Origin: Parcubacteria group bacterium
GTDB lineage: Bacteria; Patescibacteriota; Minisyncoccia; Phycocordibacterales; Phycocordibacteraceae
NCBI GenBank assembly: GCA_028286615.1
Contig: JAQBRG010000002.1
Span: 31,235-95,234, forward strand
Direction of reading: 5' to 3'
Length of the DNA: 64,000 nucleotides
The notes under the pieces were generated by a model. That model made no database searches and was not told the origin of the DNA. It saw only the letters and a list, made by a program, of their open reading frames with translations. Both the position numbers and the translations under genes were made by a program. How positions within the stretch are numbered: the stretch's first letter is position 1; the number at the start of each line of letters is the position of its first letter. This document shows, in pieces, positions 1-64,000 of the stretch.

Positions 1-414
1 AAGCGTGCCCCATGGATACGGTTGTGTTGAAGACCATCCTTGATAACGAATGAGTACTTTCTGTCCAATAGGAAGAGACTCTCCCTTAACAACGAAGGGA
101 ACATACATCTTCTTCCAGTCCGGGATCATCATGGTTAGATGCTCCTCTTTGTTTTCAACCAAAGTTCCTACGAATGTTTCGCGGCTTCTTGTTACAACCT
201 CAACAACCTTGCCAACGGCACGGTTCTTCTTAGTACGTGAATCAACTTCAAATCCCGTATGCATAACCTTAACGGTGTCGTTAGGGAATGCACCTCCAAG
301 ATTCTCTCCAGATATGAAGAGATCCTCCTCTTCAGGGTCATATGAAAAGAAGCCCTTGCCGGTCTTCGTAATAGTTATCGGTCCTTCGTATATCTCCTTT
401 TCGGCCATTTGCAT
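1..414 (-). CDS. rnr: Partial CDS (N-terminal part; continues beyond window start): exoribonuclease R-like (cold-shock/S1-like N-terminal domains)
   Basis: Minus-strand translation from ATG at about 412-414: MQMAEKEIYEGPITITKTGKGFFSYDPEEEDLFISGENLGGAFPNDTVKV...RTKKNRAVGKVVEVVTRSRETFVGTL. It runs open to the window edge. The pattern resembles the RNase R N-terminus (GYGFLRVEG...KAVGKIVEVL). The overlapping plus ORF 50..430 is low-complexity and non-protein-like. Confidence 0.5.
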   Translation of the reverse strand, partial: MQMAEKEIYEGPITITKTGKGFFSYDPEEEDLFISGENLGGAFPNDTVKVMHTGFEVDSRTKKNRAVGKVVEVVTRSRETFVGTLVENKEEHLTMMIPDWKKMYVPFVVKGESLPIGQKVLIRYQGWSSTQPYPWGTL

Positions 415-570
415 CAACTTTAGCAGATAAAGCTGTTTCTGCTATGCTTTACGTGTCCCGGTTCATCCCCCCGACACGGGACCAGCTGAGACCTGCGGCG
501 ATTTTCTTCATCTGAAGGAGTCGCCGCTTTTTTGACATACATGTAGACACGTTGTATTAATGCAGACAGA

Positions 571-1455
571 GTGGTTGTGACCACGTTCATTGGGAGAAAG
601 ATTATGAATCCGTTTCGTTTATCTCTTGCGGTGTTCTGTGGCGCGCTAATCGGCGCACTCGTCGCGAGGAATGTGATCCCGGGATATTACTGGGCGTGGA
701 ATGTGCTTGGTGGGGGAATGTCAGGCGGTGTCATCGCGTGGATGGTGTGCGACTTCTCGGGCTTTCGAGCCGCCTTTTCGAAGGCGTTCCAAAAAGCTTG
801 GATCCAATTGCTGCCACCGAGGCAACGGCAGCCCCGCGTTGCGCCTCGCTCCTTTCACTCGTTTCCAACCTACCTAAGAGAACATGTTGTGTGGAATCAC
901 ACTCTCGCAGCATTGTGTGTAAGTAGCGGCGCGGCGACCCTCGTCGCTGTGACACTAAGTGCGCTGTTGTACAGCTTCCCGGAAGTGCACAAGAGTTTCG
1001 CACAATCGCCTTACACGACTGTGCTTAGTGAGTTACGATTCGTTATCCTGCCATCTTACTTTCTCACAGCATTGTTCGCGTTCCCGCTCGCCTCGTTCAT
1101 CTACACAATCAAAGTTCTCACGATGTCCCGCAAGACTCTTGTGGAGCTTCAACGGGATGAAGAGCCTGGAGATGTGGAAGCGAAGACGCAAATGATGAAA
1201 CGGGGATGCCTATACTGGAATCCCTTCTGCGCGCCTTTCTCTGTGGTTTGGTTTACGTTTCTGTTCCTCAAGTTCGTCGTGGTGCATCTCTATCGCTTCA
1301 CCGCCTCGAACGAACGCATTGCTGCTTTTCTGCTCGGCTCTATATTTGCCGTTGCAGGATATGGCTTCGGCCGGCCTGTTCTGTCGGCCTGCGCTGGGGC
1401 TCTCTGCGGTTTCAGCATCGCCCGCATCGAACGGTGGCGGTTGTCTCGAATATAA
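571..1455 (+). CDS. Hypothetical polytopic membrane protein (start may be 601, MNPFRL)
   Basis: 294-aa ORF with multiple hydrophobic segments. GC content and codon usage (CTG/GCG/GGC) are visibly higher than in neighbouring genes. Confidence 0.5.
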   Translation: MVVTTFIGRKIMNPFRLSLAVFCGALIGALVARNVIPGYYWAWNVLGGGMSGGVIAWMVCDFSGFRAAFSKAFQKAWIQLLPPRQRQPRVAPRSFHSFPTYLREHVVWNHTLAALCVSSGAATLVAVTLSALLYSFPEVHKSFAQSPYTTVLSELRFVILPSYFLTALFAFPLASFIYTIKVLTMSRKTLVELQRDEEPGDVEAKTQMMKRGCLYWNPFCAPFSVVWFTFLFLKFVVVHLYRFTASNERIAAFLLGSIFAVAGYGFGRPVLSACAGALCGFSIARIERWRLSRI

Positions 1456-1789
1456 GAAGTCGCGCTCTGGCCAAACGGTCGGGGCGCTTTCTTTGAATTA
1501 GCTGTCCTTATTTACATACACAAGAAAACAGCGTATAACCCGCAAGGCATCAGCAAAGGAGGCCAGCATGATAATTCTTAGAATCTGCTGGAAACTCCTG
1601 CAGATCTTGTACATCCGAATATTTATCGCAGAGTATCGTTTTCTCCGAACCTGCAAGTGGAAAATGTACTGTTTCCGTATGAACAAAACGAAACGGGGCA
1701 AGAAACTCAAGCGTCTTCTTGGGCTATGTGTGAGGCGTACATTCTGGAAAAAGTCTTCCCAGTACATCAAGCTAAGCTGCGTATCGTAT

Positions 1790-2230
1790 ATGGGGCGAGG
1801 GTACAGCGAAGTTGAGGACGCGAAGATTTATTGGGAAGCTCCTCTTGCGTTCACCATCTGGAGCGACAAGGGCCCGCTCTTCGCACTAGCCGTTGAGTTC
1901 TGGAACGACACTCTCTGCATTCGTCAGCTCCAAGGAGTTGGCGGAGCTTCAATACCCGAAGACCTTCGACACTGGCCGAATATGTTTGTAGAAGCGTGCT
2001 GTCTTTTTGCACGGAAAGCGAACTTCAAGCGAGTGCGGCTGTATCGGGCAAATCAGTCTCTCTTCTATGCCTATCCAGATGTATCAAAGGTCCCGCTTGA
2101 AAAACAAATCGAAGAGGTAAGCGCTATCCGGAAACGTATGACCCGTCGGTACGACTACACGGCAGAACAAGCCGGGTTTGTCATGATGCCGCGTTGGGGC
2201 GAATGGACTAACTTAAAGGTGCGGCACTGA
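1790..2230 (+). CDS. Hypothetical protein (track ORF 1568..2230; likely true start ATG 1790)
   Basis: The C-terminal 146 aa (MGRGYSEVEDAKIYWEAPLAF...) look protein-like. The N-terminal 74 codons of the track ORF are AT-rich, Cys/Arg/Ile-rich and overlap minus ORF 1498..1770, so are probably non-coding. Confidence 0.4.
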   Translation: MGRGYSEVEDAKIYWEAPLAFTIWSDKGPLFALAVEFWNDTLCIRQLQGVGGASIPEDLRHWPNMFVEACCLFARKANFKRVRLYRANQSLFYAYPDVSKVPLEKQIEEVSAIRKRMTRRYDYTAEQAGFVMMPRWGEWTNLKVRH

Positions 2231-2252
2231 TTCCTCAGGCCGCACCTTTTCC
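2216..2252 (+). terminator. Rho-independent terminator
   Basis: aaggtgcggc-actgattcctca-ggccgcacc followed by tttt, immediately after the stop at 2230. Confidence 0.6.
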
Positions 2253-2299
2253 CTTTGTATTTGACCCTTTGCTGGCTTTCTGTTACTCTGCCCGCACAT

Positions 2300-2800
2300 A
2301 TGTTGATGATCCGATTCCAGCGCATTGGCCGTAAGAACGACGCGGCTTTTCGCATGGCAGTGCTAGAAAAGACCGCCGGTCCTAAGGCGGGCAAGTACGT
2401 TGACCTCGTAGGAACCTATAACCCTAAGACCAAGGCCATGACGGTTAAGGCAGACCGCATCAAGGAGTGGATGGCAAAGGGAGCTCAGGTTTCACCTTCG
2501 CTCATGAACCTCCTTATTAACAAGGGAATCCTTGAAGGAACAAAGTCTGCTGTTATCTCTAAGCAGAATCTCGAGAAGCACATTGCAAAGCGCAAGGCTG
2601 AAGAAGAAGCTGCAGCCGCAAAGGCAGCTGAAGCTGCTGAGAAAGAAGCAGCCGCAACCAAGGCTGCTGAGGAGGCTGCAGCTGCAGCTCCTGCAGAGGA
2701 AGCCGCTCCTGAAGAAGTTGTTGCTGAGGTTACCGAAGAAGAGGCAGCACCAGCAGTTGAAGAAGCTGCTCCCGCAGAGACCGAAGAGGTTGCTGCGTAA
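2300..2800 (+). CDS. rpsP: 30S ribosomal protein S16 with Ala/Glu-rich C-terminal extension
   Basis: MLMIRFQRIGRKNDAAFRMAVLEKTAGPKAGKYVDLVGTYNP matches the S16 N-terminus (MLMIRLQR...). Start corrected to ATG 2300. C-terminal tail is AEEAAAAKAAEAAEKEAAATKAAEEAAAAAPAEEAAPEEVVAEVTEEE. Confidence 0.9.
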   Translation: MLMIRFQRIGRKNDAAFRMAVLEKTAGPKAGKYVDLVGTYNPKTKAMTVKADRIKEWMAKGAQVSPSLMNLLINKGILEGTKSAVISKQNLEKHIAKRKAEEEAAAAKAAEAAEKEAAATKAAEEAAAAAPAEEAAPEEVVAEVTEEEAAPAVEEAAPAETEEVAA

Positions 2801-2859
2801 GCGCTTTTCGCGCTCCCGTTCTCCTTATCCAATCCTATTTCTGTTAACGCTGTACGACT

Positions 2860-3156
2860 ATGGAACAAGATCACGCATTTCTCGAATACGTAATTAAGGC
2901 ACTCGTTGATAATCCTGACGCGGTTGTTATTAACCGCTCGGTAGATGAGATGGGTGTACTCCTTACCCTTACCGTCTCTCCAGACGACATGGGCAAGATA
3001 ATCGGACGTGACGGCACCATTGCTAAAGCACTCCGCACACTCCTTCGCGTTGTTGGTATGAAGCACAACGCTCGCGTGAATCTCAAGATCAACGAACCCA
3101 TGGGCGGCAAGAGGGAAGACCGGCCGCTTGATGAGGTAATCGAAGACCTCGGATAA
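2860..3156 (+). CDS. KH-domain RNA-binding protein (YlqC/UPF0109 family)
   Basis: 98 aa; VSPDDMGKIIGRDGTIAKALRTLLRVVG is a KH GxxG motif. Sits in the canonical rpsP-KH-(rimM)-trmD position. Confidence 0.8.
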   Translation: MEQDHAFLEYVIKALVDNPDAVVINRSVDEMGVLLTLTVSPDDMGKIIGRDGTIAKALRTLLRVVGMKHNARVNLKINEPMGGKREDRPLDEVIEDLG

Positions 3157-3188
3157 AAAGACAAGCGGCGAGAGCCGCTTTCTTTCGT

Positions 3189-3860
3189 ATGATTAAATTC
3201 CATCTCATAACCCTTTTCCCCGAAGCCTGTGACGCATACCTCAGTGCGTCTATTCTTGGACGCGCACGAGAAGCGAAGAAGATATCTGTTGCATACCAGA
3301 GCCCAAGAGATTTCGTAACAAACAAATGGGGCAAGGTTGATGAGCGTCCGTACGGTGGAGGTCCCGGTATGGTTATGACGGCGCTTCCTGTTGTGAAAGC
3401 GGTTAAGAAAGCTCTCGGCAAGCGCACCACTAAGAAAGCCATCATCTGGTTCACTCCCTCAGGCAAACAATTTACGAACAAAGATGCAGACGCGCTAGGG
3501 AAGTTAGATGAGGTTGTATTTGTCTGTGGACGATACGAAGGCATAGACGAACGCGCTGCAAAGATCCTCAAGACCATGGCGCCTCTCAAGAAGTTTGCGG
3601 TTGGCGAAGCGGTATACACCGGAGGCGAAGTACCTGCTATGGCCATGGTTGATGCGATAACCCGAAGAATCCCAGGCGTGCTTGGAAAGGACGAATCTGT
3701 TGAAGAGCGTCGTATAGCTGCGAGCGAGACGTTTACGCGTCCCGATGTACTTGAATGGGAAGGGAAGAAGTATCCAGTACCTCCCGTACTTAAGACCGGA
3801 GACCATAAAAAGATTGATGCGTGGCGCACGAAGAATATAAAAAAGAAGAAAGCCGGTTAA
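3189..3860 (+). CDS. trmD: tRNA (guanine37-N1)-methyltransferase
   Basis: MIKFHLITLFPEACDAYLSASILGRA...YGGGPGMVM...VFVCGRYEGIDERA are TrmD SPOUT motifs. Confidence 0.9.
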   Translation: MIKFHLITLFPEACDAYLSASILGRAREAKKISVAYQSPRDFVTNKWGKVDERPYGGGPGMVMTALPVVKAVKKALGKRTTKKAIIWFTPSGKQFTNKDADALGKLDEVVFVCGRYEGIDERAAKILKTMAPLKKFAVGEAVYTGGEVPAMAMVDAITRRIPGVLGKDESVEERRIAASETFTRPDVLEWEGKKYPVPPVLKTGDHKKIDAWRTKNIKKKKAG

Positions 3861-3868
3861 GACTTTCT

Positions 3869-4147
3869 TCAGTATTCGCGCCACATTTCGAAAGATATCG
3901 CTAGGCATATAAGTGCCAGGGCGTATTGGGTTAAAACATAGCCGTAAAATGTGGGCGTGGGCCAACGGATATCTTGTAAGACTCCAACCAACCAAATTGA
4001 GTCTGGCAAGAAATTTGCTCCAAGAACAATGCCGGTGGGTAACAAGCCAACGGCAATAACCAGAAGCTGTAGTGCAGCTAGTTTAATTACGCGCATCAGA
4101 TGTCCCTCCTCTTGAGCAAATAAAACACTCAGGAATATTGTTGTCAA
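3869..4147 (-). CDS. Hypothetical small membrane protein
   Basis: 92-aa ORF with two or three hydrophobic helices. No recognisable family. Confidence 0.3.
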   Translation of the reverse strand: MTTIFLSVLFAQEEGHLMRVIKLAALQLLVIAVGLLPTGIVLGANFLPDSIWLVGVLQDIRWPTPTFYGYVLTQYALALICLAISFEMWREY

Positions 4148-4201
4148 CGAATCTCTTCTACGGTACTGTGCCGGCAGACAACAGCTCTATGGAGAAACGA
4201 A

Positions 4202-5005
4202 ATGACGCACTCAAACGATGCGCTCAAGGAGCTGCTCGCTCAAGCAGTCATCCGTAACGGGCTTGTTTGGTTCGAGCCAGTCGAGAATTCGAAGATCGAA
4301 AACGGATGTCTGGTCCTCGGACTACGGACAGCCACGGGTAAGACCCAACGATTGATGGGAAAAGGTGAGCCGAGGCTCAATCTCAAAGAAGCCGGTATTC
4401 CTTTCGGGAAAAGACCGTCGGTAACCCTTCTGCGAAAGGTGCGCAGGTATCTCGCAAAGAGATCAGCCCGACTTTCCGTTGATAAACCGATAAGCCAAGA
4501 CTTCCTATTCCGTGTGTGGTCTGGCATGGATCTTATCGAAGCACTGATACCAAGCGCATACGTTGGAATCCTTGAGCTACAAGCGAGTCTTCCGTTCGCT
4601 TATCGACGCATAACCGAAAAAGATCTAGACAGGGTCTCGGCAAAGGTTGATGAGAGTGTGCAGACAGTACTGGATAAATGCACCGTTTCGATACATCTCG
4701 AGGCTGTGGTCCCGATTCCAGGTATCGATCTTGGCTCGCCGTTTCTGATTGGGCGTAAACCTTTGCTCAATCTCGTCACGCCGGCAGACTCACCGGAAGG
4801 CAAAGCGCTCGCGGTGTATGAGCTTTTCTATCAAGCTTTGGCGGAGGAGTGCCGTAAGGATAATCTCCACATAACACTTAAGAAGTTCTGGTGCCCAGCC
4901 TTCCTTGCAAAGTGGATAGTTGGTACCCGAAATGATTTTGGTAACCCAGACGAGCTTGCGATTGATTTCGTTCACACGTGCCGCGCTGTTCTAAAAGCTG
5001 CATAA
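4202..5005 (+). CDS. Hypothetical protein
   Basis: 267-aa ORF with protein-like composition and no recognised motif. Confidence 0.5.
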   Translation: MTHSNDALKELLAQAVIRNGLVWFEPVENSKIENGCLVLGLRTATGKTQRLMGKGEPRLNLKEAGIPFGKRPSVTLLRKVRRYLAKRSARLSVDKPISQDFLFRVWSGMDLIEALIPSAYVGILELQASLPFAYRRITEKDLDRVSAKVDESVQTVLDKCTVSIHLEAVVPIPGIDLGSPFLIGRKPLLNLVTPADSPEGKALAVYELFYQALAEECRKDNLHITLKKFWCPAFLAKWIVGTRNDFGNPDELAIDFVHTCRAVLKAA

Positions 5006-5142
5006 CCCCATGCAGTAAAGGCTCGTCCCTCACCGGACGGGCCTTTTACATAACATATTGACAAATACACCAATATGGTGTATGTTAGACCCTGGCTTTC
5101 ATTGCGCATCCTGCGCCTACGTACCTTTTAGGGGACATAAAT

Positions 5143-5640
5143 ATGCAACGAGTTTGGACCTTTCTGCTCGCCATGAGTGCCACGGCGCTCTTCCTGCTGA
5201 TCGCACCTGTCGTGTTCGCTCGGTTGGGCGACATCGACGTGATCCGCAAGACCTGCCTCGTCATCACCGCGGGCGGCGGCGCGCTCTTCCTGCTGTACTA
5301 CATCATGGCAGCGCACGACCTGCCGCGGCATGAGATGAAAAGGCTCGACCATCTGCTGTTCATCGGCAGCGGCACGATCATCTCGACCATCGCGGTCTTC
5401 CTGTTCTTCGCGTTCAAGGACGTCTCGATCCTGGCGATGTTGGGCTTCGGCCTCGTCCTGGCTCTCACCACGGTGTTCTGCGGCAAAAAGCTGCAGGAGG
5501 CCACGGAGGAAGCTGCGAAGCAGAAGGAAGCTTTGCTTGAACGCGCGAACGAAATCGTCCGTGACCAGCAAGCTCCGCTCCAGTCGGCCAAGGGTGCGCC
5601 CTTCGGCTATGACCTGCACATCGACGCCGAGCCGTCCTAA
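5143..5640 (+). CDS. Hypothetical membrane protein, compositionally atypical (high GC)
   Basis: 165 aa with 3-4 TM helices plus a coiled C-terminus. DNA is about 60% GC with a CTG/GCG/GGC codon bias unlike the flanking genes. Confidence 0.55.
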   Translation: MQRVWTFLLAMSATALFLLIAPVVFARLGDIDVIRKTCLVITAGGGALFLLYYIMAAHDLPRHEMKRLDHLLFIGSGTIISTIAVFLFFAFKDVSILAMLGFGLVLALTTVFCGKKLQEATEEAAKQKEALLERANEIVRDQQAPLQSAKGAPFGYDLHIDAEPS

Positions 5641-5685
5641 CCAGGGCGCTCACGCATACTAGGCAACCCCGCCTCAACCTAACAA

Positions 5686-5717
5686 CGACCAGTTTCCTCA
5701 CGGAGCTGGTCGTTTTT
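5686..5717 (+). terminator. Rho-independent terminator
   Basis: cgaccag-tttcctcacggag-ctggtcg followed by ttttt. Confidence 0.55.
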
Positions 5718-5747
5718 GCTATTCCCATACCCCTTCTTCACCTTCCC

Positions 5748-5777
5748 TTGACGTACTCTGTGCTAAGCCGGTATACT
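5748..5777 (+). promoter_or_regulatory. Candidate sigma-70-type promoter upstream of rpoB
   Basis: TTGACG (5748-5753), 18-nt spacer, TATACT (5772-5777), about 150 nt upstream of the rpoB ATG. Confidence 0.35.
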
Positions 5778-5929
5778 CCTGGTACAGATTGAGTAACGGG
5801 GGCAGGCAGTGCGAAAAGCAGGAAAATACTTTAAAAACAGCGTCTCGAGACAACGAGAGACGTCGCCCGTTGTTATACGGGCGCTTCGGCGTTTCTTTCG
5901 TTTCGACACACATCTAATACGCCACAGAC

Positions 5930-8900
5930 ATGGAGCAAAAAAAGCTCGTGCCCAAGACGTTCGGCGCGTACCAGCCGCCGCGTGTAGATTTCCCAGACTT
6001 GGTTGGACACCAACGTGAATCTTTTAACTGGCTCTTGAAGGACGGCCTTCAGGAACTGTTCAAAGAGTTTTCTCCTATTCCAGACTATTCTGGAAAGAAG
6101 TTCGAACTTCGTATAGACGGATTCGAGATCGGCGAACCAAAAGCAGACGAAGAGTCTGCTCGTGAGAACATGCGCACCTACGAGGCGCCCGTTAAGATTT
6201 CAGTTACCCTTATCAACAAGACTTTCGGTTCTGAAAAGACCCAGGAGATCTTCCTTGCGGACATGCCAATGATGACACCGCACGGATCATTCATCGTTTC
6301 CGGTGTTGAGCGCGCAATCGTGCCTCAGCTCGCTCGTTCTTTCGGCGCATTCTTTGCTGCTGAGGAAGTGAAAGGAAAGCAGTACTTCGGTGCAAAGATT
6401 CTTCCGTCTCGCGGCGTATGGATCGAGATCGAAACTGACACCGACGGATCTATCTTCGTTAAGATCGACCGCAAGCGTAAGTTCCCAATCACGAACCTCC
6501 TTACCGTCTTCGGTGCTGGAGTTCGTGACGAGCTTCTAACCAAGTTCAAGGGAAACGAAGTAGCTCAGGCTGCTATCACCGCAACCCTCGCACACGACAC
6601 CGCACAGTCCATGGACGATGCGTTCGTTGAGATACATCGCCGTATGCGCGACGGAGATCTCGCTACCCCAGATAACGCCAAGCAGTACGTCAACGCGCTT
6701 TTTGCCCCCGAACGCTATGACCTCAACCGCGTTGGACGCCACCGCCTCAACGCCCGCTTCGGACTTCCAACCGACAAGAAAGCGCTCGACCAGCGTGTGC
6801 TTACCGTAGACGACCTTCTCCGCATCGTTGGAGAGATCGCTCGCATGAACCAGGACCCTAACGCGCAGCCAGACGACATCGATCACCTCGGCTTCCGTCG
6901 TGTTCGTTTCGTTGGAGAACTTCTCCAGGCACGTATGCGTGTTGGTATGTCTCGCATGAAGCGAAACATCCAGGACCGCATGTCCACAATTGAAAGCGAG
7001 ACTACGCTTCCTATGGCACTTGTTAACCCTCGTCCATTCCAGGCTTCAGTCCGTGAGTTCTTCACAGCCAACCAGCTTTCGCAGTTCATGGATCAGCAGA
7101 ACATTCTTGCTGAGCTTGAGAACATGCGAACTCTTTCAGCGCTCGGTCCCGGCGGACTCACTCGCGAGCGTGCAGGCTTCGAGGTTCGTGACGTGCACCC
7201 ATCGCACTACGGACGTCTCTGCCCAATCCACACGCCTGAAGGACAGAACATCGGTCTTATTCTCCGTCTCGCGCTTCATGCACGTACCAACGAGTTCGGT
7301 GTTATCGAAACACCATACGCAAAGGTTACGAAGGGAGTTGTTACCGACGAGATTGAATACCTCAACGCTCTTGATGAGGAGAATTACGTTATCGCCCACG
7401 GCGCTACGCCGCTAGACGCTAAGAAGCACATCGTTCCCGACACTATTGAAGCGCGCCGAGGTGGCGAGCCTGCAGTTGTTCGTCGCGACGAAATCGATTA
7501 CATCGATGCCTCGACGTACCAGATGTTCTCAGCTGCTACAGCTATGATCCCATTCGTTGATCATGACGACTCCAACCGTGCACTCATGGGTTCAAACATG
7601 CAGAAGCAAGCAACCCCTGTCCTCATTCCTGAGGCTCCTTTGGTTGCAACGGGTATTGAAGAGCACGCAGCACGTAACACAGGACGACTTGTTATCGCTC
7701 TTGAAAGCGGAACCGCTACATACGTAGACGCTCGTCGCATTCTCATTGAGGACGCAAAGGGCAAAATAAAGGAGTACCGCCTTCAGGGCCTTACACAGAC
7801 CAACCAGAACTCTGCCTTTAACCAGCGTCCTATCATCAAGACAGGCGACAAGGTTAAGAAGGGGGATGTGCTCGCAGACGCATCAAGTTCCGACCAGGGC
7901 CAGATGGCACTCGGACAGAACGTTCGCGTTGCCTTCATGTCTTGGAGCGGTGCTAACTACGAGGACGCCATCATCGTGTCTGAACGACTCGTTGAGCAGT
8001 CCAAGTTCACCACCGTTCACATTGAAGACTTCGAGTGTGCCGTTCGCGACACGAAGCTTGGAGCTGAAGTAACCACGCACGATATTCCTAACGTGGGAGA
8101 GCTTCGTCTTAAGAACCTCGATGAGGAAGGTGTGGTACGTATCGGTGCTGAAGTACGTCCCGGCGACATTCTCGTTGGAAAGGTAACTCCCAAGGGAGAG
8201 ACCCAGCTTACTCCTGAAGAACGTCTTCTTCGTTCTATCTTCGGAGACAAGGCTAAGGACGTGAAGGACACCTCACTTCGCATGGAAGGAGGAAAGCGTG
8301 GCCGTGTTATCGGCGTACGCGTCTTCTCACGCGAGAAGGGAGACCAGCTCGAAAGCGGCATCATCAAGAAGATTGTCGTAACAGTCGCACAGGTTCGTAA
8401 CGTATCGGTTGGAGACAAGCTCGCCGGTCGTCACGGAAACAAGGGAGTTATCTCCCGCGTGCTTCCCGTTGAAGACATGCCATACGACGAGGACGGAAAC
8501 CCAATCGACCTCATCCTTACGCCGCTCGGTGTGCCATCTCGTATGAACCTTGGACAGATTCTTGAGATGCACCTCGGTCTAGCAGCACACACGCTCGGAT
8601 ACCAGGCTATTGTTCCTCCATTTGCTGGAGCAACTGCTGACGAAATCCGCGACGAACTCGAAGCTGCCGGATTCTCCCGTAACGGAAAGATGCAGCTCTT
8701 CGATGGACGTACTGGCGAAGCATTCGCACAGACCATCTCAGTTGGCTACATGTATATCTTGAAACTCCATCACATGGTGGAAGACAAGATCCACATGCGC
8801 TCAATCGGTCCGTACTCCCTTATCACCCAGCAGCCGCTCGGAGGAAAGGCACAGAACGGAGGACAGCGTTTCGGAGAAATGGAAGTGTGGGCGCTCTTGG

Positions 8901-9106
8901 GTTACGGATCTGCGTACACTCTTCGAGAAATGCTCACCATCAAATCGGACGATATCCAGGGACGCTCTGCGACCTTCGATGCAATCGTGAAGGGCGAGCC
9001 CGTTTCTCATGCAGGAACACCGGCATCCTTCTCGGTACTTACTAACCAGATCCGCGGTCTCGCGCTCGATATTGAACCTATCGAAGACGCGGCCTTGGAC
9101 GCCTAA
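5930..9106 (+). CDS. rpoB: DNA-directed RNA polymerase subunit beta
   Basis: 1058 aa with conserved RpoB blocks (GPGGLTRERAGFEVRDVHPSHYGRLCPIHTPEGQNIGL; GDKLAGRHGNKGVISRV; GGQRFGEMEVWAL). Confidence 0.97.
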   Translation: MEQKKLVPKTFGAYQPPRVDFPDLVGHQRESFNWLLKDGLQELFKEFSPIPDYSGKKFELRIDGFEIGEPKADEESARENMRTYEAPVKISVTLINKTFGSEKTQEIFLADMPMMTPHGSFIVSGVERAIVPQLARSFGAFFAAEEVKGKQYFGAKILPSRGVWIEIETDTDGSIFVKIDRKRKFPITNLLTVFGAGVRDELLTKFKGNEVAQAAITATLAHDTAQSMDDAFVEIHRRMRDGDLATPDNAKQYVNALFAPERYDLNRVGRHRLNARFGLPTDKKALDQRVLTVDDLLRIVGEIARMNQDPNAQPDDIDHLGFRRVRFVGELLQARMRVGMSRMKRNIQDRMSTIESETTLPMALVNPRPFQASVREFFTANQLSQFMDQQNILAELENMRTLSALGPGGLTRERAGFEVRDVHPSHYGRLCPIHTPEGQNIGLILRLALHARTNEFGVIETPYAKVTKGVVTDEIEYLNALDEENYVIAHGATPLDAKKHIVPDTIEARRGGEPAVVRRDEIDYIDASTYQMFSAATAMIPFVDHDDSNRALMGSNMQKQATPVLIPEAPLVATGIEEHAARNTGRLVIALESGTATYVDARRILIEDAKGKIKEYRLQGLTQTNQNSAFNQRPIIKTGDKVKKGDVLADASSSDQGQMALGQNVRVAFMSWSGANYEDAIIVSERLVEQSKFTTVHIEDFECAVRDTKLGAEVTTHDIPNVGELRLKNLDEEGVVRIGAEVRPGDILVGKVTPKGETQLTPEERLLRSIFGDKAKDVKDTSLRMEGGKRGRVIGVRVFSREKGDQLESGIIKKIVVTVAQVRNVSVGDKLAGRHGNKGVISRVLPVEDMPYDEDGNPIDLILTPLGVPSRMNLGQILEMHLGLAAHTLGYQAIVPPFAGATADEIRDELEAAGFSRNGKMQLFDGRTGEAFAQTISVGYMYILKLHHMVEDKIHMRSIGPYSLITQQPLGGKAQNGGQRFGEMEVWALLGYGSAYTLREMLTIKSDDIQGRSATFDAIVKGEPVSHAGTPASFSVLTNQIRGLALDIEPIEDAALDA

Positions 9107-9121
9107 CCTCTCACCTGACTT

Positions 9122-12100
9122 ATGGCACCACAACACAATTTCTCTGGGAATTCTTCGGGTCCGAAGAGGACAGGCGGTCCACGCCGAAACGAATGGAATG
9201 CGCTCAAGCTTTCGCTTGCGTCTCCTGAGCGTATCCTCGAATGGTCTCGTGGCGAGATCACCAAGCCGGAAACCATCAACTACCGCACCCAGCGCTCTGA
9301 AAAGCACGGACTCTTCGACGAGAAGATCTTCGGCCCTGAAAAGGACTACGAGTGTTACTGCGGCAAGTACAAGGGTATCCGTTACAAGGGCATCATCTGT
9401 GACAAGTGTGGCGTTGAAATAACCCGCAGCATCGTTCGTCGCGAACGCATGGGTCACATCGAGCTCGTTACGCCAGTTGCGCACATCTGGTTCCTTCGCT
9501 CAATGCCTTCACGTATGGCACTTCTTCTTGGAGTTCCTGCGGCAGACCTTGAGAAGGTTATCTACTTCGCGGGCTACATCGTTACGAAAGTAAACGAGGA
9601 CACGAAGCGTCGCATGCTTGCTGAGCTTGAGAGCGAGTACAAGACCAAGCACAAGGCACTTCAGGAAGAGAAGGAACGTGACGCTCTTAAGGAGCGCATG
9701 ACCACAGCTAAGACTGAGATTGAAAGCGTTGTGGTTGGACGCGTCTTTGACGAGATAACCTACCACCGCTTCTCAGTTCGTTACAGCACGCTCTTCGAAG
9801 CTAAGATCGGAGCCGAGGCTATTTACGACATATTCAAGAACCTCGACCTCAACAAGCTGAAGATTCAGCTCGAAGAGAAGTATCCGAAGTCTGCAGCAGC
9901 AGGCAAGGAGAAGCTCGCAAAGCAGATTGCGCTTGTTACAAACATGATCGCTGCGAAGATTCGTCCTGAATGGATGTTCCTCACGAAGATTCCTGTTATC
10001 CCGCCAGCACTTCGTCCTATGGTTGCGCTCGAGGGAGGACGTCACGCAACATCTGACGTGAACGACCTGTACCGTCGTGTTATCAACCGCAACAACCGTT
10101 TGAAGAAGCTCATCGACATCCACGCGCCTGAGGTTATTCTCCGCAACGAGAAGCGTATTCTTCAGGAAGCCGTTGACGCACTTCTCGACAACTCTATTCG
10201 AAAGAGCGGAGCGAGCGCCGGAGCACTAACTCCAGCACAGCGCCGCCCACTCAAGTCTCTCGCCGACTACCTTAAGGGAAAGCAGGGATACTTCCGCCAG
10301 AACCTTCTTGGAAAGCGCGTGGACTACTCAGGCCGTTCCGTTATTGTTGTGGGTCCTGACCTCGAGCTCGACGAGTGTGGTCTTCCTAAGCACATGGCGC
10401 TTGAGCTCTTCCGCCCATTCGTTATTGCAGGACTTCTGCAGCGCGAACTCGCGTTCAACATCCGTGGCGCCGGTCGTCTTATCGAAGACGGCGTAGCTGA
10501 GGTATGGGAAATCCTTGAAGAGGCAATCGCAGGGAAGTATGTTCTCTTGAACCGCGCTCCTACGCTTCACCGCCAGGGAATCCAGGCATTCCGTCCTCGT
10601 CTTATTGAAGGCGATGCTATCCAGCTTCACCCTCTCGTGTGTCCTGCGTTCAACGCAGACTTCGACGGAGACCAGATGGCTATCCACGTTCCTCTTTCTG
10701 AAGAGGCGCAGTGGGAAGCGAAGAACATGATGAGCGCTAACAAGAACATCTTGAAGCCAGGTTCTGGAAAGATGGTTGTTCTTACAGAGAAGCCGCTTGA
10801 TATCGTGCTCGGAACATACTGGCTTACGAAGGAAATTCCAGGAGCAATGGGCGAGGGCAATTACTTTGCTTCTCCTAACGCGGCTATCCTTGCGCATGAA
10901 TACAACGGAGTAGACCTTCGTGCACTCATCCACGTGATGCCAACACCTGAGAAGGCTAAGTACGCACAGTTCGAAGGAAAGACTTTCGAGACAACCGTTG
11001 GACGTCTTCTCTTCAACACCGTGCTTCCTGCAGACTATCCGTTCGTGAACGATGCCATCACCAAGAAGGTACTCTCAGCGATCATGATGGACTGTATCGT
11101 TCGCTACGGACTCGATGCTATTCCAGGTATCGTGAACAAGGTTAAGAAGTTCGGATTCGAATACGCAACCAAGTCTGGCGTGTCCTGGTCTGTTGACGAC
11201 GTGTCCGTGCCTGAGGGCAAGGGTGCTGTTATCGCAGCCGCACGTAAGAAGGTTGAAGCCGTTGAAGAGAACTTCGAGAACGGACTCCTCTCATCTGATG
11301 AGAAGCGCCGTATGGTTATTGAGATCTGGCACGGCACCAAGACTGAAGTTGAGAAACTCGTCGAGGAAGCGCTTGATCCTATGGGTTCGGTTGCAGACAT
11401 GGTGCGCTCAGGCGCCCGCGGTACGCTCGGCAACCTTACGCAGATGGCCGGTATGAAGGGTCTTATCCAGAACACGGCCGGCGAGACTATCGAAGTGCCT
11501 ATCGTTAACTCGATGACCGAAGGATTCAACCCTGTTGAGTACTTCATGTCGACACACGGTGCACGTAAGGGTCTTACCGACACCGCGCTCGGAACTGCTC
11601 GCGCTGGATACCTCACACGTCGTCTCTTCGACGTTGCGCAGGACTCTATCGTGACTGAAAAGGATTGTGGAACGAAGCGTGGTATTACGGTTGGCCGTGT
11701 GTCAGCTTCTGGTATCACTATCGATTTCGCTGAAGCCATTCGTGGACGCGTTCTCTCAAGTGAGGCGGGAGGTTTCAAGAAGAATCATTATCTTCTTCCA
11801 GAAGAAGCTCGTGCCATTGCCGAGAACACGGAAGTTGAGAACGTTATGCTTCGCTCACCTATGTCCTGCGAAACTCGCTATGGTATCTGTGGCATGTGTT
11901 ACGGAATGGACCTCACGACACAGCTCCCTGTTGATCTTGGAGAAGCGGTTGGTACGGTTGCCGCTCAGGCAATCGGCGAGCCGGGAACCCAGCTCACTAT
12001 GCGTACCTTCCACGCCGGAGGAACCGCGTCCGTTGGAGGAGACATTACCTCAGGTCTCCCTCGTGTTGAGGAAGTCTTCGAGAAGCGCTCTCCAAAGAAC

Positions 12101-12877
12101 GCAGCAGCCGTGTCTCGCACCGATGGATTCGTTGTTGAGATGCGCGAGGAGAACCGTGACCGCATCATCGTGGTTGCCGTTGAAGCTGGACAGGAGAAGA
12201 AGAAGGGAAAGAACGATGGAACATCTATCGAGTACGTCCTTCCATATCCTCGCCAGTCACTCGTTAAGGTTGGAGACAACGTGAAGAAGGGCCAGATTAT
12301 GTCAGACGGTTCTGCCGATCTCGACGAGCTCTTCGAACACGCAGGCCGCTCAGTGGTGCAGGAGTACATCATTGCTGAGACCAGCAAGATCTACGAACTC
12401 CAGGGAGCGTCTGTGTCTCGCAAGCACCTTGAAGTTGTTGTTAAGCAGATGTTCAGCCGTGCCAAGGTTACCGACGCCGGAGATTCCGATTGGTCTGTTG
12501 GCGACGTGGTTGAGCACTGGGAATTCGAAGAAGAGCGCAAGCTTATGGAAGACGATGGAAAGATTGCACCAAAGGTTCGAGAAATGGTTCTCGGTATCAA
12601 GGAGTCCGCACTCTCACGTCGCTCATTCCTTTCAGCTGCGTCCTTCGAGCAGACCACCAAGATTCTTATCAACGCATCTCTTAAGGGATCTGTTGATACG
12701 CTTCGCGGTCTTAAGGAGAACGTTATCCTTGGACGCCTTATCCCCGCAGGTACCGGATTCGCCGGAAGCCAGAAGTTCGCCCACATCCAGAAGATGCAGG
12801 AGCGCCGTGCTGCAGAGCAACGAGTTGTTGATGCAGAACGCCTAGCCGCAGAAGTTGCCGCTACGAACGAGGCATAA
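9122..12877 (+). CDS. rpoC: DNA-directed RNA polymerase subunit beta prime
   Basis: 1251 aa with N-terminal Zn finger [10 protein letters not shown]...CDKCGVE, catalytic [15 protein letters not shown], and [12 protein letters not shown]. Confidence 0.97.
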
Positions 12878-12895
12878 GAAGTTTAGTGCGACAAA

Positions 12896-12930
12896 AGAAA
12901 CACCAGCTGAGAGGCTGGTGTTTCTTTTTG
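12896..12930 (+). terminator. Rho-independent terminator after rpoC
   Basis: aaacaccagc-tgagag-gctggtgttt followed by ctttttg. Confidence 0.65.
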
Positions 12931-13011
12931 CAACCTCAGACAACTTGCATAGTTACTGTTTTTGTGTTACTTTATATACAGGAACTGAACATCGAAAAAC
13001 GAGGTATTTAC

Positions 13012-14016
13012 ATGGCCCAGGCCCATACGAAAATCGATGCCGGCCTCAAGGCCGTTGTAATCGCCGCCGCTGGTTGCGAGTCTGCGCTTATGCGCAAGGC
13101 TGCCTTCCAGCAAGCTCAGCGCATGGAAAAGAGCGTGTATATCGGTGTGGTGATTCTGCAAGCTCTCGAAAGGGAGGAGTCGAATGACTGCAAAGTTGAG
13201 GGCCTCATCGCTCTCGGGTTTCAAGGCGTGCTCAGCGAACGGGTTCACGCGCTGCTCTCGAAGCTCATGATCAGTCATGAGCACTCGGGGAAAATCGCTG
13301 TGGCTGCGATCAATGCGTTCCTCGCCCTTCGTGGTGAAGCTGCGCATGCGATTTCGGCCGTCACGATGGTCCTCTCTTCGGACTGCGAAGCTGACTACCA
13401 GTACGGCGCGAAGAATGCCGCGATGAACACCCTCGTGAATATGGGGGAGCGCGGAAATCCTGCCGCCCCTGTTCTCGCGCAGTACATTCTGAACGAGAAC
13501 GAACGCGAGGAAAACCGAAGCATGGCTTGCTATGTCCTTCGGGACATCAAGGCCACGCCTGAGCAAGTGTCGGTGTCGCTGGCCAAATGTCTTCTCATGA
13601 AAGAAGCCAGCGTGGTCAGCTCCGCGCTCGACGTGCTCGAAAGGATTGGCGTCTCGAAAGAAGCGCTGCCGCACCTGATGAAGGCCTTGGAATACGAAGA
13701 CCCTGTTACGGGCCGGGTACGGAATCGAACTCCTGGAATTTTCGGGATGGGCACCTCTGACATGCACGAGTTTGCATGCAATCTGCTCGGAAGTCTTGGT
13801 AAGGATGCGAAAGAGGCCATCCCCATGTTGGAAGAGCTTCTGACTCGTTCTACTGATTTCCCCGGGAACCATCCTCATTCGCCCCCGTACGCGTACCGTG
13901 GGCAAGGCCGGCCTCGGAAGGTTCCTGAAGCTCCGCCTCCACCCCCGTCTCTTCGCTTCACTAGCGAAAGGGCGAAGGAAGCTGCCCGAAAGGCCCTTGT
14001 GGCTATCAGGGGATAA
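13012..14016 (+). CDS. HEAT/PBS-lyase-like repeat protein, hypothetical (track ORF 12886..14016; start ATG 13012)
   Basis: MAQAHTKIDAGLKAVVIAAAG... with repeated alpha-helical units (LGSLGKDAKEAIPMLEELL). High-GC composition. The antisense ORF 12967..13905 is Arg-rich junk. Confidence 0.5.
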   Translation: MAQAHTKIDAGLKAVVIAAAGCESALMRKAAFQQAQRMEKSVYIGVVILQALEREESNDCKVEGLIALGFQGVLSERVHALLSKLMISHEHSGKIAVAAINAFLALRGEAAHAISAVTMVLSSDCEADYQYGAKNAAMNTLVNMGERGNPAAPVLAQYILNENEREENRSMACYVLRDIKATPEQVSVSLAKCLLMKEASVVSSALDVLERIGVSKEALPHLMKALEYEDPVTGRVRNRTPGIFGMGTSDMHEFACNLLGSLGKDAKEAIPMLEELLTRSTDFPGNHPHSPPYAYRGQGRPRKVPEAPPPPPSLRFTSERAKEAARKALVAIRG

Positions 14017-14023
14017 AACCCAA

Positions 14024-14067
14024 ACCGCCGCCAGATGCAGAAATGCACTGGCGGCGTTCTATTTGCA
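14024..14067 (+). terminator. Rho-independent terminator
   Basis: accgccgccag-atgcagaaatgca-ctggcggcg followed by ttctatttg. Confidence 0.5.
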
Positions 14068-14107
14068 TACGAAAACAGGTTTCATATCTGAGGGTATAAT
14101 TTAGTTT

Positions 14108-14638
14108 ATGAAAATACTTCTTATTAGACACGGAGAGACAACCGGAGATCTCGAAGACCGTTATGGTGGAATATATGACGATCACCTCACTGAACTAGGT
14201 CAGCAACAGTTACATGAGACTGCTCAACAACTGGTTGGTGTACAGGTTGATAGGCTCTACACCAGCACACTTATACGAGCACAAGAATCTGCAAAGATTC
14301 TCAATGAAGTTCTTAAGACCGAGATAGAACTGGTTGATGGTCTACGGGAGCGCGACTACGGTGTCTTGGGCGGTCTAACTAAAGAGGAAGCGATTGAGAA
14401 ATATCCTGATGCTGTAGAGAAACATAAAGATCCTGCCAATACTGATCCTGAAGGAGAAAGTCTCACAAACTTCACTGAAAGAGTACTAAGCACATTCAAG
14501 TCTCTTGCGCAGCAGGGCGGAGAGATTGTCGTGATGGTGTCCCACGGTGGCCCGATTAAAACGATTATGAGGCATCTGAATATGCAGATTCCTCCCAAGC
14601 TTGGAGACGGAGAAATTATTGAAATTCAGCTACCTTAG
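14108..14638 (+). CDS. Histidine phosphatase family protein (phosphoglycerate-mutase-like)
   Basis: MKILLIRHGETTGD has the RHG catalytic motif. Length is 176 aa, with VSHGGPI near the C-terminus. Confidence 0.75.
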   Translation: MKILLIRHGETTGDLEDRYGGIYDDHLTELGQQQLHETAQQLVGVQVDRLYTSTLIRAQESAKILNEVLKTEIELVDGLRERDYGVLGGLTKEEAIEKYPDAVEKHKDPANTDPEGESLTNFTERVLSTFKSLAQQGGEIVVMVSHGGPIKTIMRHLNMQIPPKLGDGEIIEIQLP

Positions 14639-14833
14639 AATTGTAAATCTACTAGACAGAATGATGTCAAACGAAAACCCGCACAAGGCGGGCTTTCTCG
14701 GAACCCCTCACAGGGTATGTGCACAATTGTACGCCTTGAAATTCACGTTGCAATACTAGCTCCATAATCCTTAATGGTGTTGTTTTATGCAGGGTAGATG
14801 CTGGCCATACTCCTATCATCTTTTTGAAGTAGA

Positions 14834-16531
14834 ATGGAAGGAATGGCTGGCGATACCGTAGAACTCATAAAGCAGAAACTCAATATTCTGGAGGTGGTAA
14901 AGCCCTATGTGAAGCTAACGAAAGCAGGGAAGGACTGGAGGGGACTCTCTCCTTTCAATAAGGAAAAGACTCCTTCTTTCTTCGTGTCTCCAGATCGCGG
15001 TACCTTCTTTTGCTTCTCCTCAGGGCAGGGAGGCGACATGTTTACCTTCGTACAGAAAATGGAAGGTGTGGACTTCACCGGCTCTCTCAAGATTCTCGCT
15101 GAGAAGGCGGGTATTGAGATAACACGCGAGAGAACGGTTGATAGATCTCGATTGGATAAGCTGCGTGAAGCTCTGGCTCGAGCTGAACAACTCTTTGTAG
15201 AAGCACTAGAACCAACGGGAGAAGCATACAAGTACGCACTCTCTCGAGGACTAACGCCTGAGAGTATTAAGACCTGGAACATAGGTCTCGCTCCTGATGC
15301 ATGGCGCACCGTTCTAGAGCGCCTGAACGCAGAAGGGTTCTCTGTTGCGGAACTTGCCGCCGCCGGACTCATTAAAGAAGCAGATGGTAAGAGCGGTACC
15401 TGGTACGACAGATTCCGTAACCGGCTTATGTTTCCTATTAAAGATCCCGCAGGACGCACGGTTGCCTTTACAGGTCGCGCGCTATCTCCAGACGAACAGG
15501 CAAAGTATTTAAATAGTCCTGAGACCGAGCTCTACAAGAAGCACGAAGTTCTCTTTGGTATGGAGAAAGCAAAGGATGCTATTCGAACCCGTGGCTTTGC
15601 GGTGCTTGTTGAAGGGCAGATGGATTTGCTCATGCTGCACCAGATAGGATTCCAGAATACTATCGCGCTCTCAGGTACCGCGCTTTCCAAAGAACACCTT
15701 ACCCTTATAAAGCGCTACGCAGACAATCTCATGCTCGCGCTTGATGCAGACCGAGCGGGACTCGCAGCTTCTATGAAGAATGCTATTGCAGCACTTCGCT
15801 CCGGTATGCGTGTTAAGGCAGTACGCATGCCTGAAGGAAAGGACCCGGCAGATCTAGCGAGCGAAGATCCAGAGGGATTCAAAAAACGAGTGGCTGAAGC
15901 TGAGCCTGTTGTTGAGTTCTTCCTCTCAGTGCTTGCAGCGAGCGAGACCGATCCGCATCGCCTTATTCTGGCTGCGGAACGAACCGTACTTCCGCTCATC
16001 CAGGCCTTCCAAAGCCCTATGGAACAGGAGCATTTTATTGCCGTAACAGCGCGCAGTCTTGGCATAGCGCCAGACGCCGTACGAGCTTCTCTGAGCCGTC
16101 TTCCTCGGGAAGGGAACCTTGACTCCGGTCCCGTGTTTCAAGCTCCTAGAGAGGTTCCTGTAGCCCCAAAACTCACACAGGGAGCTGAACGATACGGCCT
16201 TCTACTTCAGGCAGTTGTTGCCAATTATCCGGACACAGAACTTGCTGAAATGCTCAAAAGCGAGTATTCTCGTATTATCGGAGCGGCGTTCCCAGACGAT
16301 CCTATCCCTGAGCGAATCGTATTCGAATCAGGGCAAGCCTTTGGCGAGGACCCGGGACTACACGCAGCAGACGACCTCATACGTTCCTTTGAAAAAGCGG
16401 TCCTCGGAGAGAGGCTCGCTGAAGCTACTATGCGCCTCCGCATGGCAGAGACCTCAAAAGATACCGACGCGATTATACAAGCGGCAGATGATTGCCGAGA
16501 TCTTGCAAAGCGTTTCGCATCGTTTTCATAA
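14834..16531 (+). CDS. dnaG: DNA primase
   Basis: Zn-ribbon-like N-terminus, Toprim region (EGQMDLLMLHQIG...LALDADRAG). Lies in the classic dnaG-rpoD operon. Zn ligands are substituted (see findings). Confidence 0.85.
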   Translation: MEGMAGDTVELIKQKLNILEVVKPYVKLTKAGKDWRGLSPFNKEKTPSFFVSPDRGTFFCFSSGQGGDMFTFVQKMEGVDFTGSLKILAEKAGIEITRERTVDRSRLDKLREALARAEQLFVEALEPTGEAYKYALSRGLTPESIKTWNIGLAPDAWRTVLERLNAEGFSVAELAAAGLIKEADGKSGTWYDRFRNRLMFPIKDPAGRTVAFTGRALSPDEQAKYLNSPETELYKKHEVLFGMEKAKDAIRTRGFAVLVEGQMDLLMLHQIGFQNTIALSGTALSKEHLTLIKRYADNLMLALDADRAGLAASMKNAIAALRSGMRVKAVRMPEGKDPADLASEDPEGFKKRVAEAEPVVEFFLSVLAASETDPHRLILAAERTVLPLIQAFQSPMEQEHFIAVTARSLGIAPDAVRASLSRLPREGNLDSGPVFQAPREVPVAPKLTQGAERYGLLLQAVVANYPDTELAEMLKSEYSRIIGAAFPDDPIPERIVFESGQAFGEDPGLHAADDLIRSFEKAVLGERLAEATMRLRMAETSKDTDAIIQAADDCRDLAKRFASFS

Positions 16532-16570
16532 ACTATATTACTCGTGTTTCTACACTAACTCCTTTTCCCT

Positions 16571-17854
16571 ATGGCTACATCGAAAAAGAAGGTTGCAAAG
16601 AAAGCAGCACCAAAAAAGGTTGCCGCAAAGAAACCTGTTAAGAAAGCCGCTCCTAAGAAAGCGGTTAAGAAGGCTGCACCTGCTAAGTCCGCCAAGAAAG
16701 TTCCTGCAAAGAAGGGAGCGCTTTCAAAGAACGGAAAAGCAATGGCCGTTGTGCGTGTTGCTGCAGGAGGCGCTAAAGCCAAGCTTGCTGTTGAGAAGGG
16801 AGACAAGGCTGAGAAGCTCGTACAGAAAGGAAAGGAGCGCGGCTACATTACCTACTCTGAGATTATTAAGGAGTTCCCGTACGTTGAAGACGACGTTAAC
16901 TTCCTTGAAGAACTCTACGAGCGTTTCGCAAGCAACGGCATCGACATCCTTGAAGGAGGCATGCTCGAAGATACAACTGACCAGTATCTCGCTACCCGCA
17001 ACATCAAGGGACGAGACTCTGCTACCTACGACTCCATCCAGATCTATCTTCGCGAGATTGGACAGTATCCTCTTCTAACCGCAAGCGAAGAAAGGGAACT
17101 GGCTAAGCGCATTGAGAAGGGAGAGGACGAAGCTCGCAACATCCTTGCGCGTTCTAACCTCCGTCTCGTTGTGTCTATCGCAAAGAAGTACGTAGGCCGT
17201 TCTCCGGACCTTACGCTCCTAGACCTTATCCAGGAAGGAAACCTCGGTCTCTTCAAGGCCGTAGACAAGTTCGATTGGAACAAGGGATTCAAGTTCTCAA
17301 CATACGCTACGTGGTGGATTCGCCAGGCTATTACACGAGCTCTTGCTGACCAGTCCCGCACCATCCGTATTCCGGTGCACATGGTTGAAACCATCGCTAA
17401 GTACAAGCAGATCTCTCGCCGTCTCGCACAGGCTCTAGGACGTGATCCTCAACCAGAAGAGATTGCTATTGAGATGGGTGTTGAGGTAGACAAGATCTAC
17501 CAGATCGAGAAAATAAACCAGGATACTCTTTCTCTTGAGAACCCTATTGGTTCAGATGATGACGATCGTTCAACCCTTGGTGACTTTATCGCAGATGACA
17601 AGATTCCTTCTCCGGTACAGGAGTCTTCAGAACGTATTCTTGGAGAGCAGGTTCGAGACATTCTCGAAGACCTCTCACCAAAGGAACGCAAGATTCTTGA
17701 GATGCGACACGGTCTTCTAGACGGCGTGTACCATACTCTTGAAGAGGTTGGAAAAGAATTCGGTGTTACTCGAGAGCGTATTCGCCAGATTGAGGCGAAG
17801 GCACTGGAGAAGATAAGGACGCATGAGAAGGCGAGGAGGTTGAAGAGTTATTAA
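16571..17854 (+). CDS. rpoD: RNA polymerase primary sigma factor (sigma-70 family) with Lys/Ala-rich histone-H1-like N-terminal extension
   Basis: Regions 1.2 through 4 are present ([23 protein letters not shown]; [18 protein letters not shown]; [14 protein letters not shown]; [18 protein letters not shown]). N-terminus is [43 protein letters not shown]. Confidence 0.92.
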
Positions 17855-17862
17855 AATTTAGT

Positions 17863-17888
17863 AAAAAGCCCGCTATGCGGGCTTTTTA
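17863..17888 (+). terminator. Rho-independent terminator after rpoD
   Basis: aaaaagcccgc-tatg-cgggcttttt. Confidence 0.7.
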
Positions 17889-18075
17889 CTAAACATACAG
17901 TTGTCTAAAAAAGTATCGAAGGATCTATTCGGATTAATAAAGATAAAAGCTCGGGAATGACTTAGAGACATGGATCCCTTTGAGATGAGTTCTCCGTCCA
18001 AGGCTTGTTAGAAAGTGTCAAATCGAGTTAATACTGCTACGCTCAATAAAAGGCATATAATAAACCTCGCCTCAT

Positions 18076-20139
18076 ATGAATATAGACAAGATCAGCATCA
18101 AAAATTTCCGTCTTCTTCAAGACGTATCTCTCTCGCTTGAAAAAGCGACAACGCTTATTGTGGGTAGGAATAACAGCGGAAAGACTTCTTTAACAGAGCT
18201 TATTCGCAGACTCCTCTCTGAAAAAAATGTATCGTTTCGTCTTGAAGACTTTTCTTTATGTGCACATGAGGAGTTTTGGAGTGCCTTTACTCTCCTTCAT
18301 GAAGAGACGACTGATGAGGAGGTTCGCAAAGCTCTTCCTGTTATTGAAGTATTGATGACAGTGAGTTATGAGAAAAACTCCGTCGACTTTGGTCCGCTTT
18401 CGAATTTCATAATTGATTTGAATCCAGATTGCACGTCCGCAATAATCGCAATCTCTTATCAGTTGGGAGACGGCAAAGTCAAAAACTTATTTGAAGGTCT
18501 TGAGTTTGATCAATCAGCACGTGGCGCTTTCTTTTTGGCAATGAAAGAACGTATCCCAAAGCTCTACAGTATCAGCCTAAATGCAATCGATCCGAACGAT
18601 ATTACGAATACTAAGGAGTTAGAATGGTCTAAGCTCCACACACTTTTAAATGTTGGTTTTATTAATGCACAAAGAGGACTGGATGACGAGACATATAAGG
18701 ACAAAGATATTCTCGGAAAGATTCTTGAGATTCTCTTTACAACAGCACTTGCAGAATCAGCTGACGAAAGTGACCGAAAGACTGCTCAAGATTTGGAAAT
18801 AGCCGTAAAAGGAGTTCAACATGATATTGATTTAGACTTCAATGAGAACCTAAGGAAGCTCGTGCCCGCCTTATCATTATTTGGTTATCCGGGTCTTGCG
18901 GATCCAGGACTTCTAACGGAAACAACCCTGGATGTTAAACGGCTCCTGAAAGACAACACAAAAATTAGATACACCGGCGTAAACGGCATAAGTCTACCTG
19001 AGGCCTTTAATGGTTTAGGTGCACGTAATCTTATATTCATACTCCTCAAACTTTTGGAGTTTTTCAAGACTTACAAGGCTAGTGCAGATACTCCAGGAAT
19101 TCAAGTGGTTTTTATAGAGGAGCCCGAGGCGCATCTGCATCCACAGATGCAAGAAGTCTTTATAAGACAGCTAGATGCCATAGCAAAGGTCTTTGCTGAG
19201 AAATATAACGGCGGTAATCCATGGCCTGTTCAGTTTGTTGTATCGACTCACTCATCCCATATTGCAAACGAGGCTTCTTTCGACGCTACAAGGTACTTTA
19301 TTTCAACTCCAGAAGAAGTTTCTGGAAAAGTATTCTGTAAAACACGAATTAAGGATCTGCGTGTAGGTTTGGATGGAGCTTCTGTTCCCGACAGAAACTT
19401 TTTGCATCAGTACATGACGTTGACTAAATCCGACCTGCTTTTTGCTGACAAGGCAATCTTAATTGAAGGGACGTCTGAACGTCTAATGCTGCCAAAGATT
19501 ATTCAACATGTAGATTTGTCTCAAGCTGAAGATGTAAAACTCGGTAGCCAATATATCACCGTCGTGGAGGTTGGCGGAGCTTATGCCCAAATCTTTTTTG
19601 AGCTTTTGAATTTTCTGGAACTTCGTACACTTATTTTAACTGATATTGATTCAGTGAAGACTGAGAGTGGAGCGGATACTGCTCACAAGAAGGCGTGCAT
19701 TGTTTCTGAAGGTGAACAGAGTTCAAATTCCTGCATAAATAATTGGTTTGTAGATGTTGAGTCTGTTCCCCAGCTTCTTTCAAAGACTTCGGACCAGAAG
19801 ATTGTGGGTATAAAGCGAATTGCTTACCAGGTTCCGGAAGCTGAAGGAGAGAGTTGCGGACGAAGTTTCGAGGGAGCTTTTATGCTCGCTAACCCCGTTC
19901 TTTTTGGTCTGGAGGGTAAGAGTATCCCTGAACGGGAGGCCGAAGTGTGGGATTTGACTAAGGGAATTCGGAAAACTCAGTTTGCTCTCAAGTACGGTAT
20001 TAATGAGACTGAATGGACCGCACCTTTATATATTCGTGAAGGGTTGCAATGGTTAGCAGGTGAACCGTCGGGTGTTCCGCATGCGACAACTGTAACAGTT
20101 GAAGAAACACACGATAACCACGAACAGAATATTTCTTAA
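18076..20139 (+). CDS. OLD-family ATP-dependent endonuclease (N-terminal ABC/AAA_15-type ATPase plus C-terminal Toprim), GajA-like
   Basis: Walker A: MNIDKISIKNFRLL...GRNNSGKTSLTE. Walker B: VVFIEEPEAHLHPQMQ. Toprim Glu: AILIEGTSERLMLPKI. Toprim DxD: LILTDIDSV. Confidence 0.8.
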   Translation: MNIDKISIKNFRLLQDVSLSLEKATTLIVGRNNSGKTSLTELIRRLLSEKNVSFRLEDFSLCAHEEFWSAFTLLHEETTDEEVRKALPVIEVLMTVSYEKNSVDFGPLSNFIIDLNPDCTSAIIAISYQLGDGKVKNLFEGLEFDQSARGAFFLAMKERIPKLYSISLNAIDPNDITNTKELEWSKLHTLLNVGFINAQRGLDDETYKDKDILGKILEILFTTALAESADESDRKTAQDLEIAVKGVQHDIDLDFNENLRKLVPALSLFGYPGLADPGLLTETTLDVKRLLKDNTKIRYTGVNGISLPEAFNGLGARNLIFILLKLLEFFKTYKASADTPGIQVVFIEEPEAHLHPQMQEVFIRQLDAIAKVFAEKYNGGNPWPVQFVVSTHSSHIANEASFDATRYFISTPEEVSGKVFCKTRIKDLRVGLDGASVPDRNFLHQYMTLTKSDLLFADKAILIEGTSERLMLPKIIQHVDLSQAEDVKLGSQYITVVEVGGAYAQIFFELLNFLELRTLILTDIDSVKTESGADTAHKKACIVSEGEQSSNSCINNWFVDVESVPQLLSKTSDQKIVGIKRIAYQVPEAEGESCGRSFEGAFMLANPVLFGLEGKSIPEREAEVWDLTKGIRKTQFALKYGINETEWTAPLYIREGLQWLAGEPSGVPHATTVTVEETHDNHEQNIS

Positions 20140-21881
20140 TGAGTCTTACATCTACAAAAAATCCGGCAGAAGAAGCAGCACAAGCAGCCCTTGATGCTGT
20201 ATATAGATGTATCACTGAACGCAAGAGCTTTATCCTCGAGGCAGGCGCAGGTGCAGGAAAAACATATTCGCTGATAAAATCTTTAGAGTTTCTATTAAAG
20301 AATTCTGGTCCAGAACTCAGAAGGCGACAGCAAAAAATAGCCTGTATTACTTTCACAAACGTTGCAAAAAACGAGATAGAATCGAGAACAGATAAAAACC
20401 CTATTATTCACTCGGATACAATCCACGCCTTCTGTTGGTCTTTAATTAGGAATTTTCAGCCAGAATTGAGAGTAGCATTACCATCTATAGGTAAATGGGC
20501 TGAAAGAATGACTGTAACCGAGGTTACAGATCTTGGATTAAGAGAAGTTGTCTATGACTTGGGATATCCTTCGATTGAGGAACATCAGATCAATCTGTAT
20601 CACGACGACGTGCTTGATTTAATTGTTACCCTCTTAGAAAAGCCAAAGTTTAGAACTTTTTTTCTTAGTCAGTATCCAGTTTTATTTATAGACGAGTATC
20701 AAGATACGAATAAGAAATTTGCAGACGCAATTCAAAGGCATTTCCTTGGGAAAGATGAACCCATACTGATAGGTTTTTTTGGAGACCACTGGCAGAAAAT
20801 CTACGGTGATGGTTGTGGAAAAATTGAACACGAGAGTCTGGATATTATTGAGAAGAATTCAAATTTTAGATCTGTTCCTGCCGTGGTAAACGTGCTTAAT
20901 GCCTTAAGGCAGGAACTTCCGCAAGAAGTCAAGGATCCTGACGCAGCAGGAACTGCAGCAGCGTATCATACGAATAATTGGGCAGGCGTTAGACGTACAG
21001 GCGCTCATTGGAATGGTGATGTGTCGTCGGAAGCAGCACATGCTTATCTCCTGAACTTAAGAACTAACTTGATAACACAAGGTTGGGATTTCGATCCCAC
21101 TAAGACTAAGATATTAATGCTTACACATAATGTGCTGGCTGAAGAGCAAGGGTACAAGAACTTCGCAGATGTATTTGAGAGAAATGAATCGTTTATAAAA
21201 AAAGAGGATAAATATGTTGCTTACTTTGTTGATACTCTCGAGCCTTTATGTGCTGCTTACGAAAATAAGAAGTTCGGGGATATGTTCACAGTTCTTGGTG
21301 GACGTAAACCCTTAATGATTACTCATCAAGATAAAATAAAATGGTCTGAAAGCATGAATGGACTTATTGCACTTAGACATACCGGTACAATAGGTCAGAT
21401 AGTTGAATATATTAGAGACAAGAAATACCCACGTTTACCAGAGGTTCTGGAGCGTAAAGAAAAGGAATTTGAGGATTTTGTTCTAGAGGATGGAGCTGAA
21501 GAACCTAAGAGTATTGGACGGCTTCGCGCACTTAAGAAGATTATGTACAAGGAGGTAATTTCATTTGCGCAATTTAGCAATGCTTATACTCCATTTGCGA
21601 CGAAACACAGTGTTAAAGGTGCTGAATTCGAAAATGTCCTCATTGTCTTGGGTCGTGGTTGGAGTCAGTATAATTTTGATCAAATGCTTACGTGGATGAA
21701 TACCACGGTTCCTGTAGATAAAATAGATACGTTTGAGCGTTCAAGGAACCTCTTTTATGTTTGCAGCTCTAGACCAAAGAAACGGTTAGCGCTTCTCTTC
21801 ACTCAAAAACTTGAGGATTATTCGCTCGGAGCACTAAGCACATTATTTGGATCTGAGGTCCATGCTTTACCTAATATTTAG
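20139..21881 (+). CDS. UvrD/PcrA-like SF1 helicase, GajB-like partner of the OLD nuclease
   Basis: Motif I AGAGAGKTYS, Ia ITFTNVAKNE, II FIDEYQDTN, III FGDHWQKIY, and C-terminal VKGAEFENVLIV. The start ATG overlaps the upstream stop (TAATG). Confidence 0.8.
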   Translation: MSLTSTKNPAEEAAQAALDAVYRCITERKSFILEAGAGAGKTYSLIKSLEFLLKNSGPELRRRQQKIACITFTNVAKNEIESRTDKNPIIHSDTIHAFCWSLIRNFQPELRVALPSIGKWAERMTVTEVTDLGLREVVYDLGYPSIEEHQINLYHDDVLDLIVTLLEKPKFRTFFLSQYPVLFIDEYQDTNKKFADAIQRHFLGKDEPILIGFFGDHWQKIYGDGCGKIEHESLDIIEKNSNFRSVPAVVNVLNALRQELPQEVKDPDAAGTAAAYHTNNWAGVRRTGAHWNGDVSSEAAHAYLLNLRTNLITQGWDFDPTKTKILMLTHNVLAEEQGYKNFADVFERNESFIKKEDKYVAYFVDTLEPLCAAYENKKFGDMFTVLGGRKPLMITHQDKIKWSESMNGLIALRHTGTIGQIVEYIRDKKYPRLPEVLERKEKEFEDFVLEDGAEEPKSIGRLRALKKIMYKEVISFAQFSNAYTPFATKHSVKGAEFENVLIVLGRGWSQYNFDQMLTWMNTTVPVDKIDTFERSRNLFYVCSSRPKKRLALLFTQKLEDYSLGALSTLFGSEVHALPNI

Positions 21882-22026
21882 CTTGAATTAGATAATTTGC
21901 AGCAATTTCTCTTTGCGTCAAATCCGAATTTCAAATGATTTCGTATCATACAAAGTATCACTGTTGTTTCTCGAGTTACCGAGGCATCAAGTCATAAGTG
22001 CAAAATTGCGCTAAGATTGCCTCTAC

Positions 22027-22830
22027 ATGAGGCTTTTTATTACCGACGACTGTAATGTAACGTGGGATCCGAAAGTTGATTACTTTCTCTACGGCGGCAT
22101 CGTTGTGCCTGATTCGGAAGCACGAGTACTTGCCGAACAGCTTCTTACCCTCAAGGCAGGAGCCGGGATTCGGAAGGAGAGGCCAGTTAAGTGGAGTAAT
22201 AACAAATGGAAGGGTGAAGCTCTTTTTAATGAAAAGATTCATGCAGCAATAAAAAATCAGGTATTGGACTTGGTGCGTTCATCGGGTGCGAGGATTATTG
22301 TATGTGTAAGCCCGCAAGGTTTTTATCATACAGGCACAATGAAGGGAGAAAAGGTACGGATGGCAATTGATGTTGAAACGCAGAAACGAACACAGCAGTA
22401 TGCGCTTAATGACGTTGTCGCTAAATTCCACTCTTATCTTGAGGAGGTAGATGATCAAGGCATGATCCTTGCCGACAAGTTCGGTCAGGGGGTTAAGGCT
22501 CACATGGACGAGCACTGCATGAATTCTTTTCCTAGGGGAAGAACTCCTACGCCACGTATAATTCATCCAATAATCCAGCTTGATAATGAGGAGAGCCATC
22601 TGCACCAGATAAACGATGTTGTTCTGGGATCGATTTATTTCTCTCTTCGAGAAATGGGTTTCAACTTTCTGCCAGCGATTCGTGACAACTTCTGGATGCG
22701 AGAGGTGGGGGATTATTCATCTATCCTCTACAAAGGATTTAATATATATCCTTTAAGACCCGCTAAGCGAGGCCTGGTTGCAAGTAACCAAGCACTAGAG
22801 CAAAAGTTTAATCGTCTAATTACTGTATAA
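22027..22830 (+). CDS. Hypothetical protein in defence island (possible divergent DUF3800-like)
   Basis: 267 aa. N-terminal MRLFITDDCN loosely resembles the LFIDESG N-terminus of the DUF3800 protein at 41553..42272. No other motif recognised. Confidence 0.45.
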   Translation: MRLFITDDCNVTWDPKVDYFLYGGIVVPDSEARVLAEQLLTLKAGAGIRKERPVKWSNNKWKGEALFNEKIHAAIKNQVLDLVRSSGARIIVCVSPQGFYHTGTMKGEKVRMAIDVETQKRTQQYALNDVVAKFHSYLEEVDDQGMILADKFGQGVKAHMDEHCMNSFPRGRTPTPRIIHPIIQLDNEESHLHQINDVVLGSIYFSLREMGFNFLPAIRDNFWMREVGDYSSILYKGFNIYPLRPAKRGLVASNQALEQKFNRLITV

Positions 22831-22843
22831 TTTAAATAAAGTT

Positions 22844-23167
22844 ATGAATGTCATAAGGGGAACACTTCATCGAGACAATTCAAGAGATAGTTACTGGTCC
22901 CGGATTTTGCTGAAGTCGTCTGAGAATAAAGGCGAGACTTTCGTATATGTATGTGCCTCGTATGAGTATTTAAATTACACATTAAATATTAAGACACTTA
23001 CAGATGAAGCTCTCCATGGATGGGTAGACGACGTCATCATCGAATGGACTGCAAAGGGAGACTCTATTTTTAAGAAACCTTTTCATATAGATGTAAAAGC
23101 TATCACAGAAGAAGGTCGTTTAAATGGTCTGGCATATCTAAGAAAGGAGGTAGTTCCCGCTGTTTAA
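22844..23167 (+). CDS. Hypothetical protein (107 aa)
   Basis: ORF 14 nt downstream of the previous gene with protein-like composition and no recognised family. Confidence 0.4.
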   Translation: MNVIRGTLHRDNSRDSYWSRILLKSSENKGETFVYVCASYEYLNYTLNIKTLTDEALHGWVDDVIIEWTAKGDSIFKKPFHIDVKAITEEGRLNGLAYLRKEVVPAV

Positions 23168-23235
23168 TATTTATCTTGTCCACATTTTAATTTCAGCATT
23201 TTCTTAACTTTATTTTAAATGGATTTAAGCCATAT

Positions 23236-24129
23236 ATGAGAGACTTTGTCTCTAACGCTCAAAATATGGAAACTGATATAATATTCTCAATGCCCGCAAG
23301 TGCCACTAACCGAATAGCTTCAAAACTCGAAACTGAGCCATACTTCAAAGAGAAGGATTTCTTGCTCTATAACGGAGACTCTATAGAGCTTCTGAATCAA
23401 ATGCCAGAAGAGTCTATAGATATGGTTTTCGCAGATCCTCCCTACAATCTTTCGAATGGAGGGTTTACTGTACATGCTGGAAAAATGGTAAGTGTTAATA
23501 AAGGGGATTGGGATAAGAGTAAGGGATTCGAAGACGACTACGATTTTCATTTTCGCTGGCTGCAAGCTGTACGGCGCGTATTAAAACCTCACGGAACCTT
23601 ATGGGTTAGCGGAACATACCACTCTATCTATCAATGTGGCCACGCGCTGCAAGCGCTAGATTTTCATATTCTGAACGATATCTCTTGGTTTAAACCGAAT
23701 GCGTCTCCCAACTTAAGTGGACGTTTCTTTACTGCTAGTCACGAGACAATTATCTGGGCTAGAAAGGAGAAAAAGGCTAAACACATTTTCAACTACAAGT
23801 TAATGAAAGAAGGGAACTGGCCAGAAGATGCTCTTAAGAAACCAGGCCTTCAAATGCGATCTGTATGGTCTATGGGAACTCCAAAACCTTCTGAAAAGAA
23901 GCATGGGAAGCATCCTACTCAGAAGCCGATAGATCTTCTTAAAAGAATTGTGCTATCAAGCACAAACGAGGGCGATGTCGTGCTTGATCCTTTCACAGGC
24001 AGCTCAACAACTGGTCTAGCTTCAATTACGCACGGACGCAAATTCATAGGTATTGATCTCGAGAAAGATTATCTTGATCTATCTATAAAAAGATATAAAG
24101 ATATCAACATGAATCCAAACCTGCTCTAG
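23236..24129 (+). CDS. DNA methyltransferase, beta-class amino-MTase (N6-adenine or N4-cytosine)
   Basis: Motif IV DPPY (VFADPPYNL) precedes motif I (VLDPFTGSSTTG), the beta-class order. NDISWFKPN is also present. Confidence 0.85.
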   Translation: MRDFVSNAQNMETDIIFSMPASATNRIASKLETEPYFKEKDFLLYNGDSIELLNQMPEESIDMVFADPPYNLSNGGFTVHAGKMVSVNKGDWDKSKGFEDDYDFHFRWLQAVRRVLKPHGTLWVSGTYHSIYQCGHALQALDFHILNDISWFKPNASPNLSGRFFTASHETIIWARKEKKAKHIFNYKLMKEGNWPEDALKKPGLQMRSVWSMGTPKPSEKKHGKHPTQKPIDLLKRIVLSSTNEGDVVLDPFTGSSTTGLASITHGRKFIGIDLEKDYLDLSIKRYKDINMNPNLL

Positions 24130-24131
24130 TT

Positions 24132-24932
24132 ATGCCCAAGAAACCATCATGGAAAGAAGAAGCTTGGGATACTCTACTAAAAAAGCTTTGGGACAATCGA
24201 GCTGAAGGAGTTACTTCTGTTGTGTATACAAAGGCTGATTTAAATCCAATTCTTTCGCAATACACACAATCTGGTCAAGGAGAGATACGAATATTCAACT
24301 CAAGTTCGAACGGACTCAATGCCTTAAAGCTTAGAGGTGTTAAGAAAATTCCTCTAACGAGAGATAGTTGGAGAATTGTTGAACGACCAGCAGCTATTGA
24401 ACTAAATGAACCTTCTGAAGGTGGCAAGTTTACTGCACAGCAAGAATTAACAGCTGGAATGATAGCGGGTATAGATGAGTCTATGCGTCATCGTTCTAAT
24501 CCTGGCGAGACAACGTTATTGGCTATAGCTAATCATATTGGAATAATTGCAGACTTTTACAACCTCAAGGACAAGGGGGTTTTGTTTACTGGAGGTAGAC
24601 AAAAAGCCGGTATTCATTTGGTCGTTGGGGATGCTGAACTAGACATGACCAAAGCTCAGATAGAAATCGATGGAGGGTTTGAATGGCGAGATAGTGTAGT
24701 AATTGCCGAAATGAAGAGCTCGTTTAAGCAAAAAGACTTCGACGTAAACCAAGCTCTTATTCCTATGCTGAAATGGCAGAAGTTACTTGTTGCCAAGAAA
24801 GTCTACTCTTTAGTTATGTTGGCTCAAACTAATAGGACTGGTATCGAATATTGGGCATATGATTTTGCGCATGAAGGGAAAGGTATTGGAATGAAAATAT
24901 CAAAGAGTAAAAAGTATCTTGTTGAAATATAA
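24132..24932 (+). CDS. Putative type II restriction endonuclease (PD-(D/E)xK candidate), cognate to the methyltransferase
   Basis: Starts 3 nt after the MTase stop. Candidate catalytic signature IEIDGG...(13 aa)...VVIAEMK. No other family assignment. Confidence 0.4.
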   Translation: MPKKPSWKEEAWDTLLKKLWDNRAEGVTSVVYTKADLNPILSQYTQSGQGEIRIFNSSSNGLNALKLRGVKKIPLTRDSWRIVERPAAIELNEPSEGGKFTAQQELTAGMIAGIDESMRHRSNPGETTLLAIANHIGIIADFYNLKDKGVLFTGGRQKAGIHLVVGDAELDMTKAQIEIDGGFEWRDSVVIAEMKSSFKQKDFDVNQALIPMLKWQKLLVAKKVYSLVMLAQTNRTGIEYWAYDFAHEGKGIGMKISKSKKYLVEI

Positions 24933-25473
24933 GTACGAAGTACGAGAAAGCAGTCGAGCAAAGCATGTACGTATAACCGTCCGTGAGAATGGGCAGGTAG
25001 TTATAACTAAACCAAAGAGAATGCCTTCATCGAAGGTAGAAGCTTTCGTTGCCAAACATGCGGACTGGATTGAAAGGGCGCAAGAGCGAATAGAGAAAAG
25101 AAAGCCAAGGCTTCCTAAGGAACAACTTCCACGTATACGTCGTAACTCGAAAGCATATAAAGAAGCTCAAGAACAAGCTCGTACTCTCGTCACAGCCCGC
25201 CTCATACATTTCAATAAGGTCTACAATTTCACATACGGCACCATATCCATACGTAACCAAAAGACTCGGTGGGGAAGTTGTTCAGCAAAAGGAAACCTTA
25301 GCTTTAACTACCGTATAGCTTTTCTTCCTCCAGAACTGGCAGACTACATAATTGTGCATGAGCTCTGCCACACGAAAGAGCATAATCATTCGCCTCGCTT
25401 CTGGGTAGAAGTAGCTCGCACTATCCCAAACTATTTAGCCTTACGAAACCAACTTCGAACCTATAGATTCTAA
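24919..25473 (+). CDS. DUF45/YgjP-like (WLM/M48-like) zinc-dependent hydrolase
   Basis: HExxH motif IIVHELCHTKEHNHSPRFW is characteristic of the DUF45 family. The ORF overlaps the upstream one by 14 nt. Confidence 0.65.
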   Translation: MLKYKYEVRESSRAKHVRITVRENGQVVITKPKRMPSSKVEAFVAKHADWIERAQERIEKRKPRLPKEQLPRIRRNSKAYKEAQEQARTLVTARLIHFNKVYNFTYGTISIRNQKTRWGSCSAKGNLSFNYRIAFLPPELADYIIVHELCHTKEHNHSPRFWVEVARTIPNYLALRNQLRTYRF

Positions 25474-25486
25474 AGAGTAAACAAAG

Positions 25487-25516
25487 GCCGCTCGAGCTGG
25501 GGCTCGAGCGGTTTTG
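25487..25516. terminator. Bidirectional rho-independent terminator between convergent genes
   Basis: ccgctcgagc-tggg-gctcgagcgg followed by tttt, with an A-run upstream so it serves both strands. Confidence 0.7.
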
Positions 25517-25530
25517 GTATTAACCAAGAA

Positions 25531-26106
25531 TTAGTATCGACGCCAGGCTCTTTCAGAACGTTTCTCGTAGATGATGGTGCGCGGATCTTCGCACACCGTC
25601 CACTCTTGTCCCGCCTCTTTTTTCTCAAACCGCGTTCTGGTCTGACTATCGTTGGATTTGAAATAGGCCAACTTGTCGTTGTGGAAGAGTTGGTGGCGTG
25701 GGAAAGTGCCGTTGAGTTTCACCAGATCCTGGCTCTCCCAGAGCACAGTCTCAATTGCAGTAGAGCCGCGCCGTTCCAGAATCTGTGTAACGCGATAGAA
25801 AGGAAGATTGGCGACCTGATCCAAAGCGTCCTTGTAGTTCGCATAGAGTCCCCACGGCCTTGCCAGAGACCCCTTTGCATTGGTGGCGATCACGAAGGCC
25901 AGATGGTCGCCTTTAATTGGCGTTAGCTGCCCCTCGGATGGGGGAGTCCAGCGTAAGCCGGGACTCCTTGCAACAAACGTCACTCCTTCGCGCAAATGAA
26001 AGAAAAGGTCTGCAACGTGCCGACCCTCTACTTTAATAAAGCCGAAGTTCTTCCCGTCACCCGCAATAAAGCGAGAAACGTATCCTGTGTCGAATTTAAA
26101 GGACAT
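25531..26106 (-). CDS. Cold-shock-domain (CSD) fusion protein, hypothetical C-terminal domain
   Basis: N-terminal YVSRFIAGDGKNFGFIKVEGRHVADLFFHLRE resembles the CSD core (GFGFI...FFH). About 120 aa of unknown function follow. Confidence 0.5.
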   Translation of the reverse strand: MSFKFDTGYVSRFIAGDGKNFGFIKVEGRHVADLFFHLREGVTFVARSPGLRWTPPSEGQLTPIKGDHLAFVIATNAKGSLARPWGLYANYKDALDQVANLPFYRVTQILERRGSTAIETVLWESQDLVKLNGTFPRHQLFHNDKLAYFKSNDSQTRTRFEKKEAGQEWTVCEDPRTIIYEKRSERAWRRY

Positions 26107-26203
26107 GTTAACCTCACTTCAAATGGGTTGTTTGCTGAATGTATTTAAGCACGTATAAGTACATACGTCAATAAACAGGGAGATTACGAGTCTTTGTCGT
26201 AAA

Positions 26204-29179
26204 ATGAATGTAATGGCATCAAGCGCAGCATTCGACGAGGCATACAAGAAGCTCAATAAGGAGCAGAAATTGGCCGTAGACAGCATAGACGGCCCTGTCT
26301 TTGTAATTGCGGGACCTGGCACGGGAAAGACCCAGGTTCTCACCCTACGCGTTGCGAACATCCTCCAGAAGACCGATACGCCCCCAGACGCTATCTTGGC
26401 CCTCACCTTTACGGAAAGTGCCGCTTCCAATATGCGAGAGCGTCTCTCGGCTATGATTGGCGGCACAACCGCCTGGAAGGTCCGTATGCACACCTTCCAC
26501 GGCTTTGCCGAGTCTCTTATCAGCCGATACCCAGATGCCTTCCCAAGGATTGTAGGAGGGCAGGTAGCAAGCGATGCTGAACGGGCTGAGATTATTGAGG
26601 CCGCCATACTCACAAGCGAAGTTACGCATCTTCGTCCCTATGGCGACCCTCTCTACTACTACCGTTTCGTTAGCGGTGCTATTCCAACGCTTAAGCGAGA
26701 AAACGTAACTCCAGAGAAGCTGCTCGAGCGAATAATAGAAGCTGAAGCAGACTTTGAAGCTATTCCAGACAAGTTCAATACAAAAGGAAAGTACGAAGGG
26801 AAGATGAAAGGAGATTTCTTAACCCTTCAGAAGAAGATAGAAAAGACCCGAGATCTCCTTACGGTATATAAAGCATATGAAGCAGGACTAACCGCACGCA
26901 AGCGCTACGACTTTGATGATCTTATTCTTGAAGCAGTACGAGGCTTAACCGAAGACGAGAACCTTCGTCTCCAGGTACAGGAAAGCACGCAGTATGTGTT
27001 AGCAGACGAACATCAGGACGCTAACGCCGCACAGAACGCACTCCTTGAACTCCTTACGGACTACGACGCTCGTCCCAATCTCTTTATTGTGGGAGACGAG
27101 AAGCAGGCTATCTATCGTTTCCAAGGAGCAGACCTCGATAACGTGCACTATTTCCGTGAACGCTTTACCGACACGAAGATAATCGCACTCATAGAGAACT
27201 ATCGCTCAACCCAAAGCATTCTCGATACCGCCCTCTCCCTCATTGTCGCGTCTCCAGACGAGCGTCTTTCTCGCGCTCCCTTGGTTGCTAAGAGCGATGC
27301 AAAGGCGAGACCTATAAGCGTTGTTGCGTGCGAGACTCCTGAACAAGAGGGTGCAGAACTTGCTACACGTATTAAAGCTCTAATAGAAGAAGGAACTAAA
27401 GCAGAAGACATTGCAGTGTTTGGGCGCACCAATAGCGACGTTAGTTTCCTAGTAGAAGAACTTAAGAAAGCAGACATAGCCGTGAGTGCAGGAGGAGAAA
27501 CAAGCGCGCTTAGGAACCGTTACGTACAGGCGCTCATACGACTCCTTAAAGCCATTGCAGAACCGAGAGACGAGAATCTTATTGGCATAATGACGCTCCC
27601 CGCATTCCCGCTTTCAGCTGCAGATGTGTGGCGCGTTATGCAGTATGCAAAGAAGGAACGTATGCCCGTACTTTCTCTTATGCGTTCTCCTGAGAAACTA
27701 AAGGAAGCTCGCCTTGGAGACGAAGCCGCAGCACTCGCGCTTGGTGCTCTTATAGAACAGCTCGTACGTGTAGCAACCATAGAGCGTCCTGCTGTTGTAG
27801 CTGAAGAAGCACTACGTCTTTCAGGTATTCTTCCTCGTATCCTTGGAGCACCAGACCGCGCAGAATCCCTAGCAGCTATTCGTGCACTACTCCGTACTCT
27901 TGAAGACCTTTCTCGAAGGGAGCACGACGCCATGCTCGCGCGTTCCCTCCAGATCCTAGATCTATACGAAGAAAGGAATATCTCTCTTACAGGAGACGTA
28001 ACAGAAGCTCCTGGAAAGGTTAAGGTTATGACCGTACACAAAGCAAAGGGAAGAGAGTTCCTCTACACCTTCATTCCTCGCCTCACAGAAAGCAGCTGGT
28101 CTACCCGTTCCCGTCCTGAGCATTTCCATCTGCCAGACATTCTTTCAGGAAGTGCAGAACTTGAAGACGAACGCCGCCTCCTCTACGTTGCTATTACGCG
28201 CGCCAAGAACCACGCAACCATTTCATACGCTGCAACTCGTAGCGACGGACGTGCTGACGCACCTTCTACGCTTCTTGAAGATCTAACAAAAGAACTGGTC
28301 CAAGAAGAAGTATCAAAGGCTACGTACGAAGACCCGCTTCTCACAGAACGCACCCCGAAGCGCGAAGGGAACCAGCCTTCCAAAGACGATCTTGAAACTC
28401 TCAAGCACGCATTCATTTCTCAAGGCCTTTCAGCAACAGCTCTCAACAACTATTTAGAATGTCCCTGGAAGTATTTCTATGTGAACCTGCTGCGTATTCC
28501 TGAAGCGGAGAACAAGTTCATGCTGTATGGAACTGCTGTGCATGCGGCTCTCCACAGATACGCACTTGAACGCAAGAAGGGCATAGATATTGGAGCGGAG
28601 GGACTTATCTCTTCCTTCACCCACACCCTTACACGTTCTCCTCTCTCAGACGCTGAACTCAAAGAACTCCAAGCAAAGGGAGAACGGTCTCTAGGACTAT
28701 GGTGGGAAGACAGGCACGTGAGCTGGCCAGAGCGCACTGAAGCCGAGCTTGCTGTTGAAGCCAAGCTCAAGCTTACAGACGGTACGGAATTTACAGTTAA
28801 AGGAAAGCTAGATCGTATAGATGAAACGAGTAACGGAGCGTCAGTTGTGGACTACAAGACTGGAAAGCCTAGAAGCCGCAACGAGCTTATGGGAAATACC
28901 AAAGAAGGCGACGGCAATTACTATCGCCAGCTCGTCTTCTACAAGCTCCTTCTCGCACATACTGAAACTCCTCGCGTTATGCAGGACGGCATTATTGAAT
29001 TCGTAGAACCAGATGAGAAGGGAAGAATACGTACTGAACTGTTCCCTATATCAAATGAGGCGATGGATGAGCTTGAGGCTCTTGTTAAGAAATCTGCAGA
29101 AGAGATACTCACTCTTTCGTTCTGGAATGAGCCGTGTAACGAAGTTGCGTGTCCGTGGTGCTCGATTCGTTTCAGTTAA
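26204..29179 (+). CDS. UvrD-like helicase fused to C-terminal RecB-family (PD-(D/E)xK) nuclease with Cys cluster (AddA/AdnA-like helicase-nuclease)
   Basis: Motif I GPGTGKTQVLT, II LADEHQDAN. Nuclease motifs GKLDRIDE and VVDYKTGK. Terminal cysteines CPWKYF...EPCNEVACPWCS (Cx4Cx2C) resemble a 4Fe-4S nuclease-domain cluster. Confidence 0.8.
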   Translation: MNVMASSAAFDEAYKKLNKEQKLAVDSIDGPVFVIAGPGTGKTQVLTLRVANILQKTDTPPDAILALTFTESAASNMRERLSAMIGGTTAWKVRMHTFHGFAESLISRYPDAFPRIVGGQVASDAERAEIIEAAILTSEVTHLRPYGDPLYYYRFVSGAIPTLKRENVTPEKLLERIIEAEADFEAIPDKFNTKGKYEGKMKGDFLTLQKKIEKTRDLLTVYKAYEAGLTARKRYDFDDLILEAVRGLTEDENLRLQVQESTQYVLADEHQDANAAQNALLELLTDYDARPNLFIVGDEKQAIYRFQGADLDNVHYFRERFTDTKIIALIENYRSTQSILDTALSLIVASPDERLSRAPLVAKSDAKARPISVVACETPEQEGAELATRIKALIEEGTKAEDIAVFGRTNSDVSFLVEELKKADIAVSAGGETSALRNRYVQALIRLLKAIAEPRDENLIGIMTLPAFPLSAADVWRVMQYAKKERMPVLSLMRSPEKLKEARLGDEAAALALGALIEQLVRVATIERPAVVAEEALRLSGILPRILGAPDRAESLAAIRALLRTLEDLSRREHDAMLARSLQILDLYEERNISLTGDVTEAPGKVKVMTVHKAKGREFLYTFIPRLTESSWSTRSRPEHFHLPDILSGSAELEDERRLLYVAITRAKNHATISYAATRSDGRADAPSTLLEDLTKELVQEEVSKATYEDPLLTERTPKREGNQPSKDDLETLKHAFISQGLSATALNNYLECPWKYFYVNLLRIPEAENKFMLYGTAVHAALHRYALERKKGIDIGAEGLISSFTHTLTRSPLSDAELKELQAKGERSLGLWWEDRHVSWPERTEAELAVEAKLKLTDGTEFTVKGKLDRIDETSNGASVVDYKTGKPRSRNELMGNTKEGDGNYYRQLVFYKLLLAHTETPRVMQDGIIEFVEPDEKGRIRTELFPISNEAMDELEALVKKSAEEILTLSFWNEPCNEVACPWCSIRFS

Positions 29180-29190
29180 AACAATAAGAA

Positions 29191-29218
29191 AAACCGCCTG
29201 CATTGCAGGCGGTTTTTC
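29191..29218. terminator. Bidirectional rho-independent terminator
   Basis: aaaccgcctgc-attg-caggcggttttt. Confidence 0.7.
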
Positions 29219-29227
29219 TTTAACTGC

Positions 29228-29479
29228 TTACGCAGCTTCTCGCTGGTCAATAGCAGCCTGGCGCTGCATAGCACGTTCTTCCTCTGGAGTCTTAGCAGTA
29301 CCTACTACGTTACCGAGTGAGTCTCGTACGATTATGTTCTGCTCAGCCATAGGAACCACGTTCTCTGCGTCCATACCCTCAATTGCTCCTTCAGGAGCCT
29401 TGGGCTTTTCTTCAGATTTGAACGCGTTACTAATTTTATCGAAGGGATTTTCCATAGAGGTATCTAAGTTAATACGCAA
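29228..29479 (-). CDS. Hypothetical small acidic protein
   Basis: 83-aa ORF (MRINLDTSMENPFDKISNAF...) with no recognised motif. Confidence 0.35.
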   Translation of the reverse strand: MRINLDTSMENPFDKISNAFKSEEKPKAPEGAIEGMDAENVVPMAEQNIIVRDSLGNVVGTAKTPEEERAMQRQAAIDQREAA

Positions 29480-29515
29480 TTATTTTCCCATGTATAGCGA
29501 AAATATCAAGTAGGG

Positions 29516-30211
29516 CTATTGTCCCGCTTTAGATACCGCCTGGTCTATAATCCGCTTCAAGCTCTGGTACGGAATAGTACCGCTTATGGTTGAAGGCTTC
29601 TGTCCCTTAACAAGAAGTACCACGTAAGGAGATCCGTCTGCTCCTGCGTTAAGTGCATTAATGGCGTCGTCCGTTACGTGTTTGCTGAACTGGTGTGAGC
29701 TTAAGCAGGTATTAAAGGTGTCAACTGAAATACCGAGCTGGGTAACAACTGTAGGATAATCCTTTGGATCAAACTGGTTCTCAGCGGGAGCCTGTGCCTG
29801 AACTAAGTCTATAAAGCGCCAGAATGCATCAGGCGCGCCTAGAGAAGCTGCACATTCAGCAGCTTCAGCGTGTGAGAGGGAGTTAGGATGCATGTCCGCT
29901 AGAGGAAAGTGTCTATATACCCACGCAACTTGTCCGCCAGAAGCGTATTCGCTCATAAGCTGCTCAAGTGTTGTTTGAAGTTGCTTGCTGTATGAGGAGT
30001 CTATATCTCCATACTCAACGATTGTTACGGCTGCCTGAGGGTTTCCAATGAGGTGGTCGCTAGGTGTAACGGGACGAACTGCAGTTGGGTCTCCTGCACT
30101 AACTGCTTCTTGGTGAGATCTAACAACGAAGATGGTAATGGCGAGAATAATACCGGCAAGCACAATTGCGCCTGGAATGAGATAGCGCTCGCGTATAGAG
30201 GCTGGTTGCAT
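29516..30211 (-). CDS. Membrane-anchored DsbA-like thioredoxin-fold protein with SxxS in place of CxxC (track ORF 29516..30319; likely start 30211)
   Basis: TM helix LIPGAIVLAGIILAITIFVV. Then GNPQAAVTIVEYGDIDSSYSKQ aligns to the DsbA/BdbD active-site region (VTIVEFSDFQCPFC) but carries SSYS. Confidence 0.55.
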   Translation of the reverse strand: MQPASIRERYLIPGAIVLAGIILAITIFVVRSHQEAVSAGDPTAVRPVTPSDHLIGNPQAAVTIVEYGDIDSSYSKQLQTTLEQLMSEYASGGQVAWVYRHFPLADMHPNSLSHAEAAECAASLGAPDAFWRFIDLVQAQAPAENQFDPKDYPTVVTQLGISVDTFNTCLSSHQFSKHVTDDAINALNAGADGSPYVVLLVKGQKPSTISGTIPYQSLKRIIDQAVSKAGQ

Positions 30212-30608
30212 AAAAAAATCATAGCACGAGGATAAAAGATCATGCCCTCGGAACGCTGTTTCCGAGGGCAGAGGGCGAACTATTTGCTGGCGTAAGAGGC
30301 CGGTGTTCTTGAGGGGCACTGATTAGATAGCCTATCCAGGGGAACATCCATTGTCTCGAAGAGCAGGCTCCACATTCGAATTCGCTGGCACATGCTCAAC
30401 CAAGCATCTGGGCTGATAACGAGATCCGCCCGTGCGGGTAATCCAGCAACAAGTTGCTTTTACTCCAGCTTTTTCGCTGGCTTGTTTAGCAATGGTTTTC
30501 AGGCCGTCTCCAGCACGATCAGGAAAGATCTCAGAAAGGATTTTCAACGCACATCCTCCATTAACTTATGCTGAATGCAGCATGCTACAGAAAACGGGAT
30601 TATGCAAC

Positions 30609-31187
30609 CTAGAAAGGAAGGGTGTGTGTAAATCCGGGTTGATCAAGAGGACGAGTCCAAGAAGACGTATCAATCTTCATCTCTCGAATATCTTTGAGGT
30701 CTTTGTATTTAAGGGCCTGATTCTTTATAGCGTAATCAAATATCTCACGGGTTATGCGTACGTCTTGGATACAATACTCACGCACCTTGTCATACAACCC
30801 CTGTTGCCACCATTCAACAGACTTAAGACCGTCTCCAGACTTGCTAACCTTGAGGGTTGCTTCGGCAATAGACTGAAGGCGGATACGTCGTCCGAGTACT
30901 TTCTGCACTTCAACCAGAAGATCGAGAGAACGAATCTTGGTTAAGTCTCCTGCGTAGTAGTGGTTGAGGAGAGGAATGTCGAAAGAGTCAGAGTTGAAAC
31001 CAATAAGCATGTCTGCTTTCTCGATAATGGGCCAGAGTTTAGGAAGTTCTTCCTTTGAGTAGGAAGAGTATTCCCCGGTCTCTGAGTCATGAATAGCAAC
31101 AACAGCCAAGTCTAGACGCGTAACATCCTGGCGTGCTAAAGACGGGAGAAGGTTCGCAGTTTCTATATCGAAAGTAATTTCCCTCAT
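30609..31187 (-). CDS. DEDD-family 3'-5' exonuclease (RNase T / DnaQ-like)
   Basis: Exo I FDIETANL (DxE), Exo II GFNSDSFDIPLL, Exo III YCIQDVRIT. Immediately downstream of hisS. Confidence 0.7.
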   Translation of the reverse strand: MREITFDIETANLLPSLARQDVTRLDLAVVAIHDSETGEYSSYSKEELPKLWPIIEKADMLIGFNSDSFDIPLLNHYYAGDLTKIRSLDLLVEVQKVLGRRIRLQSIAEATLKVSKSGDGLKSVEWWQQGLYDKVREYCIQDVRITREIFDYAIKNQALKYKDLKDIREMKIDTSSWTRPLDQPGFTHTLPF

Positions 31188-31196
31188 GCTTGTTGC

Positions 31197-32447
31197 TTAA
31201 GAGTTAATACGGCTGGCAACCTTGTCTTGAGCTAGCTCCTCTTCTTTGCTGTCTGCAAGAATCTTAAGCTTAACGGTTCCGGATGCGGCCTCGCTTTCCC
31301 CAAGAGCAATAAAATACGGGATGCCTCGCTTAACGGCTTCTTTAACCTGGTCTCCAAGTCCCTTAGTACCAACATTCACAAGAACCGAAACTCCTTGGGT
31401 ACGTAGATCGTCTGCAAATGCCTGAGCCGCACCAATATCGCTTTCTGAAGGAGTACCTATGAATAGTCTAGGAGCAGAAGAAGCTTTAGGAGCAATACCG
31501 TGTGTGGTAAGGAAGTCCATAAGTGTTACGTCTCCCATAGCTACACCAACTGCTGGAATTGGTTCTCCTCCAAAGAGTCCTACAAGATTGTCGTATCTGC
31601 CTCCGCCAAACAATGCGCGAGGGTTCTCGGGATTGGTGTCATAGATTTCAAACACAGTGCCAGTGTAGTAGTCAAAGCCGCGTACAATCTCTGGATCAAA
31701 TACTACGTTTGTCATACCGCGCATCTTGAATGCTTCGATAAGAGCAAGAAGCTTTGCTTTCTCTAAGGTAACGGAATCGCCTCCGTCGTTAAGAATCAGA
31801 TCAAGGGGATCAACGCGTCCTGCTAGACCTGCCGCAAATTCCTCAGCAGACATCTTTGCTTTTCGGTCTAGAAGTCGAAGGTAGTTTGCTTTAGCTTCTT
31901 TGGTGTCGTATCCGGCCGCAGCGCACGCAGCATCAAGAAGGGTGCGAGAGTTAATGCGGATAACAAAATCTTCATTCTTTGCACCAAGTTCTTGAAGTAG
32001 CTTTGAGGCAATAACAATAATCTCGCCATCAGCTTTAGCGTCCGCAATTCCAAGAAGGTCTACGTTTAACTGGAAGTGCTCACGCAGACGTCCACGTTGA
32101 GGGCGTTCGTATCTAAATACGTTAGGTATAGAAAACCAACGAAGAGGGAATACGAGTTCGCGACGCTTTCCCGCAACCATACGTGCAAGCGTAGGCGTCA
32201 TCTCAGGGCGAAGGGTCACGCGACGGCCTCCGCGGTCTTCAAAGGTATAGGTCTGTTCGCTAACGATTTCTTCTGAAGTCTTTGCTTCGTATAGCTCAGC
32301 TCGCTCAAGAGGAGATGCGTTGTATTCCTCGTACCCATGCGCCTGGAGCACTTTGCGGAAGACATCAAATACCGCAGAAAGCTGTGCCCATTCGTTAGGA
32401 TAGAAATCCCGCACGCCCTTGTAGGGGTCTGTTGAAAGCTCGCTCAT
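31197..32447 (-). CDS. hisS: Histidine--tRNA ligase
   Basis: Class II aaRS motifs (RDFYPNEW; LRPEMTPTLARM; FRYERPQRGRLREHFQLNVDLLG) plus a C-terminal anticodon-binding domain. Confidence 0.92.
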   Translation of the reverse strand: MSELSTDPYKGVRDFYPNEWAQLSAVFDVFRKVLQAHGYEEYNASPLERAELYEAKTSEEIVSEQTYTFEDRGGRRVTLRPEMTPTLARMVAGKRRELVFPLRWFSIPNVFRYERPQRGRLREHFQLNVDLLGIADAKADGEIIVIASKLLQELGAKNEDFVIRINSRTLLDAACAAAGYDTKEAKANYLRLLDRKAKMSAEEFAAGLAGRVDPLDLILNDGGDSVTLEKAKLLALIEAFKMRGMTNVVFDPEIVRGFDYYTGTVFEIYDTNPENPRALFGGGRYDNLVGLFGGEPIPAVGVAMGDVTLMDFLTTHGIAPKASSAPRLFIGTPSESDIGAAQAFADDLRTQGVSVLVNVGTKGLGDQVKEAVKRGIPYFIALGESEAASGTVKLKILADSKEEELAQDKVASRINS

Positions 32448-32467
32448 TGAGGCTAGTGTAGCAAATT

Positions 32468-33043
32468 TTAGACGCCTTCCCCAGCTTTTTCTAATGTCTT
32501 ATGCAGCTCTGAAATCTCACGCATAATTAAGTCCCGCATCCCTTCGGGGTTCTCAATAGCAGACATAACGAAGCTATTAGAATCTTCTCCTGCCGTCTCT
32601 ACTTTAACCGTGCCGTATCCGATTAGGGTACCGAAGAGACCGTAGACACCAGTTGTAACATCCTGTACTCGTCCGAGAAGGAAGCTTGCTACTCGCCTGT
32701 TAAAGAATCCGTATTGGCTAATCTCAACAATACGCATGTTCGTAATAACCCACATGTTGAGATAGTACTGAGTGAACATATTGAATGCTCCTATCCAAAG
32801 CAATAACCACCACAATCCTAAGAAGGTACGGAACAAAGATGCGTTAAAGGGAAGTGTTGCGGGATCAAATGCCGGCGCTTGTCCCTGAAGCGTAACGCTC
32901 GCAAGCCATGTGTATGCATGCGGAAGGAGTGTAGGAAGCCATGCCAGAAGGACTACAGGGATAAGAGAAACCACGAACACAAACCAATGCTTACGTATGG
33001 TCTTAATAACGTGTTCTCCAGGCTCTAGTTCAAATTCTTCCAT
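32468..33043 (-). CDS. Membrane protein with bacterial PH-like (bPH_2/YdbT-like) domain
   Basis: Two TM helices followed by a soluble domain. EPGEHVIKTIRKHWFVF is typical of the bPH_2 family. Confidence 0.45.
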   Translation of the reverse strand: MEEFELEPGEHVIKTIRKHWFVFVVSLIPVVLLAWLPTLLPHAYTWLASVTLQGQAPAFDPATLPFNASLFRTFLGLWWLLLWIGAFNMFTQYYLNMWVITNMRIVEISQYGFFNRRVASFLLGRVQDVTTGVYGLFGTLIGYGTVKVETAGEDSNSFVMSAIENPEGMRDLIMREISELHKTLEKAGEGV

Positions 33044-33046
33044 ATA

Positions 33047-33295
33047 TTAATGTAGACCGCTTGCCGCATAGAGAGCGAAAACTGCCGAGACAGCAACATG
33101 CACAGCAAGAGCAGGAATAGCTATCGCAGAACGATGTCCGTATCTGAACCAGTGATACGCAGCAACAAGGGTATAGATAACCCAAAGAATGAAGAGAAGG
33201 GTAAACAGAACCGGCACGACTTTATGAAAGTTAATAGCACCAACAAGACTGGGCACCTGAATGCCAGGAATGGTGGAGGTGGAAACAGAATCCAT
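33047..33295 (-). CDS. Hypothetical small membrane protein
   Basis: 82 aa with two hydrophobic helices. Probably co-transcribed with the downstream bPH gene. Confidence 0.4.
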   Translation of the reverse strand: MDSVSTSTIPGIQVPSLVGAINFHKVVPVLFTLLFILWVIYTLVAAYHWFRYGHRSAIAIPALAVHVAVSAVFALYAASGLH

Positions 33296-34053
33296 TACGT
33301 ATAGTGTGCCACGACCAGTCGAGCCCGGCCATACTGGTCAGTGCGTATCTCTGTGTCCGTAGCCTTTCCCGAATGAATGAGCCTTCGCGCCTCCTCAATG
33401 TTTTCTATATCTGCCTCTAGCCACAGCTCCCCATCTTTTTTTAGATAGGAAGGAGTTTCAGTAGCAATACGACGTATTAAGTCGAGACCGTCTTCTCCAG
33501 AAAAGAGTGCCTCGGCAGGTTCGAAGCCTGTAACACTCTCGTCGAGAGATCGTTCGCTTGGAATATAGGGAGGGTTTGATACAACGACGTCGAATCTCTT
33601 TCCATTAAAAGCTGCATATAGATCGCTAATTCGTATGTCTGCACGAGTATCATCCAATCCATTCTTTTCTATATTTTGTTTAATTTGCTCAACATGCTCT
33701 GGCATAAGCTCGCTAAACGAAACGTCCGCGGAAGGGAACTTAGCCAGTACCGCCAAACCAATAGCTCCAGAACCAGCACAGAGATCGAGTATGGAAAAAG
33801 GCTCCTTTCCAAAACGTTCTTGTAGACGAGCAATTAGTTCCTCGGTCCAGTGTTCAGTCTCAGGACGGGGAATGAGTGGCTTGGAATTGAGGTGTATCTT
33901 AAGGCCCAAGAAGGGAATCCACCCAATTACATACGCCAAAGGCTCCCCAGCAACAAGGCGGGCTTTGTCTGCGGAAATATCTGTATTGGTATCTCCTTCG
34001 TACTTGTCGCGCAAAAGAAGCTGGATGTCCTCGTTAGAAGGGAGTATTGACAT
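33295..34053 (-). CDS. prmC: Release-factor glutamine N5-methyltransferase
   Basis: SAM motif ILDLCAGSGAIG and catalytic VVSNPPYIP (NPPY). Confidence 0.85.
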   Translation of the reverse strand: MSILPSNEDIQLLLRDKYEGDTNTDISADKARLVAGEPLAYVIGWIPFLGLKIHLNSKPLIPRPETEHWTEELIARLQERFGKEPFSILDLCAGSGAIGLAVLAKFPSADVSFSELMPEHVEQIKQNIEKNGLDDTRADIRISDLYAAFNGKRFDVVVSNPPYIPSERSLDESVTGFEPAEALFSGEDGLDLIRRIATETPSYLKKDGELWLEADIENIEEARRLIHSGKATDTEIRTDQYGRARLVVAHYT

Positions 34054-34403
34054 ATATTACATTAAGTGTATAGTATATACATATGAAAGAGAAAAACGGT
34101 ACCTCCCTCAAGAACCCTGGCTTCGTGAAGGATCGTCTTTCCCGCGAAGTCCATACGATACTTCGCGTCTGCCTCCACCAGTTCGATGATGTAGAAAAGG
34201 TAGCACAGGAAAGCTGTTTTGATGTAGATGCCGTTATGCAGCACCGCTCAGTTGCATCTCGCCCAGTCTTCGAAAAGAATGTGGCGGCAGCACAGTGGTC
34301 TAAGCCAGCCGTAATAGCTGGAAGCCATCGTCCCCTTACGCGTCCACAGAAAGGATACTTTATCCCAAGCGGGTACGCATCGAACCGCGGTTTTGCTTAA
34401 TAC

Positions 34404-34449
34404 ACACAAAAGAAAAGACCCTCCTTTTGGAGGGTCTTTTCTTTTGTGT
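34404..34449. terminator. Long perfect palindrome, bidirectional terminator (21-nt arms)
   Basis: acacaaaagaaaagaccctcc-tttt-ggagggtcttttcttttgtgt lies directly downstream of the minus-strand RRM gene. Confidence 0.65.
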
Positions 34450-34457
34450 CGTTGGAA

Positions 34458-34853
34458 TTAGTATCCGCCACGGTCATTGCCGCCACCGAAACCACCTCCG
34501 TATCCGCCACCACCTCCACGATTGTTTCCACCGCCGAAGCCTCCGCCACGGTTTCCACCGCCGAAGCCTCCACGATCATTGTTCTCGCGAGGAGGGCGAT
34601 CGCCTTGAGGACGCGCCATGGAAACTGAGAGCATACGCCCATCAAATTCCTTGCCGTCCCATCGTGTTACAGCAGCCTCAGCCTCAGGCTCAGATGCCAT
34701 TTCCACGAAACCGAATCCGCGTGAGCGGCCGGTCATACGATCGCTAATAATGCTTGCTGATACAACCGAGCCTGCTTCCTCAAAAGCGGCGCGGAGTTCG
34801 TCTTCGGTCGTACGGTAAGGAATACCGCCGACATATAGTTTGCTTGTTGCCAT
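34458..34853 (-). CDS. RRM-type glycine-rich RNA-binding protein
   Basis: RNP2 KLYVGGI, RNP1 RGFGFVEM, and a C-terminal GGFGGGNRGGGFGGGNNRGGGGGYGGGFGGGNDRGGY tail. Confidence 0.85.
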   Translation of the reverse strand: MATSKLYVGGIPYRTTEDELRAAFEEAGSVVSASIISDRMTGRSRGFGFVEMASEPEAEAAVTRWDGKEFDGRMLSVSMARPQGDRPPRENNDRGGFGGGNRGGGFGGGNNRGGGGGYGGGFGGGNDRGGY

Positions 34854-34986
34854 GTCTCTCTAGTGAACTTGAACTTAGTAACCTCGCTGATGCCGAACGC
34901 TTTTGGGGGCAATTTGGAGTTCTGCGAGTTAATTCGAGTATGCTACAAACACAGTTAAATAACAAGTTTAAGCGGTGTGCAGAGCC

Positions 34987-36036
34987 CTATAACACCGGCT
35001 CTCGTTTGCCTCGTTTGAAGAAGAGTCCTTCAAGAGAATATTTGTCGTATCCGTAGAAGATGAAGGCAATAGGAATACCAATGAGTACCAGGTGCGGCCA
35101 TACCGTTTCGCCGAAGTAATACAAAGAAAGAGCAAGCCAGAACTCAAGGAAGAGTGCGGTAAAACGTATCTCAATACCGAGCAAGAAGAAGAGACCAATA
35201 ACAATCTCAACTATTCCCGCACCAAGTACGAGGAAATGAGGCTCAAAGCCGAGAGTCTGCGCGAGGCTTAGGGCATGTCCGCCAAATTGTCCTGAAGCAA
35301 CTTGAAGCGCCAGGTGGTTGTGAAGGAACTTGGCATATATAGAGGCATACAAAAGGGAGATACCAAAAGATACGCGCAATATCATGAACGCAAACGGAGC
35401 AAACATACGCGTGTACTTGCTCATCGCGCCCGGCTTCTTTCCATGTCTAAGCGTATCGAGTCCCCAGGTATGCGCGCCAAGGATAAGGAGTACCAATATC
35501 TCGCCTAGGTAGTTTGCATACGTAAGCATGTACTCTCCGTGGAAATATACATTGGCGAGAAAGATAAGAAGAGCAACGCCTGCGGCAATGCGCGTGTACA
35601 GTCCAATAGTTATGAGTATTCCGGTAACAACGAAGAGGGCAACAATGAGTGGGGTGTAGGCTCCAAAGCTCGCAAGGAAAGGAAGTTCTGGTCCGTAACT
35701 TGCACCGAAGAATGCTGCAGCGAGAAAGGCGAGACCAATCGTCACGCGACTAACGAACGGTGCGTGCTTCTTCAGCTTCATAAGCATCGGATCAACTGCG
35801 TTCTCAAATCTTCGAGATATAGATATAAGGAACACAATCATAACCATGAGTATTCCTATGAAGGCCCAGAACACAAATAGATGCATGTCTGCCAAAAGGA
35901 CAGCAACCATATCAAATGGAGGCTTTGCAAGATCTTCTGATATTTGTCCCGGCGTGAGTACGTATACCTCGTGCGCTGATGCAACAAACGGCGCGAACAA
36001 TGTTGCCAGCAAGCTGAAGGAGAAAAATCTTTTCAT
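34987..36036 (-). CDS. Polytopic membrane protein with signal peptide (hypothetical)
   Basis: 349 aa. Signal-like N-terminus MKRFFSFSLLATLFAPFVASAHE followed by about 8 TM helices. Confidence 0.55.
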   Translation of the reverse strand: MKRFFSFSLLATLFAPFVASAHEVYVLTPGQISEDLAKPPFDMVAVLLADMHLFVFWAFIGILMVMIVFLISISRRFENAVDPMLMKLKKHAPFVSRVTIGLAFLAAAFFGASYGPELPFLASFGAYTPLIVALFVVTGILITIGLYTRIAAGVALLIFLANVYFHGEYMLTYANYLGEILVLLILGAHTWGLDTLRHGKKPGAMSKYTRMFAPFAFMILRVSFGISLLYASIYAKFLHNHLALQVASGQFGGHALSLAQTLGFEPHFLVLGAGIVEIVIGLFFLLGIEIRFTALFLEFWLALSLYYFGETVWPHLVLIGIPIAFIFYGYDKYSLEGLFFKRGKREPVL

Positions 36037-36057
36037 GAAGGAAGTATAGCGTGCTAA

Positions 36058-37872
36058 TTAAATCTTTCTCAACATATTCTTCTCAATATCTTCGAAGGTA
36101 CCTCCAACTTTCTTTCCAGGATTAAAGATATTCTCTGGATCAAAGATCTTCTTGGTGTCTGCAAACAGCATAACCATCTCGGTGCCAAAGAGCATTGGAA
36201 GGTATGGCGTACGGATAATCCCGTCGTTGTGTTCGCCGGTTGTGGTACCGCCATATTTAATAACAAGCTCGTACACCTTAGGAGAAAGCTCAAGAATAAC
36301 GCTGCGTGTCTCGGGCTTTGAGAGATCCATAAGGGGAATGATATGGAAGTTTCCGTTTCCAATGTGCCCGGCAATCGTATATATAAGTTTGTACTGCGCG
36401 AGAAGGGTGTTGAGCTCGGGCAAGAACTGCGGGTAGCAATCGGGAGGCACAACAAAATCGTCTATGAAAGGAGCGGCATAAAGGCCTTTTGAGTGCTGGC
36501 GTAAGAGCGCAAAGCTTTCGCGACGAATAATCCAGTACTTCTCTGAAGCTCTGTCGTTCTTGTTGATGCGTGTCTGCAAGTTCATGTCTGCAAGCGCAAC
36601 GCGTGCGCGCTCCGCAACATGAAGTGCATCTTCGGGAGTGTCTTCAGAAAACTCGGCCATTAACACAAGCTTCGGTACGCCGCCTTGAAGAACCAATCCA
36701 ACCTCAGGAAGGAACGAGAAACCGAGACGCATTGCGCGCACAAGACCCAAGCGCGCGAGCAGTCCAGGAAGGAATCGTATAGCGAGCTTGAACGTGTGGT
36801 CATCGTAGGACTCGAAAGATTCAGGATTGAAGGGAAGTACACGCCGTACAATCTCAGGCAACACGTTGAGATCTGAAAGGAAGATAACCAGCATGGCGCG
36901 TGAACGTTCTTCTTTAACCAAGCGAAGCCTGGCTTTGGTAACAAGGGCGAGCGTGCCCTGCGCTCCTGTTATGAGCTTTGCAAGATTAAAGCGCCCGTTC
37001 ACATCGATATCCCAAAGCGCATACCCAGCTGAGTTCTTTGAAACCTTTGGCTTCGCATTCTTAATGGTCTCCTTGTTGTCTTCAAGAAGCTTTGAGAGGT
37101 TCCTATATATGTCTCCTTCAAAGCTGTGGAGCTTTTGCTTCGCAAGAAGCTCGTTCTTTGAAAGAGCTTTGAACGTTGTTTCCGTACCGTCTGAAAGCAC
37201 TACGTCGAGTTCCTCAACGTAGTCATGGGTCTTGCCGTATTCAAGCGTGCGTTCGCCTCCTGAATCGTTATTAACAATCCCGCCCATAGCGCAGATCTCT
37301 CGGGACGCTGGGTATGAAGGCATGAGTTGCCCAAGTCCGTCTATCTTCTTAGCGAGCGTAGCCTTTTCGAAGTCTCGGTAATACACGCCGGGTTCAGTAA
37401 CGGCGTAGCCGTCTCCAACCTCAACGATATGATTCATGTGCTTTGTGAACACCGCAACCACCGAATCAGTAAGCGGACCTCCTGACATATCCGTTCCTGC
37501 AGATCGTGCGGTTACCGACACTGTCTTTCCTTTACGTCTTTCGTCTCGCACAACCTTAACCAATGCGGATACGTCATGCGCATCTTTTGGATACACCACG
37601 AGTTCCGGGGTCTTGGTGAATACGCTGGTGTCTCGACTATATTTTCCTCGCTCAGCAAGATCTTCAGATACCTCGCCATGTACTCGCGCTTTTATTGCAG
37701 TATATAGATCCGAATGCGTAACAGGCACAGAAGCTGACACTACTTCCTTAACCTCTTTTACTGCCTTCACTTTTTCAAATCCATGTACGTGCAGCAATTC
37801 ACGCACTATTGCATACGCAACCAGAACGGTTGCGAGAGTAGCGCCTAGGGTAGCAAGGTAAATTGGAAGCAT
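36058..37872 (-). CDS. FAD-linked oxidase (GlcD / D-lactate dehydrogenase-like) with N-terminal TM anchor
   Basis: FAD-binding PCMH region (VVYPKDAHDVSALVKVVRDE...TARSAGTDMSGGPL) and a C-terminal FAD-oxidase domain (HIGNGNFH, EHNDGIIR). Confidence 0.75.
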   Translation of the reverse strand: MLPIYLATLGATLATVLVAYAIVRELLHVHGFEKVKAVKEVKEVVSASVPVTHSDLYTAIKARVHGEVSEDLAERGKYSRDTSVFTKTPELVVYPKDAHDVSALVKVVRDERRKGKTVSVTARSAGTDMSGGPLTDSVVAVFTKHMNHIVEVGDGYAVTEPGVYYRDFEKATLAKKIDGLGQLMPSYPASREICAMGGIVNNDSGGERTLEYGKTHDYVEELDVVLSDGTETTFKALSKNELLAKQKLHSFEGDIYRNLSKLLEDNKETIKNAKPKVSKNSAGYALWDIDVNGRFNLAKLITGAQGTLALVTKARLRLVKEERSRAMLVIFLSDLNVLPEIVRRVLPFNPESFESYDDHTFKLAIRFLPGLLARLGLVRAMRLGFSFLPEVGLVLQGGVPKLVLMAEFSEDTPEDALHVAERARVALADMNLQTRINKNDRASEKYWIIRRESFALLRQHSKGLYAAPFIDDFVVPPDCYPQFLPELNTLLAQYKLIYTIAGHIGNGNFHIIPLMDLSKPETRSVILELSPKVYELVIKYGGTTTGEHNDGIIRTPYLPMLFGTEMVMLFADTKKIFDPENIFNPGKKVGGTFEDIEKNMLRKI

Positions 37873-37969
37873 CGTATGAAAGTGCAGTTCGTATATGTAG
37901 AATACCGCATTTATATATCGGCACCGTACTGCTTACGTGCATAACAGCACTCACGTAAAAGAAGAACAA

Positions 37970-38956
37970 TTATTTTCGGCTGGCCTTCTGAAAACGAAGC
38001 GAAGAATAATACGCAGCTGCAACAAACACGATACCGATACCGCCAGTTATAATCTCTGGCACTTCAAAGAGAAGACCGCTAAACATACACGCAGCAAGTC
38101 CAAAGATTGCCCAGTGCGCGCCATGTTCGAGGTACACCAACGTATCAAGCGTCTTCATCTTAACGAAGTAAATCGTAAGAGAACGAACGAACCAGGCACC
38201 AATACCAAGACCCGCAACGATAACGGGAATAGCAGTTGTAAGGGCAAAGGCTCCAACAACGCTATCAAGCGAGAACGCTGAATCGAGCACGTTGAGGTAG
38301 AGGAAGAGAGAAAGTCCTGCGGCTCCAGCCTGCGCTACTCCAGCAGAGAAGGAGTTCGCAAGTCCCTGCATAGAGATGAAGAGGATTATGCCCGTAATGC
38401 CAGCAACGAGTACGGTTGCTTGCTCTTCGCCAACAAGAAATGAAATGAGGATCAAGCTCAATAGTGCAATACCAATCTCAATGGCCTCGATGCGTCCCCA
38501 CTTAACAAGTTTTCGTTCTATAAGCTTGATCCAGTGCACGCCCTTGGTCTCGTCAAAGAAATACTTAAGCGAAACCATGAGAAGGAAGGTTGCTCCAAAC
38601 GCGTAAATTGCATGCTTAGCTCCTTCAAGCAGGTGTCCATACGCTTCAGGGTTAAATGCTGCGAGCTTGGCAACCATAAGTGGAGACATCCACACGCTTG
38701 CTGACACTATAAGTATGGGAAGGATGAGACGAGTACCAAATACAGCGATAAGCATTCCCCAAGTAAGGAATCGCTTCTGCCACTTGGGAGTCATGGTGGT
38801 AAGCACCTTTGCATTCACTACCGCGTTATCAAAGGAAAGGGTAACTTCAAGTGCCGTGAGGAGCAGGGCAGTAATAAGCGCCCATGGACCAAGACCAATT
38901 AAGATGCCGAGCAAGATAACCGCCGAGCCTATAAGCGGAACAAGGAAAAACTTCAT
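37970..38956 (-). CDS. TerC/DUF475-family integral membrane protein (track ORF to 39160; likely start at MKFFLV, about 38956)
   Basis: LEVTLSFDNAVVNAKVL and ALLSLILISF have the DUF475/TerC-like topology. The upstream 68 codons are non-hydrophobic and unconserved-looking. Confidence 0.6.
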   Translation of the reverse strand: MKFFLVPLIGSAVILLGILIGLGPWALITALLLTALEVTLSFDNAVVNAKVLTTMTPKWQKRFLTWGMLIAVFGTRLILPILIVSASVWMSPLMVAKLAAFNPEAYGHLLEGAKHAIYAFGATFLLMVSLKYFFDETKGVHWIKLIERKLVKWGRIEAIEIGIALLSLILISFLVGEEQATVLVAGITGIILFISMQGLANSFSAGVAQAGAAGLSLFLYLNVLDSAFSLDSVVGAFALTTAIPVIVAGLGIGAWFVRSLTIYFVKMKTLDTLVYLEHGAHWAIFGLAACMFSGLLFEVPEIITGGIGIVFVAAAYYSSLRFQKASRK

Positions 38957-39070
38957 GGCTCGATTGTAGCATTTATAAGCGATATATAGATTTGATAGCG
39001 GAAAAGATATCCCCCAATCAAGATCTTGGCGACCTCTGTATACTGACCCCATATCCCTAGCAGTATTTTC

Positions 39071-39592
39071 ATGACCACCTCGCTCTACAACGTCACCATC
39101 CCCGTATTCATCAAAGGTCTTGAGAATATGGCTATTTTCTTCGACAAGACGCTTATACACGCGGAAAACAAGAAGTTTGATGTAAACACCCTATTAACAT
39201 CACGACTTTCGCCAGACCAATTCCCATTCGCAAAACAAATTCAGCTAGCCTCAGACGCGGCGAAAGCATTCCCAGCACGCCTGAAGGGAGAGGATCCAGT
39301 TTCAATGCCAGACACAGAAACCACAATTGAGGAACTCCGCGAACGTCTTTTGAAGACCGTGGCCGTTCTGAAGGAGATTAAGCCGGAGGATATTGATGGG
39401 AACGAAGACACCCAAGTACGTATTAAATGGTTCCCAGGAAAGTACATTACAGGCTTCTCATATGCCACTGAATATGCGCTTCCAAACTTCTTCTTCCACA
39501 TGACCACGGCATACGCGATCTTGCGTCATAATGGCGTAGATCTTGGGAAATCTGACTATCTTGGAGCTCTTTCTCTCGAAGACGACGCATAA
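39071..39592 (+). CDS. DUF1993-family protein (DinB/YfiT-like fold)
   Basis: 173 aa. MTTSLYNVTIPVFIKGLENM and FFFHMTTAYAILRHNGVDLGKSDYLG are typical of DUF1993. Confidence 0.5.
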   Translation: MTTSLYNVTIPVFIKGLENMAIFFDKTLIHAENKKFDVNTLLTSRLSPDQFPFAKQIQLASDAAKAFPARLKGEDPVSMPDTETTIEELRERLLKTVAVLKEIKPEDIDGNEDTQVRIKWFPGKYITGFSYATEYALPNFFFHMTTAYAILRHNGVDLGKSDYLGALSLEDDA

Positions 39593-39612
39593 ATGGTATA
39601 CTCGGATTATCT

Positions 39613-40566
39613 ATGGAAGTATCGACTGAATCAGCGGCAATTAAGGTTGTTGACCTAAAAAAGGCATACAAAGGCAAGGGTAAAGGGGACCCGTCAGTAG
39701 ACGCTCTCAAGGGGATTAATCTCACGATTGAAAAGGGAGAATTCTTCGCACTCCTAGGCCCTAACGGTGCTGGCAAGACCACACTCATCAGCATTCTCTC
39801 AAGTCTTATCGTTAAAACTTCAGGAGAGGCGTACATCAGCGGCCTGTCTCTAGACAAGAATGCGGACGAAGCAAAGGCACACATCGGTCTCGTGCCCCAG
39901 GAATTTAACTTCAATATCTTCGAGACCCCGCTCGATATTGTAGTTTCGCAGGCTGGGTACTACGGTATTCCTCGCAAGATAGCTATTGAACGAGCAGAAC
40001 CAGTTCTCACAGCACTTGGTCTATGGGACAAGCGCAACACGCAGTCCATGAAGCTCTCTGGAGGTATGAAGCGCCGTCTACTTATTGCTCGTGCACTAGT
40101 CCATCAGCCTAAAGTGCTTCTGCTCGACGAACCAACGGCTGGAGTTGATGTAGAGCTTCGTCGCGGCATGTGGGAATTCCTTAGGAAGCTAAACGAAGAA
40201 GGGACTACTATCGTTCTCACCACGCACTACCTTGAAGAAGCTGAGCAGCTTTGCCGCCGTGTAGCAATCATCAACAAGGGAGAGATTATAAAAGAGGGAA
40301 GCGTGAAGGAATTGCTCAAGCAATTGAACTTTGTAACGCTTGTACTTGATACGCAAGAAGCAATAATCCCAGCTCAGGTAGCACTGGTACGAGATATGCC
40401 CGTTAAGGTGGTGGATGATACAACGCTCGAACTGACCCTTAAGCCAGGCGAGACGGTGAACGATTACATTCGCCAGATGTCTAAGATCGGCGTTCATATC
40501 CTTAATATTCGCAACAACGGAAGTCGCCTTGAAGAGATATTCGTGAACCTTATCGAGAAGAATTAG
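39613..40566 (+). CDS. ABC transporter ATP-binding protein
   Basis: Walker A GPNGAGKTT, signature LSGGMKRRL, Walker B LLLDEPTAGVD. Confidence 0.9.
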   Translation: MEVSTESAAIKVVDLKKAYKGKGKGDPSVDALKGINLTIEKGEFFALLGPNGAGKTTLISILSSLIVKTSGEAYISGLSLDKNADEAKAHIGLVPQEFNFNIFETPLDIVVSQAGYYGIPRKIAIERAEPVLTALGLWDKRNTQSMKLSGGMKRRLLIARALVHQPKVLLLDEPTAGVDVELRRGMWEFLRKLNEEGTTIVLTTHYLEEAEQLCRRVAIINKGEIIKEGSVKELLKQLNFVTLVLDTQEAIIPAQVALVRDMPVKVVDDTTLELTLKPGETVNDYIRQMSKIGVHILNIRNNGSRLEEIFVNLIEKN

Positions 40567-40567
40567 T

Positions 40568-41341
40568 ATGAAAAACTCTCCCGCACTCATCGGATTCAAT
40601 ACCATGGCTCGCAAAGAGCTGGTGCGTATTTTCCGCATCTGGTCTCAGACGCTGCTCCCACCCGTTGTTACCACAACCCTCTACTTCGTTATCTTCGGTG
40701 CATTCATCGGCTCACAAGTCGCACCCATCGCAGGATATTCATATATGCAGTTCATCATGCCCGGACTCATTATGATGACGATTATTACGAGTGCGTACAT
40801 GAACACGGTCTCTACCTTCTACTTCACGAAGTGGCAGAACACCATTGATGAGCTTCTTGTCTCACCTATGCCTCGCTGGTCTATTATTGCTGGCTATATT
40901 TTCGGAGGCGTGGCTCGCGCGATGATCGTGGGTGTGTTGGTGCTCATTGTTTCGCTCTTCTTCACACACCTACATGTGGCGAACCCGTTCATTATCTTCG
41001 CTGCAGCCTTTATGACAGCTCTCCTGTTCTCTCTAGCGGGTCTGGTGAACGGTATCTTCGCGAAGACCTTTGATGCGATTTCCATCGTGCCAACCTTTGT
41101 ACTTACACCGCTTACATACCTAGGGGGAGTCTTCTACTCAGTCTCGATGCTTCCTCCTATATTCCAGACCATCTCGTTCTTTAACCCTATTCTTTATATG
41201 GTTAATGCATTTAGATATGGATTCCTAGGTATATCAGATGTAAGTGTAGGACTATCGTTTGCGATTATGGGAGGAATATCAGTGGTACTTCTTGTACTAT
41301 CGCTCTGGCTCTTTAAGAGAGGTGTTGGCTTAAAGAATTAA
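40568..41341 (+). CDS. ABC-2 type transporter permease
   Basis: 257 aa with six TM helices. Starts 2 nt after the ATPase stop. Confidence 0.8.
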   Translation: MKNSPALIGFNTMARKELVRIFRIWSQTLLPPVVTTTLYFVIFGAFIGSQVAPIAGYSYMQFIMPGLIMMTIITSAYMNTVSTFYFTKWQNTIDELLVSPMPRWSIIAGYIFGGVARAMIVGVLVLIVSLFFTHLHVANPFIIFAAAFMTALLFSLAGLVNGIFAKTFDAISIVPTFVLTPLTYLGGVFYSVSMLPPIFQTISFFNPILYMVNAFRYGFLGISDVSVGLSFAIMGGISVVLLVLSLWLFKRGVGLKN

Positions 41342-41416
41342 GTGAAAACTTCACAGGGAATCTACGAAGTGATATATTTTTAGTGCCGGCGTTGCCGGAA
41401 TGAGAAGGGGGTTAGG

Positions 41417-41565
41417 TGCCCAATACGGGTGTCCGGGCCCCTTTCGCCCTATCTAGCAAGGTTGGTTTGAAAACCAATAATGTTAAGATAATTTTACGCA
41501 TATCTACTTGGGTATGTGATAGATGGAAAGGAGTCTGTGCCCATTATGGGTGTCAGGGTCCTTTT
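41417..41565. repeat. Two imperfect direct repeats (about 30 nt, 25/30 identical) about 120 nt apart in a convergent intergenic region
   Basis: Copy A is gtgcccaatacgggtgtccgggcccctttc (41417-41446). Copy B is gtgcccattatgggtgtcagggtccttttc (41537-41565). Each carries a ccc-N5-ggg mini-hairpin. Confidence 0.4.
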
Positions 41566-42272
41566 CTTTTTTGCACATTGTCAGGATTATCTAACTTATA
41601 AATAGAGACGTATTCTAGACTACAGTCGTGTGTCGTATCTACCAGTACATCTTTTGCCAACTTTCCTAAATAGTCAGCAAACTGAACAAAATCGGAATAA
41701 TCAGAATCTACCTGGGTAATATGTGAAAGTGACGGCAGATAGGATTTTTTTCTAAGATAATCTTTCAAGTTTTGCTCGTCCCTTTCATTTAACAGAAATC
41801 TGTCGAAGACAACTTCTATTTCTAGCCCTTTAGAAAATAATCCAGCATTATTCCTAGGCAAAATATCTTTCAAGAAGGTCTCCAGAGACCTTCTAATAAG
41901 AAAATTACTAAACCTCTTCGGGTTATGGCTAAACTTTTCATTACCCACTTCTAAATATGGGCCAGTATAGTTCTTCTTTGTTATGTGAAATATTCCTAAT
42001 TCGATACCTGGATTCTCGCTACATATTTCAAATAACTCACATAATTTCTTTTTGAATTTTGGAGTGATATATCGTTTTAGTTCTTTCCCCGCATCCTGAA
42101 AATAGCGGAAGCGAGAAAGGTGCTGCGAGATAACCTTTAGACTGCTGCGCGTAACAGCAACTATGTTCAATTGGTAGAAAGTACTGCTGTCGGGAGATTC
42201 CAAAGAACCCGGGTCTCCGCTTTCGTCTATGAAAAGGAATATTCGTTCTGGATTCTCTGGGTCTATATACAC
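41553..42272 (-). CDS. DUF3800-family protein
   Basis: N-terminal ERIFLFIDESGDPGS is the DUF3800 hallmark. Length is 239 aa. Confidence 0.6.
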   Translation of the reverse strand: MYIDPENPERIFLFIDESGDPGSLESPDSSTFYQLNIVAVTRSSLKVISQHLSRFRYFQDAGKELKRYITPKFKKKLCELFEICSENPGIELGIFHITKKNYTGPYLEVGNEKFSHNPKRFSNFLIRRSLETFLKDILPRNNAGLFSKGLEIEVVFDRFLLNERDEQNLKDYLRKKSYLPSLSHITQVDSDYSDFVQFADYLGKLAKDVLVDTTHDCSLEYVSIYKLDNPDNVQKRKGP

Positions 42273-42313
42273 GCGAGAAGTATACAGAAGAGAGATATGA
42301 GAAAAATGAAACG

Positions 42314-42356
42314 CGGCCGAGGCGTATATCTTCTTTGAAGATATACGCCTCGGCCG
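42314..42356. other. 20-bp perfect inverted repeat (stem-loop), probable terminator of the kinase/regulator operon on the minus strand
   Basis: cggccgaggcgtatatcttc-ttt-gaagatatacgcctcggccg. On the minus strand it is followed by a T-rich tract (tttcatttttctc). Confidence 0.45.
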
Positions 42357-42551
42357 ACTATCCGTGTCTCCGTATCATAGGCGCAGTGTGTTAGCGCTTG
42401 TAACGGTTAATGTCTCCATCGAGGTAGCATGCACCAAGACGGAATTGAAAGAGCAGATGAGGCGCAGTTAGTCAGAAGTGCGCATGATGCGCGAGCCGCG
42501 GCGATGCCTCGTGCAAGTAGTATGCACAAGTGTATATGAGTAAAAGATGAA

Positions 42552-43673
42552 CTAGGTAAAGTCTACAGAAACTTCGTTCATGCTGTCCGGACCTTCTTGC
42601 TCGTCAACACTCGGAGTCTCAGTTTTTACCCCAGGAAGCATTACTTTAATAGCTGTACCACGACCTAAAGCACTACGGATGTTAACAGTGCCGTGGTGCA
42701 TGCGTATGATCTCATTCACGATAGCGAGGCCAAGGCCCGAACTTCCAGTACCAATATTGCGTGCACGAGACGTATCGCCTCTATAGAACGGTTCAAATAT
42801 GTGAAAAAGATCCTTCTGGGCTATACCAATACCTGTGTCTGAGACAGTTACTGAAACGGCGCCGTCATCATTCCCGGATACGATAATCTCAACCTTTCCA
42901 TTGCTATCTGCCGGAGTGTAGTTAAGAGCATTCTTGGTTAGGTTAGTTACAACCTGCTCAAGTGCCGTTATGTTCCCGACAATAGGTTTGTGCGGCTCTA
43001 TAGTCGTTACGAGCTCAATGCCGCGGGAGTTTGCCATAGCTTGGTGACGCGCTGCAATAGTGGTGGCAACTGCCCCCATATCAACCGGCTCCATCTTTAA
43101 GTTCCGAGGTCTTGTGAGTGTGTCGAAGGTAAGGATGTTGTTAATAATCTCGGAGATACGATCGAGCTCCTCGATGGTGTCTTCGAAGGTTTGTTTTATA
43201 TATAGAGGCAAAGTCTGGTCGAACAGGGCAACTTCCGTATTGGTCTTGATAATCGCAAGCGGCGTACGTATTTCATGCGCAACGTTTCCGATGAATTGTT
43301 TCTGGGCACCGAGCGAGTTACGGGTTGGCCACAACGCAAAGCGGCCAAGCACGAAACCAAACGCTGTAATCACAAGCGCGATCAAGACAAAGAAATACCA
43401 GAAGGAACTGAAACCTACCCGTTCAATAGCATCAGGAAGCGATTCAACTGTTGTTCCTGTCAGTGCCCGTTCCTGAGCACGTTCTCCCAAGACAGTTATG
43501 GTCTTGTCTTGGGCGTACTGAATGCTCCACCCAAAGACAACCAGCATGGCTATGGCCAGCAGGAATGTAAGAACCGCGATATGTGTAGCGGCCCGAAAGA
43601 ATAGATTAGCCTTGTACCTATGAATTAAGGCGGTAGCCCACGCCACGTACTGTCTCAAATAGGGGATTGTCAT
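42552..43673 (-). CDS. Sensor histidine kinase
   Basis: Two TM helices, H-box VAHEIRTPL, N-box NLTKNALNYT, G-box GTGSSGLGLAIV. The annotated start overlaps the regulator by 56 nt, so the true start may be internal. Confidence 0.85.
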   Translation of the reverse strand: MTIPYLRQYVAWATALIHRYKANLFFRAATHIAVLTFLLAIAMLVVFGWSIQYAQDKTITVLGERAQERALTGTTVESLPDAIERVGFSSFWYFFVLIALVITAFGFVLGRFALWPTRNSLGAQKQFIGNVAHEIRTPLAIIKTNTEVALFDQTLPLYIKQTFEDTIEELDRISEIINNILTFDTLTRPRNLKMEPVDMGAVATTIAARHQAMANSRGIELVTTIEPHKPIVGNITALEQVVTNLTKNALNYTPADSNGKVEIIVSGNDDGAVSVTVSDTGIGIAQKDLFHIFEPFYRGDTSRARNIGTGSSGLGLAIVNEIIRMHHGTVNIRSALGRGTAIKVMLPGVKTETPSVDEQEGPDSMNEVSVDFT

Positions 43674-44292
43674 TGTAGGTATCGAGCTTCTTACGAAGGT
43701 TCTTCATATGTACATCAAGTACATTACTAAAGCCAGGGAAGTCGAAGCTCCACACATGATCCATAATACTCTCTCGAGACATGGCTTCGCCAGGGTGGCG
43801 GAGGAAGAATTCAAGAAGAGAATACTCCTTAAGGGTTAGCTGGAGCTCCTCTCCTGCTTTCGTAACAACTCGCCTAGAAGGGTCAAGGACGATATCGCGC
43901 ACCTCAAGCTTAGTTGAGATGGACTGCTCAGGACGACGAAGCACCGCGTTAATGCGTGCTACAAGCTCGTCAAAGGAGAATGGCTTCGCGAGGTAGTCGT
44001 CAGCGCCGCAGTTAAGAAGCTCAACTTTGTACTCCGTTTCGTCTCGAGCGGTAAGGATGATAATCGGAGTCTTAACTCCTTCAGCACGGGCATCTCGCGT
44101 GATGGTGGCCCCATCTACGCCAGGGAGCATAAGATCTAGGAGAATAAGATCGTACTCGTCGCGATAGAGGAGAATGCGCGTTCGAGCCTTGTCGCTCTCT
44201 GCTATCCAGTCCACCGCGAAGCCCTTGGATTCAAGTCCTCGCTTTAAGCCTTCAGCAAGCTTGACCTCATCTTCAACAATTAGGATACGCAT
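43618..44292 (-). CDS. OmpR-family response regulator
   Basis: Receiver MRILIVEDEVKLAEGL with phospho-acceptor region ILLDLMLPG. Winged-helix C-terminus (ETVRGVGYRL). Confidence 0.9.
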   Translation of the reverse strand: MRILIVEDEVKLAEGLKRGLESKGFAVDWIAESDKARTRILLYRDEYDLILLDLMLPGVDGATITRDARAEGVKTPIIILTARDETEYKVELLNCGADDYLAKPFSFDELVARINAVLRRPEQSISTKLEVRDIVLDPSRRVVTKAGEELQLTLKEYSLLEFFLRHPGEAMSRESIMDHVWSFDFPGFSNVLDVHMKNLRKKLDTYNDNPLFETVRGVGYRLNS

Positions 44293-44390
44293 AAATAAAG
44301 GTAGTTAGATGTAACAGTCTATACTAAAGCCTATCCTGGATGAAGCCTTCATGAAGGATATGTAACGAATCTATAAGGTAAAATACACCC

Positions 44391-44924
44391 ATGAACCCTA
44401 GTGACAATACGACAACTGGTTTCCATCTTTTCCTGATGCCTTCAGGGGAACTTAAAGAGACTCTTTCCGGAGTTATTAAGACGTTGGCAGAGAGATACCA
44501 GGGAGTGCTTTTTGAGCCACACGTAACGCTGATGAAAATACCCGAAGGGAACGAAGAGCAGGTGATATCTCTTGCACAGAGTTTTGCACAAAACAGCACG
44601 CCTATAACACTTTCTCTAGAAGACATGGGTATGGAAGAGACATTCTTCCGTGCTCTATACTTGAAAGTTAATCCGAACGAAGCCCTCGAAGCATTGCATG
44701 CTAGAGCAGCGAATGTATTCGGACTTAACGACGCTGGTGCCTTTACTCCGCACCTAAGTCTCTTCTATGGAAACGTACCAGAAGATCTTAAAAGGGAAAT
44801 GGTGTCCTCACTAACCCTTCCATTACCTCTCACCTTTATTGCAGAATCTTTACACGTATACAAAACAGGAGGCACTACAGAACAATGGGAACAGATTGCG
44901 GAATATCCGTTCCCTAAGTCTTAG
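44391..44924 (+). CDS. 2H phosphoesterase superfamily protein (LigT / cyclic phosphodiesterase-like)
   Basis: Two H-x-T/S-x motifs: PHVTLM and PHLSLF. Confidence 0.6.
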   Translation: MNPSDNTTTGFHLFLMPSGELKETLSGVIKTLAERYQGVLFEPHVTLMKIPEGNEEQVISLAQSFAQNSTPITLSLEDMGMEETFFRALYLKVNPNEALEALHARAANVFGLNDAGAFTPHLSLFYGNVPEDLKREMVSSLTLPLPLTFIAESLHVYKTGGTTEQWEQIAEYPFPKS

Positions 44925-45670
44925 TCCTGAGAGATTAGGTTTTTAACAAACTCCTCAGTATCTTCGGGCCCTGCTACGGCATGAGTTGGAATACCCGTTT
45001 CTTTTACAACCTCATCGTTTCCGTTAGGACCGAGCTCGTCTCCTATATAAAGCATTTCTGAAATTGGTACGTTGAGATGCTCGCTCAGTTTGCGTACTCC
45101 AAACGCCTTGTTGATACCATGCTTTGTTATGTCTATGGTTGTGGCACCTCCGCGCTTAACGTCGAAGTCTGGAAGCTGTGCAGATATTATTTCCCGAAGA
45201 GCATTTCGTTTCTCCCCGCTTGGATCCCATGCTTCTTTTTCCTCAACTGGTGCTTGCTGTCCAAGGGCGGATAGTGCAACCTGTGCCCCGCGGTTCTCAA
45301 TACGAGGTCCATGAGAAGGAATGCTTTGGTCAATAATATACGTTTCTTTCAAGACCTTCTCTAGCACCTCTTCAATCTTCGCTTCTTCTTGAGCACTAAG
45401 CCTTTCTTCGTATACAAGTGTCCATGCGTCGCGGTATTCGTGCAGTGCGGCGCCCGATGTGGGCATGAGATACAGCTTGTGCAAATCGGTGTCTTTAGGC
45501 AGCTGGTCAACAACTTGTTTCAAAAACTGCTCTAGTTTTCCTCCAGATATAATCCCAACACTCGTATGCGAAAGAAGCTCCTTCAGACTGCTCGCCATTG
45601 ATGGCGTAATTTCAGACTTGCTTCGTGCAAGTGTTCTGTCTATGTCGAACATAACAACGCGAGGAATCAT
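44921..45670 (-). CDS. HAD-IIB phosphatase/mutase resembling eukaryotic-type phosphomannomutase (PMM)
   Basis: VVMFDIDRTLARSKSEITPSMASSLKELLSHTSVGIISGGKLEQFLKQV aligns with the PMM2 N-terminus (LFDVDGTLTAPRQKITKEM...IGVVGGSDFEKVQEQL). C-terminal YIGDELGPNGNDEVV...AVAGPEDT aligns with FFGDKTMPGGNDHEI...TAPEDT. Confidence 0.65.
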   Translation of the reverse strand: MIPRVVMFDIDRTLARSKSEITPSMASSLKELLSHTSVGIISGGKLEQFLKQVVDQLPKDTDLHKLYLMPTSGAALHEYRDAWTLVYEERLSAQEEAKIEEVLEKVLKETYIIDQSIPSHGPRIENRGAQVALSALGQQAPVEEKEAWDPSGEKRNALREIISAQLPDFDVKRGGATTIDITKHGINKAFGVRKLSEHLNVPISEMLYIGDELGPNGNDEVVKETGIPTHAVAGPEDTEEFVKNLISQD

Positions 45671-47589
45671 AGATTGGGAAGTAGTTTCTTCATAAGCTTC
45701 TCCTTTGAAAGGGTGGCAACACCAAGAGAAGTATCCGCGCCTCCGTAATAGATATAGAGCGTATCGTCTCTAAGCACGATACCGCACGAAAAGACCACAT
45801 TCGGCACCATGCCCTCACGTTCCCAAGGGAGTACTGGCTCAAGTATTGGAGCAACGGTTCTTGCGATAACGGTAGTACCCGCCTCGTCCAGAAGTGCAGC
45901 ACCTAAGCGGTATTCGTGGTCTCCACCCACACCATGGTAAATAAAGAGCCAGCCTTCAGGAACTTTAATAGGTTGTGATGCAGCACCGACTTTAATGGCG
46001 TCCCACATTCCTGGTCGTGGGCCCATAAGCTCGATACAGCGGTTCGTCTCTCGGTTAGGGGGTAGTGTATCAAGTTCGTCGAGACAGATGTCTGGATCAA
46101 TGCGATGCATAAACAGGAACTTGCCAGCAACTGGCTCAGGGAATATCGCAATGTCTTTGTTGTTCATGCCCGCTGGAGTAACAAGCAAAGGGGTACTCCA
46201 CGCATCAAAACGTTTTGCGACAAAGTCTTCTACTGAAATACTGCTGTACGCACCACGTGTCTCATGCTCTCCATCGTATGCGGTGTAGCAAAGATGCACT
46301 CGATTCTCAAACACAATTGCTCTCGGATCTTCGCAGCCAGAGTTGCCATCTGGCTTCCCGTGCTTCTTCTCAAAGTCTTCTCGAGGAGCGTATGCTGGAA
46401 CATCTGAACGTTCATCCACATGCAGGCCGTCTGCAAGACGCGCATAACCCATAACCGAAGTGTTCTCTGCACCCATGGCTCGATACAGAAGATGTACAGA
46501 ACCTTCTACATCAATTGCTGCTGCGTTACATACTGAACGGGTCTCCCAAGCATTTTGTGTAGGGGAAAGTATAGGATTGCCCTCGAAACGAGTTGCGAAA
46601 GCAGCGCGGCCCTCTGGGGTCATGGTCTCAAGAAGATCTGAGAGCGAGAGAGTAGCAAGGGCTGAAGAGGTATCTGCAGCTCCGTAGTAGACAGAAAGAA
46701 TATCGCCCTCAATAACCGCGCTAGTGGGGAAGACTATGTTGCTAACAAGCCCGTACCGCTCGTATGACTCCTCGGGCACCATGAAAGGATAGCTAGTGCA
46801 GCCAATAATCTTTTGAGGATCATTTGCGTCAAGAAGAAGTGCCTCAACGCCAAAGAGACGTTTGTGCTCGTCGTAGTAATTCTGAATGTGAGAATAAATA
46901 AGAAGCCAGCCTTGAGGAATGCGTACCGGGGTTGCAGCAATCTCCATGTGCTCTGTATCAGAACGACGCACATCAGGAAGCGCGTGCTCAGCGAGGTTCT
47001 CGTGCCATTCTTTCCAGAATTCTGGATTCCAGAAGTCCTCAACCTGCTTTGCGCGAGCGATACCAATAGTTGGATGAGAATTAGCTTCAGTCCAATCGGT
47101 ATGCGCAGTTAACAACAGTACAACCTCTCCATTTATACGTTCAGGGAAAAGCGTGGCAGCTTTTGCATTAAAAGGCGTAACAAGATGCTTCTCAGTTAGA
47201 GTCGTGGGGCTGTCGCCAACAGCTACCGCAACTTTGATATTGTCGGGACCAAAAGGGTAACCTCCGAGGGCGGTGTAGAACACATACCATTTTCCTTCGA
47301 AGTACGTAGCTCGGGGATCTTCGCAACCATAGTGTTCCCATTCTTCAGTTGGAGATATAACCTGCTGGGACTCATCGAATACTGCCGTCTTGGTCGCTGC
47401 ATACCCAACAGTTGAAAAGGCTCGCCCTGGAGTCCGAATGGCATCTGGTTCCGCATGAGCTCTGTAGAACACGTGTCGCGTACCATCTTTGACAACAACT
47501 GAAGGATTGAATGCGCCAACAGCCTCAAATGCACGCCCACTGTTTGGAGCGATTATAGGATTCTCTGGTGAGCGTTTAACAACAAGCAT
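45667..47589 (-). CDS. Glycoside hydrolase family 130 (mannoside phosphorylase-like), tandem duplicated GH130 domains
   Basis: Two copies of GH130 signatures (FNPSVVVKDG...HVFYRA; YGCEDPRATYFEGKWYVFYTA; GCEDPRAIVFENRVHLCYTAY; EGWLFIYHGVG). Confidence 0.8.
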   Translation of the reverse strand: MLVVKRSPENPIIAPNSGRAFEAVGAFNPSVVVKDGTRHVFYRAHAEPDAIRTPGRAFSTVGYAATKTAVFDESQQVISPTEEWEHYGCEDPRATYFEGKWYVFYTALGGYPFGPDNIKVAVAVGDSPTTLTEKHLVTPFNAKAATLFPERINGEVVLLLTAHTDWTEANSHPTIGIARAKQVEDFWNPEFWKEWHENLAEHALPDVRRSDTEHMEIAATPVRIPQGWLLIYSHIQNYYDEHKRLFGVEALLLDANDPQKIIGCTSYPFMVPEESYERYGLVSNIVFPTSAVIEGDILSVYYGAADTSSALATLSLSDLLETMTPEGRAAFATRFEGNPILSPTQNAWETRSVCNAAAIDVEGSVHLLYRAMGAENTSVMGYARLADGLHVDERSDVPAYAPREDFEKKHGKPDGNSGCEDPRAIVFENRVHLCYTAYDGEHETRGAYSSISVEDFVAKRFDAWSTPLLVTPAGMNNKDIAIFPEPVAGKFLFMHRIDPDICLDELDTLPPNRETNRCIELMGPRPGMWDAIKVGAASQPIKVPEGWLFIYHGVGGDHEYRLGAALLDEAGTTVIARTVAPILEPVLPWEREGMVPNVVFSCGIVLRDDTLYIYYGGADTSLGVATLSKEKLMKKLLPNL

Positions 47590-47592
47590 GAA

Positions 47593-48753
47593 TTAGACAG
47601 TAGTGAGTAGTGGCGCTTGGTTGTGCAAGATGGAATCAATAAAGGAAGAAAGCTTAGCTCCTGCTGTACAGACTACCGAATCACCTCCGCCATAATACAC
47701 CTGAAGAGTGTCGTTCTGGATAGTAGCGCCGCAGGCATATACCACGCCTGGCTTACCCTCATTCTCGTAGTCTTCAACTGGCTCAAGTATGGGTCGAGGA
47801 GAACGAGCCAAGACCTTTGTTGGATCGTCTAGATCAAGAAGCATAGCCCCCATCTTATATTTGTGAGGCTGGCCCTTTTCCATGGCGTGATACAGAAGGA
47901 GCCACCCCCTATCAGTTCGCATGGGAGGGGGTCCTGCACCGCGCACTCGATCATGCCAGACTCCAGAGGACTCGTCTGCTGTGTCTGAACGAGCTCCTTC
48001 GTAACTTGATATGAAGGGCTTTGTCTTTCCAACATTATCCAACTCATCTACGTACTCAATTTCAACTTTCGGAAAGATGCTGTGTAGTATTGCGAATTTT
48101 CCATGTATCTTCTCTGGGAAAAGCATCCAGTTCTTATGTACTTGGTTAGGAGCAGAAAGGAATACTGGCTTAGTCCAGTTCCACTTTTTCTTCGCTAACT
48201 CATCTGCAAGAATTGAAGTAACCGCCATGCGCAAAGATTGCCAGTTATGAAAGGCAGAGAACGTGAGATATACACGGTCTTCAATCTGTACTGCACGCGG
48301 ATCTTCACACCCGCCCCAACTTCCTCCTGAAGCTACCAAGTTTGGGTAAGTCTTTTCGATATACGCGCGGTCCGTTGGGCGAAGAGCATCCTGGCCATCA
48401 AGAGAAAAGACCGGGTAGGGAAGTCGATCGTCTACAACTACTCCATCTTTTGATGTGGCATGACCTATGCGAGACACTCCATCTTTTCCAATTGCTCGAT
48501 AGAAAAGATGCGTAAGTCCATTTACGATAACTGCCCCAGGATTCATAACTCCCGCTGCCTCCCACTCGTGAGAAGTTGGAGAAAGGATAGGATTTCCTTT
48601 TGCGCGATTTAGTCGAAGGACTTCAAGAGCGACTCTGAATCCTTTCTCTACGCGCTCTATCCACAAGAACTGCCATATCCCGTACAGGAAGAGAATGGTG
48701 GTTACGCTTGCCGCGATTATCGCTGGAATAATAACTAGGAAGTCGCTATCCAT
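47593..48753 (-). CDS. Glycoside hydrolase family 130 protein with N-terminal transmembrane anchor
   Basis: TM helix VIIPAIIAASVTTILFLYGIWQFLWI. GH130 motifs MNPGAVIVNG...HLFYRAIG, GGCEDPRAVQIEDRVYLTFSAF, RGWLLLYHAM. Confidence 0.8.
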   Translation of the reverse strand: MDSDFLVIIPAIIAASVTTILFLYGIWQFLWIERVEKGFRVALEVLRLNRAKGNPILSPTSHEWEAAGVMNPGAVIVNGLTHLFYRAIGKDGVSRIGHATSKDGVVVDDRLPYPVFSLDGQDALRPTDRAYIEKTYPNLVASGGSWGGCEDPRAVQIEDRVYLTFSAFHNWQSLRMAVTSILADELAKKKWNWTKPVFLSAPNQVHKNWMLFPEKIHGKFAILHSIFPKVEIEYVDELDNVGKTKPFISSYEGARSDTADESSGVWHDRVRGAGPPPMRTDRGWLLLYHAMEKGQPHKYKMGAMLLDLDDPTKVLARSPRPILEPVEDYENEGKPGVVYACGATIQNDTLQVYYGGGDSVVCTAGAKLSSFIDSILHNQAPLLTTV

Positions 48754-48755
48754 AG

Positions 48756-49112
48756 TTATGTTATACGGCCGAAGTCGTCTTCAACTCGTTCAATATCGTT
48801 CTCGTCGAACTCCCCACGCGCAATCTCCAAGACTTTGATGCCAGCAGGGCCGCCCGTAAGACGATGAAGGGTATCTACTGGAATCTCAATCCGGTCTCCA
48901 ACGGATACTTCTTTCTCCACGTCTCCAATATGAACGGTGCCGCTACCCTCTATAACTTGCCAAAACTCAGAGCGTCTCGAATGTTTCTGTAGAGAGAATC
49001 GCTTCTCAGGGTGTACCGTCAGAATCTTAACGGTACACGGTTCGTTATGTATGAATTGGTCAAATCCACCCCAGGGACGGTCTTCGTGGTATGTGTCTAG
49101 GTTCATGGCCAT
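48756..49112 (-). CDS. Cupin-domain protein, type II mannose-6-phosphate isomerase-like
   Basis: EDRPWGGFDQF is the RPWG motif of cupin-type MPI. Metal-binding pattern QKHSRRSEFWQVIEGSG...H. Length 118 aa. Confidence 0.65.
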   Translation of the reverse strand: MAMNLDTYHEDRPWGGFDQFIHNEPCTVKILTVHPEKRFSLQKHSRRSEFWQVIEGSGTVHIGDVEKEVSVGDRIEIPVDTLHRLTGGPAGIKVLEIARGEFDENDIERVEDDFGRIT

Positions 49113-49177
49113 TTACATACAGCATAGAGCATAAAAGGACATTAAGGGCCTCTTATGCGTGTATAACAAGACATATC

Positions 49178-49678
49178 TTAGTTGCTAAGACAGAATTTGG
49201 CGCTGCCTGGAATAGGACCCTCTGCATGTCCATCAGCACATACGGTTACGCGTGCTGTGGCGAAATCTTGAACGATGGTGTATCCCGTATCGTAGTTTTC
49301 TCCTGAGGCACACGTTGGGGCCGTACATGTGTTAAACCCTTCCTTTGGATCCATAGGCAATTCGCTCATGTATGTAGGCACAAGACATGGCCTAATGTCG
49401 AAGCCGCTTTGCGAATTAGCCATAGGAAGTTTAACTGCGGGTAACGACGCGCAGGAGCCTTTAGGAAAGATACCCCTGTTATCAGCAAGACGCTGACCAA
49501 TACCGTTAAGTATGGCTGCCACGTTCGCTTCACGTTGCGAGTTTCTTGCCTGAGCAAACTGCCTCATGGGATTAATAGACACAATCACAACAGTTGCCAG
49601 AATTGCGAGCATGCCAATAACGACAAGAATTTCGATGAGGGTAAAACCTCGCTGCACAGGGTTGGTAGTAATATGCAT
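49178..49678 (-). CDS. Type IV pilin / pseudopilin (prepilin-type N-terminal cleavage/methylation domain)
   Basis: Leader plus RGFTLIEILVVIGMLAILATVV is the class III signal peptide. Length 166 aa. Confidence 0.8.
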   Translation of the reverse strand: MHITTNPVQRGFTLIEILVVIGMLAILATVVIVSINPMRQFAQARNSQREANVAAILNGIGQRLADNRGIFPKGSCASLPAVKLPMANSQSGFDIRPCLVPTYMSELPMDPKEGFNTCTAPTCASGENYDTGYTIVQDFATARVTVCADGHAEGPIPGSAKFCLSN

Positions 49679-49750
49679 GGAATTATTATTAGTCTGGTAC
49701 GCCTAGAGCATACGCAAACACACCCCTGGTTTCTGCTAGAAAACGATAAA

Positions 49751-50116
49751 TTATTTATGAAATGTGAATTGCCGCTCTACGACTACAGATTCTGATCGCC
49801 CTTGAGTAGCGACAGTATAAGAATCGCCATGCAATTCAACGCTTAAAACACTGCACGTTAGATCTCGGTCAAGCGTTAGAACGTCACCTGATGGAGCTGG
49901 TCTGTAAGAAGGAATTATTTTCAGCTTCCTTTGCACAAGCTCAGCACATGCTATAGCCTGTGCTTTTGCTTGTGTGTGGAGTTCTGCTTCAAAAAGTGTG
50001 AGCCTAAGAGAAATAATCTCTCTAGCTCCTTGAAGAACAAGGACTATAAGCACTGAACTAATGACCAGGATGCTAATTAACGCTGCGTACCCTCGATGTA
50101 GTTTGGTACTCTTCAT
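49751..50116 (-). CDS. Hypothetical small pilus-associated protein (hydrophobic N-terminus, no canonical G-FTLIE)
   Basis: 121 aa. N-terminal YAALISILVISSVLIVLVL. Embedded in the pilin operon and overlaps the upstream gene by 4 nt. Confidence 0.4.
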   Translation of the reverse strand: MKSTKLHRGYAALISILVISSVLIVLVLQGAREIISLRLTLFEAELHTQAKAQAIACAELVQRKLKIIPSYRPAPSGDVLTLDRDLTCSVLSVELHGDSYTVATQGRSESVVVERQFTFHK

Positions 50117-50535
50117 GGCAGATAAAGTCGCGCACTGTATGTTGTCGAGGCAATCGAGAATGAATACTCATAAATTTCAGATATAGATACCTTAAAATCA
50201 GTAACAACAATATTGTTACTATTTAAAGGCATGGCAACTGTATTTTTCTTTAAAATAAAGTCTCCTTCGTCACTATAAAACTTCACTACATCACCCGTGT
50301 TGTTTTGAAGGACTAAGATCTCTGAGGAAGTGTCACCCGTCTGAACAATAAATCCTTGGTCTTCAAACGAAGATATTTTTGCAAGTATAAACAAAGCCTC
50401 TTCCTTGGAGACTATTTCAATATGGTTTTCTTCAGCTGAGCTTTGGACTTGTAAATAGCAAGCAATTAGACCAGAAACCAAGATGCTAAACAGTGCGATG
50501 TATATGAGTGTTTCAAATAAGGTAAATGCACGCAT
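50113..50535 (-). CDS. Pseudopilin / minor pilin
   Basis: MRAFTLFETLIYIALFSILVSGLIA is a prepilin-type N-terminus. Confidence 0.7.
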   Translation of the reverse strand: MRAFTLFETLIYIALFSILVSGLIACYLQVQSSAEENHIEIVSKEEALFILAKISSFEDQGFIVQTGDTSSEILVLQNNTGDVVKFYSDEGDFILKKNTVAMPLNSNNIVVTDFKVSISEIYEYSFSIASTTYSARLYLP

Positions 50536-50537
50536 AA

Positions 50538-52007
50538 CTAAGAGCCAGCTATGGCTGTTAAATACCCAAAACCCAAGCTATTCGAAGAGGCTACATATAA
50601 AGTGCCGCCATGACATTTAAGTGCGCTTGCCGTCTGGTTAACCCCAAGAGGCGTCTGATATATCTGTTTGGTGTTAGCGGTGTTATATGTGTCCCATATA
50701 CCAAGCTCGTTCCCGGTAAGAAGAAATGCAAGATCTCCCTGAGACTCAATCCCATACACATTCTTATAGGTGTGTTGGGTGTAGCTATTTCCTAACCCGC
50801 CGTCTGGTTTGAGGTCGAAAGAATAAAATTCAGGCACCGTATCATTTACGTGTGTTCTTACAAAGAGAAGACGATCTCCAGAAATAGCGAGATCTCGAGG
50901 GTATGCGATACCCGGTACTTGAAGTCCTGTTCCAACTTTCTTAATGGATCGTGGGTTGCTAATGTCTAGGACCAGTAAGTCTACGCCAGTATTGCTGTGA
51001 TCTTCCGTAGCGACATATGCATAATTCCCTTGCACAAGAATTGCCTCAACACCAAGTCCTATACGATAGCTTCCAAGTAGAACCAGTCGCGCAGGATTCC
51101 TAGCATCAAGAATATTGAACTCGCTACCTGCTTTTGTCTTTACTAATCCAACGTAGAGTCGATGTTGGTAATAGGTAAGACTTTGAACCGCTGCGCTGCG
51201 CCCGTTCGCATCTATAGCTTTAGGAGTCGAGGATGTCGGGAATTTATAACTGCTAAGGAAAGACGATTTGTTACTCGCACTGAGTTTATAAGTTCTAATC
51301 TGATCACACGAAGATGCTGTTCTGCATGTGACTGCACTAGCGCTTCCGAAGGAGTTTCCTGCGTATGCATATCCATCTCCAATCTCTACAGCGGAAAACC
51401 CAACTGTACTCATCGGTGCATTATCAAAGCTCGCAATTGTTTTCGGAGAAGCTGGGTTTACGAGGTTCACAAAAAAGATAGTCGGATCACTTACCCTTGA
51501 AGTAGACTGAACTGTAATTGCCGCTAAAGTGTCTGAGAAAGCGAGGTCAGTAATTGGATAGGAGCCCTTGGGAGTAACACGAGCACTCGAAACAGCACGA
51601 GCACGAGACCAATCTCCTGTGGGTACGGGATCGCAATCTGAATTAAGATTTTCAGTATTTGTAATTGCTGAACGTACTGATGCAAAGCGTGTCTCACCCA
51701 TACCATCCTCCCAGGAAATTGTGGCCGAGAATTTCTTTGTGGCCCCGTTTGCCGTTGAAGAAGAGGCACCGCTTGTCTCATAAGAACCTATGGTAGTAGT
51801 CCCAATGGTAATTATGTTTGAGAAATTACCCTTTGCTCGTATCCGTGCATCATCAAGCATTTCAGAAACTTGGTCTATTGCAGTACCGCGTAAGGCAATA
51901 TTTTCAAGCATCGTTGGGGTACCAAGCACCACTAACAAAACCGCTACTAGTGTGCTGATACCAATAGCAAACGCAATAAGTATTTCAAGAGTAGAAAAGC
52001 CTCGCAT
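50538..52007 (-). CDS. Large pilin-like protein with prepilin N-terminus and beta-propeller-like (LVIVD-type) repeats, candidate tip adhesin
   Basis: MRGFSTLEILIAFAIGISTLVAVLLVVLG. Its 489 aa include repeated blocks ending in ...YAYVA..., ...LLVLDISNP... and ...LYVASSN... Confidence 0.65.
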   Translation of the reverse strand: MRGFSTLEILIAFAIGISTLVAVLLVVLGTPTMLENIALRGTAIDQVSEMLDDARIRAKGNFSNIITIGTTTIGSYETSGASSSTANGATKKFSATISWEDGMGETRFASVRSAITNTENLNSDCDPVPTGDWSRARAVSSARVTPKGSYPITDLAFSDTLAAITVQSTSRVSDPTIFFVNLVNPASPKTIASFDNAPMSTVGFSAVEIGDGYAYAGNSFGSASAVTCRTASSCDQIRTYKLSASNKSSFLSSYKFPTSSTPKAIDANGRSAAVQSLTYYQHRLYVGLVKTKAGSEFNILDARNPARLVLLGSYRIGLGVEAILVQGNYAYVATEDHSNTGVDLLVLDISNPRSIKKVGTGLQVPGIAYPRDLAISGDRLLFVRTHVNDTVPEFYSFDLKPDGGLGNSYTQHTYKNVYGIESQGDLAFLLTGNELGIWDTYNTANTKQIYQTPLGVNQTASALKCHGGTLYVASSNSLGFGYLTAIAGS

Positions 52008-52018
52008 ATAAGTAGAAG

Positions 52019-52462
52019 TTATTCATTGACGCGGATGCCGCCTTCAGAATTTATAAATATGGTATCCATATGATCTGGATATACGAGATGCATTGAGCCC
52101 GGATTTAAGACCCCACCATCTTGTGCACTGAATACGATCTCGGTTAGGCCTTCCACGTGAAAATCTTGTTCTTGATTTACACGCTCCCCATCGTTTGTAC
52201 GGTCTACATACGAGGAGCCTTCAAATCGAACGAAAGAATTATTTATGTAGATAACCCCGTGAGAGGGAGGGTGTGCGCATGATTCAGCACACGCACCCTG
52301 AAGCGTGTCTGCGCGGGCACGTCGGAGCATCTCCACCACTATTTCTGTCTCGTTACGGTTCTGTGCACGGGTAAGGCTCGTAACTTCAACAACACTCATC
52401 ACTAAGCCAATAGAAACCAGAGCAAGCACTATAAGAGTCTCGAATATTGTGAAGCCCCTCAT
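52019..52462 (-). CDS. Pseudopilin / minor pilin
   Basis: MRGFTIFETLIVLALVSIGLVMSVVEV is a prepilin-type N-terminus. Confidence 0.75.
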   Translation of the reverse strand: MRGFTIFETLIVLALVSIGLVMSVVEVTSLTRAQNRNETEIVVEMLRRARADTLQGACAESCAHPPSHGVIYINNSFVRFEGSSYVDRTNDGERVNQEQDFHVEGLTEIVFSAQDGGVLNPGSMHLVYPDHMDTIFINSEGGIRVNE

Positions 52463-52464
52463 AG

Positions 52465-53538
52465 TTAACGGATGCCTACATCCTGAGTTATCTGGTACAC
52501 AGGCGTAATGATTGCTAAAGCAATGAAGCCAACCATAAGACCGATGACAATCATCAATACCGGCTCAATGAGAGTCGCAAGATCTTTTGAAAGCTGCTCC
52601 AGCTCCTCCTCATACATACGTTCGATAATCGAGAGGCTTTGATGGAGCGTGCCAGTTGCCTCTCCTGTTGAAAGCAGTTGTATGCAAGAAAGGGGAATCA
52701 GACGAGTCTGAGACTTGAATGCGTCTGAAATTTTCCCTCCTGCTCGCACTGTCTGCACAGCTTGTATGAGAACTTCTCTGTACAACAAAGAAGGGCTCGC
52801 TTCCGCAGCAAGGGCGAGCGCTGGCATGAGTTGTACACGATTAGCGACTAACGTGGATAGGACATGACCCAAAGACGTTAAGGCATGTGCCTTAAACACA
52901 CGCCCAAGAAGTGGAATGGCGTAAAGAAATTTCTCACGAGCACGTTGTATGTGCTCGTATCGCTGTGCCCACCAAAACACCGAGATAAGAATTATTATTC
53001 CCATAAACACATACAGCCCATAATCCGACGTGAAGTTGCTCACCTTAATAAGTAATCGAGTTGAAAAGGGAAGCTCTGATTTGAAGCCTTCGAACAGAGG
53101 AACTATTTTTGGAAACGCGTAGGTAGTTAGCATTATGCAGATTCCAATGGTTGATATCACAATAATGCCAGGATATATAAGAGCACTTAACGCCTTTTGA
53201 CGTACTGTACGTTGTTTCTTTAGTGTTAAGCCTGCGTGCTCAAGGCTATCCGCAAGAGTGCCACTACTCTCTCCCATGCGAATAAGGGTTATGGTGAAGT
53301 GATCAAAATGTCGCGGAAATTCGTTGAGTGCATCCGCGAGCGCTCGTCCAGCGGACACAGCCTTAGCAAGTGAGGTAATGATAAAGACAGTTCCTTTATT
53401 TCTTTCTGTCTCTTGCATAAAGTCGAGTGCAGTAAGAAGCGGCATGCCAGATGCGAGGAATGTTGAAAGCTGGCGCGCGAAGAGAATGCGTTCCTGAGCC
53501 CCAAACATAAGGAAAAGAGGTCTCTCGTTATTGCGCAT
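52465..53538 (-). CDS. Type IV pilus / T2SS platform protein (PilC/GspF family)
   Basis: 357 aa with duplicated GspF domains and three TM segments (ARQLSTFLASGMPLLTAL ... LATLIEPVLMIVIGLMVGFIALAI). Confidence 0.85.
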   Translation of the reverse strand: MRNNERPLFLMFGAQERILFARQLSTFLASGMPLLTALDFMQETERNKGTVFIITSLAKAVSAGRALADALNEFPRHFDHFTITLIRMGESSGTLADSLEHAGLTLKKQRTVRQKALSALIYPGIIVISTIGICIMLTTYAFPKIVPLFEGFKSELPFSTRLLIKVSNFTSDYGLYVFMGIIILISVFWWAQRYEHIQRAREKFLYAIPLLGRVFKAHALTSLGHVLSTLVANRVQLMPALALAAEASPSLLYREVLIQAVQTVRAGGKISDAFKSQTRLIPLSCIQLLSTGEATGTLHQSLSIIERMYEEELEQLSKDLATLIEPVLMIVIGLMVGFIALAIITPVYQITQDVGIR

Positions 53539-54769
53539 GGCAGACTCGTAAGACCTCAGAGAGGGTGGTAATACCGCTTGCCGCTTTTCGTATTCCGTCG
53601 AGCATCAGTGAGTGCAAACCTAACGGCGTACCTATACTCCCTCCAAATATATCTTCAGGATCACCAAACAAGACCTCGGGAACTAAGTCACGAGGCTCGA
53701 CCACCTCGTAAAGCCCAACTCGTCCCTTAAAGCCATTTGCGCAGGACGCACACCCAACCCCTTTAAAGAGTTTCTGAGGAATCCTCTCATTTGCAGGCAG
53801 CATCTCAGAAAGCAGGTGTTGTTCATTTAACGACGGAGTATGTTCAACTTTGCATTCTGCACATATACGACGTACTAGTCTTTGGGCAATAATCAGTCTG
53901 ACTGTAGAGGCAAGGAGATAGGGCTCAACCCCAAGATCGAGAAGACGAGGAATCGAGGTGAGCGCATCAGTAGCATGTAGCGTCGACAAGACCAGGTGCC
54001 CTGTAAGAGCAGCGTTTATGGCCAGTCCGGCGGTCTCCCTATCTCGTATCTCTCCAACAATGAGCACATCTGGATCCTGCCGAAGAATTGCACGTAGGCC
54101 AGTTGAGAAGGTTAATCCTGCGCTGTGATTAGTTTCAATTTGGCGTACACCAGGAAGAGAATACTCGATAGGGTCTTCAATCGATACTAGAGAACGGTCA
54201 GGAATATTAAGTATTTTCGCAAACGTATAAAGTGATGACGTTTTTCCGCTGCCTGTAGGGCCTGTAACAAGAATGAGGCCGTGTGGGTGAGTAAGGGTGT
54301 TTTCTATCTTTACGCGATGCTCATCCATAAAACCAAGACCTTCAAGAGTCATGGACTCTGATCGAGGAGAAAGAAGACGTAGAACAACGTTGCCGCCATG
54401 ATACGTAGGCATAATTGATACTCGGATATCGAGCCAGTCGTGAGAAGACAGAGCAAATCTAAATCGGCCGTCCTGAGGAAGCTGGTGCTCATCCGTTCGT
54501 AACCCAGCTAACACACGAACTCGTGAAAGAAGCTCTGCGTGTATCTTTTGCGGGAACTTGTAGCGTTCTTCAAGAATTCCGTCACAACGGAATCGTATTC
54601 TTACTGATTCTCCCTCGGGGTCCATGTGTAGATCAGAGGTTCCAGCAACTTGTGCCTCACCGATCAAAGCATCTAAAAGAGCTATTACTGAAAGTCGATC
54701 ACCATTTGAAAGTTCTCTGTTAACTGCTGTATTTTTTTGACGACTCTTACGTGTTGTTTGTTCTGGCAT
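53528..54769 (-). CDS. Type IV pilus assembly ATPase (PilB/GspE family)
   Basis: Walker A LVTGPTGSGKTSSLY, Asp box ILRQDPDVLIVGEIRD, His box. C-terminal tetra-Cys CAECK...CASC. Confidence 0.9.
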   Translation of the reverse strand: MPEQTTRKSRQKNTAVNRELSNGDRLSVIALLDALIGEAQVAGTSDLHMDPEGESVRIRFRCDGILEERYKFPQKIHAELLSRVRVLAGLRTDEHQLPQDGRFRFALSSHDWLDIRVSIMPTYHGGNVVLRLLSPRSESMTLEGLGFMDEHRVKIENTLTHPHGLILVTGPTGSGKTSSLYTFAKILNIPDRSLVSIEDPIEYSLPGVRQIETNHSAGLTFSTGLRAILRQDPDVLIVGEIRDRETAGLAINAALTGHLVLSTLHATDALTSIPRLLDLGVEPYLLASTVRLIIAQRLVRRICAECKVEHTPSLNEQHLLSEMLPANERIPQKLFKGVGCASCANGFKGRVGLYEVVEPRDLVPEVLFGDPEDIFGGSIGTPLGLHSLMLDGIRKAASGITTLSEVLRVCHAQ

Positions 54770-54832
54770 GGATAGGAGAGTACCCTATGCCGATTAAATC
54801 CATTTAAGATTCTCTTAAGATAAAACTGAATC

Positions 54833-55141
54833 CTATGTATCTTCTGCCTTTCGACCCCATCGCCAAACAGGACGTTCACCGTATCGATAGCAAATTCGTA
54901 TAAGTCCGAACGTTAAGAACGCAATCCAGGCTATAAATTCAAGGATACTGAAAAGATTGTTGCGTAAGTCAGCACCCCCTGTCTCTGTGGTCGTCCCAAG
55001 CCAGCCCATGAACAGGATTACAGATCCTGCATACAGAAAACCAAAGATGAGAGTAATGAGCCAACCTTGCCAGGTAACGGGTACCCAACCCCAACCGTAA
55101 TCTTTAGCACGAAACCATAGTCTTTTCTGCGATTTCTTCAT
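54833..55141 (-). CDS. Hypothetical small membrane protein
   Basis: 102 aa, Trp-rich, with two TM helices. Confidence 0.4.
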   Translation of the reverse strand: MKKSQKRLWFRAKDYGWGWVPVTWQGWLITLIFGFLYAGSVILFMGWLGTTTETGGADLRNNLFSILEFIAWIAFLTFGLIRICYRYGERPVWRWGRKAEDT

Positions 55142-55275
55142 GCGCTTATCGTAACATCTTGCATTACTAATTTTTTGTACTACACTCTATACAAATCTAC
55201 TCTTAATATCTGTAAAATGATCTTGAGAGGAAGATGCAATGAGCTTCGGCCTACCCCTTAGGGGGTTAAATGGAA

Positions 55276-55683
55276 TTAGCTGCCAAAGAGTCTTTCTCTG
55301 GCAGCTTTTTTCGCTGCCTCGAATTCAGAATCAGAAAGTGTATGCATTTTCCACTTGAGACGTTTTGAGCTCACAGGTCTAGTTTGCGACAAAATTGCGG
55401 CCGCTTCTGTTTCTCTTACTTCTCCTAGTGGATAGTAGAAAACAGAATCCTTAATCTGTGAACTTAGCGGGATACCAATAAACAGGTTCTTATTAAACTT
55501 TCTTACAATTAAGATAGGTCTTAAGAAATCACCACCGCTACCGTTCTCCTCATGGCCTACATTCTTGCCTAAGTGACAAAGCCAGACCTCTTTGACCCGA
55601 AAGCGCGGAATATCTGACGGCAATCTCGAATCAATTTGTTTCTTTAATAAATGCCACCTATCTAGATCTTCTTGTTTTGACAT
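55276..55683 (-). CDS. MazF/PemK-family toxin-like endoribonuclease (orphan)
   Basis: VWLCHLGKNVGHEENGSGGDFLRPILIVRKFNKNLFIGIPLSS matches the MazF/PemK pattern (W...G.E..G.RP.LV.S........V.PLTS). Confidence 0.55.
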   Translation of the reverse strand: MSKQEDLDRWHLLKKQIDSRLPSDIPRFRVKEVWLCHLGKNVGHEENGSGGDFLRPILIVRKFNKNLFIGIPLSSQIKDSVFYYPLGEVRETEAAAILSQTRPVSSKRLKWKMHTLSDSEFEAAKKAARERLFGS

Positions 55684-55736
55684 GGGCAGATTATGCCCTT
55701 TTGAGTTAAGAGAATTATGACGAGAGCTCCAAGCAA

Positions 55737-56000
55737 TTACATGTCATACACCGAATGGTCTCCAATCGAGAGAAATATGGCTGATTGGTCTTGTGTCTCC
55801 CATATAAAGATAATGCGAAAGCGATAATTTACGGAAAAGCTTAAACGTCCCTGAAGTTTTCCTTTGAGCTTATGTACCTTGAGAAGGGAGTGTTGCTTAA
55901 TATTCCGGAATAACTCTATCTTTTGGAAGACCTCCTCCTGGAGAGCTTTTGGAAGCTTCTTAAACTGACGCTTGAACTGCGGAGCGTAGGATACTTTCAT
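55737..56000 (-). CDS. RelE/ParE-family type II toxin
   Basis: 87 aa. MKVSYAPQFKRQFKKLPKALQEEVFQKIELF...NYRFRIIFIW is the RelE/YoeB-like architecture. Confidence 0.7.
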   Translation of the reverse strand: MKVSYAPQFKRQFKKLPKALQEEVFQKIELFRNIKQHSLLKVHKLKGKLQGRLSFSVNYRFRIIFIWETQDQSAIFLSIGDHSVYDM

Positions 56001-56003
56001 GAG

Positions 56004-56225
56004 TTATTCTCCAAGAAGTATTTTTCTAGCATCGTCTCCACGTAGAATCTTGCCGCTTGCTACTTCACGTTCGGCTCGAAGGACAGCCTCAATGGCTTCT
56101 TCCTCAGCAAACCAGGCAAGTGCGCGACGCATCACGTCAGCTTTGTTAGAGCCAGCCCCATTTGCCACAAGGGCGTCTAGACTTTCCTGAAGCTCAGCTG
56201 TTAGGGGTACAGATATTGTAGCCAT
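56004..56225 (-). CDS. Ribbon-helix-helix antitoxin
   Basis: 73 aa. MATISVPLTAELQESLDAL forms an RHH beta-strand plus helix. The gene ends 4 nt before the RelE start. Confidence 0.6.
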   Translation of the reverse strand: MATISVPLTAELQESLDALVANGAGSNKADVMRRALAWFAEEEAIEAVLRAEREVASGKILRGDDARKILLGE

Positions 56226-56414
56226 ATTTTGTCTTATAAATTAATATGATTATATATTACTCCCAATTCAGCCTAAATCAAGGGGTTTGCGGTGACGAGC
56301 TACTTGAATTTTAAGGGAAATAATGGGTGATTTAGTGAGCAAATAAGCCATATTATATCCTTGACAACCCAAACACCATTTGAGTCTAGATACGTCAAAA
56401 CAGAACACCAGCCC

Positions 56415-56443
56415 TTGACAGGTATGTCAATAGGTGCTAGTAT
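56415..56443 (+). promoter_or_regulatory. Candidate sigma-70-type promoter for the 3D-domain gene
   Basis: TTGACA (56415-56420), 17-nt spacer, TAGTAT (56438-56443). Confidence 0.4.
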
Positions 56444-56478
56444 AGCTCTACGAGTTCGTCTTCGGACGTCTCGTATAT

Positions 56479-57096
56479 ATGCCTTTTATTGCAATAGCCC
56501 TTATGGGCTTTTTCCTTTTGCCAGGTAGCGCAGGAACGCCCGCGCATGCAGAAATGACGCAAGTCACTGCAGCGCCCGCACCTGAGATCGTTGCTCCGGA
56601 GCTTACCCATAACAAGGTGGCCACCGCGCATGAATCAGGTCCTACGCTTACTGTGCATATGACGTCGTACAACGCTGTGCCTGAGCAGACAGACGGAGAT
56701 CCGTTTACTGCAGCCAGCGGGATGTTCTCGAACCCCGAGATCATCGCGGCACGATCACAGGACCTCGCGGCAGAGTTGCCGTTCGGTACTGTAGTCAAAA
56801 TAGAGCGCACTGCGAAGGACACTCCGTCCTGCCGCTTTAGCGAAGTTGAACACCTTATCGGGTACCGCGTGATTGGAGACACCATGAACGCGCGTATGAC
56901 TAACAAAATCGACGTGCTGTTTGACCCAACCGATACGGTTATGGTTAACGGCAAGGCGATGAACCCTAGTCGTGTGCTCGGTGTGTGTCAGGGAGTGTCA
57001 GTAACGGTGGTTGGCCATGTTAACCCCAAGAACGCACCTCAGACCCAGGCCGAACTCGTAACAATGTTCAGCGATGCTTCACTTGCAATGCGCTAA
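56479..57096 (+). CDS. Secreted 3D-domain protein (MltA-type 3D domain; YuiC-like cell-wall-binding/lytic)
   Basis: Signal peptide, then HMTSYNAVPEQTDGDPFTAASG, the 3D-domain Asp triad. High-GC composition. Confidence 0.6.
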   Translation: MPFIAIALMGFFLLPGSAGTPAHAEMTQVTAAPAPEIVAPELTHNKVATAHESGPTLTVHMTSYNAVPEQTDGDPFTAASGMFSNPEIIAARSQDLAAELPFGTVVKIERTAKDTPSCRFSEVEHLIGYRVIGDTMNARMTNKIDVLFDPTDTVMVNGKAMNPSRVLGVCQGVSVTVVGHVNPKNAPQTQAELVTMFSDASLAMR

Positions 57097-57130
57097 TTTA
57101 ATGCACATGGGCAATGAAGCCCTCACGCAA

Positions 57131-57160
57131 AACCCGCCTTCCGGCGGGTTTTGCTGTTTG
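57131..57160 (+). terminator. Rho-independent terminator
   Basis: aaacccgcc-ttcc-ggcgggtttt followed by gctgttt. Confidence 0.65.
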
Positions 57161-57175
57161 GTATACTAGACAACT

Positions 57176-58447
57176 ATGAACAGATCTTTCCTTACATTTT
57201 CCAAATTCGTTGTGCTGGGTAGCCTCATGCTTGCTGTTGCAGCAGCGCCTCTTTCAACATACGCCGCAAGCTCGTCTAAAAGTTCTAAAACGAGCAACAG
57301 TTCTTCGTTTGAAGTATCCGGATGGATACCGTACTGGCGTGCTGACGCAGGAACGAATGATGCTAACTCGCATCTCAGTCAGTTAACTGAGATAAATCCT
57401 TTCGGCTACATCGTTAAATCGGATGGAAGCCTTAACGATGCCATGAACGTAAATAGCTCTACGTGGCAGAAGCTTATTAAGAACGCAAAGAAGAAGGGAG
57501 TACGCGTCGTACCAACCCTTATGTGGAGCGATACTGCTTCCATTCACGCTATTCTCTCAGATCCTCAGAAACGCGCGGCGCACATAAAGAATATTGTCGC
57601 AGCGGTTGAGAAGAACAACTTTGACGGTGTAGACATAGACTACGAGGGAAAGAAAGCAGAGACCCGCACCTACTACTCCGCCTTTCTCAAAGAGCTTTCT
57701 GTAGCATTAGCAAAGGAGAAGACCAAGAAAACGCTCGCCTGTACTATCGAAGCACGCATGCCTCTTGAGGCACGCTTCGCTGGCACACCACCCGCAAATA
57801 TAGAGTACGCGAACGATCTTCCTGAGATAAACAAGTACTGCGACAGAGTACGTATCATGACCTACGACCAACAGACCGCAGACCTCCAGTTAAATGCAGT
57901 CGCACGCGCTGCTGGCGAGATCTACGCGCCTGTTGCAGACACGGCATGGGTTGAGAAGGTGGTGAACTATATGGCTCGGGATATAGACAAGAAGAAGATG
58001 GTTATCGGCATCGCAACCTATGGCTACATCTATCAGGTAATGCCATTCACTACAGGTAACGGTTTTGACTACACCAAGATAGAGGCATTCAATCCGCAGT
58101 ACGCTGTAGACCTCGCAAAGGAATACAACATAACGCCAACACGTAACCGTGCAGGGGAACTCTCGTTCTCTTACGTACCAAAGAACACGCCGGCGGCCCT
58201 TCCTTCTCAGAGCTTCCTTGAAGCACTTGCACCCAAGGGCACTGCATCAGGAGATCTTGCCGCTGCAGGAGCCCTTGCCCTTGCTAAGAAGCAGAAGCGC
58301 CAAGCACCTGTGCAGTACCTAACATGGAGCGATGACGGTGCTATCAAGCAGAAAGTAGATCTGGCAAAGAGGCTCGGGCTCAAGGGTGTAGCCGTCTTCA
58401 AGTTCGATGGCGGGGAAGATCCTGATATGTGGAGCGTACTCAAATAA
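57176..58447 (+). CDS. Secreted glycoside hydrolase family 18 protein (chitinase-like / cell-wall hydrolase)
   Basis: Signal peptide, then GH18 catalytic motif FDGVDIDYEG (DxDxE) and GWIPYW. Confidence 0.75.
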   Translation: MNRSFLTFSKFVVLGSLMLAVAAAPLSTYAASSSKSSKTSNSSSFEVSGWIPYWRADAGTNDANSHLSQLTEINPFGYIVKSDGSLNDAMNVNSSTWQKLIKNAKKKGVRVVPTLMWSDTASIHAILSDPQKRAAHIKNIVAAVEKNNFDGVDIDYEGKKAETRTYYSAFLKELSVALAKEKTKKTLACTIEARMPLEARFAGTPPANIEYANDLPEINKYCDRVRIMTYDQQTADLQLNAVARAAGEIYAPVADTAWVEKVVNYMARDIDKKKMVIGIATYGYIYQVMPFTTGNGFDYTKIEAFNPQYAVDLAKEYNITPTRNRAGELSFSYVPKNTPAALPSQSFLEALAPKGTASGDLAAAGALALAKKQKRQAPVQYLTWSDDGAIKQKVDLAKRLGLKGVAVFKFDGGEDPDMWSVLK

Positions 58448-58487
58448 AGTATTCTCACGCGCTCCCACCGTGATTTTATGAGGAATT

Positions 58488-58512
58488 CACCCGGCCTTCA
58501 GCCGGGTTTCCT
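58488..58512 (+). terminator. Rho-independent terminator
   Basis: cacccggc-cttca-gccgggt followed by ttcctt. Confidence 0.45.
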
Positions 58513-58524
58513 TATAAATAAGGC

Positions 58525-59775
58525 ATGGCCATACCACAGACATCAACTTGGGTCTCAGATACAAAGCTGCCACAGTTCCCGAAACTCAAAGAAGATATTA
58601 GTACCGAAGTTCTCGTTATTGGAGGAGGTCTCGCCGGACTCTTAAGTGCGTATCTGCTCGCTAAGGCGAAGAAGGAGGTTGTTGTTATAGAGAAAGGCAG
58701 ACTCTCACAGATGGGTACTGGATACACTACCGGCTTCTTGTCGCAGATAGTTGATACTGATTACAGCGATCTTATAGACATGTTCGGAAAGAAAGGAGCA
58801 AAAGATGTTTGGAATTCTCATGGAAAGGCAATTGACCTAATCGAACGTATTGTTGAGGACGAAGAAATAGACTGCGAATTTAATCGCTGCAACAATTATA
58901 TCTACGCAAACTCCAGGAGCGAGTGGAGAGATCTTAAGACTGAATACGAAGCCATGAGGACTCTTGGCTTTTCTGTTACAGACACGCCAACTGATCTCGG
59001 CTTTAGCAATAAGGGTGTTATAACCGTTGAGAATCAAGGCAAATATCACGCCGTTAAGTTCGTGGCCGGCCTCGTACAGGCTCTAGAACGTATGGGTGTA
59101 CAAATCTTCGAACTAACGGAAGCCAAAGAGCACAGCAAGGGCAAGGGGTTAGCTAAGGTTTCAGCCGGGAAGTACACCATAGCGGCAGACTGGACCATAA
59201 CCGCAACCTACCAGCCGTTTGATAACCCCAAGGAAGTGTTCCTAAAGAAAGGAATGTATAAGTCCTACATCATTGAGCTTGAGGCACCCAAAGGGTCGTA
59301 TCCAGAGGGTACGTACGAGGATGCAGACAATCCATACCAATATTTCCGAGTAGATCGTATGCATGAGCATGACCGTATTATTCTTGGTGGCATGGATCAT
59401 CGTGCGGAGCTTAAATTTTCAGAGGAGCGTATCTTCTCAGAGCTTGAGAACTATGCAGAGGAGCTGTTTGGAGAGAGATACAAGCTTGTACGAGAATGGT
59501 CTGGATATATTTTGGAACCACTTGATGGGCTTGCTTACATCGGCCAAGTTGCGCCGCGCCGCCTTCTTGCAACAGCGTTCTCAGGTAACGGCATGACGTA
59601 TAGCGCCATTAGCGCCATGATATTTAGGGACATAATTGGAGGCAAGAAGAACCCGTATGCTGGTCTTTATGAACCAAGCCGTGTTCCAAACATGACGCAG
59701 CTTTGGAAGAAGGGCAGGGACTACACCGAGGAACTCTTTAGAGGTGTGGCAAAGATTGCGACGAAAGGATCTTAA
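58525..59775 (+). CDS. FAD-dependent oxidoreductase (DAO / glycine-oxidase-like)
   Basis: Rossmann motif EVLVIGGGLAGLLSAYLLAKAKKEVVVIEK. Confidence 0.75.
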   Translation: MAIPQTSTWVSDTKLPQFPKLKEDISTEVLVIGGGLAGLLSAYLLAKAKKEVVVIEKGRLSQMGTGYTTGFLSQIVDTDYSDLIDMFGKKGAKDVWNSHGKAIDLIERIVEDEEIDCEFNRCNNYIYANSRSEWRDLKTEYEAMRTLGFSVTDTPTDLGFSNKGVITVENQGKYHAVKFVAGLVQALERMGVQIFELTEAKEHSKGKGLAKVSAGKYTIAADWTITATYQPFDNPKEVFLKKGMYKSYIIELEAPKGSYPEGTYEDADNPYQYFRVDRMHEHDRIILGGMDHRAELKFSEERIFSELENYAEELFGERYKLVREWSGYILEPLDGLAYIGQVAPRRLLATAFSGNGMTYSAISAMIFRDIIGGKKNPYAGLYEPSRVPNMTQLWKKGRDYTEELFRGVAKIATKGS

Positions 59776-60056
59776 TCGTCCGCGATTTCAGGAGGCGCCA
59801 GACGATCCATAAGAGCCATGTAGAAAGGAGCGCGTTCGCTAATATCGTTAGCGTCGTTAATGAGCGTGATTACATCTCTCGGGTTGAAATGGCCTACTTG
59901 TTTCCTGGCTTCTTCAAGGTCTGCAGGATCTATGTCTGCCCCTGAGATAACTGAGCGAATCTCAGCGAGCTTTTCAGGCAGGGCAGTAACTTTCTCAGGC
60001 TTTGGCCCAATCTCAGCGTTTGGTAAATAGTGCACGTTATTAGGTCCTTCATTCAT
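59772..60056 (-). CDS. Hypothetical small acidic protein
   Basis: 94-aa ORF, convergent with the previous gene and overlapping it by 4 nt. Confidence 0.35.
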   Translation of the reverse strand: MNEGPNNVHYLPNAEIGPKPEKVTALPEKLAEIRSVISGADIDPADLEEARKQVGHFNPRDVITLINDANDISERAPFYMALMDRLAPPEIADD

Positions 60057-60081
60057 ATACCGTATTCTATCAATTCCAGCG

Positions 60082-60966
60082 TTAGTCGAAAAGAGACACT
60101 AAATACGTATCAATCTCTCTTTGGTCTAAATCGTAAAAGTATTTGTTCTCGTCATGGAGCTTCTCAGCTAAGTCTGTACCAACAAAGCGCCAATGCCATG
60201 GCTCGTATTGGTAGTACGCATTGCCTTTAGGGTACGAGAGTATAAACCCGTAACGCCAGGCGTTCTCCGTAAGCCATTTATAACCAGGAGACGTGTCGAA
60301 ATTAATGGCGAGCCCTGCTATAGCTGGCGTGGTGAGGTCAAGCGTAGTGCCCAGCTGGTGTTCTGAGTACCCCTGTTCGGCTGAGAAGCGGTTTGCTCCA
60401 ACGCCGTACGTAAGACGATAGCTTGCTTTAAGCTCGGCCTGCGTACCAAAGGAACGATAGGCAGAAACAACCTTGAGCGTCGCGGTGTCTTTTTCTGCAG
60501 CCTTTAGCATTCTCTCTAGATAGGGAAGTGCGTCTCCATGGAATTCAAGTTCGCGGCCTTCCTCAAGCACATATTCGGAATCAATCGTTCCTAGCTTTGA
60601 AGGAATGTAGTTCTCGTTGAGGAAGTACACTTTTGAATACTTTTCTAAGAGCTGCTTGTCCGTATTGGCTAGCTTGTCTAACGTCTCAACTTTGTCAGCG
60701 AGCGAGGCAAGCTGCTGAACGGAAGAGCGGTTCTCTTCTTTTGCGGAATCAAGATCTTTTGAGAGACCCTCTTTCTCTCTAGCTTCTTCAGCAAGTGTCT
60801 CCTGTGCTTTTATATATGCTGCAGTTGTCGAAGCTAGTTCAGTTTGTGTTGCACCTAGTTCCTGTTTGGTTCGTTCGTGCCCGCTATAGCTCCAGAAGGA
60901 GAAGCCCCCGAGTCCTATAACAAGAAGCCCGAGCACTCCGCTAATAGCTAGTACAGGAGGCGTCAT
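60082..60966 (-). CDS. VanY-type D-alanyl-D-alanine carboxypeptidase (peptidase M15B) with N-terminal TM and coiled coil
   Basis: VSAYRSFGTQ, SAEQGYSEHQLGTTLDL and EPWHWRFVG are the Zn-binding H/D/H motifs of M15. Confidence 0.75.
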   Translation of the reverse strand: MTPPVLAISGVLGLLVIGLGGFSFWSYSGHERTKQELGATQTELASTTAAYIKAQETLAEEAREKEGLSKDLDSAKEENRSSVQQLASLADKVETLDKLANTDKQLLEKYSKVYFLNENYIPSKLGTIDSEYVLEEGRELEFHGDALPYLERMLKAAEKDTATLKVVSAYRSFGTQAELKASYRLTYGVGANRFSAEQGYSEHQLGTTLDLTTPAIAGLAINFDTSPGYKWLTENAWRYGFILSYPKGNAYYQYEPWHWRFVGTDLAEKLHDENKYFYDLDQREIDTYLVSLFD

Positions 60967-61026
60967 GCGGGGAGTGTAGCATATGCGTGCACTAGTGGCG
61001 CGCGTAAGGTACTATCGATATTCTAT

Positions 61027-61440
61027 ATGGCCAAAAGCAAATTCATTCCCGGAGATTTCAAATTAAATGTAAAGCGTTCAAGTGCAGGCCTCGGGCTTTT
61101 TGCTGGCGAACCTATTCCAAAAGGCGTTTGCGTCATTGAGTACGTAGGGCGGGTTGTCTCAAAGGAAGAGTCCGAGACAAGCAAGAGCAAATACTTATTT
61201 GAAATCAGCAAGAACAAGACTCTAGACGGAAAGCCAAAAATTAACAAAGCGGGGTACATTAACCATTCCTGCAAACCTAACTGTGAGGCAGAGATTAACA
61301 AAGCTCGAGTATTCATTCTTACGACGCGAGCCATTAAAGAAGGAGAAGAGCTGAACTACGATTACGGAAAAGAGTATTTCGATGAGCATATAAAGCCCTT
61401 TGGCTGCAGATGCGCAAAGTGTAAGCCGGTAAAGGGATAG
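61027..61440 (+). CDS. SET-domain protein-lysine methyltransferase
   Basis: GYINHSCKPNCE (NHSC), EELNYDYG (ELxYDY), and post-SET cysteines CRCAKCKP. Confidence 0.8.
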   Translation: MAKSKFIPGDFKLNVKRSSAGLGLFAGEPIPKGVCVIEYVGRVVSKEESETSKSKYLFEISKNKTLDGKPKINKAGYINHSCKPNCEAEINKARVFILTTRAIKEGEELNYDYGKEYFDEHIKPFGCRCAKCKPVKG

Positions 61441-61443
61441 AAA

Positions 61444-61468
61444 AAAGCGCCCCGAGGGGCGCTTTTCC
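61444..61468. terminator. Bidirectional rho-independent terminator
   Basis: aaagcgcccc-gag-gggcgctttt. Confidence 0.65.
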
Positions 61469-61669
61469 TTAAATGCGGCTGACCTTGATTGCATTAAGTC
61501 CCTTAGGGCCTTCTGCAGTCTCAAATGACACTTTGTCACCTGTTTGAAGATCGTCGAATTTGACGTTCACAAGCTCGTTAGAGTGGAAAAAGAGGTCTTT
61601 GTCCATTCCGTCGCGCTTGATGAATCCGAATCCCTTGTCGGTAAGACCGGCAATTGTTCCTTCCATCAT
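61469..61669 (-). CDS. Cold-shock protein (CspA family); track ORF extends to 61705 via alternative start, likely start MMEG
   Basis: GTIAGLTDKGFGFIKRDGMDKDLFFHSNEL is the canonical CSD RNP motif. Confidence 0.85.
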   Translation of the reverse strand: MMEGTIAGLTDKGFGFIKRDGMDKDLFFHSNELVNVKFDDLQTGDKVSFETAEGPKGLNAIKVSRI

Positions 61670-61880
61670 ATTGTGAGTAAGATCGATGCACCTGATAACT
61701 ATCAAGTGCAGGAGGCTGAAGAGGGAAACTCGACTCGTCTTCTTTACTCAGCACTGCGTTTGACCTAGTCAATTTACAATACTTTGTTTTCGGTGTCAAA
61801 CATCCTGCTCTTCATTATTCAGTATCTGGTATGATAAGAGATATCCTATGGGCAAGAAACATCTGATCCAGCACGTTCAT

Positions 61881-62438
61881 ATGGAGAATAGAGGTTTTAC
61901 CCTTATTGAACTTATGGTTGTTATAGCCATAATCGGTCTCCTTAGTACCATACTATTCTCTTCGTTTACGCTCGCTCAGGTAAAGGCACGAGATGCTGGA
62001 CGCCTCCAGACCATGCATTCAATGCAGCAGGCTCTCGAACTATTTTATTCCAAATACAACGCGTATCCTTGCGGTGCTCTGCCAGCACCTTCTCCCGGGA
62101 TCACCGTTGCTACTGATGGGGATTGGCTGCATACAGGCACACAACCTGACACCTTCCTTGATGGATATCCAACAACATGGGCCCAGCCTTGTGGAGGCGC
62201 GTACCCGTGGCACGGGATTGTCGCTGAAGCCCTGCTTCCTGCCGTAAAAGATGGAAATGGAAGTTACTACGCATATGACGTATCGGTAGATCGACAGAAG
62301 TACATTCTCTATGTAAATCTTCAGGATCCTGTTAATGCTACAAGGATGGCAAACGATGGGGGACTCAGAAGTTGTTATTACGAGATAGGAAATGGAGTTG
62401 GAACGATGACGCCGCAGTGGCTCTGTCCTTCTCCGTAG
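61881..62438 (+). CDS. Type IV pilin (prepilin-type N-terminal domain); track ORF starts 61848
   Basis: MENRGFTLIELMVVIAIIGLLSTILF is a class III signal and could be the major pilin. A strong terminator follows. Confidence 0.8.
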   Translation: MENRGFTLIELMVVIAIIGLLSTILFSSFTLAQVKARDAGRLQTMHSMQQALELFYSKYNAYPCGALPAPSPGITVATDGDWLHTGTQPDTFLDGYPTTWAQPCGGAYPWHGIVAEALLPAVKDGNGSYYAYDVSVDRQKYILYVNLQDPVNATRMANDGGLRSCYYEIGNGVGTMTPQWLCPSP

Positions 62439-62455
62439 TGGCTATAAGGCGCTAT

Positions 62456-62492
62456 AAACAGAAACTGCCCTCATAAGGGCAGTTTCTGTTTA
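62456..62492. terminator. Bidirectional rho-independent terminator
   Basis: aaacagaaactgccc-tcataa-gggcagtttctgttt. Confidence 0.7.
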
Positions 62493-62658
62493 TCGTGCTT
62501 TCTTCGCTGCTGCTTTAATCGCGAGGCGCTTGGCGGTCTTGTGCGGATGCTTGCGTACCTTCTTCGGGCTAACCCCGTGGCTGTTCTTTCCCATATAAAT
62601 GTATCTATGTGTTAGTGGTTGCGTACACCATACTACGGAGTGCCATAAAATGCTCGTG

Positions 62659-63507
62659 CTAGTGGAGGGTAGCTCCTCCTCGCTTCAAGGTCTCAATCTT
62701 TCGCTTTATATCAGCCACGGTCTTTTGGAGGTCTTCAACCTTTTGCTCGCTGTCTCGTTTGCGGCGGGTAGCGTCTTCTCCTTCACGTTCTGCACCGGTA
62801 ACTTTCTGCTGTTCTTGCTCCAGTTTTCGTTTCTCTTCAGCAAGAGCACGAGTCTCAAGAGCAAGTTCGCTCTCAAAGTCCTTTTCCTCCTGCTCGTTTC
62901 GGCTAATAGCTGTTTTGAGGTTCGCAATCTCCCGTTCCTTTGTGATGTCTGTGCCGGTGCTGCTTCGCGCTTCTTGCTTGCTCTCACGTATCTTGCCCTC
63001 AAGGGTTGCGATGTCGCGAGATAGGGCTCGCAGCGCTTCTTGTTTCTGTGCCAATTCGCTTTCAAGTTTCGTGTGCTCGCTTCTTGTCTGTTCTCCTTTC
63101 AGGCTTAGGGATTTATGAGATTCTTGCAGTTGGCGTGTTGAACTAGCTAAGTCTTCTGTAAGCGTTCGGTGCTCGTCACGTGCTTTTCGTAGGTTTGACT
63201 CAAGTTCTCGTACTGAGCGTTCTTTTTCTTCAACGGTATGCTCTGGTTGTGAGGACGCTCTGTACGTAACTTGCTTGGATAGGCGAAGACGGTTCTCAGC
63301 AGCATCCTTTTCTCGCATCTGTATGGCAAGAGCGCTTTCAGCTCGCCTGAGATCTCCTTCGAGCTTTGCTACATCTATAGCAACGGTACGTGCATGCTGG
63401 CGTTCCTTGTCTTTCTTCTGTGCCTCTACTCGAGCTTCTAGCTTCGCGGCATCTCGAGCAGCATCCTTTTTCAACTGCTCCTGGTCTTTGCCGTAGGGGT
63501 CAATCAT
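62659..63507 (-). CDS. Coiled-coil protein, hypothetical (track ORF to 63558)
   Basis: About 280 aa of E/K/R/L-rich heptad-like sequence. The overlapping plus-strand ORFs are Ser/Arg-rich junk. Confidence 0.5.
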   Translation of the reverse strand: MIDPYGKDQEQLKKDAARDAAKLEARVEAQKKDKERQHARTVAIDVAKLEGDLRRAESALAIQMREKDAAENRLRLSKQVTYRASSQPEHTVEEKERSVRELESNLRKARDEHRTLTEDLASSTRQLQESHKSLSLKGEQTRSEHTKLESELAQKQEALRALSRDIATLEGKIRESKQEARSSTGTDITKEREIANLKTAISRNEQEEKDFESELALETRALAEEKRKLEQEQQKVTGAEREGEDATRRKRDSEQKVEDLQKTVADIKRKIETLKRGGATLH

Positions 63508-63560
63508 AGGGGAAGTGTAGTACGGAATAGAGGCTGTACCAATAGCGACTTGTATCAAAC

Positions 63561-63589
63561 AAAAGAGCCTCCCTGTGGAGGCTCTTTTG
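63561..63589. terminator. Bidirectional rho-independent terminator
   Basis: aaaagagcctcc-ctgt-ggaggctctttt. Confidence 0.65.
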
Positions 63590-63597
63590 TTCCTAGC

Positions 63598-63837
63598 TTA
63601 TTGCGCTGCAGATCGCAGGTGCATTGGAAGCCAGTCCATAAGCTTCTTGCGATGCTGGTCGAGAGACCAAGTATCGCTAATCTTAAATAGCTCAGGGTAC
63701 TTCTTGCTGAATTCTTTCAGGATAGGGAGGGAGGCGTGCGGGAACTCTGCTGGGAGTTCAGCATTATAAAACTTCAGAAACTCAGCAATAGAGAGCTTCT
63801 TCTCGCTTCGCTCACGATCCACGTCTACTCCTTTCAT
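63598..63837 (-). CDS. Hypothetical protein (79 aa)
   Basis: ORF (MKGVDVDRERSEKKLSIAEFLKFYNAELPAEFP...) ending just upstream of the terminator. Confidence 0.4.
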   Translation of the reverse strand: MKGVDVDRERSEKKLSIAEFLKFYNAELPAEFPHASLPILKEFSKKYPELFKISDTWSLDQHRKKLMDWLPMHLRSAAQ

Positions 63838-64000
63838 GGGTTGATAATACCATGATATCTCTTCTTAATCAAGACATGGGGTGGGTTGGGGCGTTTTTGT
63901 ATACAAAAAGTCGCAGGTAGAGGGTTGTAACCTCATGCCTGCGACCTTGCTTGTTTCTCGGCGTTCCTTAACGCGAGTACAGCGGCTTCAACGTAGCGAA

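Follow-up and report, generated by a model that had tools for sequence, protein, structure and literature searches.

The seven-gene operon described here, from an uncultured Parcubacteria (CPR) genome, is best read as encoding an accessory type IV filament whose H-I-J-K-like tip complex displays adhesin modules. It contains genes for one PilB-type ATPase, one PilC/GspF-type platform protein and five pilin-like proteins, tightly packed on the minus strand at positions 49178-54769 of the 64-kb stretch of DNA analysed (the window; Table 1), and one of the pilins, of 489 aa, is modular, combining a canonical prepilin N-terminus, a small pilin domain and a seven-bladed beta-propeller of the LVIVD type. 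We consider it reasonably probable that the locus specifies a self-contained, compact type IV filament with a minor-pilin tip, whose propeller binds a host or partner cell.

Table 1. Features of the operon, in order of transcription (window coordinates; the arrow marks the end of the leader)
Feature	Length (aa)	Coordinates	Strand	Basis
Extension ATPase, PilB/GspE type	413	53528..54769	-	Pfam T2SSE, E=2.8e-111
Inner-membrane platform protein, PilC/GspF type	357	52465..53538	-	two Pfam T2SSF domains, E=2.6e-44
Minor pilin, first of four, H position	147	52019..52462	-	N-terminus MRG↓FTIFETLIV
Modular minor pilin, I position	489	50538..52007	-	N-terminus MRG↓FSTLEILIA
Pilin module of the 489-aa protein	residues 1-122	51642..52007	-	AF2 secondary structure
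Beta-propeller module of the 489-aa protein	residues about 125-489	50541..51635	-	AF2 strands
Minor pilin, J position	140	50113..50535	-	N-terminus MRA↓FTLFETLIY
Pilin-like protein, K position	121	49751..50116	-	N-terminus MKSTKLHRG↓YAALISILV, no Glu5
Candidate major pilin	166	49178..49678	-	N_methyl 31.7 bits; ..QRG↓FTLIE

Gene Content of the Operon

The first-pass annotation had proposed a minimal type IV pilus locus, and this description holds, PilB, PilC (with T2SSE and T2SSF matches in Pfam) and pilins being the only components encoded. It had also placed PilC and PilB after the pilins, whereas transcription runs from PilB and PilC to the pilins. Junctions within the operon range from an 11-nt overlap (between the platform protein and ATPase genes) to an 11-nt gap, with a 4-nt overlap between the 121-aa and 140-aa genes, the one exception being a gap of 72 nt 5' of the 166-aa gene. 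As read from the sequence, four of the five pilin-like proteins carry canonical class III prepilin ends (G/A↓F-x-x-x-E), while the fifth, of 121 aa, has G↓YAALI without Glu5, in the style of GspK/PilX/ComGG; of the five class III N-termini originally claimed, four are retained and this one is not, in keeping with the count of four to five pilins also given. The gathering score of Pfam N_methyl (21.2 bits) is passed by the 166-aa protein alone, the 147-aa and 140-aa proteins falling slightly under it (17.3 and 19.1 bits).

The ATPase is short, the N-terminal T2SSE_N/MshEN domain being absent, with a Walker A motif (GPTGSGKT, from residue 170) and CxxC pairs at residues 303/306 and 340/343. Its NCBIfam scores are 428 bits for GspE, 427 for PilB and 245 for ComGA, and those of the platform protein are 254.7 bits for GspF, 185 for Thermus PilC and 132 for ComGB, all under the cutoffs for equivalogs. 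Among PDB structures, the ATPase matches PilB (5zfr, 1.3e-93) and GspE (4kss, 1.7e-90) far better than PilT (about 1e-30).

The first four pilins, small or modular, are minor pilins arranged in the universal H-I-J-K order, and the conserved 166-aa pilin follows. Individual minor pilins are not assignable by sequence, because their family matches are all under cutoff and driven by the N-terminus: the 147-aa protein gives weak ComGD/GspH matches of this kind (Pfam, NCBIfam), the 140-aa protein weak ComGE/ComGD/ComGF matches (NCBIfam), and the 121-aa protein matched no Pfam or NCBIfam family and retrieved itself alone in a word-index homolog search. By gene order, the first would be GspH/FimU/ComGD-like and the second GspJ/PilW/ComGF-like, and the 121-aa protein, lacking Glu5 like GspK/PilX/ComGG, is therefore likely a filament-capping subunit.

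The 166-aa protein is likely the major subunit of the filament. It has an 11-residue leader and 155 mature residues with six conserved Cys, likely forming three disulfides, and AlphaFold2 (AF2) models it as a lollipop fold (pLDDT 92), the head of which found no significant match among PDB folds. A weak GspG match is seen in NCBIfam (7e-7), and relatives number 2754 at E<=1e-5, with identities of 52-65%.

Pfam scans of the operon and of the membrane and unknown ORFs, with the remaining ORFs read, found no pilM, pilN, pilO, pilQ, pilT or pilD in the window, in agreement with the earlier statement on the first four. The suggested search for pilD elsewhere gave no prepilin peptidase (Pfam) beside any of the related cassettes either, and prepilin processing is therefore assumed. 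The list of 25 Pfam families for 146 ORFs flanking the cassettes, which takes in every family present in at least three ORFs, contains no type IV pilus accessory family.

A Conserved Cassette with Variable Minor Pilins

Comparative genomics across relatives, recommended in the first-pass annotation, revealed the same cassette at approximately 50 loci, 48 of them found by scanning species-representative genomes of Patescibacteria, in Kaiser-, Doudna-, Nomura- and Adlerbacteria, Paceibacterota and others. Gene order is kept in 49 of the 50, a T2SSE ATPase occurs just once per locus, and the flanking genes are unrelated from one locus to another. As the same cassette recurs at other loci, the minimal locus is a conserved unit and not a fragment. 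The 166-aa pilin is its best-conserved pilin (median identity 52%) and PilB is likewise conserved (49%), while the minor pilins have diverged fast (27-34%). Orthologs of the 147-aa pilin are placed identically in 28 loci (blastp, median identity 30%), and those of the 140-aa pilin in 46. At the K position, the N-terminus G↓F/Y-I/V-A-L-x-S is found in about 35 loci, and in about 11, or about a third, the protein reaches 650-1630 aa; vWA is present in nine of the ten such large proteins scanned, in some accompanied by Ig-like SpaA_2 domains.

Decay of the cassette is also apparent in some relatives. In one case (L054) PilB is missing and the first pilin is reduced to a 62-aa stub, and in another (L055) PilB is present, followed by an 83-aa remnant of the propeller C-terminus, implying that some lineages can do without the system. 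Such clear erosion, together with the absence of PilD, PilT and PilMNO nearby, would fit a non-functional or decaying remnant in the Parcubacteria genome as well, carried but no longer assembled. However, the seven ORFs in the window are all intact and tightly coupled, the gene order is maintained across distant Patescibacteria, and functional motifs are kept (Walker A, the CxxC pairs, G-1/Glu5, the Cys pairs), and we hold a remnant to be very improbable.

The Propeller Pilin

A beta-propeller-like fold had been proposed for the 489-aa pilin, with structure prediction as the suggested check and the lack of any beta-propeller or adhesin-like fold as grounds for refutation, and the proposal survived this check. 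The AF2 model (pLDDT 83, pTM 0.77, from a 35-sequence alignment; numbering in the model runs one below that of the protein) opens with a long N-terminal helix, followed by a pilin sheet of four strands and then a seven-bladed propeller of 7 x 4 strands. The pilin module has a 3-residue leader, helix alpha1 at residues ~4-60 and the sheet at ~68-116, and the propeller strands, 27 long and one short, span 136-486. The Pfam LVIVD repeat (PF08309) is matched at 31.4 bits, against a cutoff of 20.2, and Foldseek retrieves seven-bladed propellers of the WD40 type, with E down to 5e-12. Cys125 and Cys465 (C124 and C464 of the model) are nearly invariant among homologs and could join the first and last blades, while Cys228 and Cys234 sit in a loop.

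In at least 35 full-length homologs, the propeller is retained together with G-1 and Glu5. Searching with a profile of the pilin module gave 687 cluster representatives (E<=1e-10), and among the 150 listed with the highest scores, most are 480-540 aa long; longer relatives carry added Ig-like domains (Big_3_5 or MBG). No conserved ligand-binding motif emerged from the homolog alignment, in which the invariant or near-invariant propeller residues are Gly, Pro, aromatic and aliphatic ones plus one Asp and one Glu in the repeat motif, and look structural. The propeller could alternatively be a pilus-displayed enzyme, such as a hydrolase that attacks the envelope of the partner, rather than a passive adhesin. 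Sphingobium phosphotriesterase (5hrm, E ~3e-10, ~495 aligned columns) and tetrathionate hydrolase (6l8a) are among the Foldseek matches, and modular pilins with peptidase modules have been catalogued (PMC8179133). The best matches are nevertheless non-catalytic WD40 scaffolds, with TM-scores of only ~0.5, and the homologs share no conserved catalytic set of His, Ser or Cys, making a catalytic role a very slim prospect.

Relation to Known Systems

The module types seen in the cassettes recall a well-known tip protein. In the T4aP of Pseudomonas, Neisseria and Myxococcus, the minor pilins FimU-PilV-PilW-PilX prime the pilus and carry the large tip adhesin PilY1/PilC, PilY1 having a vWA-like module at its N-terminus and a seven-bladed propeller at its C-terminus. 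Both types recur here, the propeller on the I-position pilin and vWA on the K-position pilin of relatives. PilY1 itself, however, is no pilin and has a propeller of another family (IPR008707); the 489-aa protein does not match PilY1/Neisseria_PilC in Pfam, and PilY1 is not among the 50 Foldseek matches listed for the model. The resemblance is functional and architectural, not one of family membership.

A closer precedent comes from another CPR organism, Nanosynbacter lyticus TM7x (Saccharibacteria), whose T4P-2 or "thin pilus", a second pilus system, has PilB and PilC of its own, lacks PilT and comprises a set of five pilins, including one small, highly expressed major pilin (PMC11623550). Its largest minor pilin, PilX2, carries a C-terminal seven-bladed propeller, by description like that of the 489-aa pilin, and deletion of PilX2 halves host binding, while the T4P-2 mutants stay competent, which implicates PilX2 in binding to the host rather than in competence or twitching (PMC11623550). 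The systems also differ: the PilX2 propeller is built of RCC1 repeats, no PilD signal is predicted for PilX2, and T4P-2 includes PilM2/N2/O2 and has its pilins at a separate locus (PMC11623550), as opposed to the LVIVD-type propeller, the canonical G↓FSTLE and the single seven-gene operon without PilMNO found here.

Another example is presented by the monoderm Streptococcus sanguinis, in which the modular pilins PilB (vWA), a proven adhesin, and PilC (lectin) likewise consist of a small pilin module, a short linker and a bulky displayed module (PMC8179133). Unlike the cassette, the locus behind the S. sanguinis pili is of the full T4aP-like kind and includes PilT and PilMNO. The combination of pilin and LVIVD domains is itself already catalogued in the 2021 InterPro survey of Raynaud et al., Dataset S1, as IPR012902 (N_methyl) plus IPR013211 in several copy-number variants, the motif being labelled "of unknown function"; the passages of text and dataset consulted offer no structure, genomic context or family analysis for it (PMC8179133). 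The database entry confirms IPR013211 as LVIVD. The repeat was described from cell-surface proteins of archaea and bacteria in a paper whose title and abstract make no mention of type IV filaments (Adindla et al., 2004, PMC2447325); the AF2 model shows such repeats forming a propeller, here grafted onto a type IV pilin.

The cassette resembles in content and order both the ComG operon of Firmicutes (comGA-GG) and the T2SS core GspE-F-G-H-I-J-K: genes for the ATPase and the platform protein are accompanied by those for one major and four minor pilins, of which the K-type lacks Glu5, and the operon contains no PilMNO, PilT or secretin, the peptidase being encoded elsewhere. In contrast to both, the major-pilin-like gene comes last instead of first, the minor pilins bear adhesin-type modules and all ComG and Gsp equivalog models score under cutoff; GspC, L, M and D of the T2SS are also lacking.

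A layout matching comG in its seven genes and in the lack of PilMNO/PilT is equally compatible with a DNA-uptake pilus, a CPR counterpart of comGA-GG catching extracellular DNA for ComEC-dependent uptake, with the large minor pilin as the DNA receptor, like ComZ of Thermus. DNA uptake would suit organisms unable to make nucleotides, and CPR genomes are rich in ComEC and have been proposed to scavenge DNA via pili (PMC6744442). The short ATPase resembles ComGA, the small pilins give weak ComGD/ComGE/ComGF matches, and large DNA-binding minor pilins such as ComZ are known (cited in PMC8179133). We nonetheless judge competence unlikely. The equivalog scores are far under cutoff (ComGA 245 vs 300, ComGB 132 vs 240, ComGC 17.7 vs 75) and are exceeded by those of the GspE/PilB and GspF models; the candidate major pilin, with its mature length and likely disulfides, is unlike the small ComGC; and comEC, comEA and dprA neither adjoin the cassette in the window nor are among the recurrent flanking families. 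The propeller module, nearly neutral here (net charge +1), is acidic in most relatives (pI 4.2-6), arguing against general DNA binding, relatives have added vWA and Ig-like adhesin domains, and the propeller-pilin system of TM7x is dispensable for competence (PMC11623550).

The E-F plus H-I-J-K content could also be that of a T2SS-like pseudopilus, a short piston moving folded proteins across the monoderm wall or S-layer without a long surface pilus: the platform protein scores best against GspF, the ATPase scores GspE as well as PilB, and the 166-aa pilin has its weak GspG match. Yet GspC, L, M and D were not found in the Pfam scans of the operon, membrane and unknown ORFs of the window, every T2SS equivalog score is well under cutoff, and CPR cells lack an outer membrane that would have to be crossed (PMC6744442). 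A 40-kDa tip propeller, and the 70-170-kDa vWA/Ig proteins of relatives, are more readily reconciled with a displayed adhesin than with a periplasmic piston, which we regard as quite improbable.

Proposed Filament and Its Role

Several observations support the tip adhesin and partner attachment suggested in the first-pass annotation: the 489-aa gene stands inside an H-I-J-K-like minor-pilin array, the K-position pilins of relatives bear vWA/Ig domains, longer members of the 489-aa family have Ig-like extensions, and PilX2 of Saccharibacteria provides an experimental precedent (PMC11623550). The fast divergence of the minor pilins, against conserved PilB and 166-aa pilin, also counts toward an adhesin logic. 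Gene order and analogy with GspH-I-J-K and FimU-PilV-W-X suggest the tip position of the minor pilins. A prepilin peptidase encoded elsewhere would cleave these, the four would assemble on PilC as a priming complex, and this complex would end at the filament tip, with the Glu5-less 121-aa protein as the cap. Polymerisation of the 166-aa pilin, powered by PilB, would push the tip out through the monoderm envelope and thereby display the propeller, which may bind a surface ligand of the host or partner, most likely a glycan or protein.

As the cassette has neither a retraction ATPase nor PilMNO, the filament would be non-retractile, or the main T4P locus would lend the parts. The locus follows a known design and is not a new kind of machine, and the 489-aa pilin is probably a tip adhesin for attachment to a partner cell.

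The cassette and its motor

The locus in question is presented by seven minus-strand genes (see the table), encoding, in transcriptional order, a PilB-type ATPase, a PilC-type platform protein and five pilin-like proteins, named here after their lengths in amino acids (p147, p489, p140, p121 and p166). These genes form one operon with translational coupling, the successive junctions measuring -11, 2, 11, 2 and -4 nt, followed by a gap of 72 nt before the p166 gene. The first-pass annotation described a minimal type IV pilus locus with PilB and PilC, and the Pfam and PDB matches agree with this description, the T2SSE-family ATPase and the platform protein with two T2SSF domains being those expected of the type IV filament (T4F) superfamily. 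As to the five pilin genes that it counted, four encode canonical class III signal peptides (Gly/Ala at -1, Phe at +1, Glu at +5 and a hydrophobic alpha1N), while the fifth, encoding p121, is of a different type, reading G↓Y and lacking Glu5. Model TIGR02532 is passed by the 166-aa and the 147-aa proteins. The ATPase matches PilB (1.3e-93) and GspE (1.7e-90) in PDB far more strongly than PilT (only about 1e-30), which makes it an extension motor and not a PilT. It carries a Walker A box and two CxxC pairs, and Pfam recognizes no N-terminal accessory domain in it.

A non-coding gap of 72-115 nt precedes the gene for the 166-aa pilin in the window and in its relatives, the other junctions being of 0-11 nt or overlapping. 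This gap could hold an internal promoter or a regulatory element boosting the major pilin; when the operon was scanned for promoters and terminators, the counts did not exceed those of shuffles, and the 72-nt gap yielded nothing usable.

Features of the window and of related loci (L numbers), with strands and supporting matches where available
Feature	Position	Strand	Remarks
Seven-gene cassette	49178-54769	-
PilB-type ATPase	53528-54769	-	413 aa; Pfam T2SSE, E=2.8e-111
PilC-type platform protein	52465-53538	-	357 aa; two T2SSF domains, E=2.6e-44 (Pfam)
Pilin p147	52019-52462	-	147 aa; N-terminus MRG↓FTIFE
Pilin p489	50538-52007	-	489 aa; N-terminus MRG↓FSTLE
Pilin p140	50113-50535	-	140 aa; N-terminus MRA↓FTLFE
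p121	49751-50116	-	121 aa; HRG↓YAALI, without Glu5
Pilin p166	49178-49678	-	166 aa; QRG↓FTLIE; N_methyl, 31.7 bits
Gap before p166 gene	49679-49750
Same gap, relatives	L001:10384-10487; L003:12617-12730; L004:13207-13301
Large K-position genes scanned	L003:10043-12616; L004:10513-13206; L006:8999-11503; L007:9195-12230; L011:9009-10982; L016:2938-5898; L031:2865-4898; L034:9044-13936; L041:9063-11543; L048:9521-12289
Eroded cassettes	L054:6417-10567; L055:7699-10531
Low-GC island	18076-24932	+
GajA	18076-20139	+	E=1e-275
GajB	20139-21881	+	E=4e-246
DUF3800 gene	22027-22830	+	between Gabija and restriction-modification genes
Methyltransferase	23236-24129	+	E=4e-98
Putative endonuclease	24132-24932	+	E=4e-8
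DsbA/thioredoxin-like protein	29516-30319	-	Thioredoxin_4, E=1e-13; DSBA, E=1e-7
Cupin-like, GH130 and HAD/PMM-like genes	44921-49112	-	directly downstream of cassette
Toxin-antitoxin genes	55276-56225	-	just upstream of operon
MazF/PemK-like toxin	55276-55683	-	E=1.8e-9
Putative RelE/ParE-like pair	55737-56000 and 56004-56225	-	judged by eye
Orphan pilin	61848-62438	+	196 aa; ..NRG↓FTLIELMVV; N_methyl, 34.4 bits

A pilin fused to a beta-propeller

The second of the pilin-like proteins, p489, is identical to the NCBI entry 'hypothetical protein JWN64_103 [Parcubacteria group bacterium]', encoded on a contig of 113 kb. One LVIVD repeat (PF08309) is detected in it by Pfam, at residues 322-355 (31.4 bits versus a gathering score of 20.2), and its homologs are likewise annotated with PF08309. 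The AlphaFold2 model built on the homolog alignment (pLDDT 83, pTM 0.77) predicts an alpha1 helix (residues ~4-60), a four-strand sheet (~68-116), and 28 strands between residues 137 and 487 arranged as seven four-stranded blades, and Foldseek matches this model to seven-bladed WD40-type propellers in PDB (E down to 5e-12, TM ~0.47-0.50). The claim of a large pilin with a beta-propeller is thus upheld by the blades of the model, the Foldseek matches and the LVIVD repeat, the above-threshold repeat match and the modeled fold together placing p489 with the LVIVD beta-propellers. With a prepilin end, a helix-and-sheet pilin module and a propeller, it is built as a modular type IV pilin (Raynaud et al., 2021).

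The database search returned 42 relatives of p489, about 35 of them full-length, at 24-34% identity, all originating from Patescibacteria or from unlabelled metagenomes, and all with the G↓F-S-T-L-E-I-L-I-A end. Cys125 and Cys465 are nearly invariant across the family and could link the first and last blades of the propeller. In 30 of 34 relatives the propeller is acidic (pI 4.2-6), the window's own being near neutral, and the longer family members possess Big_3_5 or MBG Ig-like domains C-terminal to the propeller. That the propeller is an enzyme displayed on a filament is very unlikely, as no conserved catalytic-type residues are recognized in the family. In the relatives of about 670 aa (P0024, P0025, P0026 and P0036), an extra segment of about 150-170 residues without a Pfam match seems, from reading of the sequences, to lie near the start of the propeller region, and ORFs of two other loci, L045 and L051, carry a similar motif (..NFGF.IP.GATI.GI..) at the position of p121.

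A profile of the p489 pilin module, searched against 1.84 billion cluster representatives (50% identity), recognized 2213 proteins at E≤1e-3, of which 687 reach E≤1e-10 and 147 reach E≤1e-30. Of the 150 top-scoring matches listed, most are 480-540 aa long, and the module is thus normally fused to a propeller. Against all PDB sequences, the profile returned nothing meaningful.

The modular pilin concept is established for PilB of S. sanguinis, with its vWA domain (PMC8179133). IPR012902+IPR013211 architectures are already present in Dataset S1 of the InterPro survey (Raynaud et al., 2021, PMC8179133), and as IPR013211 is LVIVD, the combination of a pilin with LVIVD is already catalogued; the passages of the survey that concern LVIVD call it 'of unknown function' and carry no genomic context (PMC8179133).

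The remaining pilins

The best conserved subunit of the cassette, p166, is unusually well conserved for a pilin: its relatives form 2754 clusters at E≤1e-5, the best of which share 52-65% identity over the full length, and six Cys are invariant or nearly so in the family (P0190-P0308). Its conservation, its canonical processing site and its position suggest that it is the major subunit. The AF2 model is a confident lollipop fold (pLDDT 92). A fold search of this model against PDB returned no significant match for the head, the best being C. difficile PilW and PilA1 at E>1, and p166 could thus not be placed by structure with T4a pilins, GspG or ComGC.

For the four other pilin-like proteins, no NCBIfam match to GspH/I/J/K or ComGD/E/F/G reaches its cutoff, and all such matches lie within the N-terminal helix; the labels H, I, J and K given here to p147, p489, p140 and p121 therefore follow gene order and the Glu5-less, K-type N-terminus of the last. 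GspK, PilX and ComGG likewise lack Glu5. A homolog search with p121 recovered p121 alone, and its relatives were located by synteny instead; their N-terminus, G↓F/Y-I/V-A-L-x-S, is kept in about 35 loci. The K-position protein is of 123-156 aa in about two thirds of the loci, among which the window (121 aa) is counted, and of 650-1630 aa, with the same pilin-like N-terminus as p121, in about 11 loci (about a third). A vWA domain is present in nine of the ten large proteins scanned, some of which also possess SpaA_2 Ig-like domains.

Distribution and integrity of the cassette

Comparison across relatives turned the minimal locus into a conserved cassette. The loci of three p489 homologs also present this seven-gene series, T4P accessory genes being absent within 8 kb, and a scan of GTDB species-representative genomes with a profile from an 11-sequence subset of the p489-homolog alignment identified 48 loci, bringing the total to about 50, in Kaiser-, Doudna-, Nomura- and Adlerbacteria, Paceibacterota and other Patescibacteria. 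When the seven window proteins are compared by blastp with every ORF of each locus, the gene order is the same in 49 of 50 loci, the exception being L033, with median identities of 49% for PilB, 34% for PilC, 30% for p147, 27% for p489, 34% for p140, 30% for p121 and 52% for p166. Each related locus possesses a single T2SSE gene within +-7 kb. The flanking genes differ between loci, and the 25 Pfam families listed for the flanks (146 ORFs from 28 loci) include no T4P family; the list covers every family found in three or more ORFs. Conserved order, differing flanks and the lack of T4P families among those listed make the cassette a self-contained unit.

Two further loci, found via p166, are eroded. 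One, L054, lacks PilB, and its first minor pilin is reduced to a stub of 62 aa. In the other, L055, an 83-aa remnant of the propeller C-terminus comes immediately after PilB, with the J, K and major pilins behind it, and PilC is missing. An assembly error is possible in either case. Such loci would suit a view of the window cassette as a decaying remnant, but the window copy is intact, and this view is very unlikely.

Relation to known pilus systems

In agreement with the earlier statement that pilM, pilN, pilO and pilQ are not present, Pfam scans and reading of the ORFs across the 64-kb window recognized no PilM/N/O or PilQ, and no PilD or PilT. The window thus does not hold a T4aP (type IVa pilus) locus, with PilM/N/O and PilT, and PilQ in diderms. 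PilM/N/O families are likewise not among the 25 listed for the flanking ORFs; the missing genes may lie elsewhere in the genome. A prepilin peptidase (PilD/ComC, Peptidase_A24) was found neither in the window nor among the 25 families listed for flanks of the 28 related cassettes, and a 12-kb Logan contig reached by walking beyond the window encodes no pilus genes. In the usual CPR pilus locus, PilB, PilT, PilC, PilM, PilN, PilO and PilD co-localise (PMC6744442), and the cassette, without PilT, PilMNO and PilD alongside, is distinct from it.

With seven genes for an ATPase, a platform protein and five pilins, and no PilMNO or PilT, the layout resembles comG and the T2SS core, yet every ComG and Gsp equivalog model in NCBIfam scores below cutoff: ComGA 244.9 versus 300, ComGB 132.4 versus 240, ComGC at most 17.9 versus 75, GspE 428 versus 630, GspF 254.7 versus 424 and GspG 29.3 versus 88.85 bits. 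The order also differs from that of the ComG operon, the major-like pilin being last in the cassette, and neither a GspD secretin nor GspC/L/M is present in the window. A T2SS-like piston thus appears very unlikely. The main alternative is a DNA-uptake pilus, for which the comG-like layout and the biology of CPR bacteria (PMC6744442) speak, but we consider it rather unlikely, based on the acidic propellers, the adhesin-type modules in relatives and the competence result in TM7x.

This result comes from the T4P-2 system of TM7x, whose minor pilin PilX2 possesses a seven-bladed RCC1 propeller, and in which deletion of pilX2, pilA2 or pilB2 halved host binding while leaving competence and twitching unaffected (PMC11623550). 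T4P-2 involves PilM2/N2/O2, a split locus and a non-canonical signal peptide of PilX2 (PMC11623550), while the cassette has no PilMNO, occupies one locus, and combines a canonical signal peptide with LVIVD instead of RCC1 repeats. The seven-bladed fold class is common to both pilins, but p489, in which Pfam recognizes no RCC1 match, is set apart from the PilX2 type as described. Another parallel is PilY1, a non-pilin protein that combines vWA and propeller modules and docks on minor pilins. In the cassette family these two module types sit on the pilins themselves, the propeller on p489 and vWA on the K-position protein of relatives. As Pfam finds no match in p489 to the PilY1 family (IPR008707 tip adhesins), the parallel is functional and not one of membership.

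Genomic surroundings

The window derives from a metagenome-assembled genome of the Parcubacteria group (CPR/Patescibacteria). Its remainder encodes, as read from translations, housekeeping genes (rpoB, rpoC, dnaG, rpoD, hisS). A low-GC island (0.40-0.44 versus ~0.48-0.53 nearby) encodes a Gabija defence system and a type II restriction-modification pair, and toxin-antitoxin genes lie just upstream of the operon. Directly downstream are a small cupin-like ORF, two GH130 genes of the mannoside phosphorylase type (386 and 640 aa) and a gene for a HAD/PMM-like hydrolase, with two-component genes and an ABC transporter slightly further beyond; cupin and HAD were assigned from sequence reading only. 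A MannoseP_isomer/GH130/ABC/two-component neighbourhood is also found in L054, and four other cassettes have HAD, GT4/5 and GH57 genes as neighbours; these recurrences probably reflect lineage synteny and not a functional link. An orphan pilin with a canonical prepilin end lies 7 kb from the cassette, in surroundings that lack pilus genes, and could be part of a different pilus system in this organism. A membrane-anchored DsbA/thioredoxin-like protein is of relevance due to the six conserved Cys of p166 and the conserved Cys pairs of the propeller, as a published proposal has this CPR-enriched family oxidising the cysteines of pilins (PMC6744442).

Proposed function and significance

The analysis shows which parts the cassette has, the propeller fold of the p489 model, its modular architecture and the conserved order. 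GspH-I-J-K and FimU-PilV-W-X are priming complexes in T4F biology. By analogy, the four minor pilins would assemble on PilC, with the Glu5-less subunit as the cap, and PilB-driven polymerisation of p166 would lift this complex, so that the propeller would end up at the filament tip, the filament crossing a monoderm envelope without a secretin. The prepilin peptidase would have to be supplied in trans, and, with no PilT in the cassette, the filament may be non-retractile or driven by the motor of another locus. Adhesion appears to be the most likely job of the propeller pilin, as neighbouring tip subunits have repeatedly received vWA and Ig-like modules, divergence is fast in the minor pilins but not in the conserved motor and shaft, the propellers are for the most part acidic (the window's being near neutral), and PilX2 of TM7x provides an experimental precedent. 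The original reading of p489 as a candidate tip adhesin holds as far as it is testable.

It is possible, if doubtful, that the cassette represents a distinct, unclassified, Patescibacteria-specific branch of T4F, separate from T4aP, Com and T2SS, with PilY1-type modules on minor pilins, with neither an alignment complex nor a dedicated retraction motor, and with the propeller always on the I-position pilin and vWA and Ig stalks on K in about a third of lineages, all of these taken jointly. If so, the tip complex itself would be the host-recognition device, and the fast-evolving propeller a primary determinant of the partner cell for each Parcubacteria lineage.

The architecture being catalogued already, what is new here is its membership in a widely conserved, PilMNO-less seven-gene cassette of Patescibacteria, a previously uncharacterised type IV filament whose tip pilin is modular. 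Few CPR lineages are as abundant as Parcubacteria/Paceibacteria; to our knowledge, they have essentially no cultured representatives, and we know of no account of how they find or hold a host. A concrete module is now defined (about 50 loci, 48 from the species-representative scan), along with a family based on the pilin module (the 687 cluster representatives) and an exposed domain, p489 residues ~125-489, that is expressible for ligand-binding tests. Should the propeller be the host-recognition element, host range could be predicted from metagenomes by propeller sequence, and PilX2 of Saccharibacteria, the one experimental precedent, would be extended to a far greater share of the radiation; should it not be, the locus would be another accessory pilus. 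The cassette does not overturn current understanding, but it presents a candidate for host recognition in Parcubacteria.
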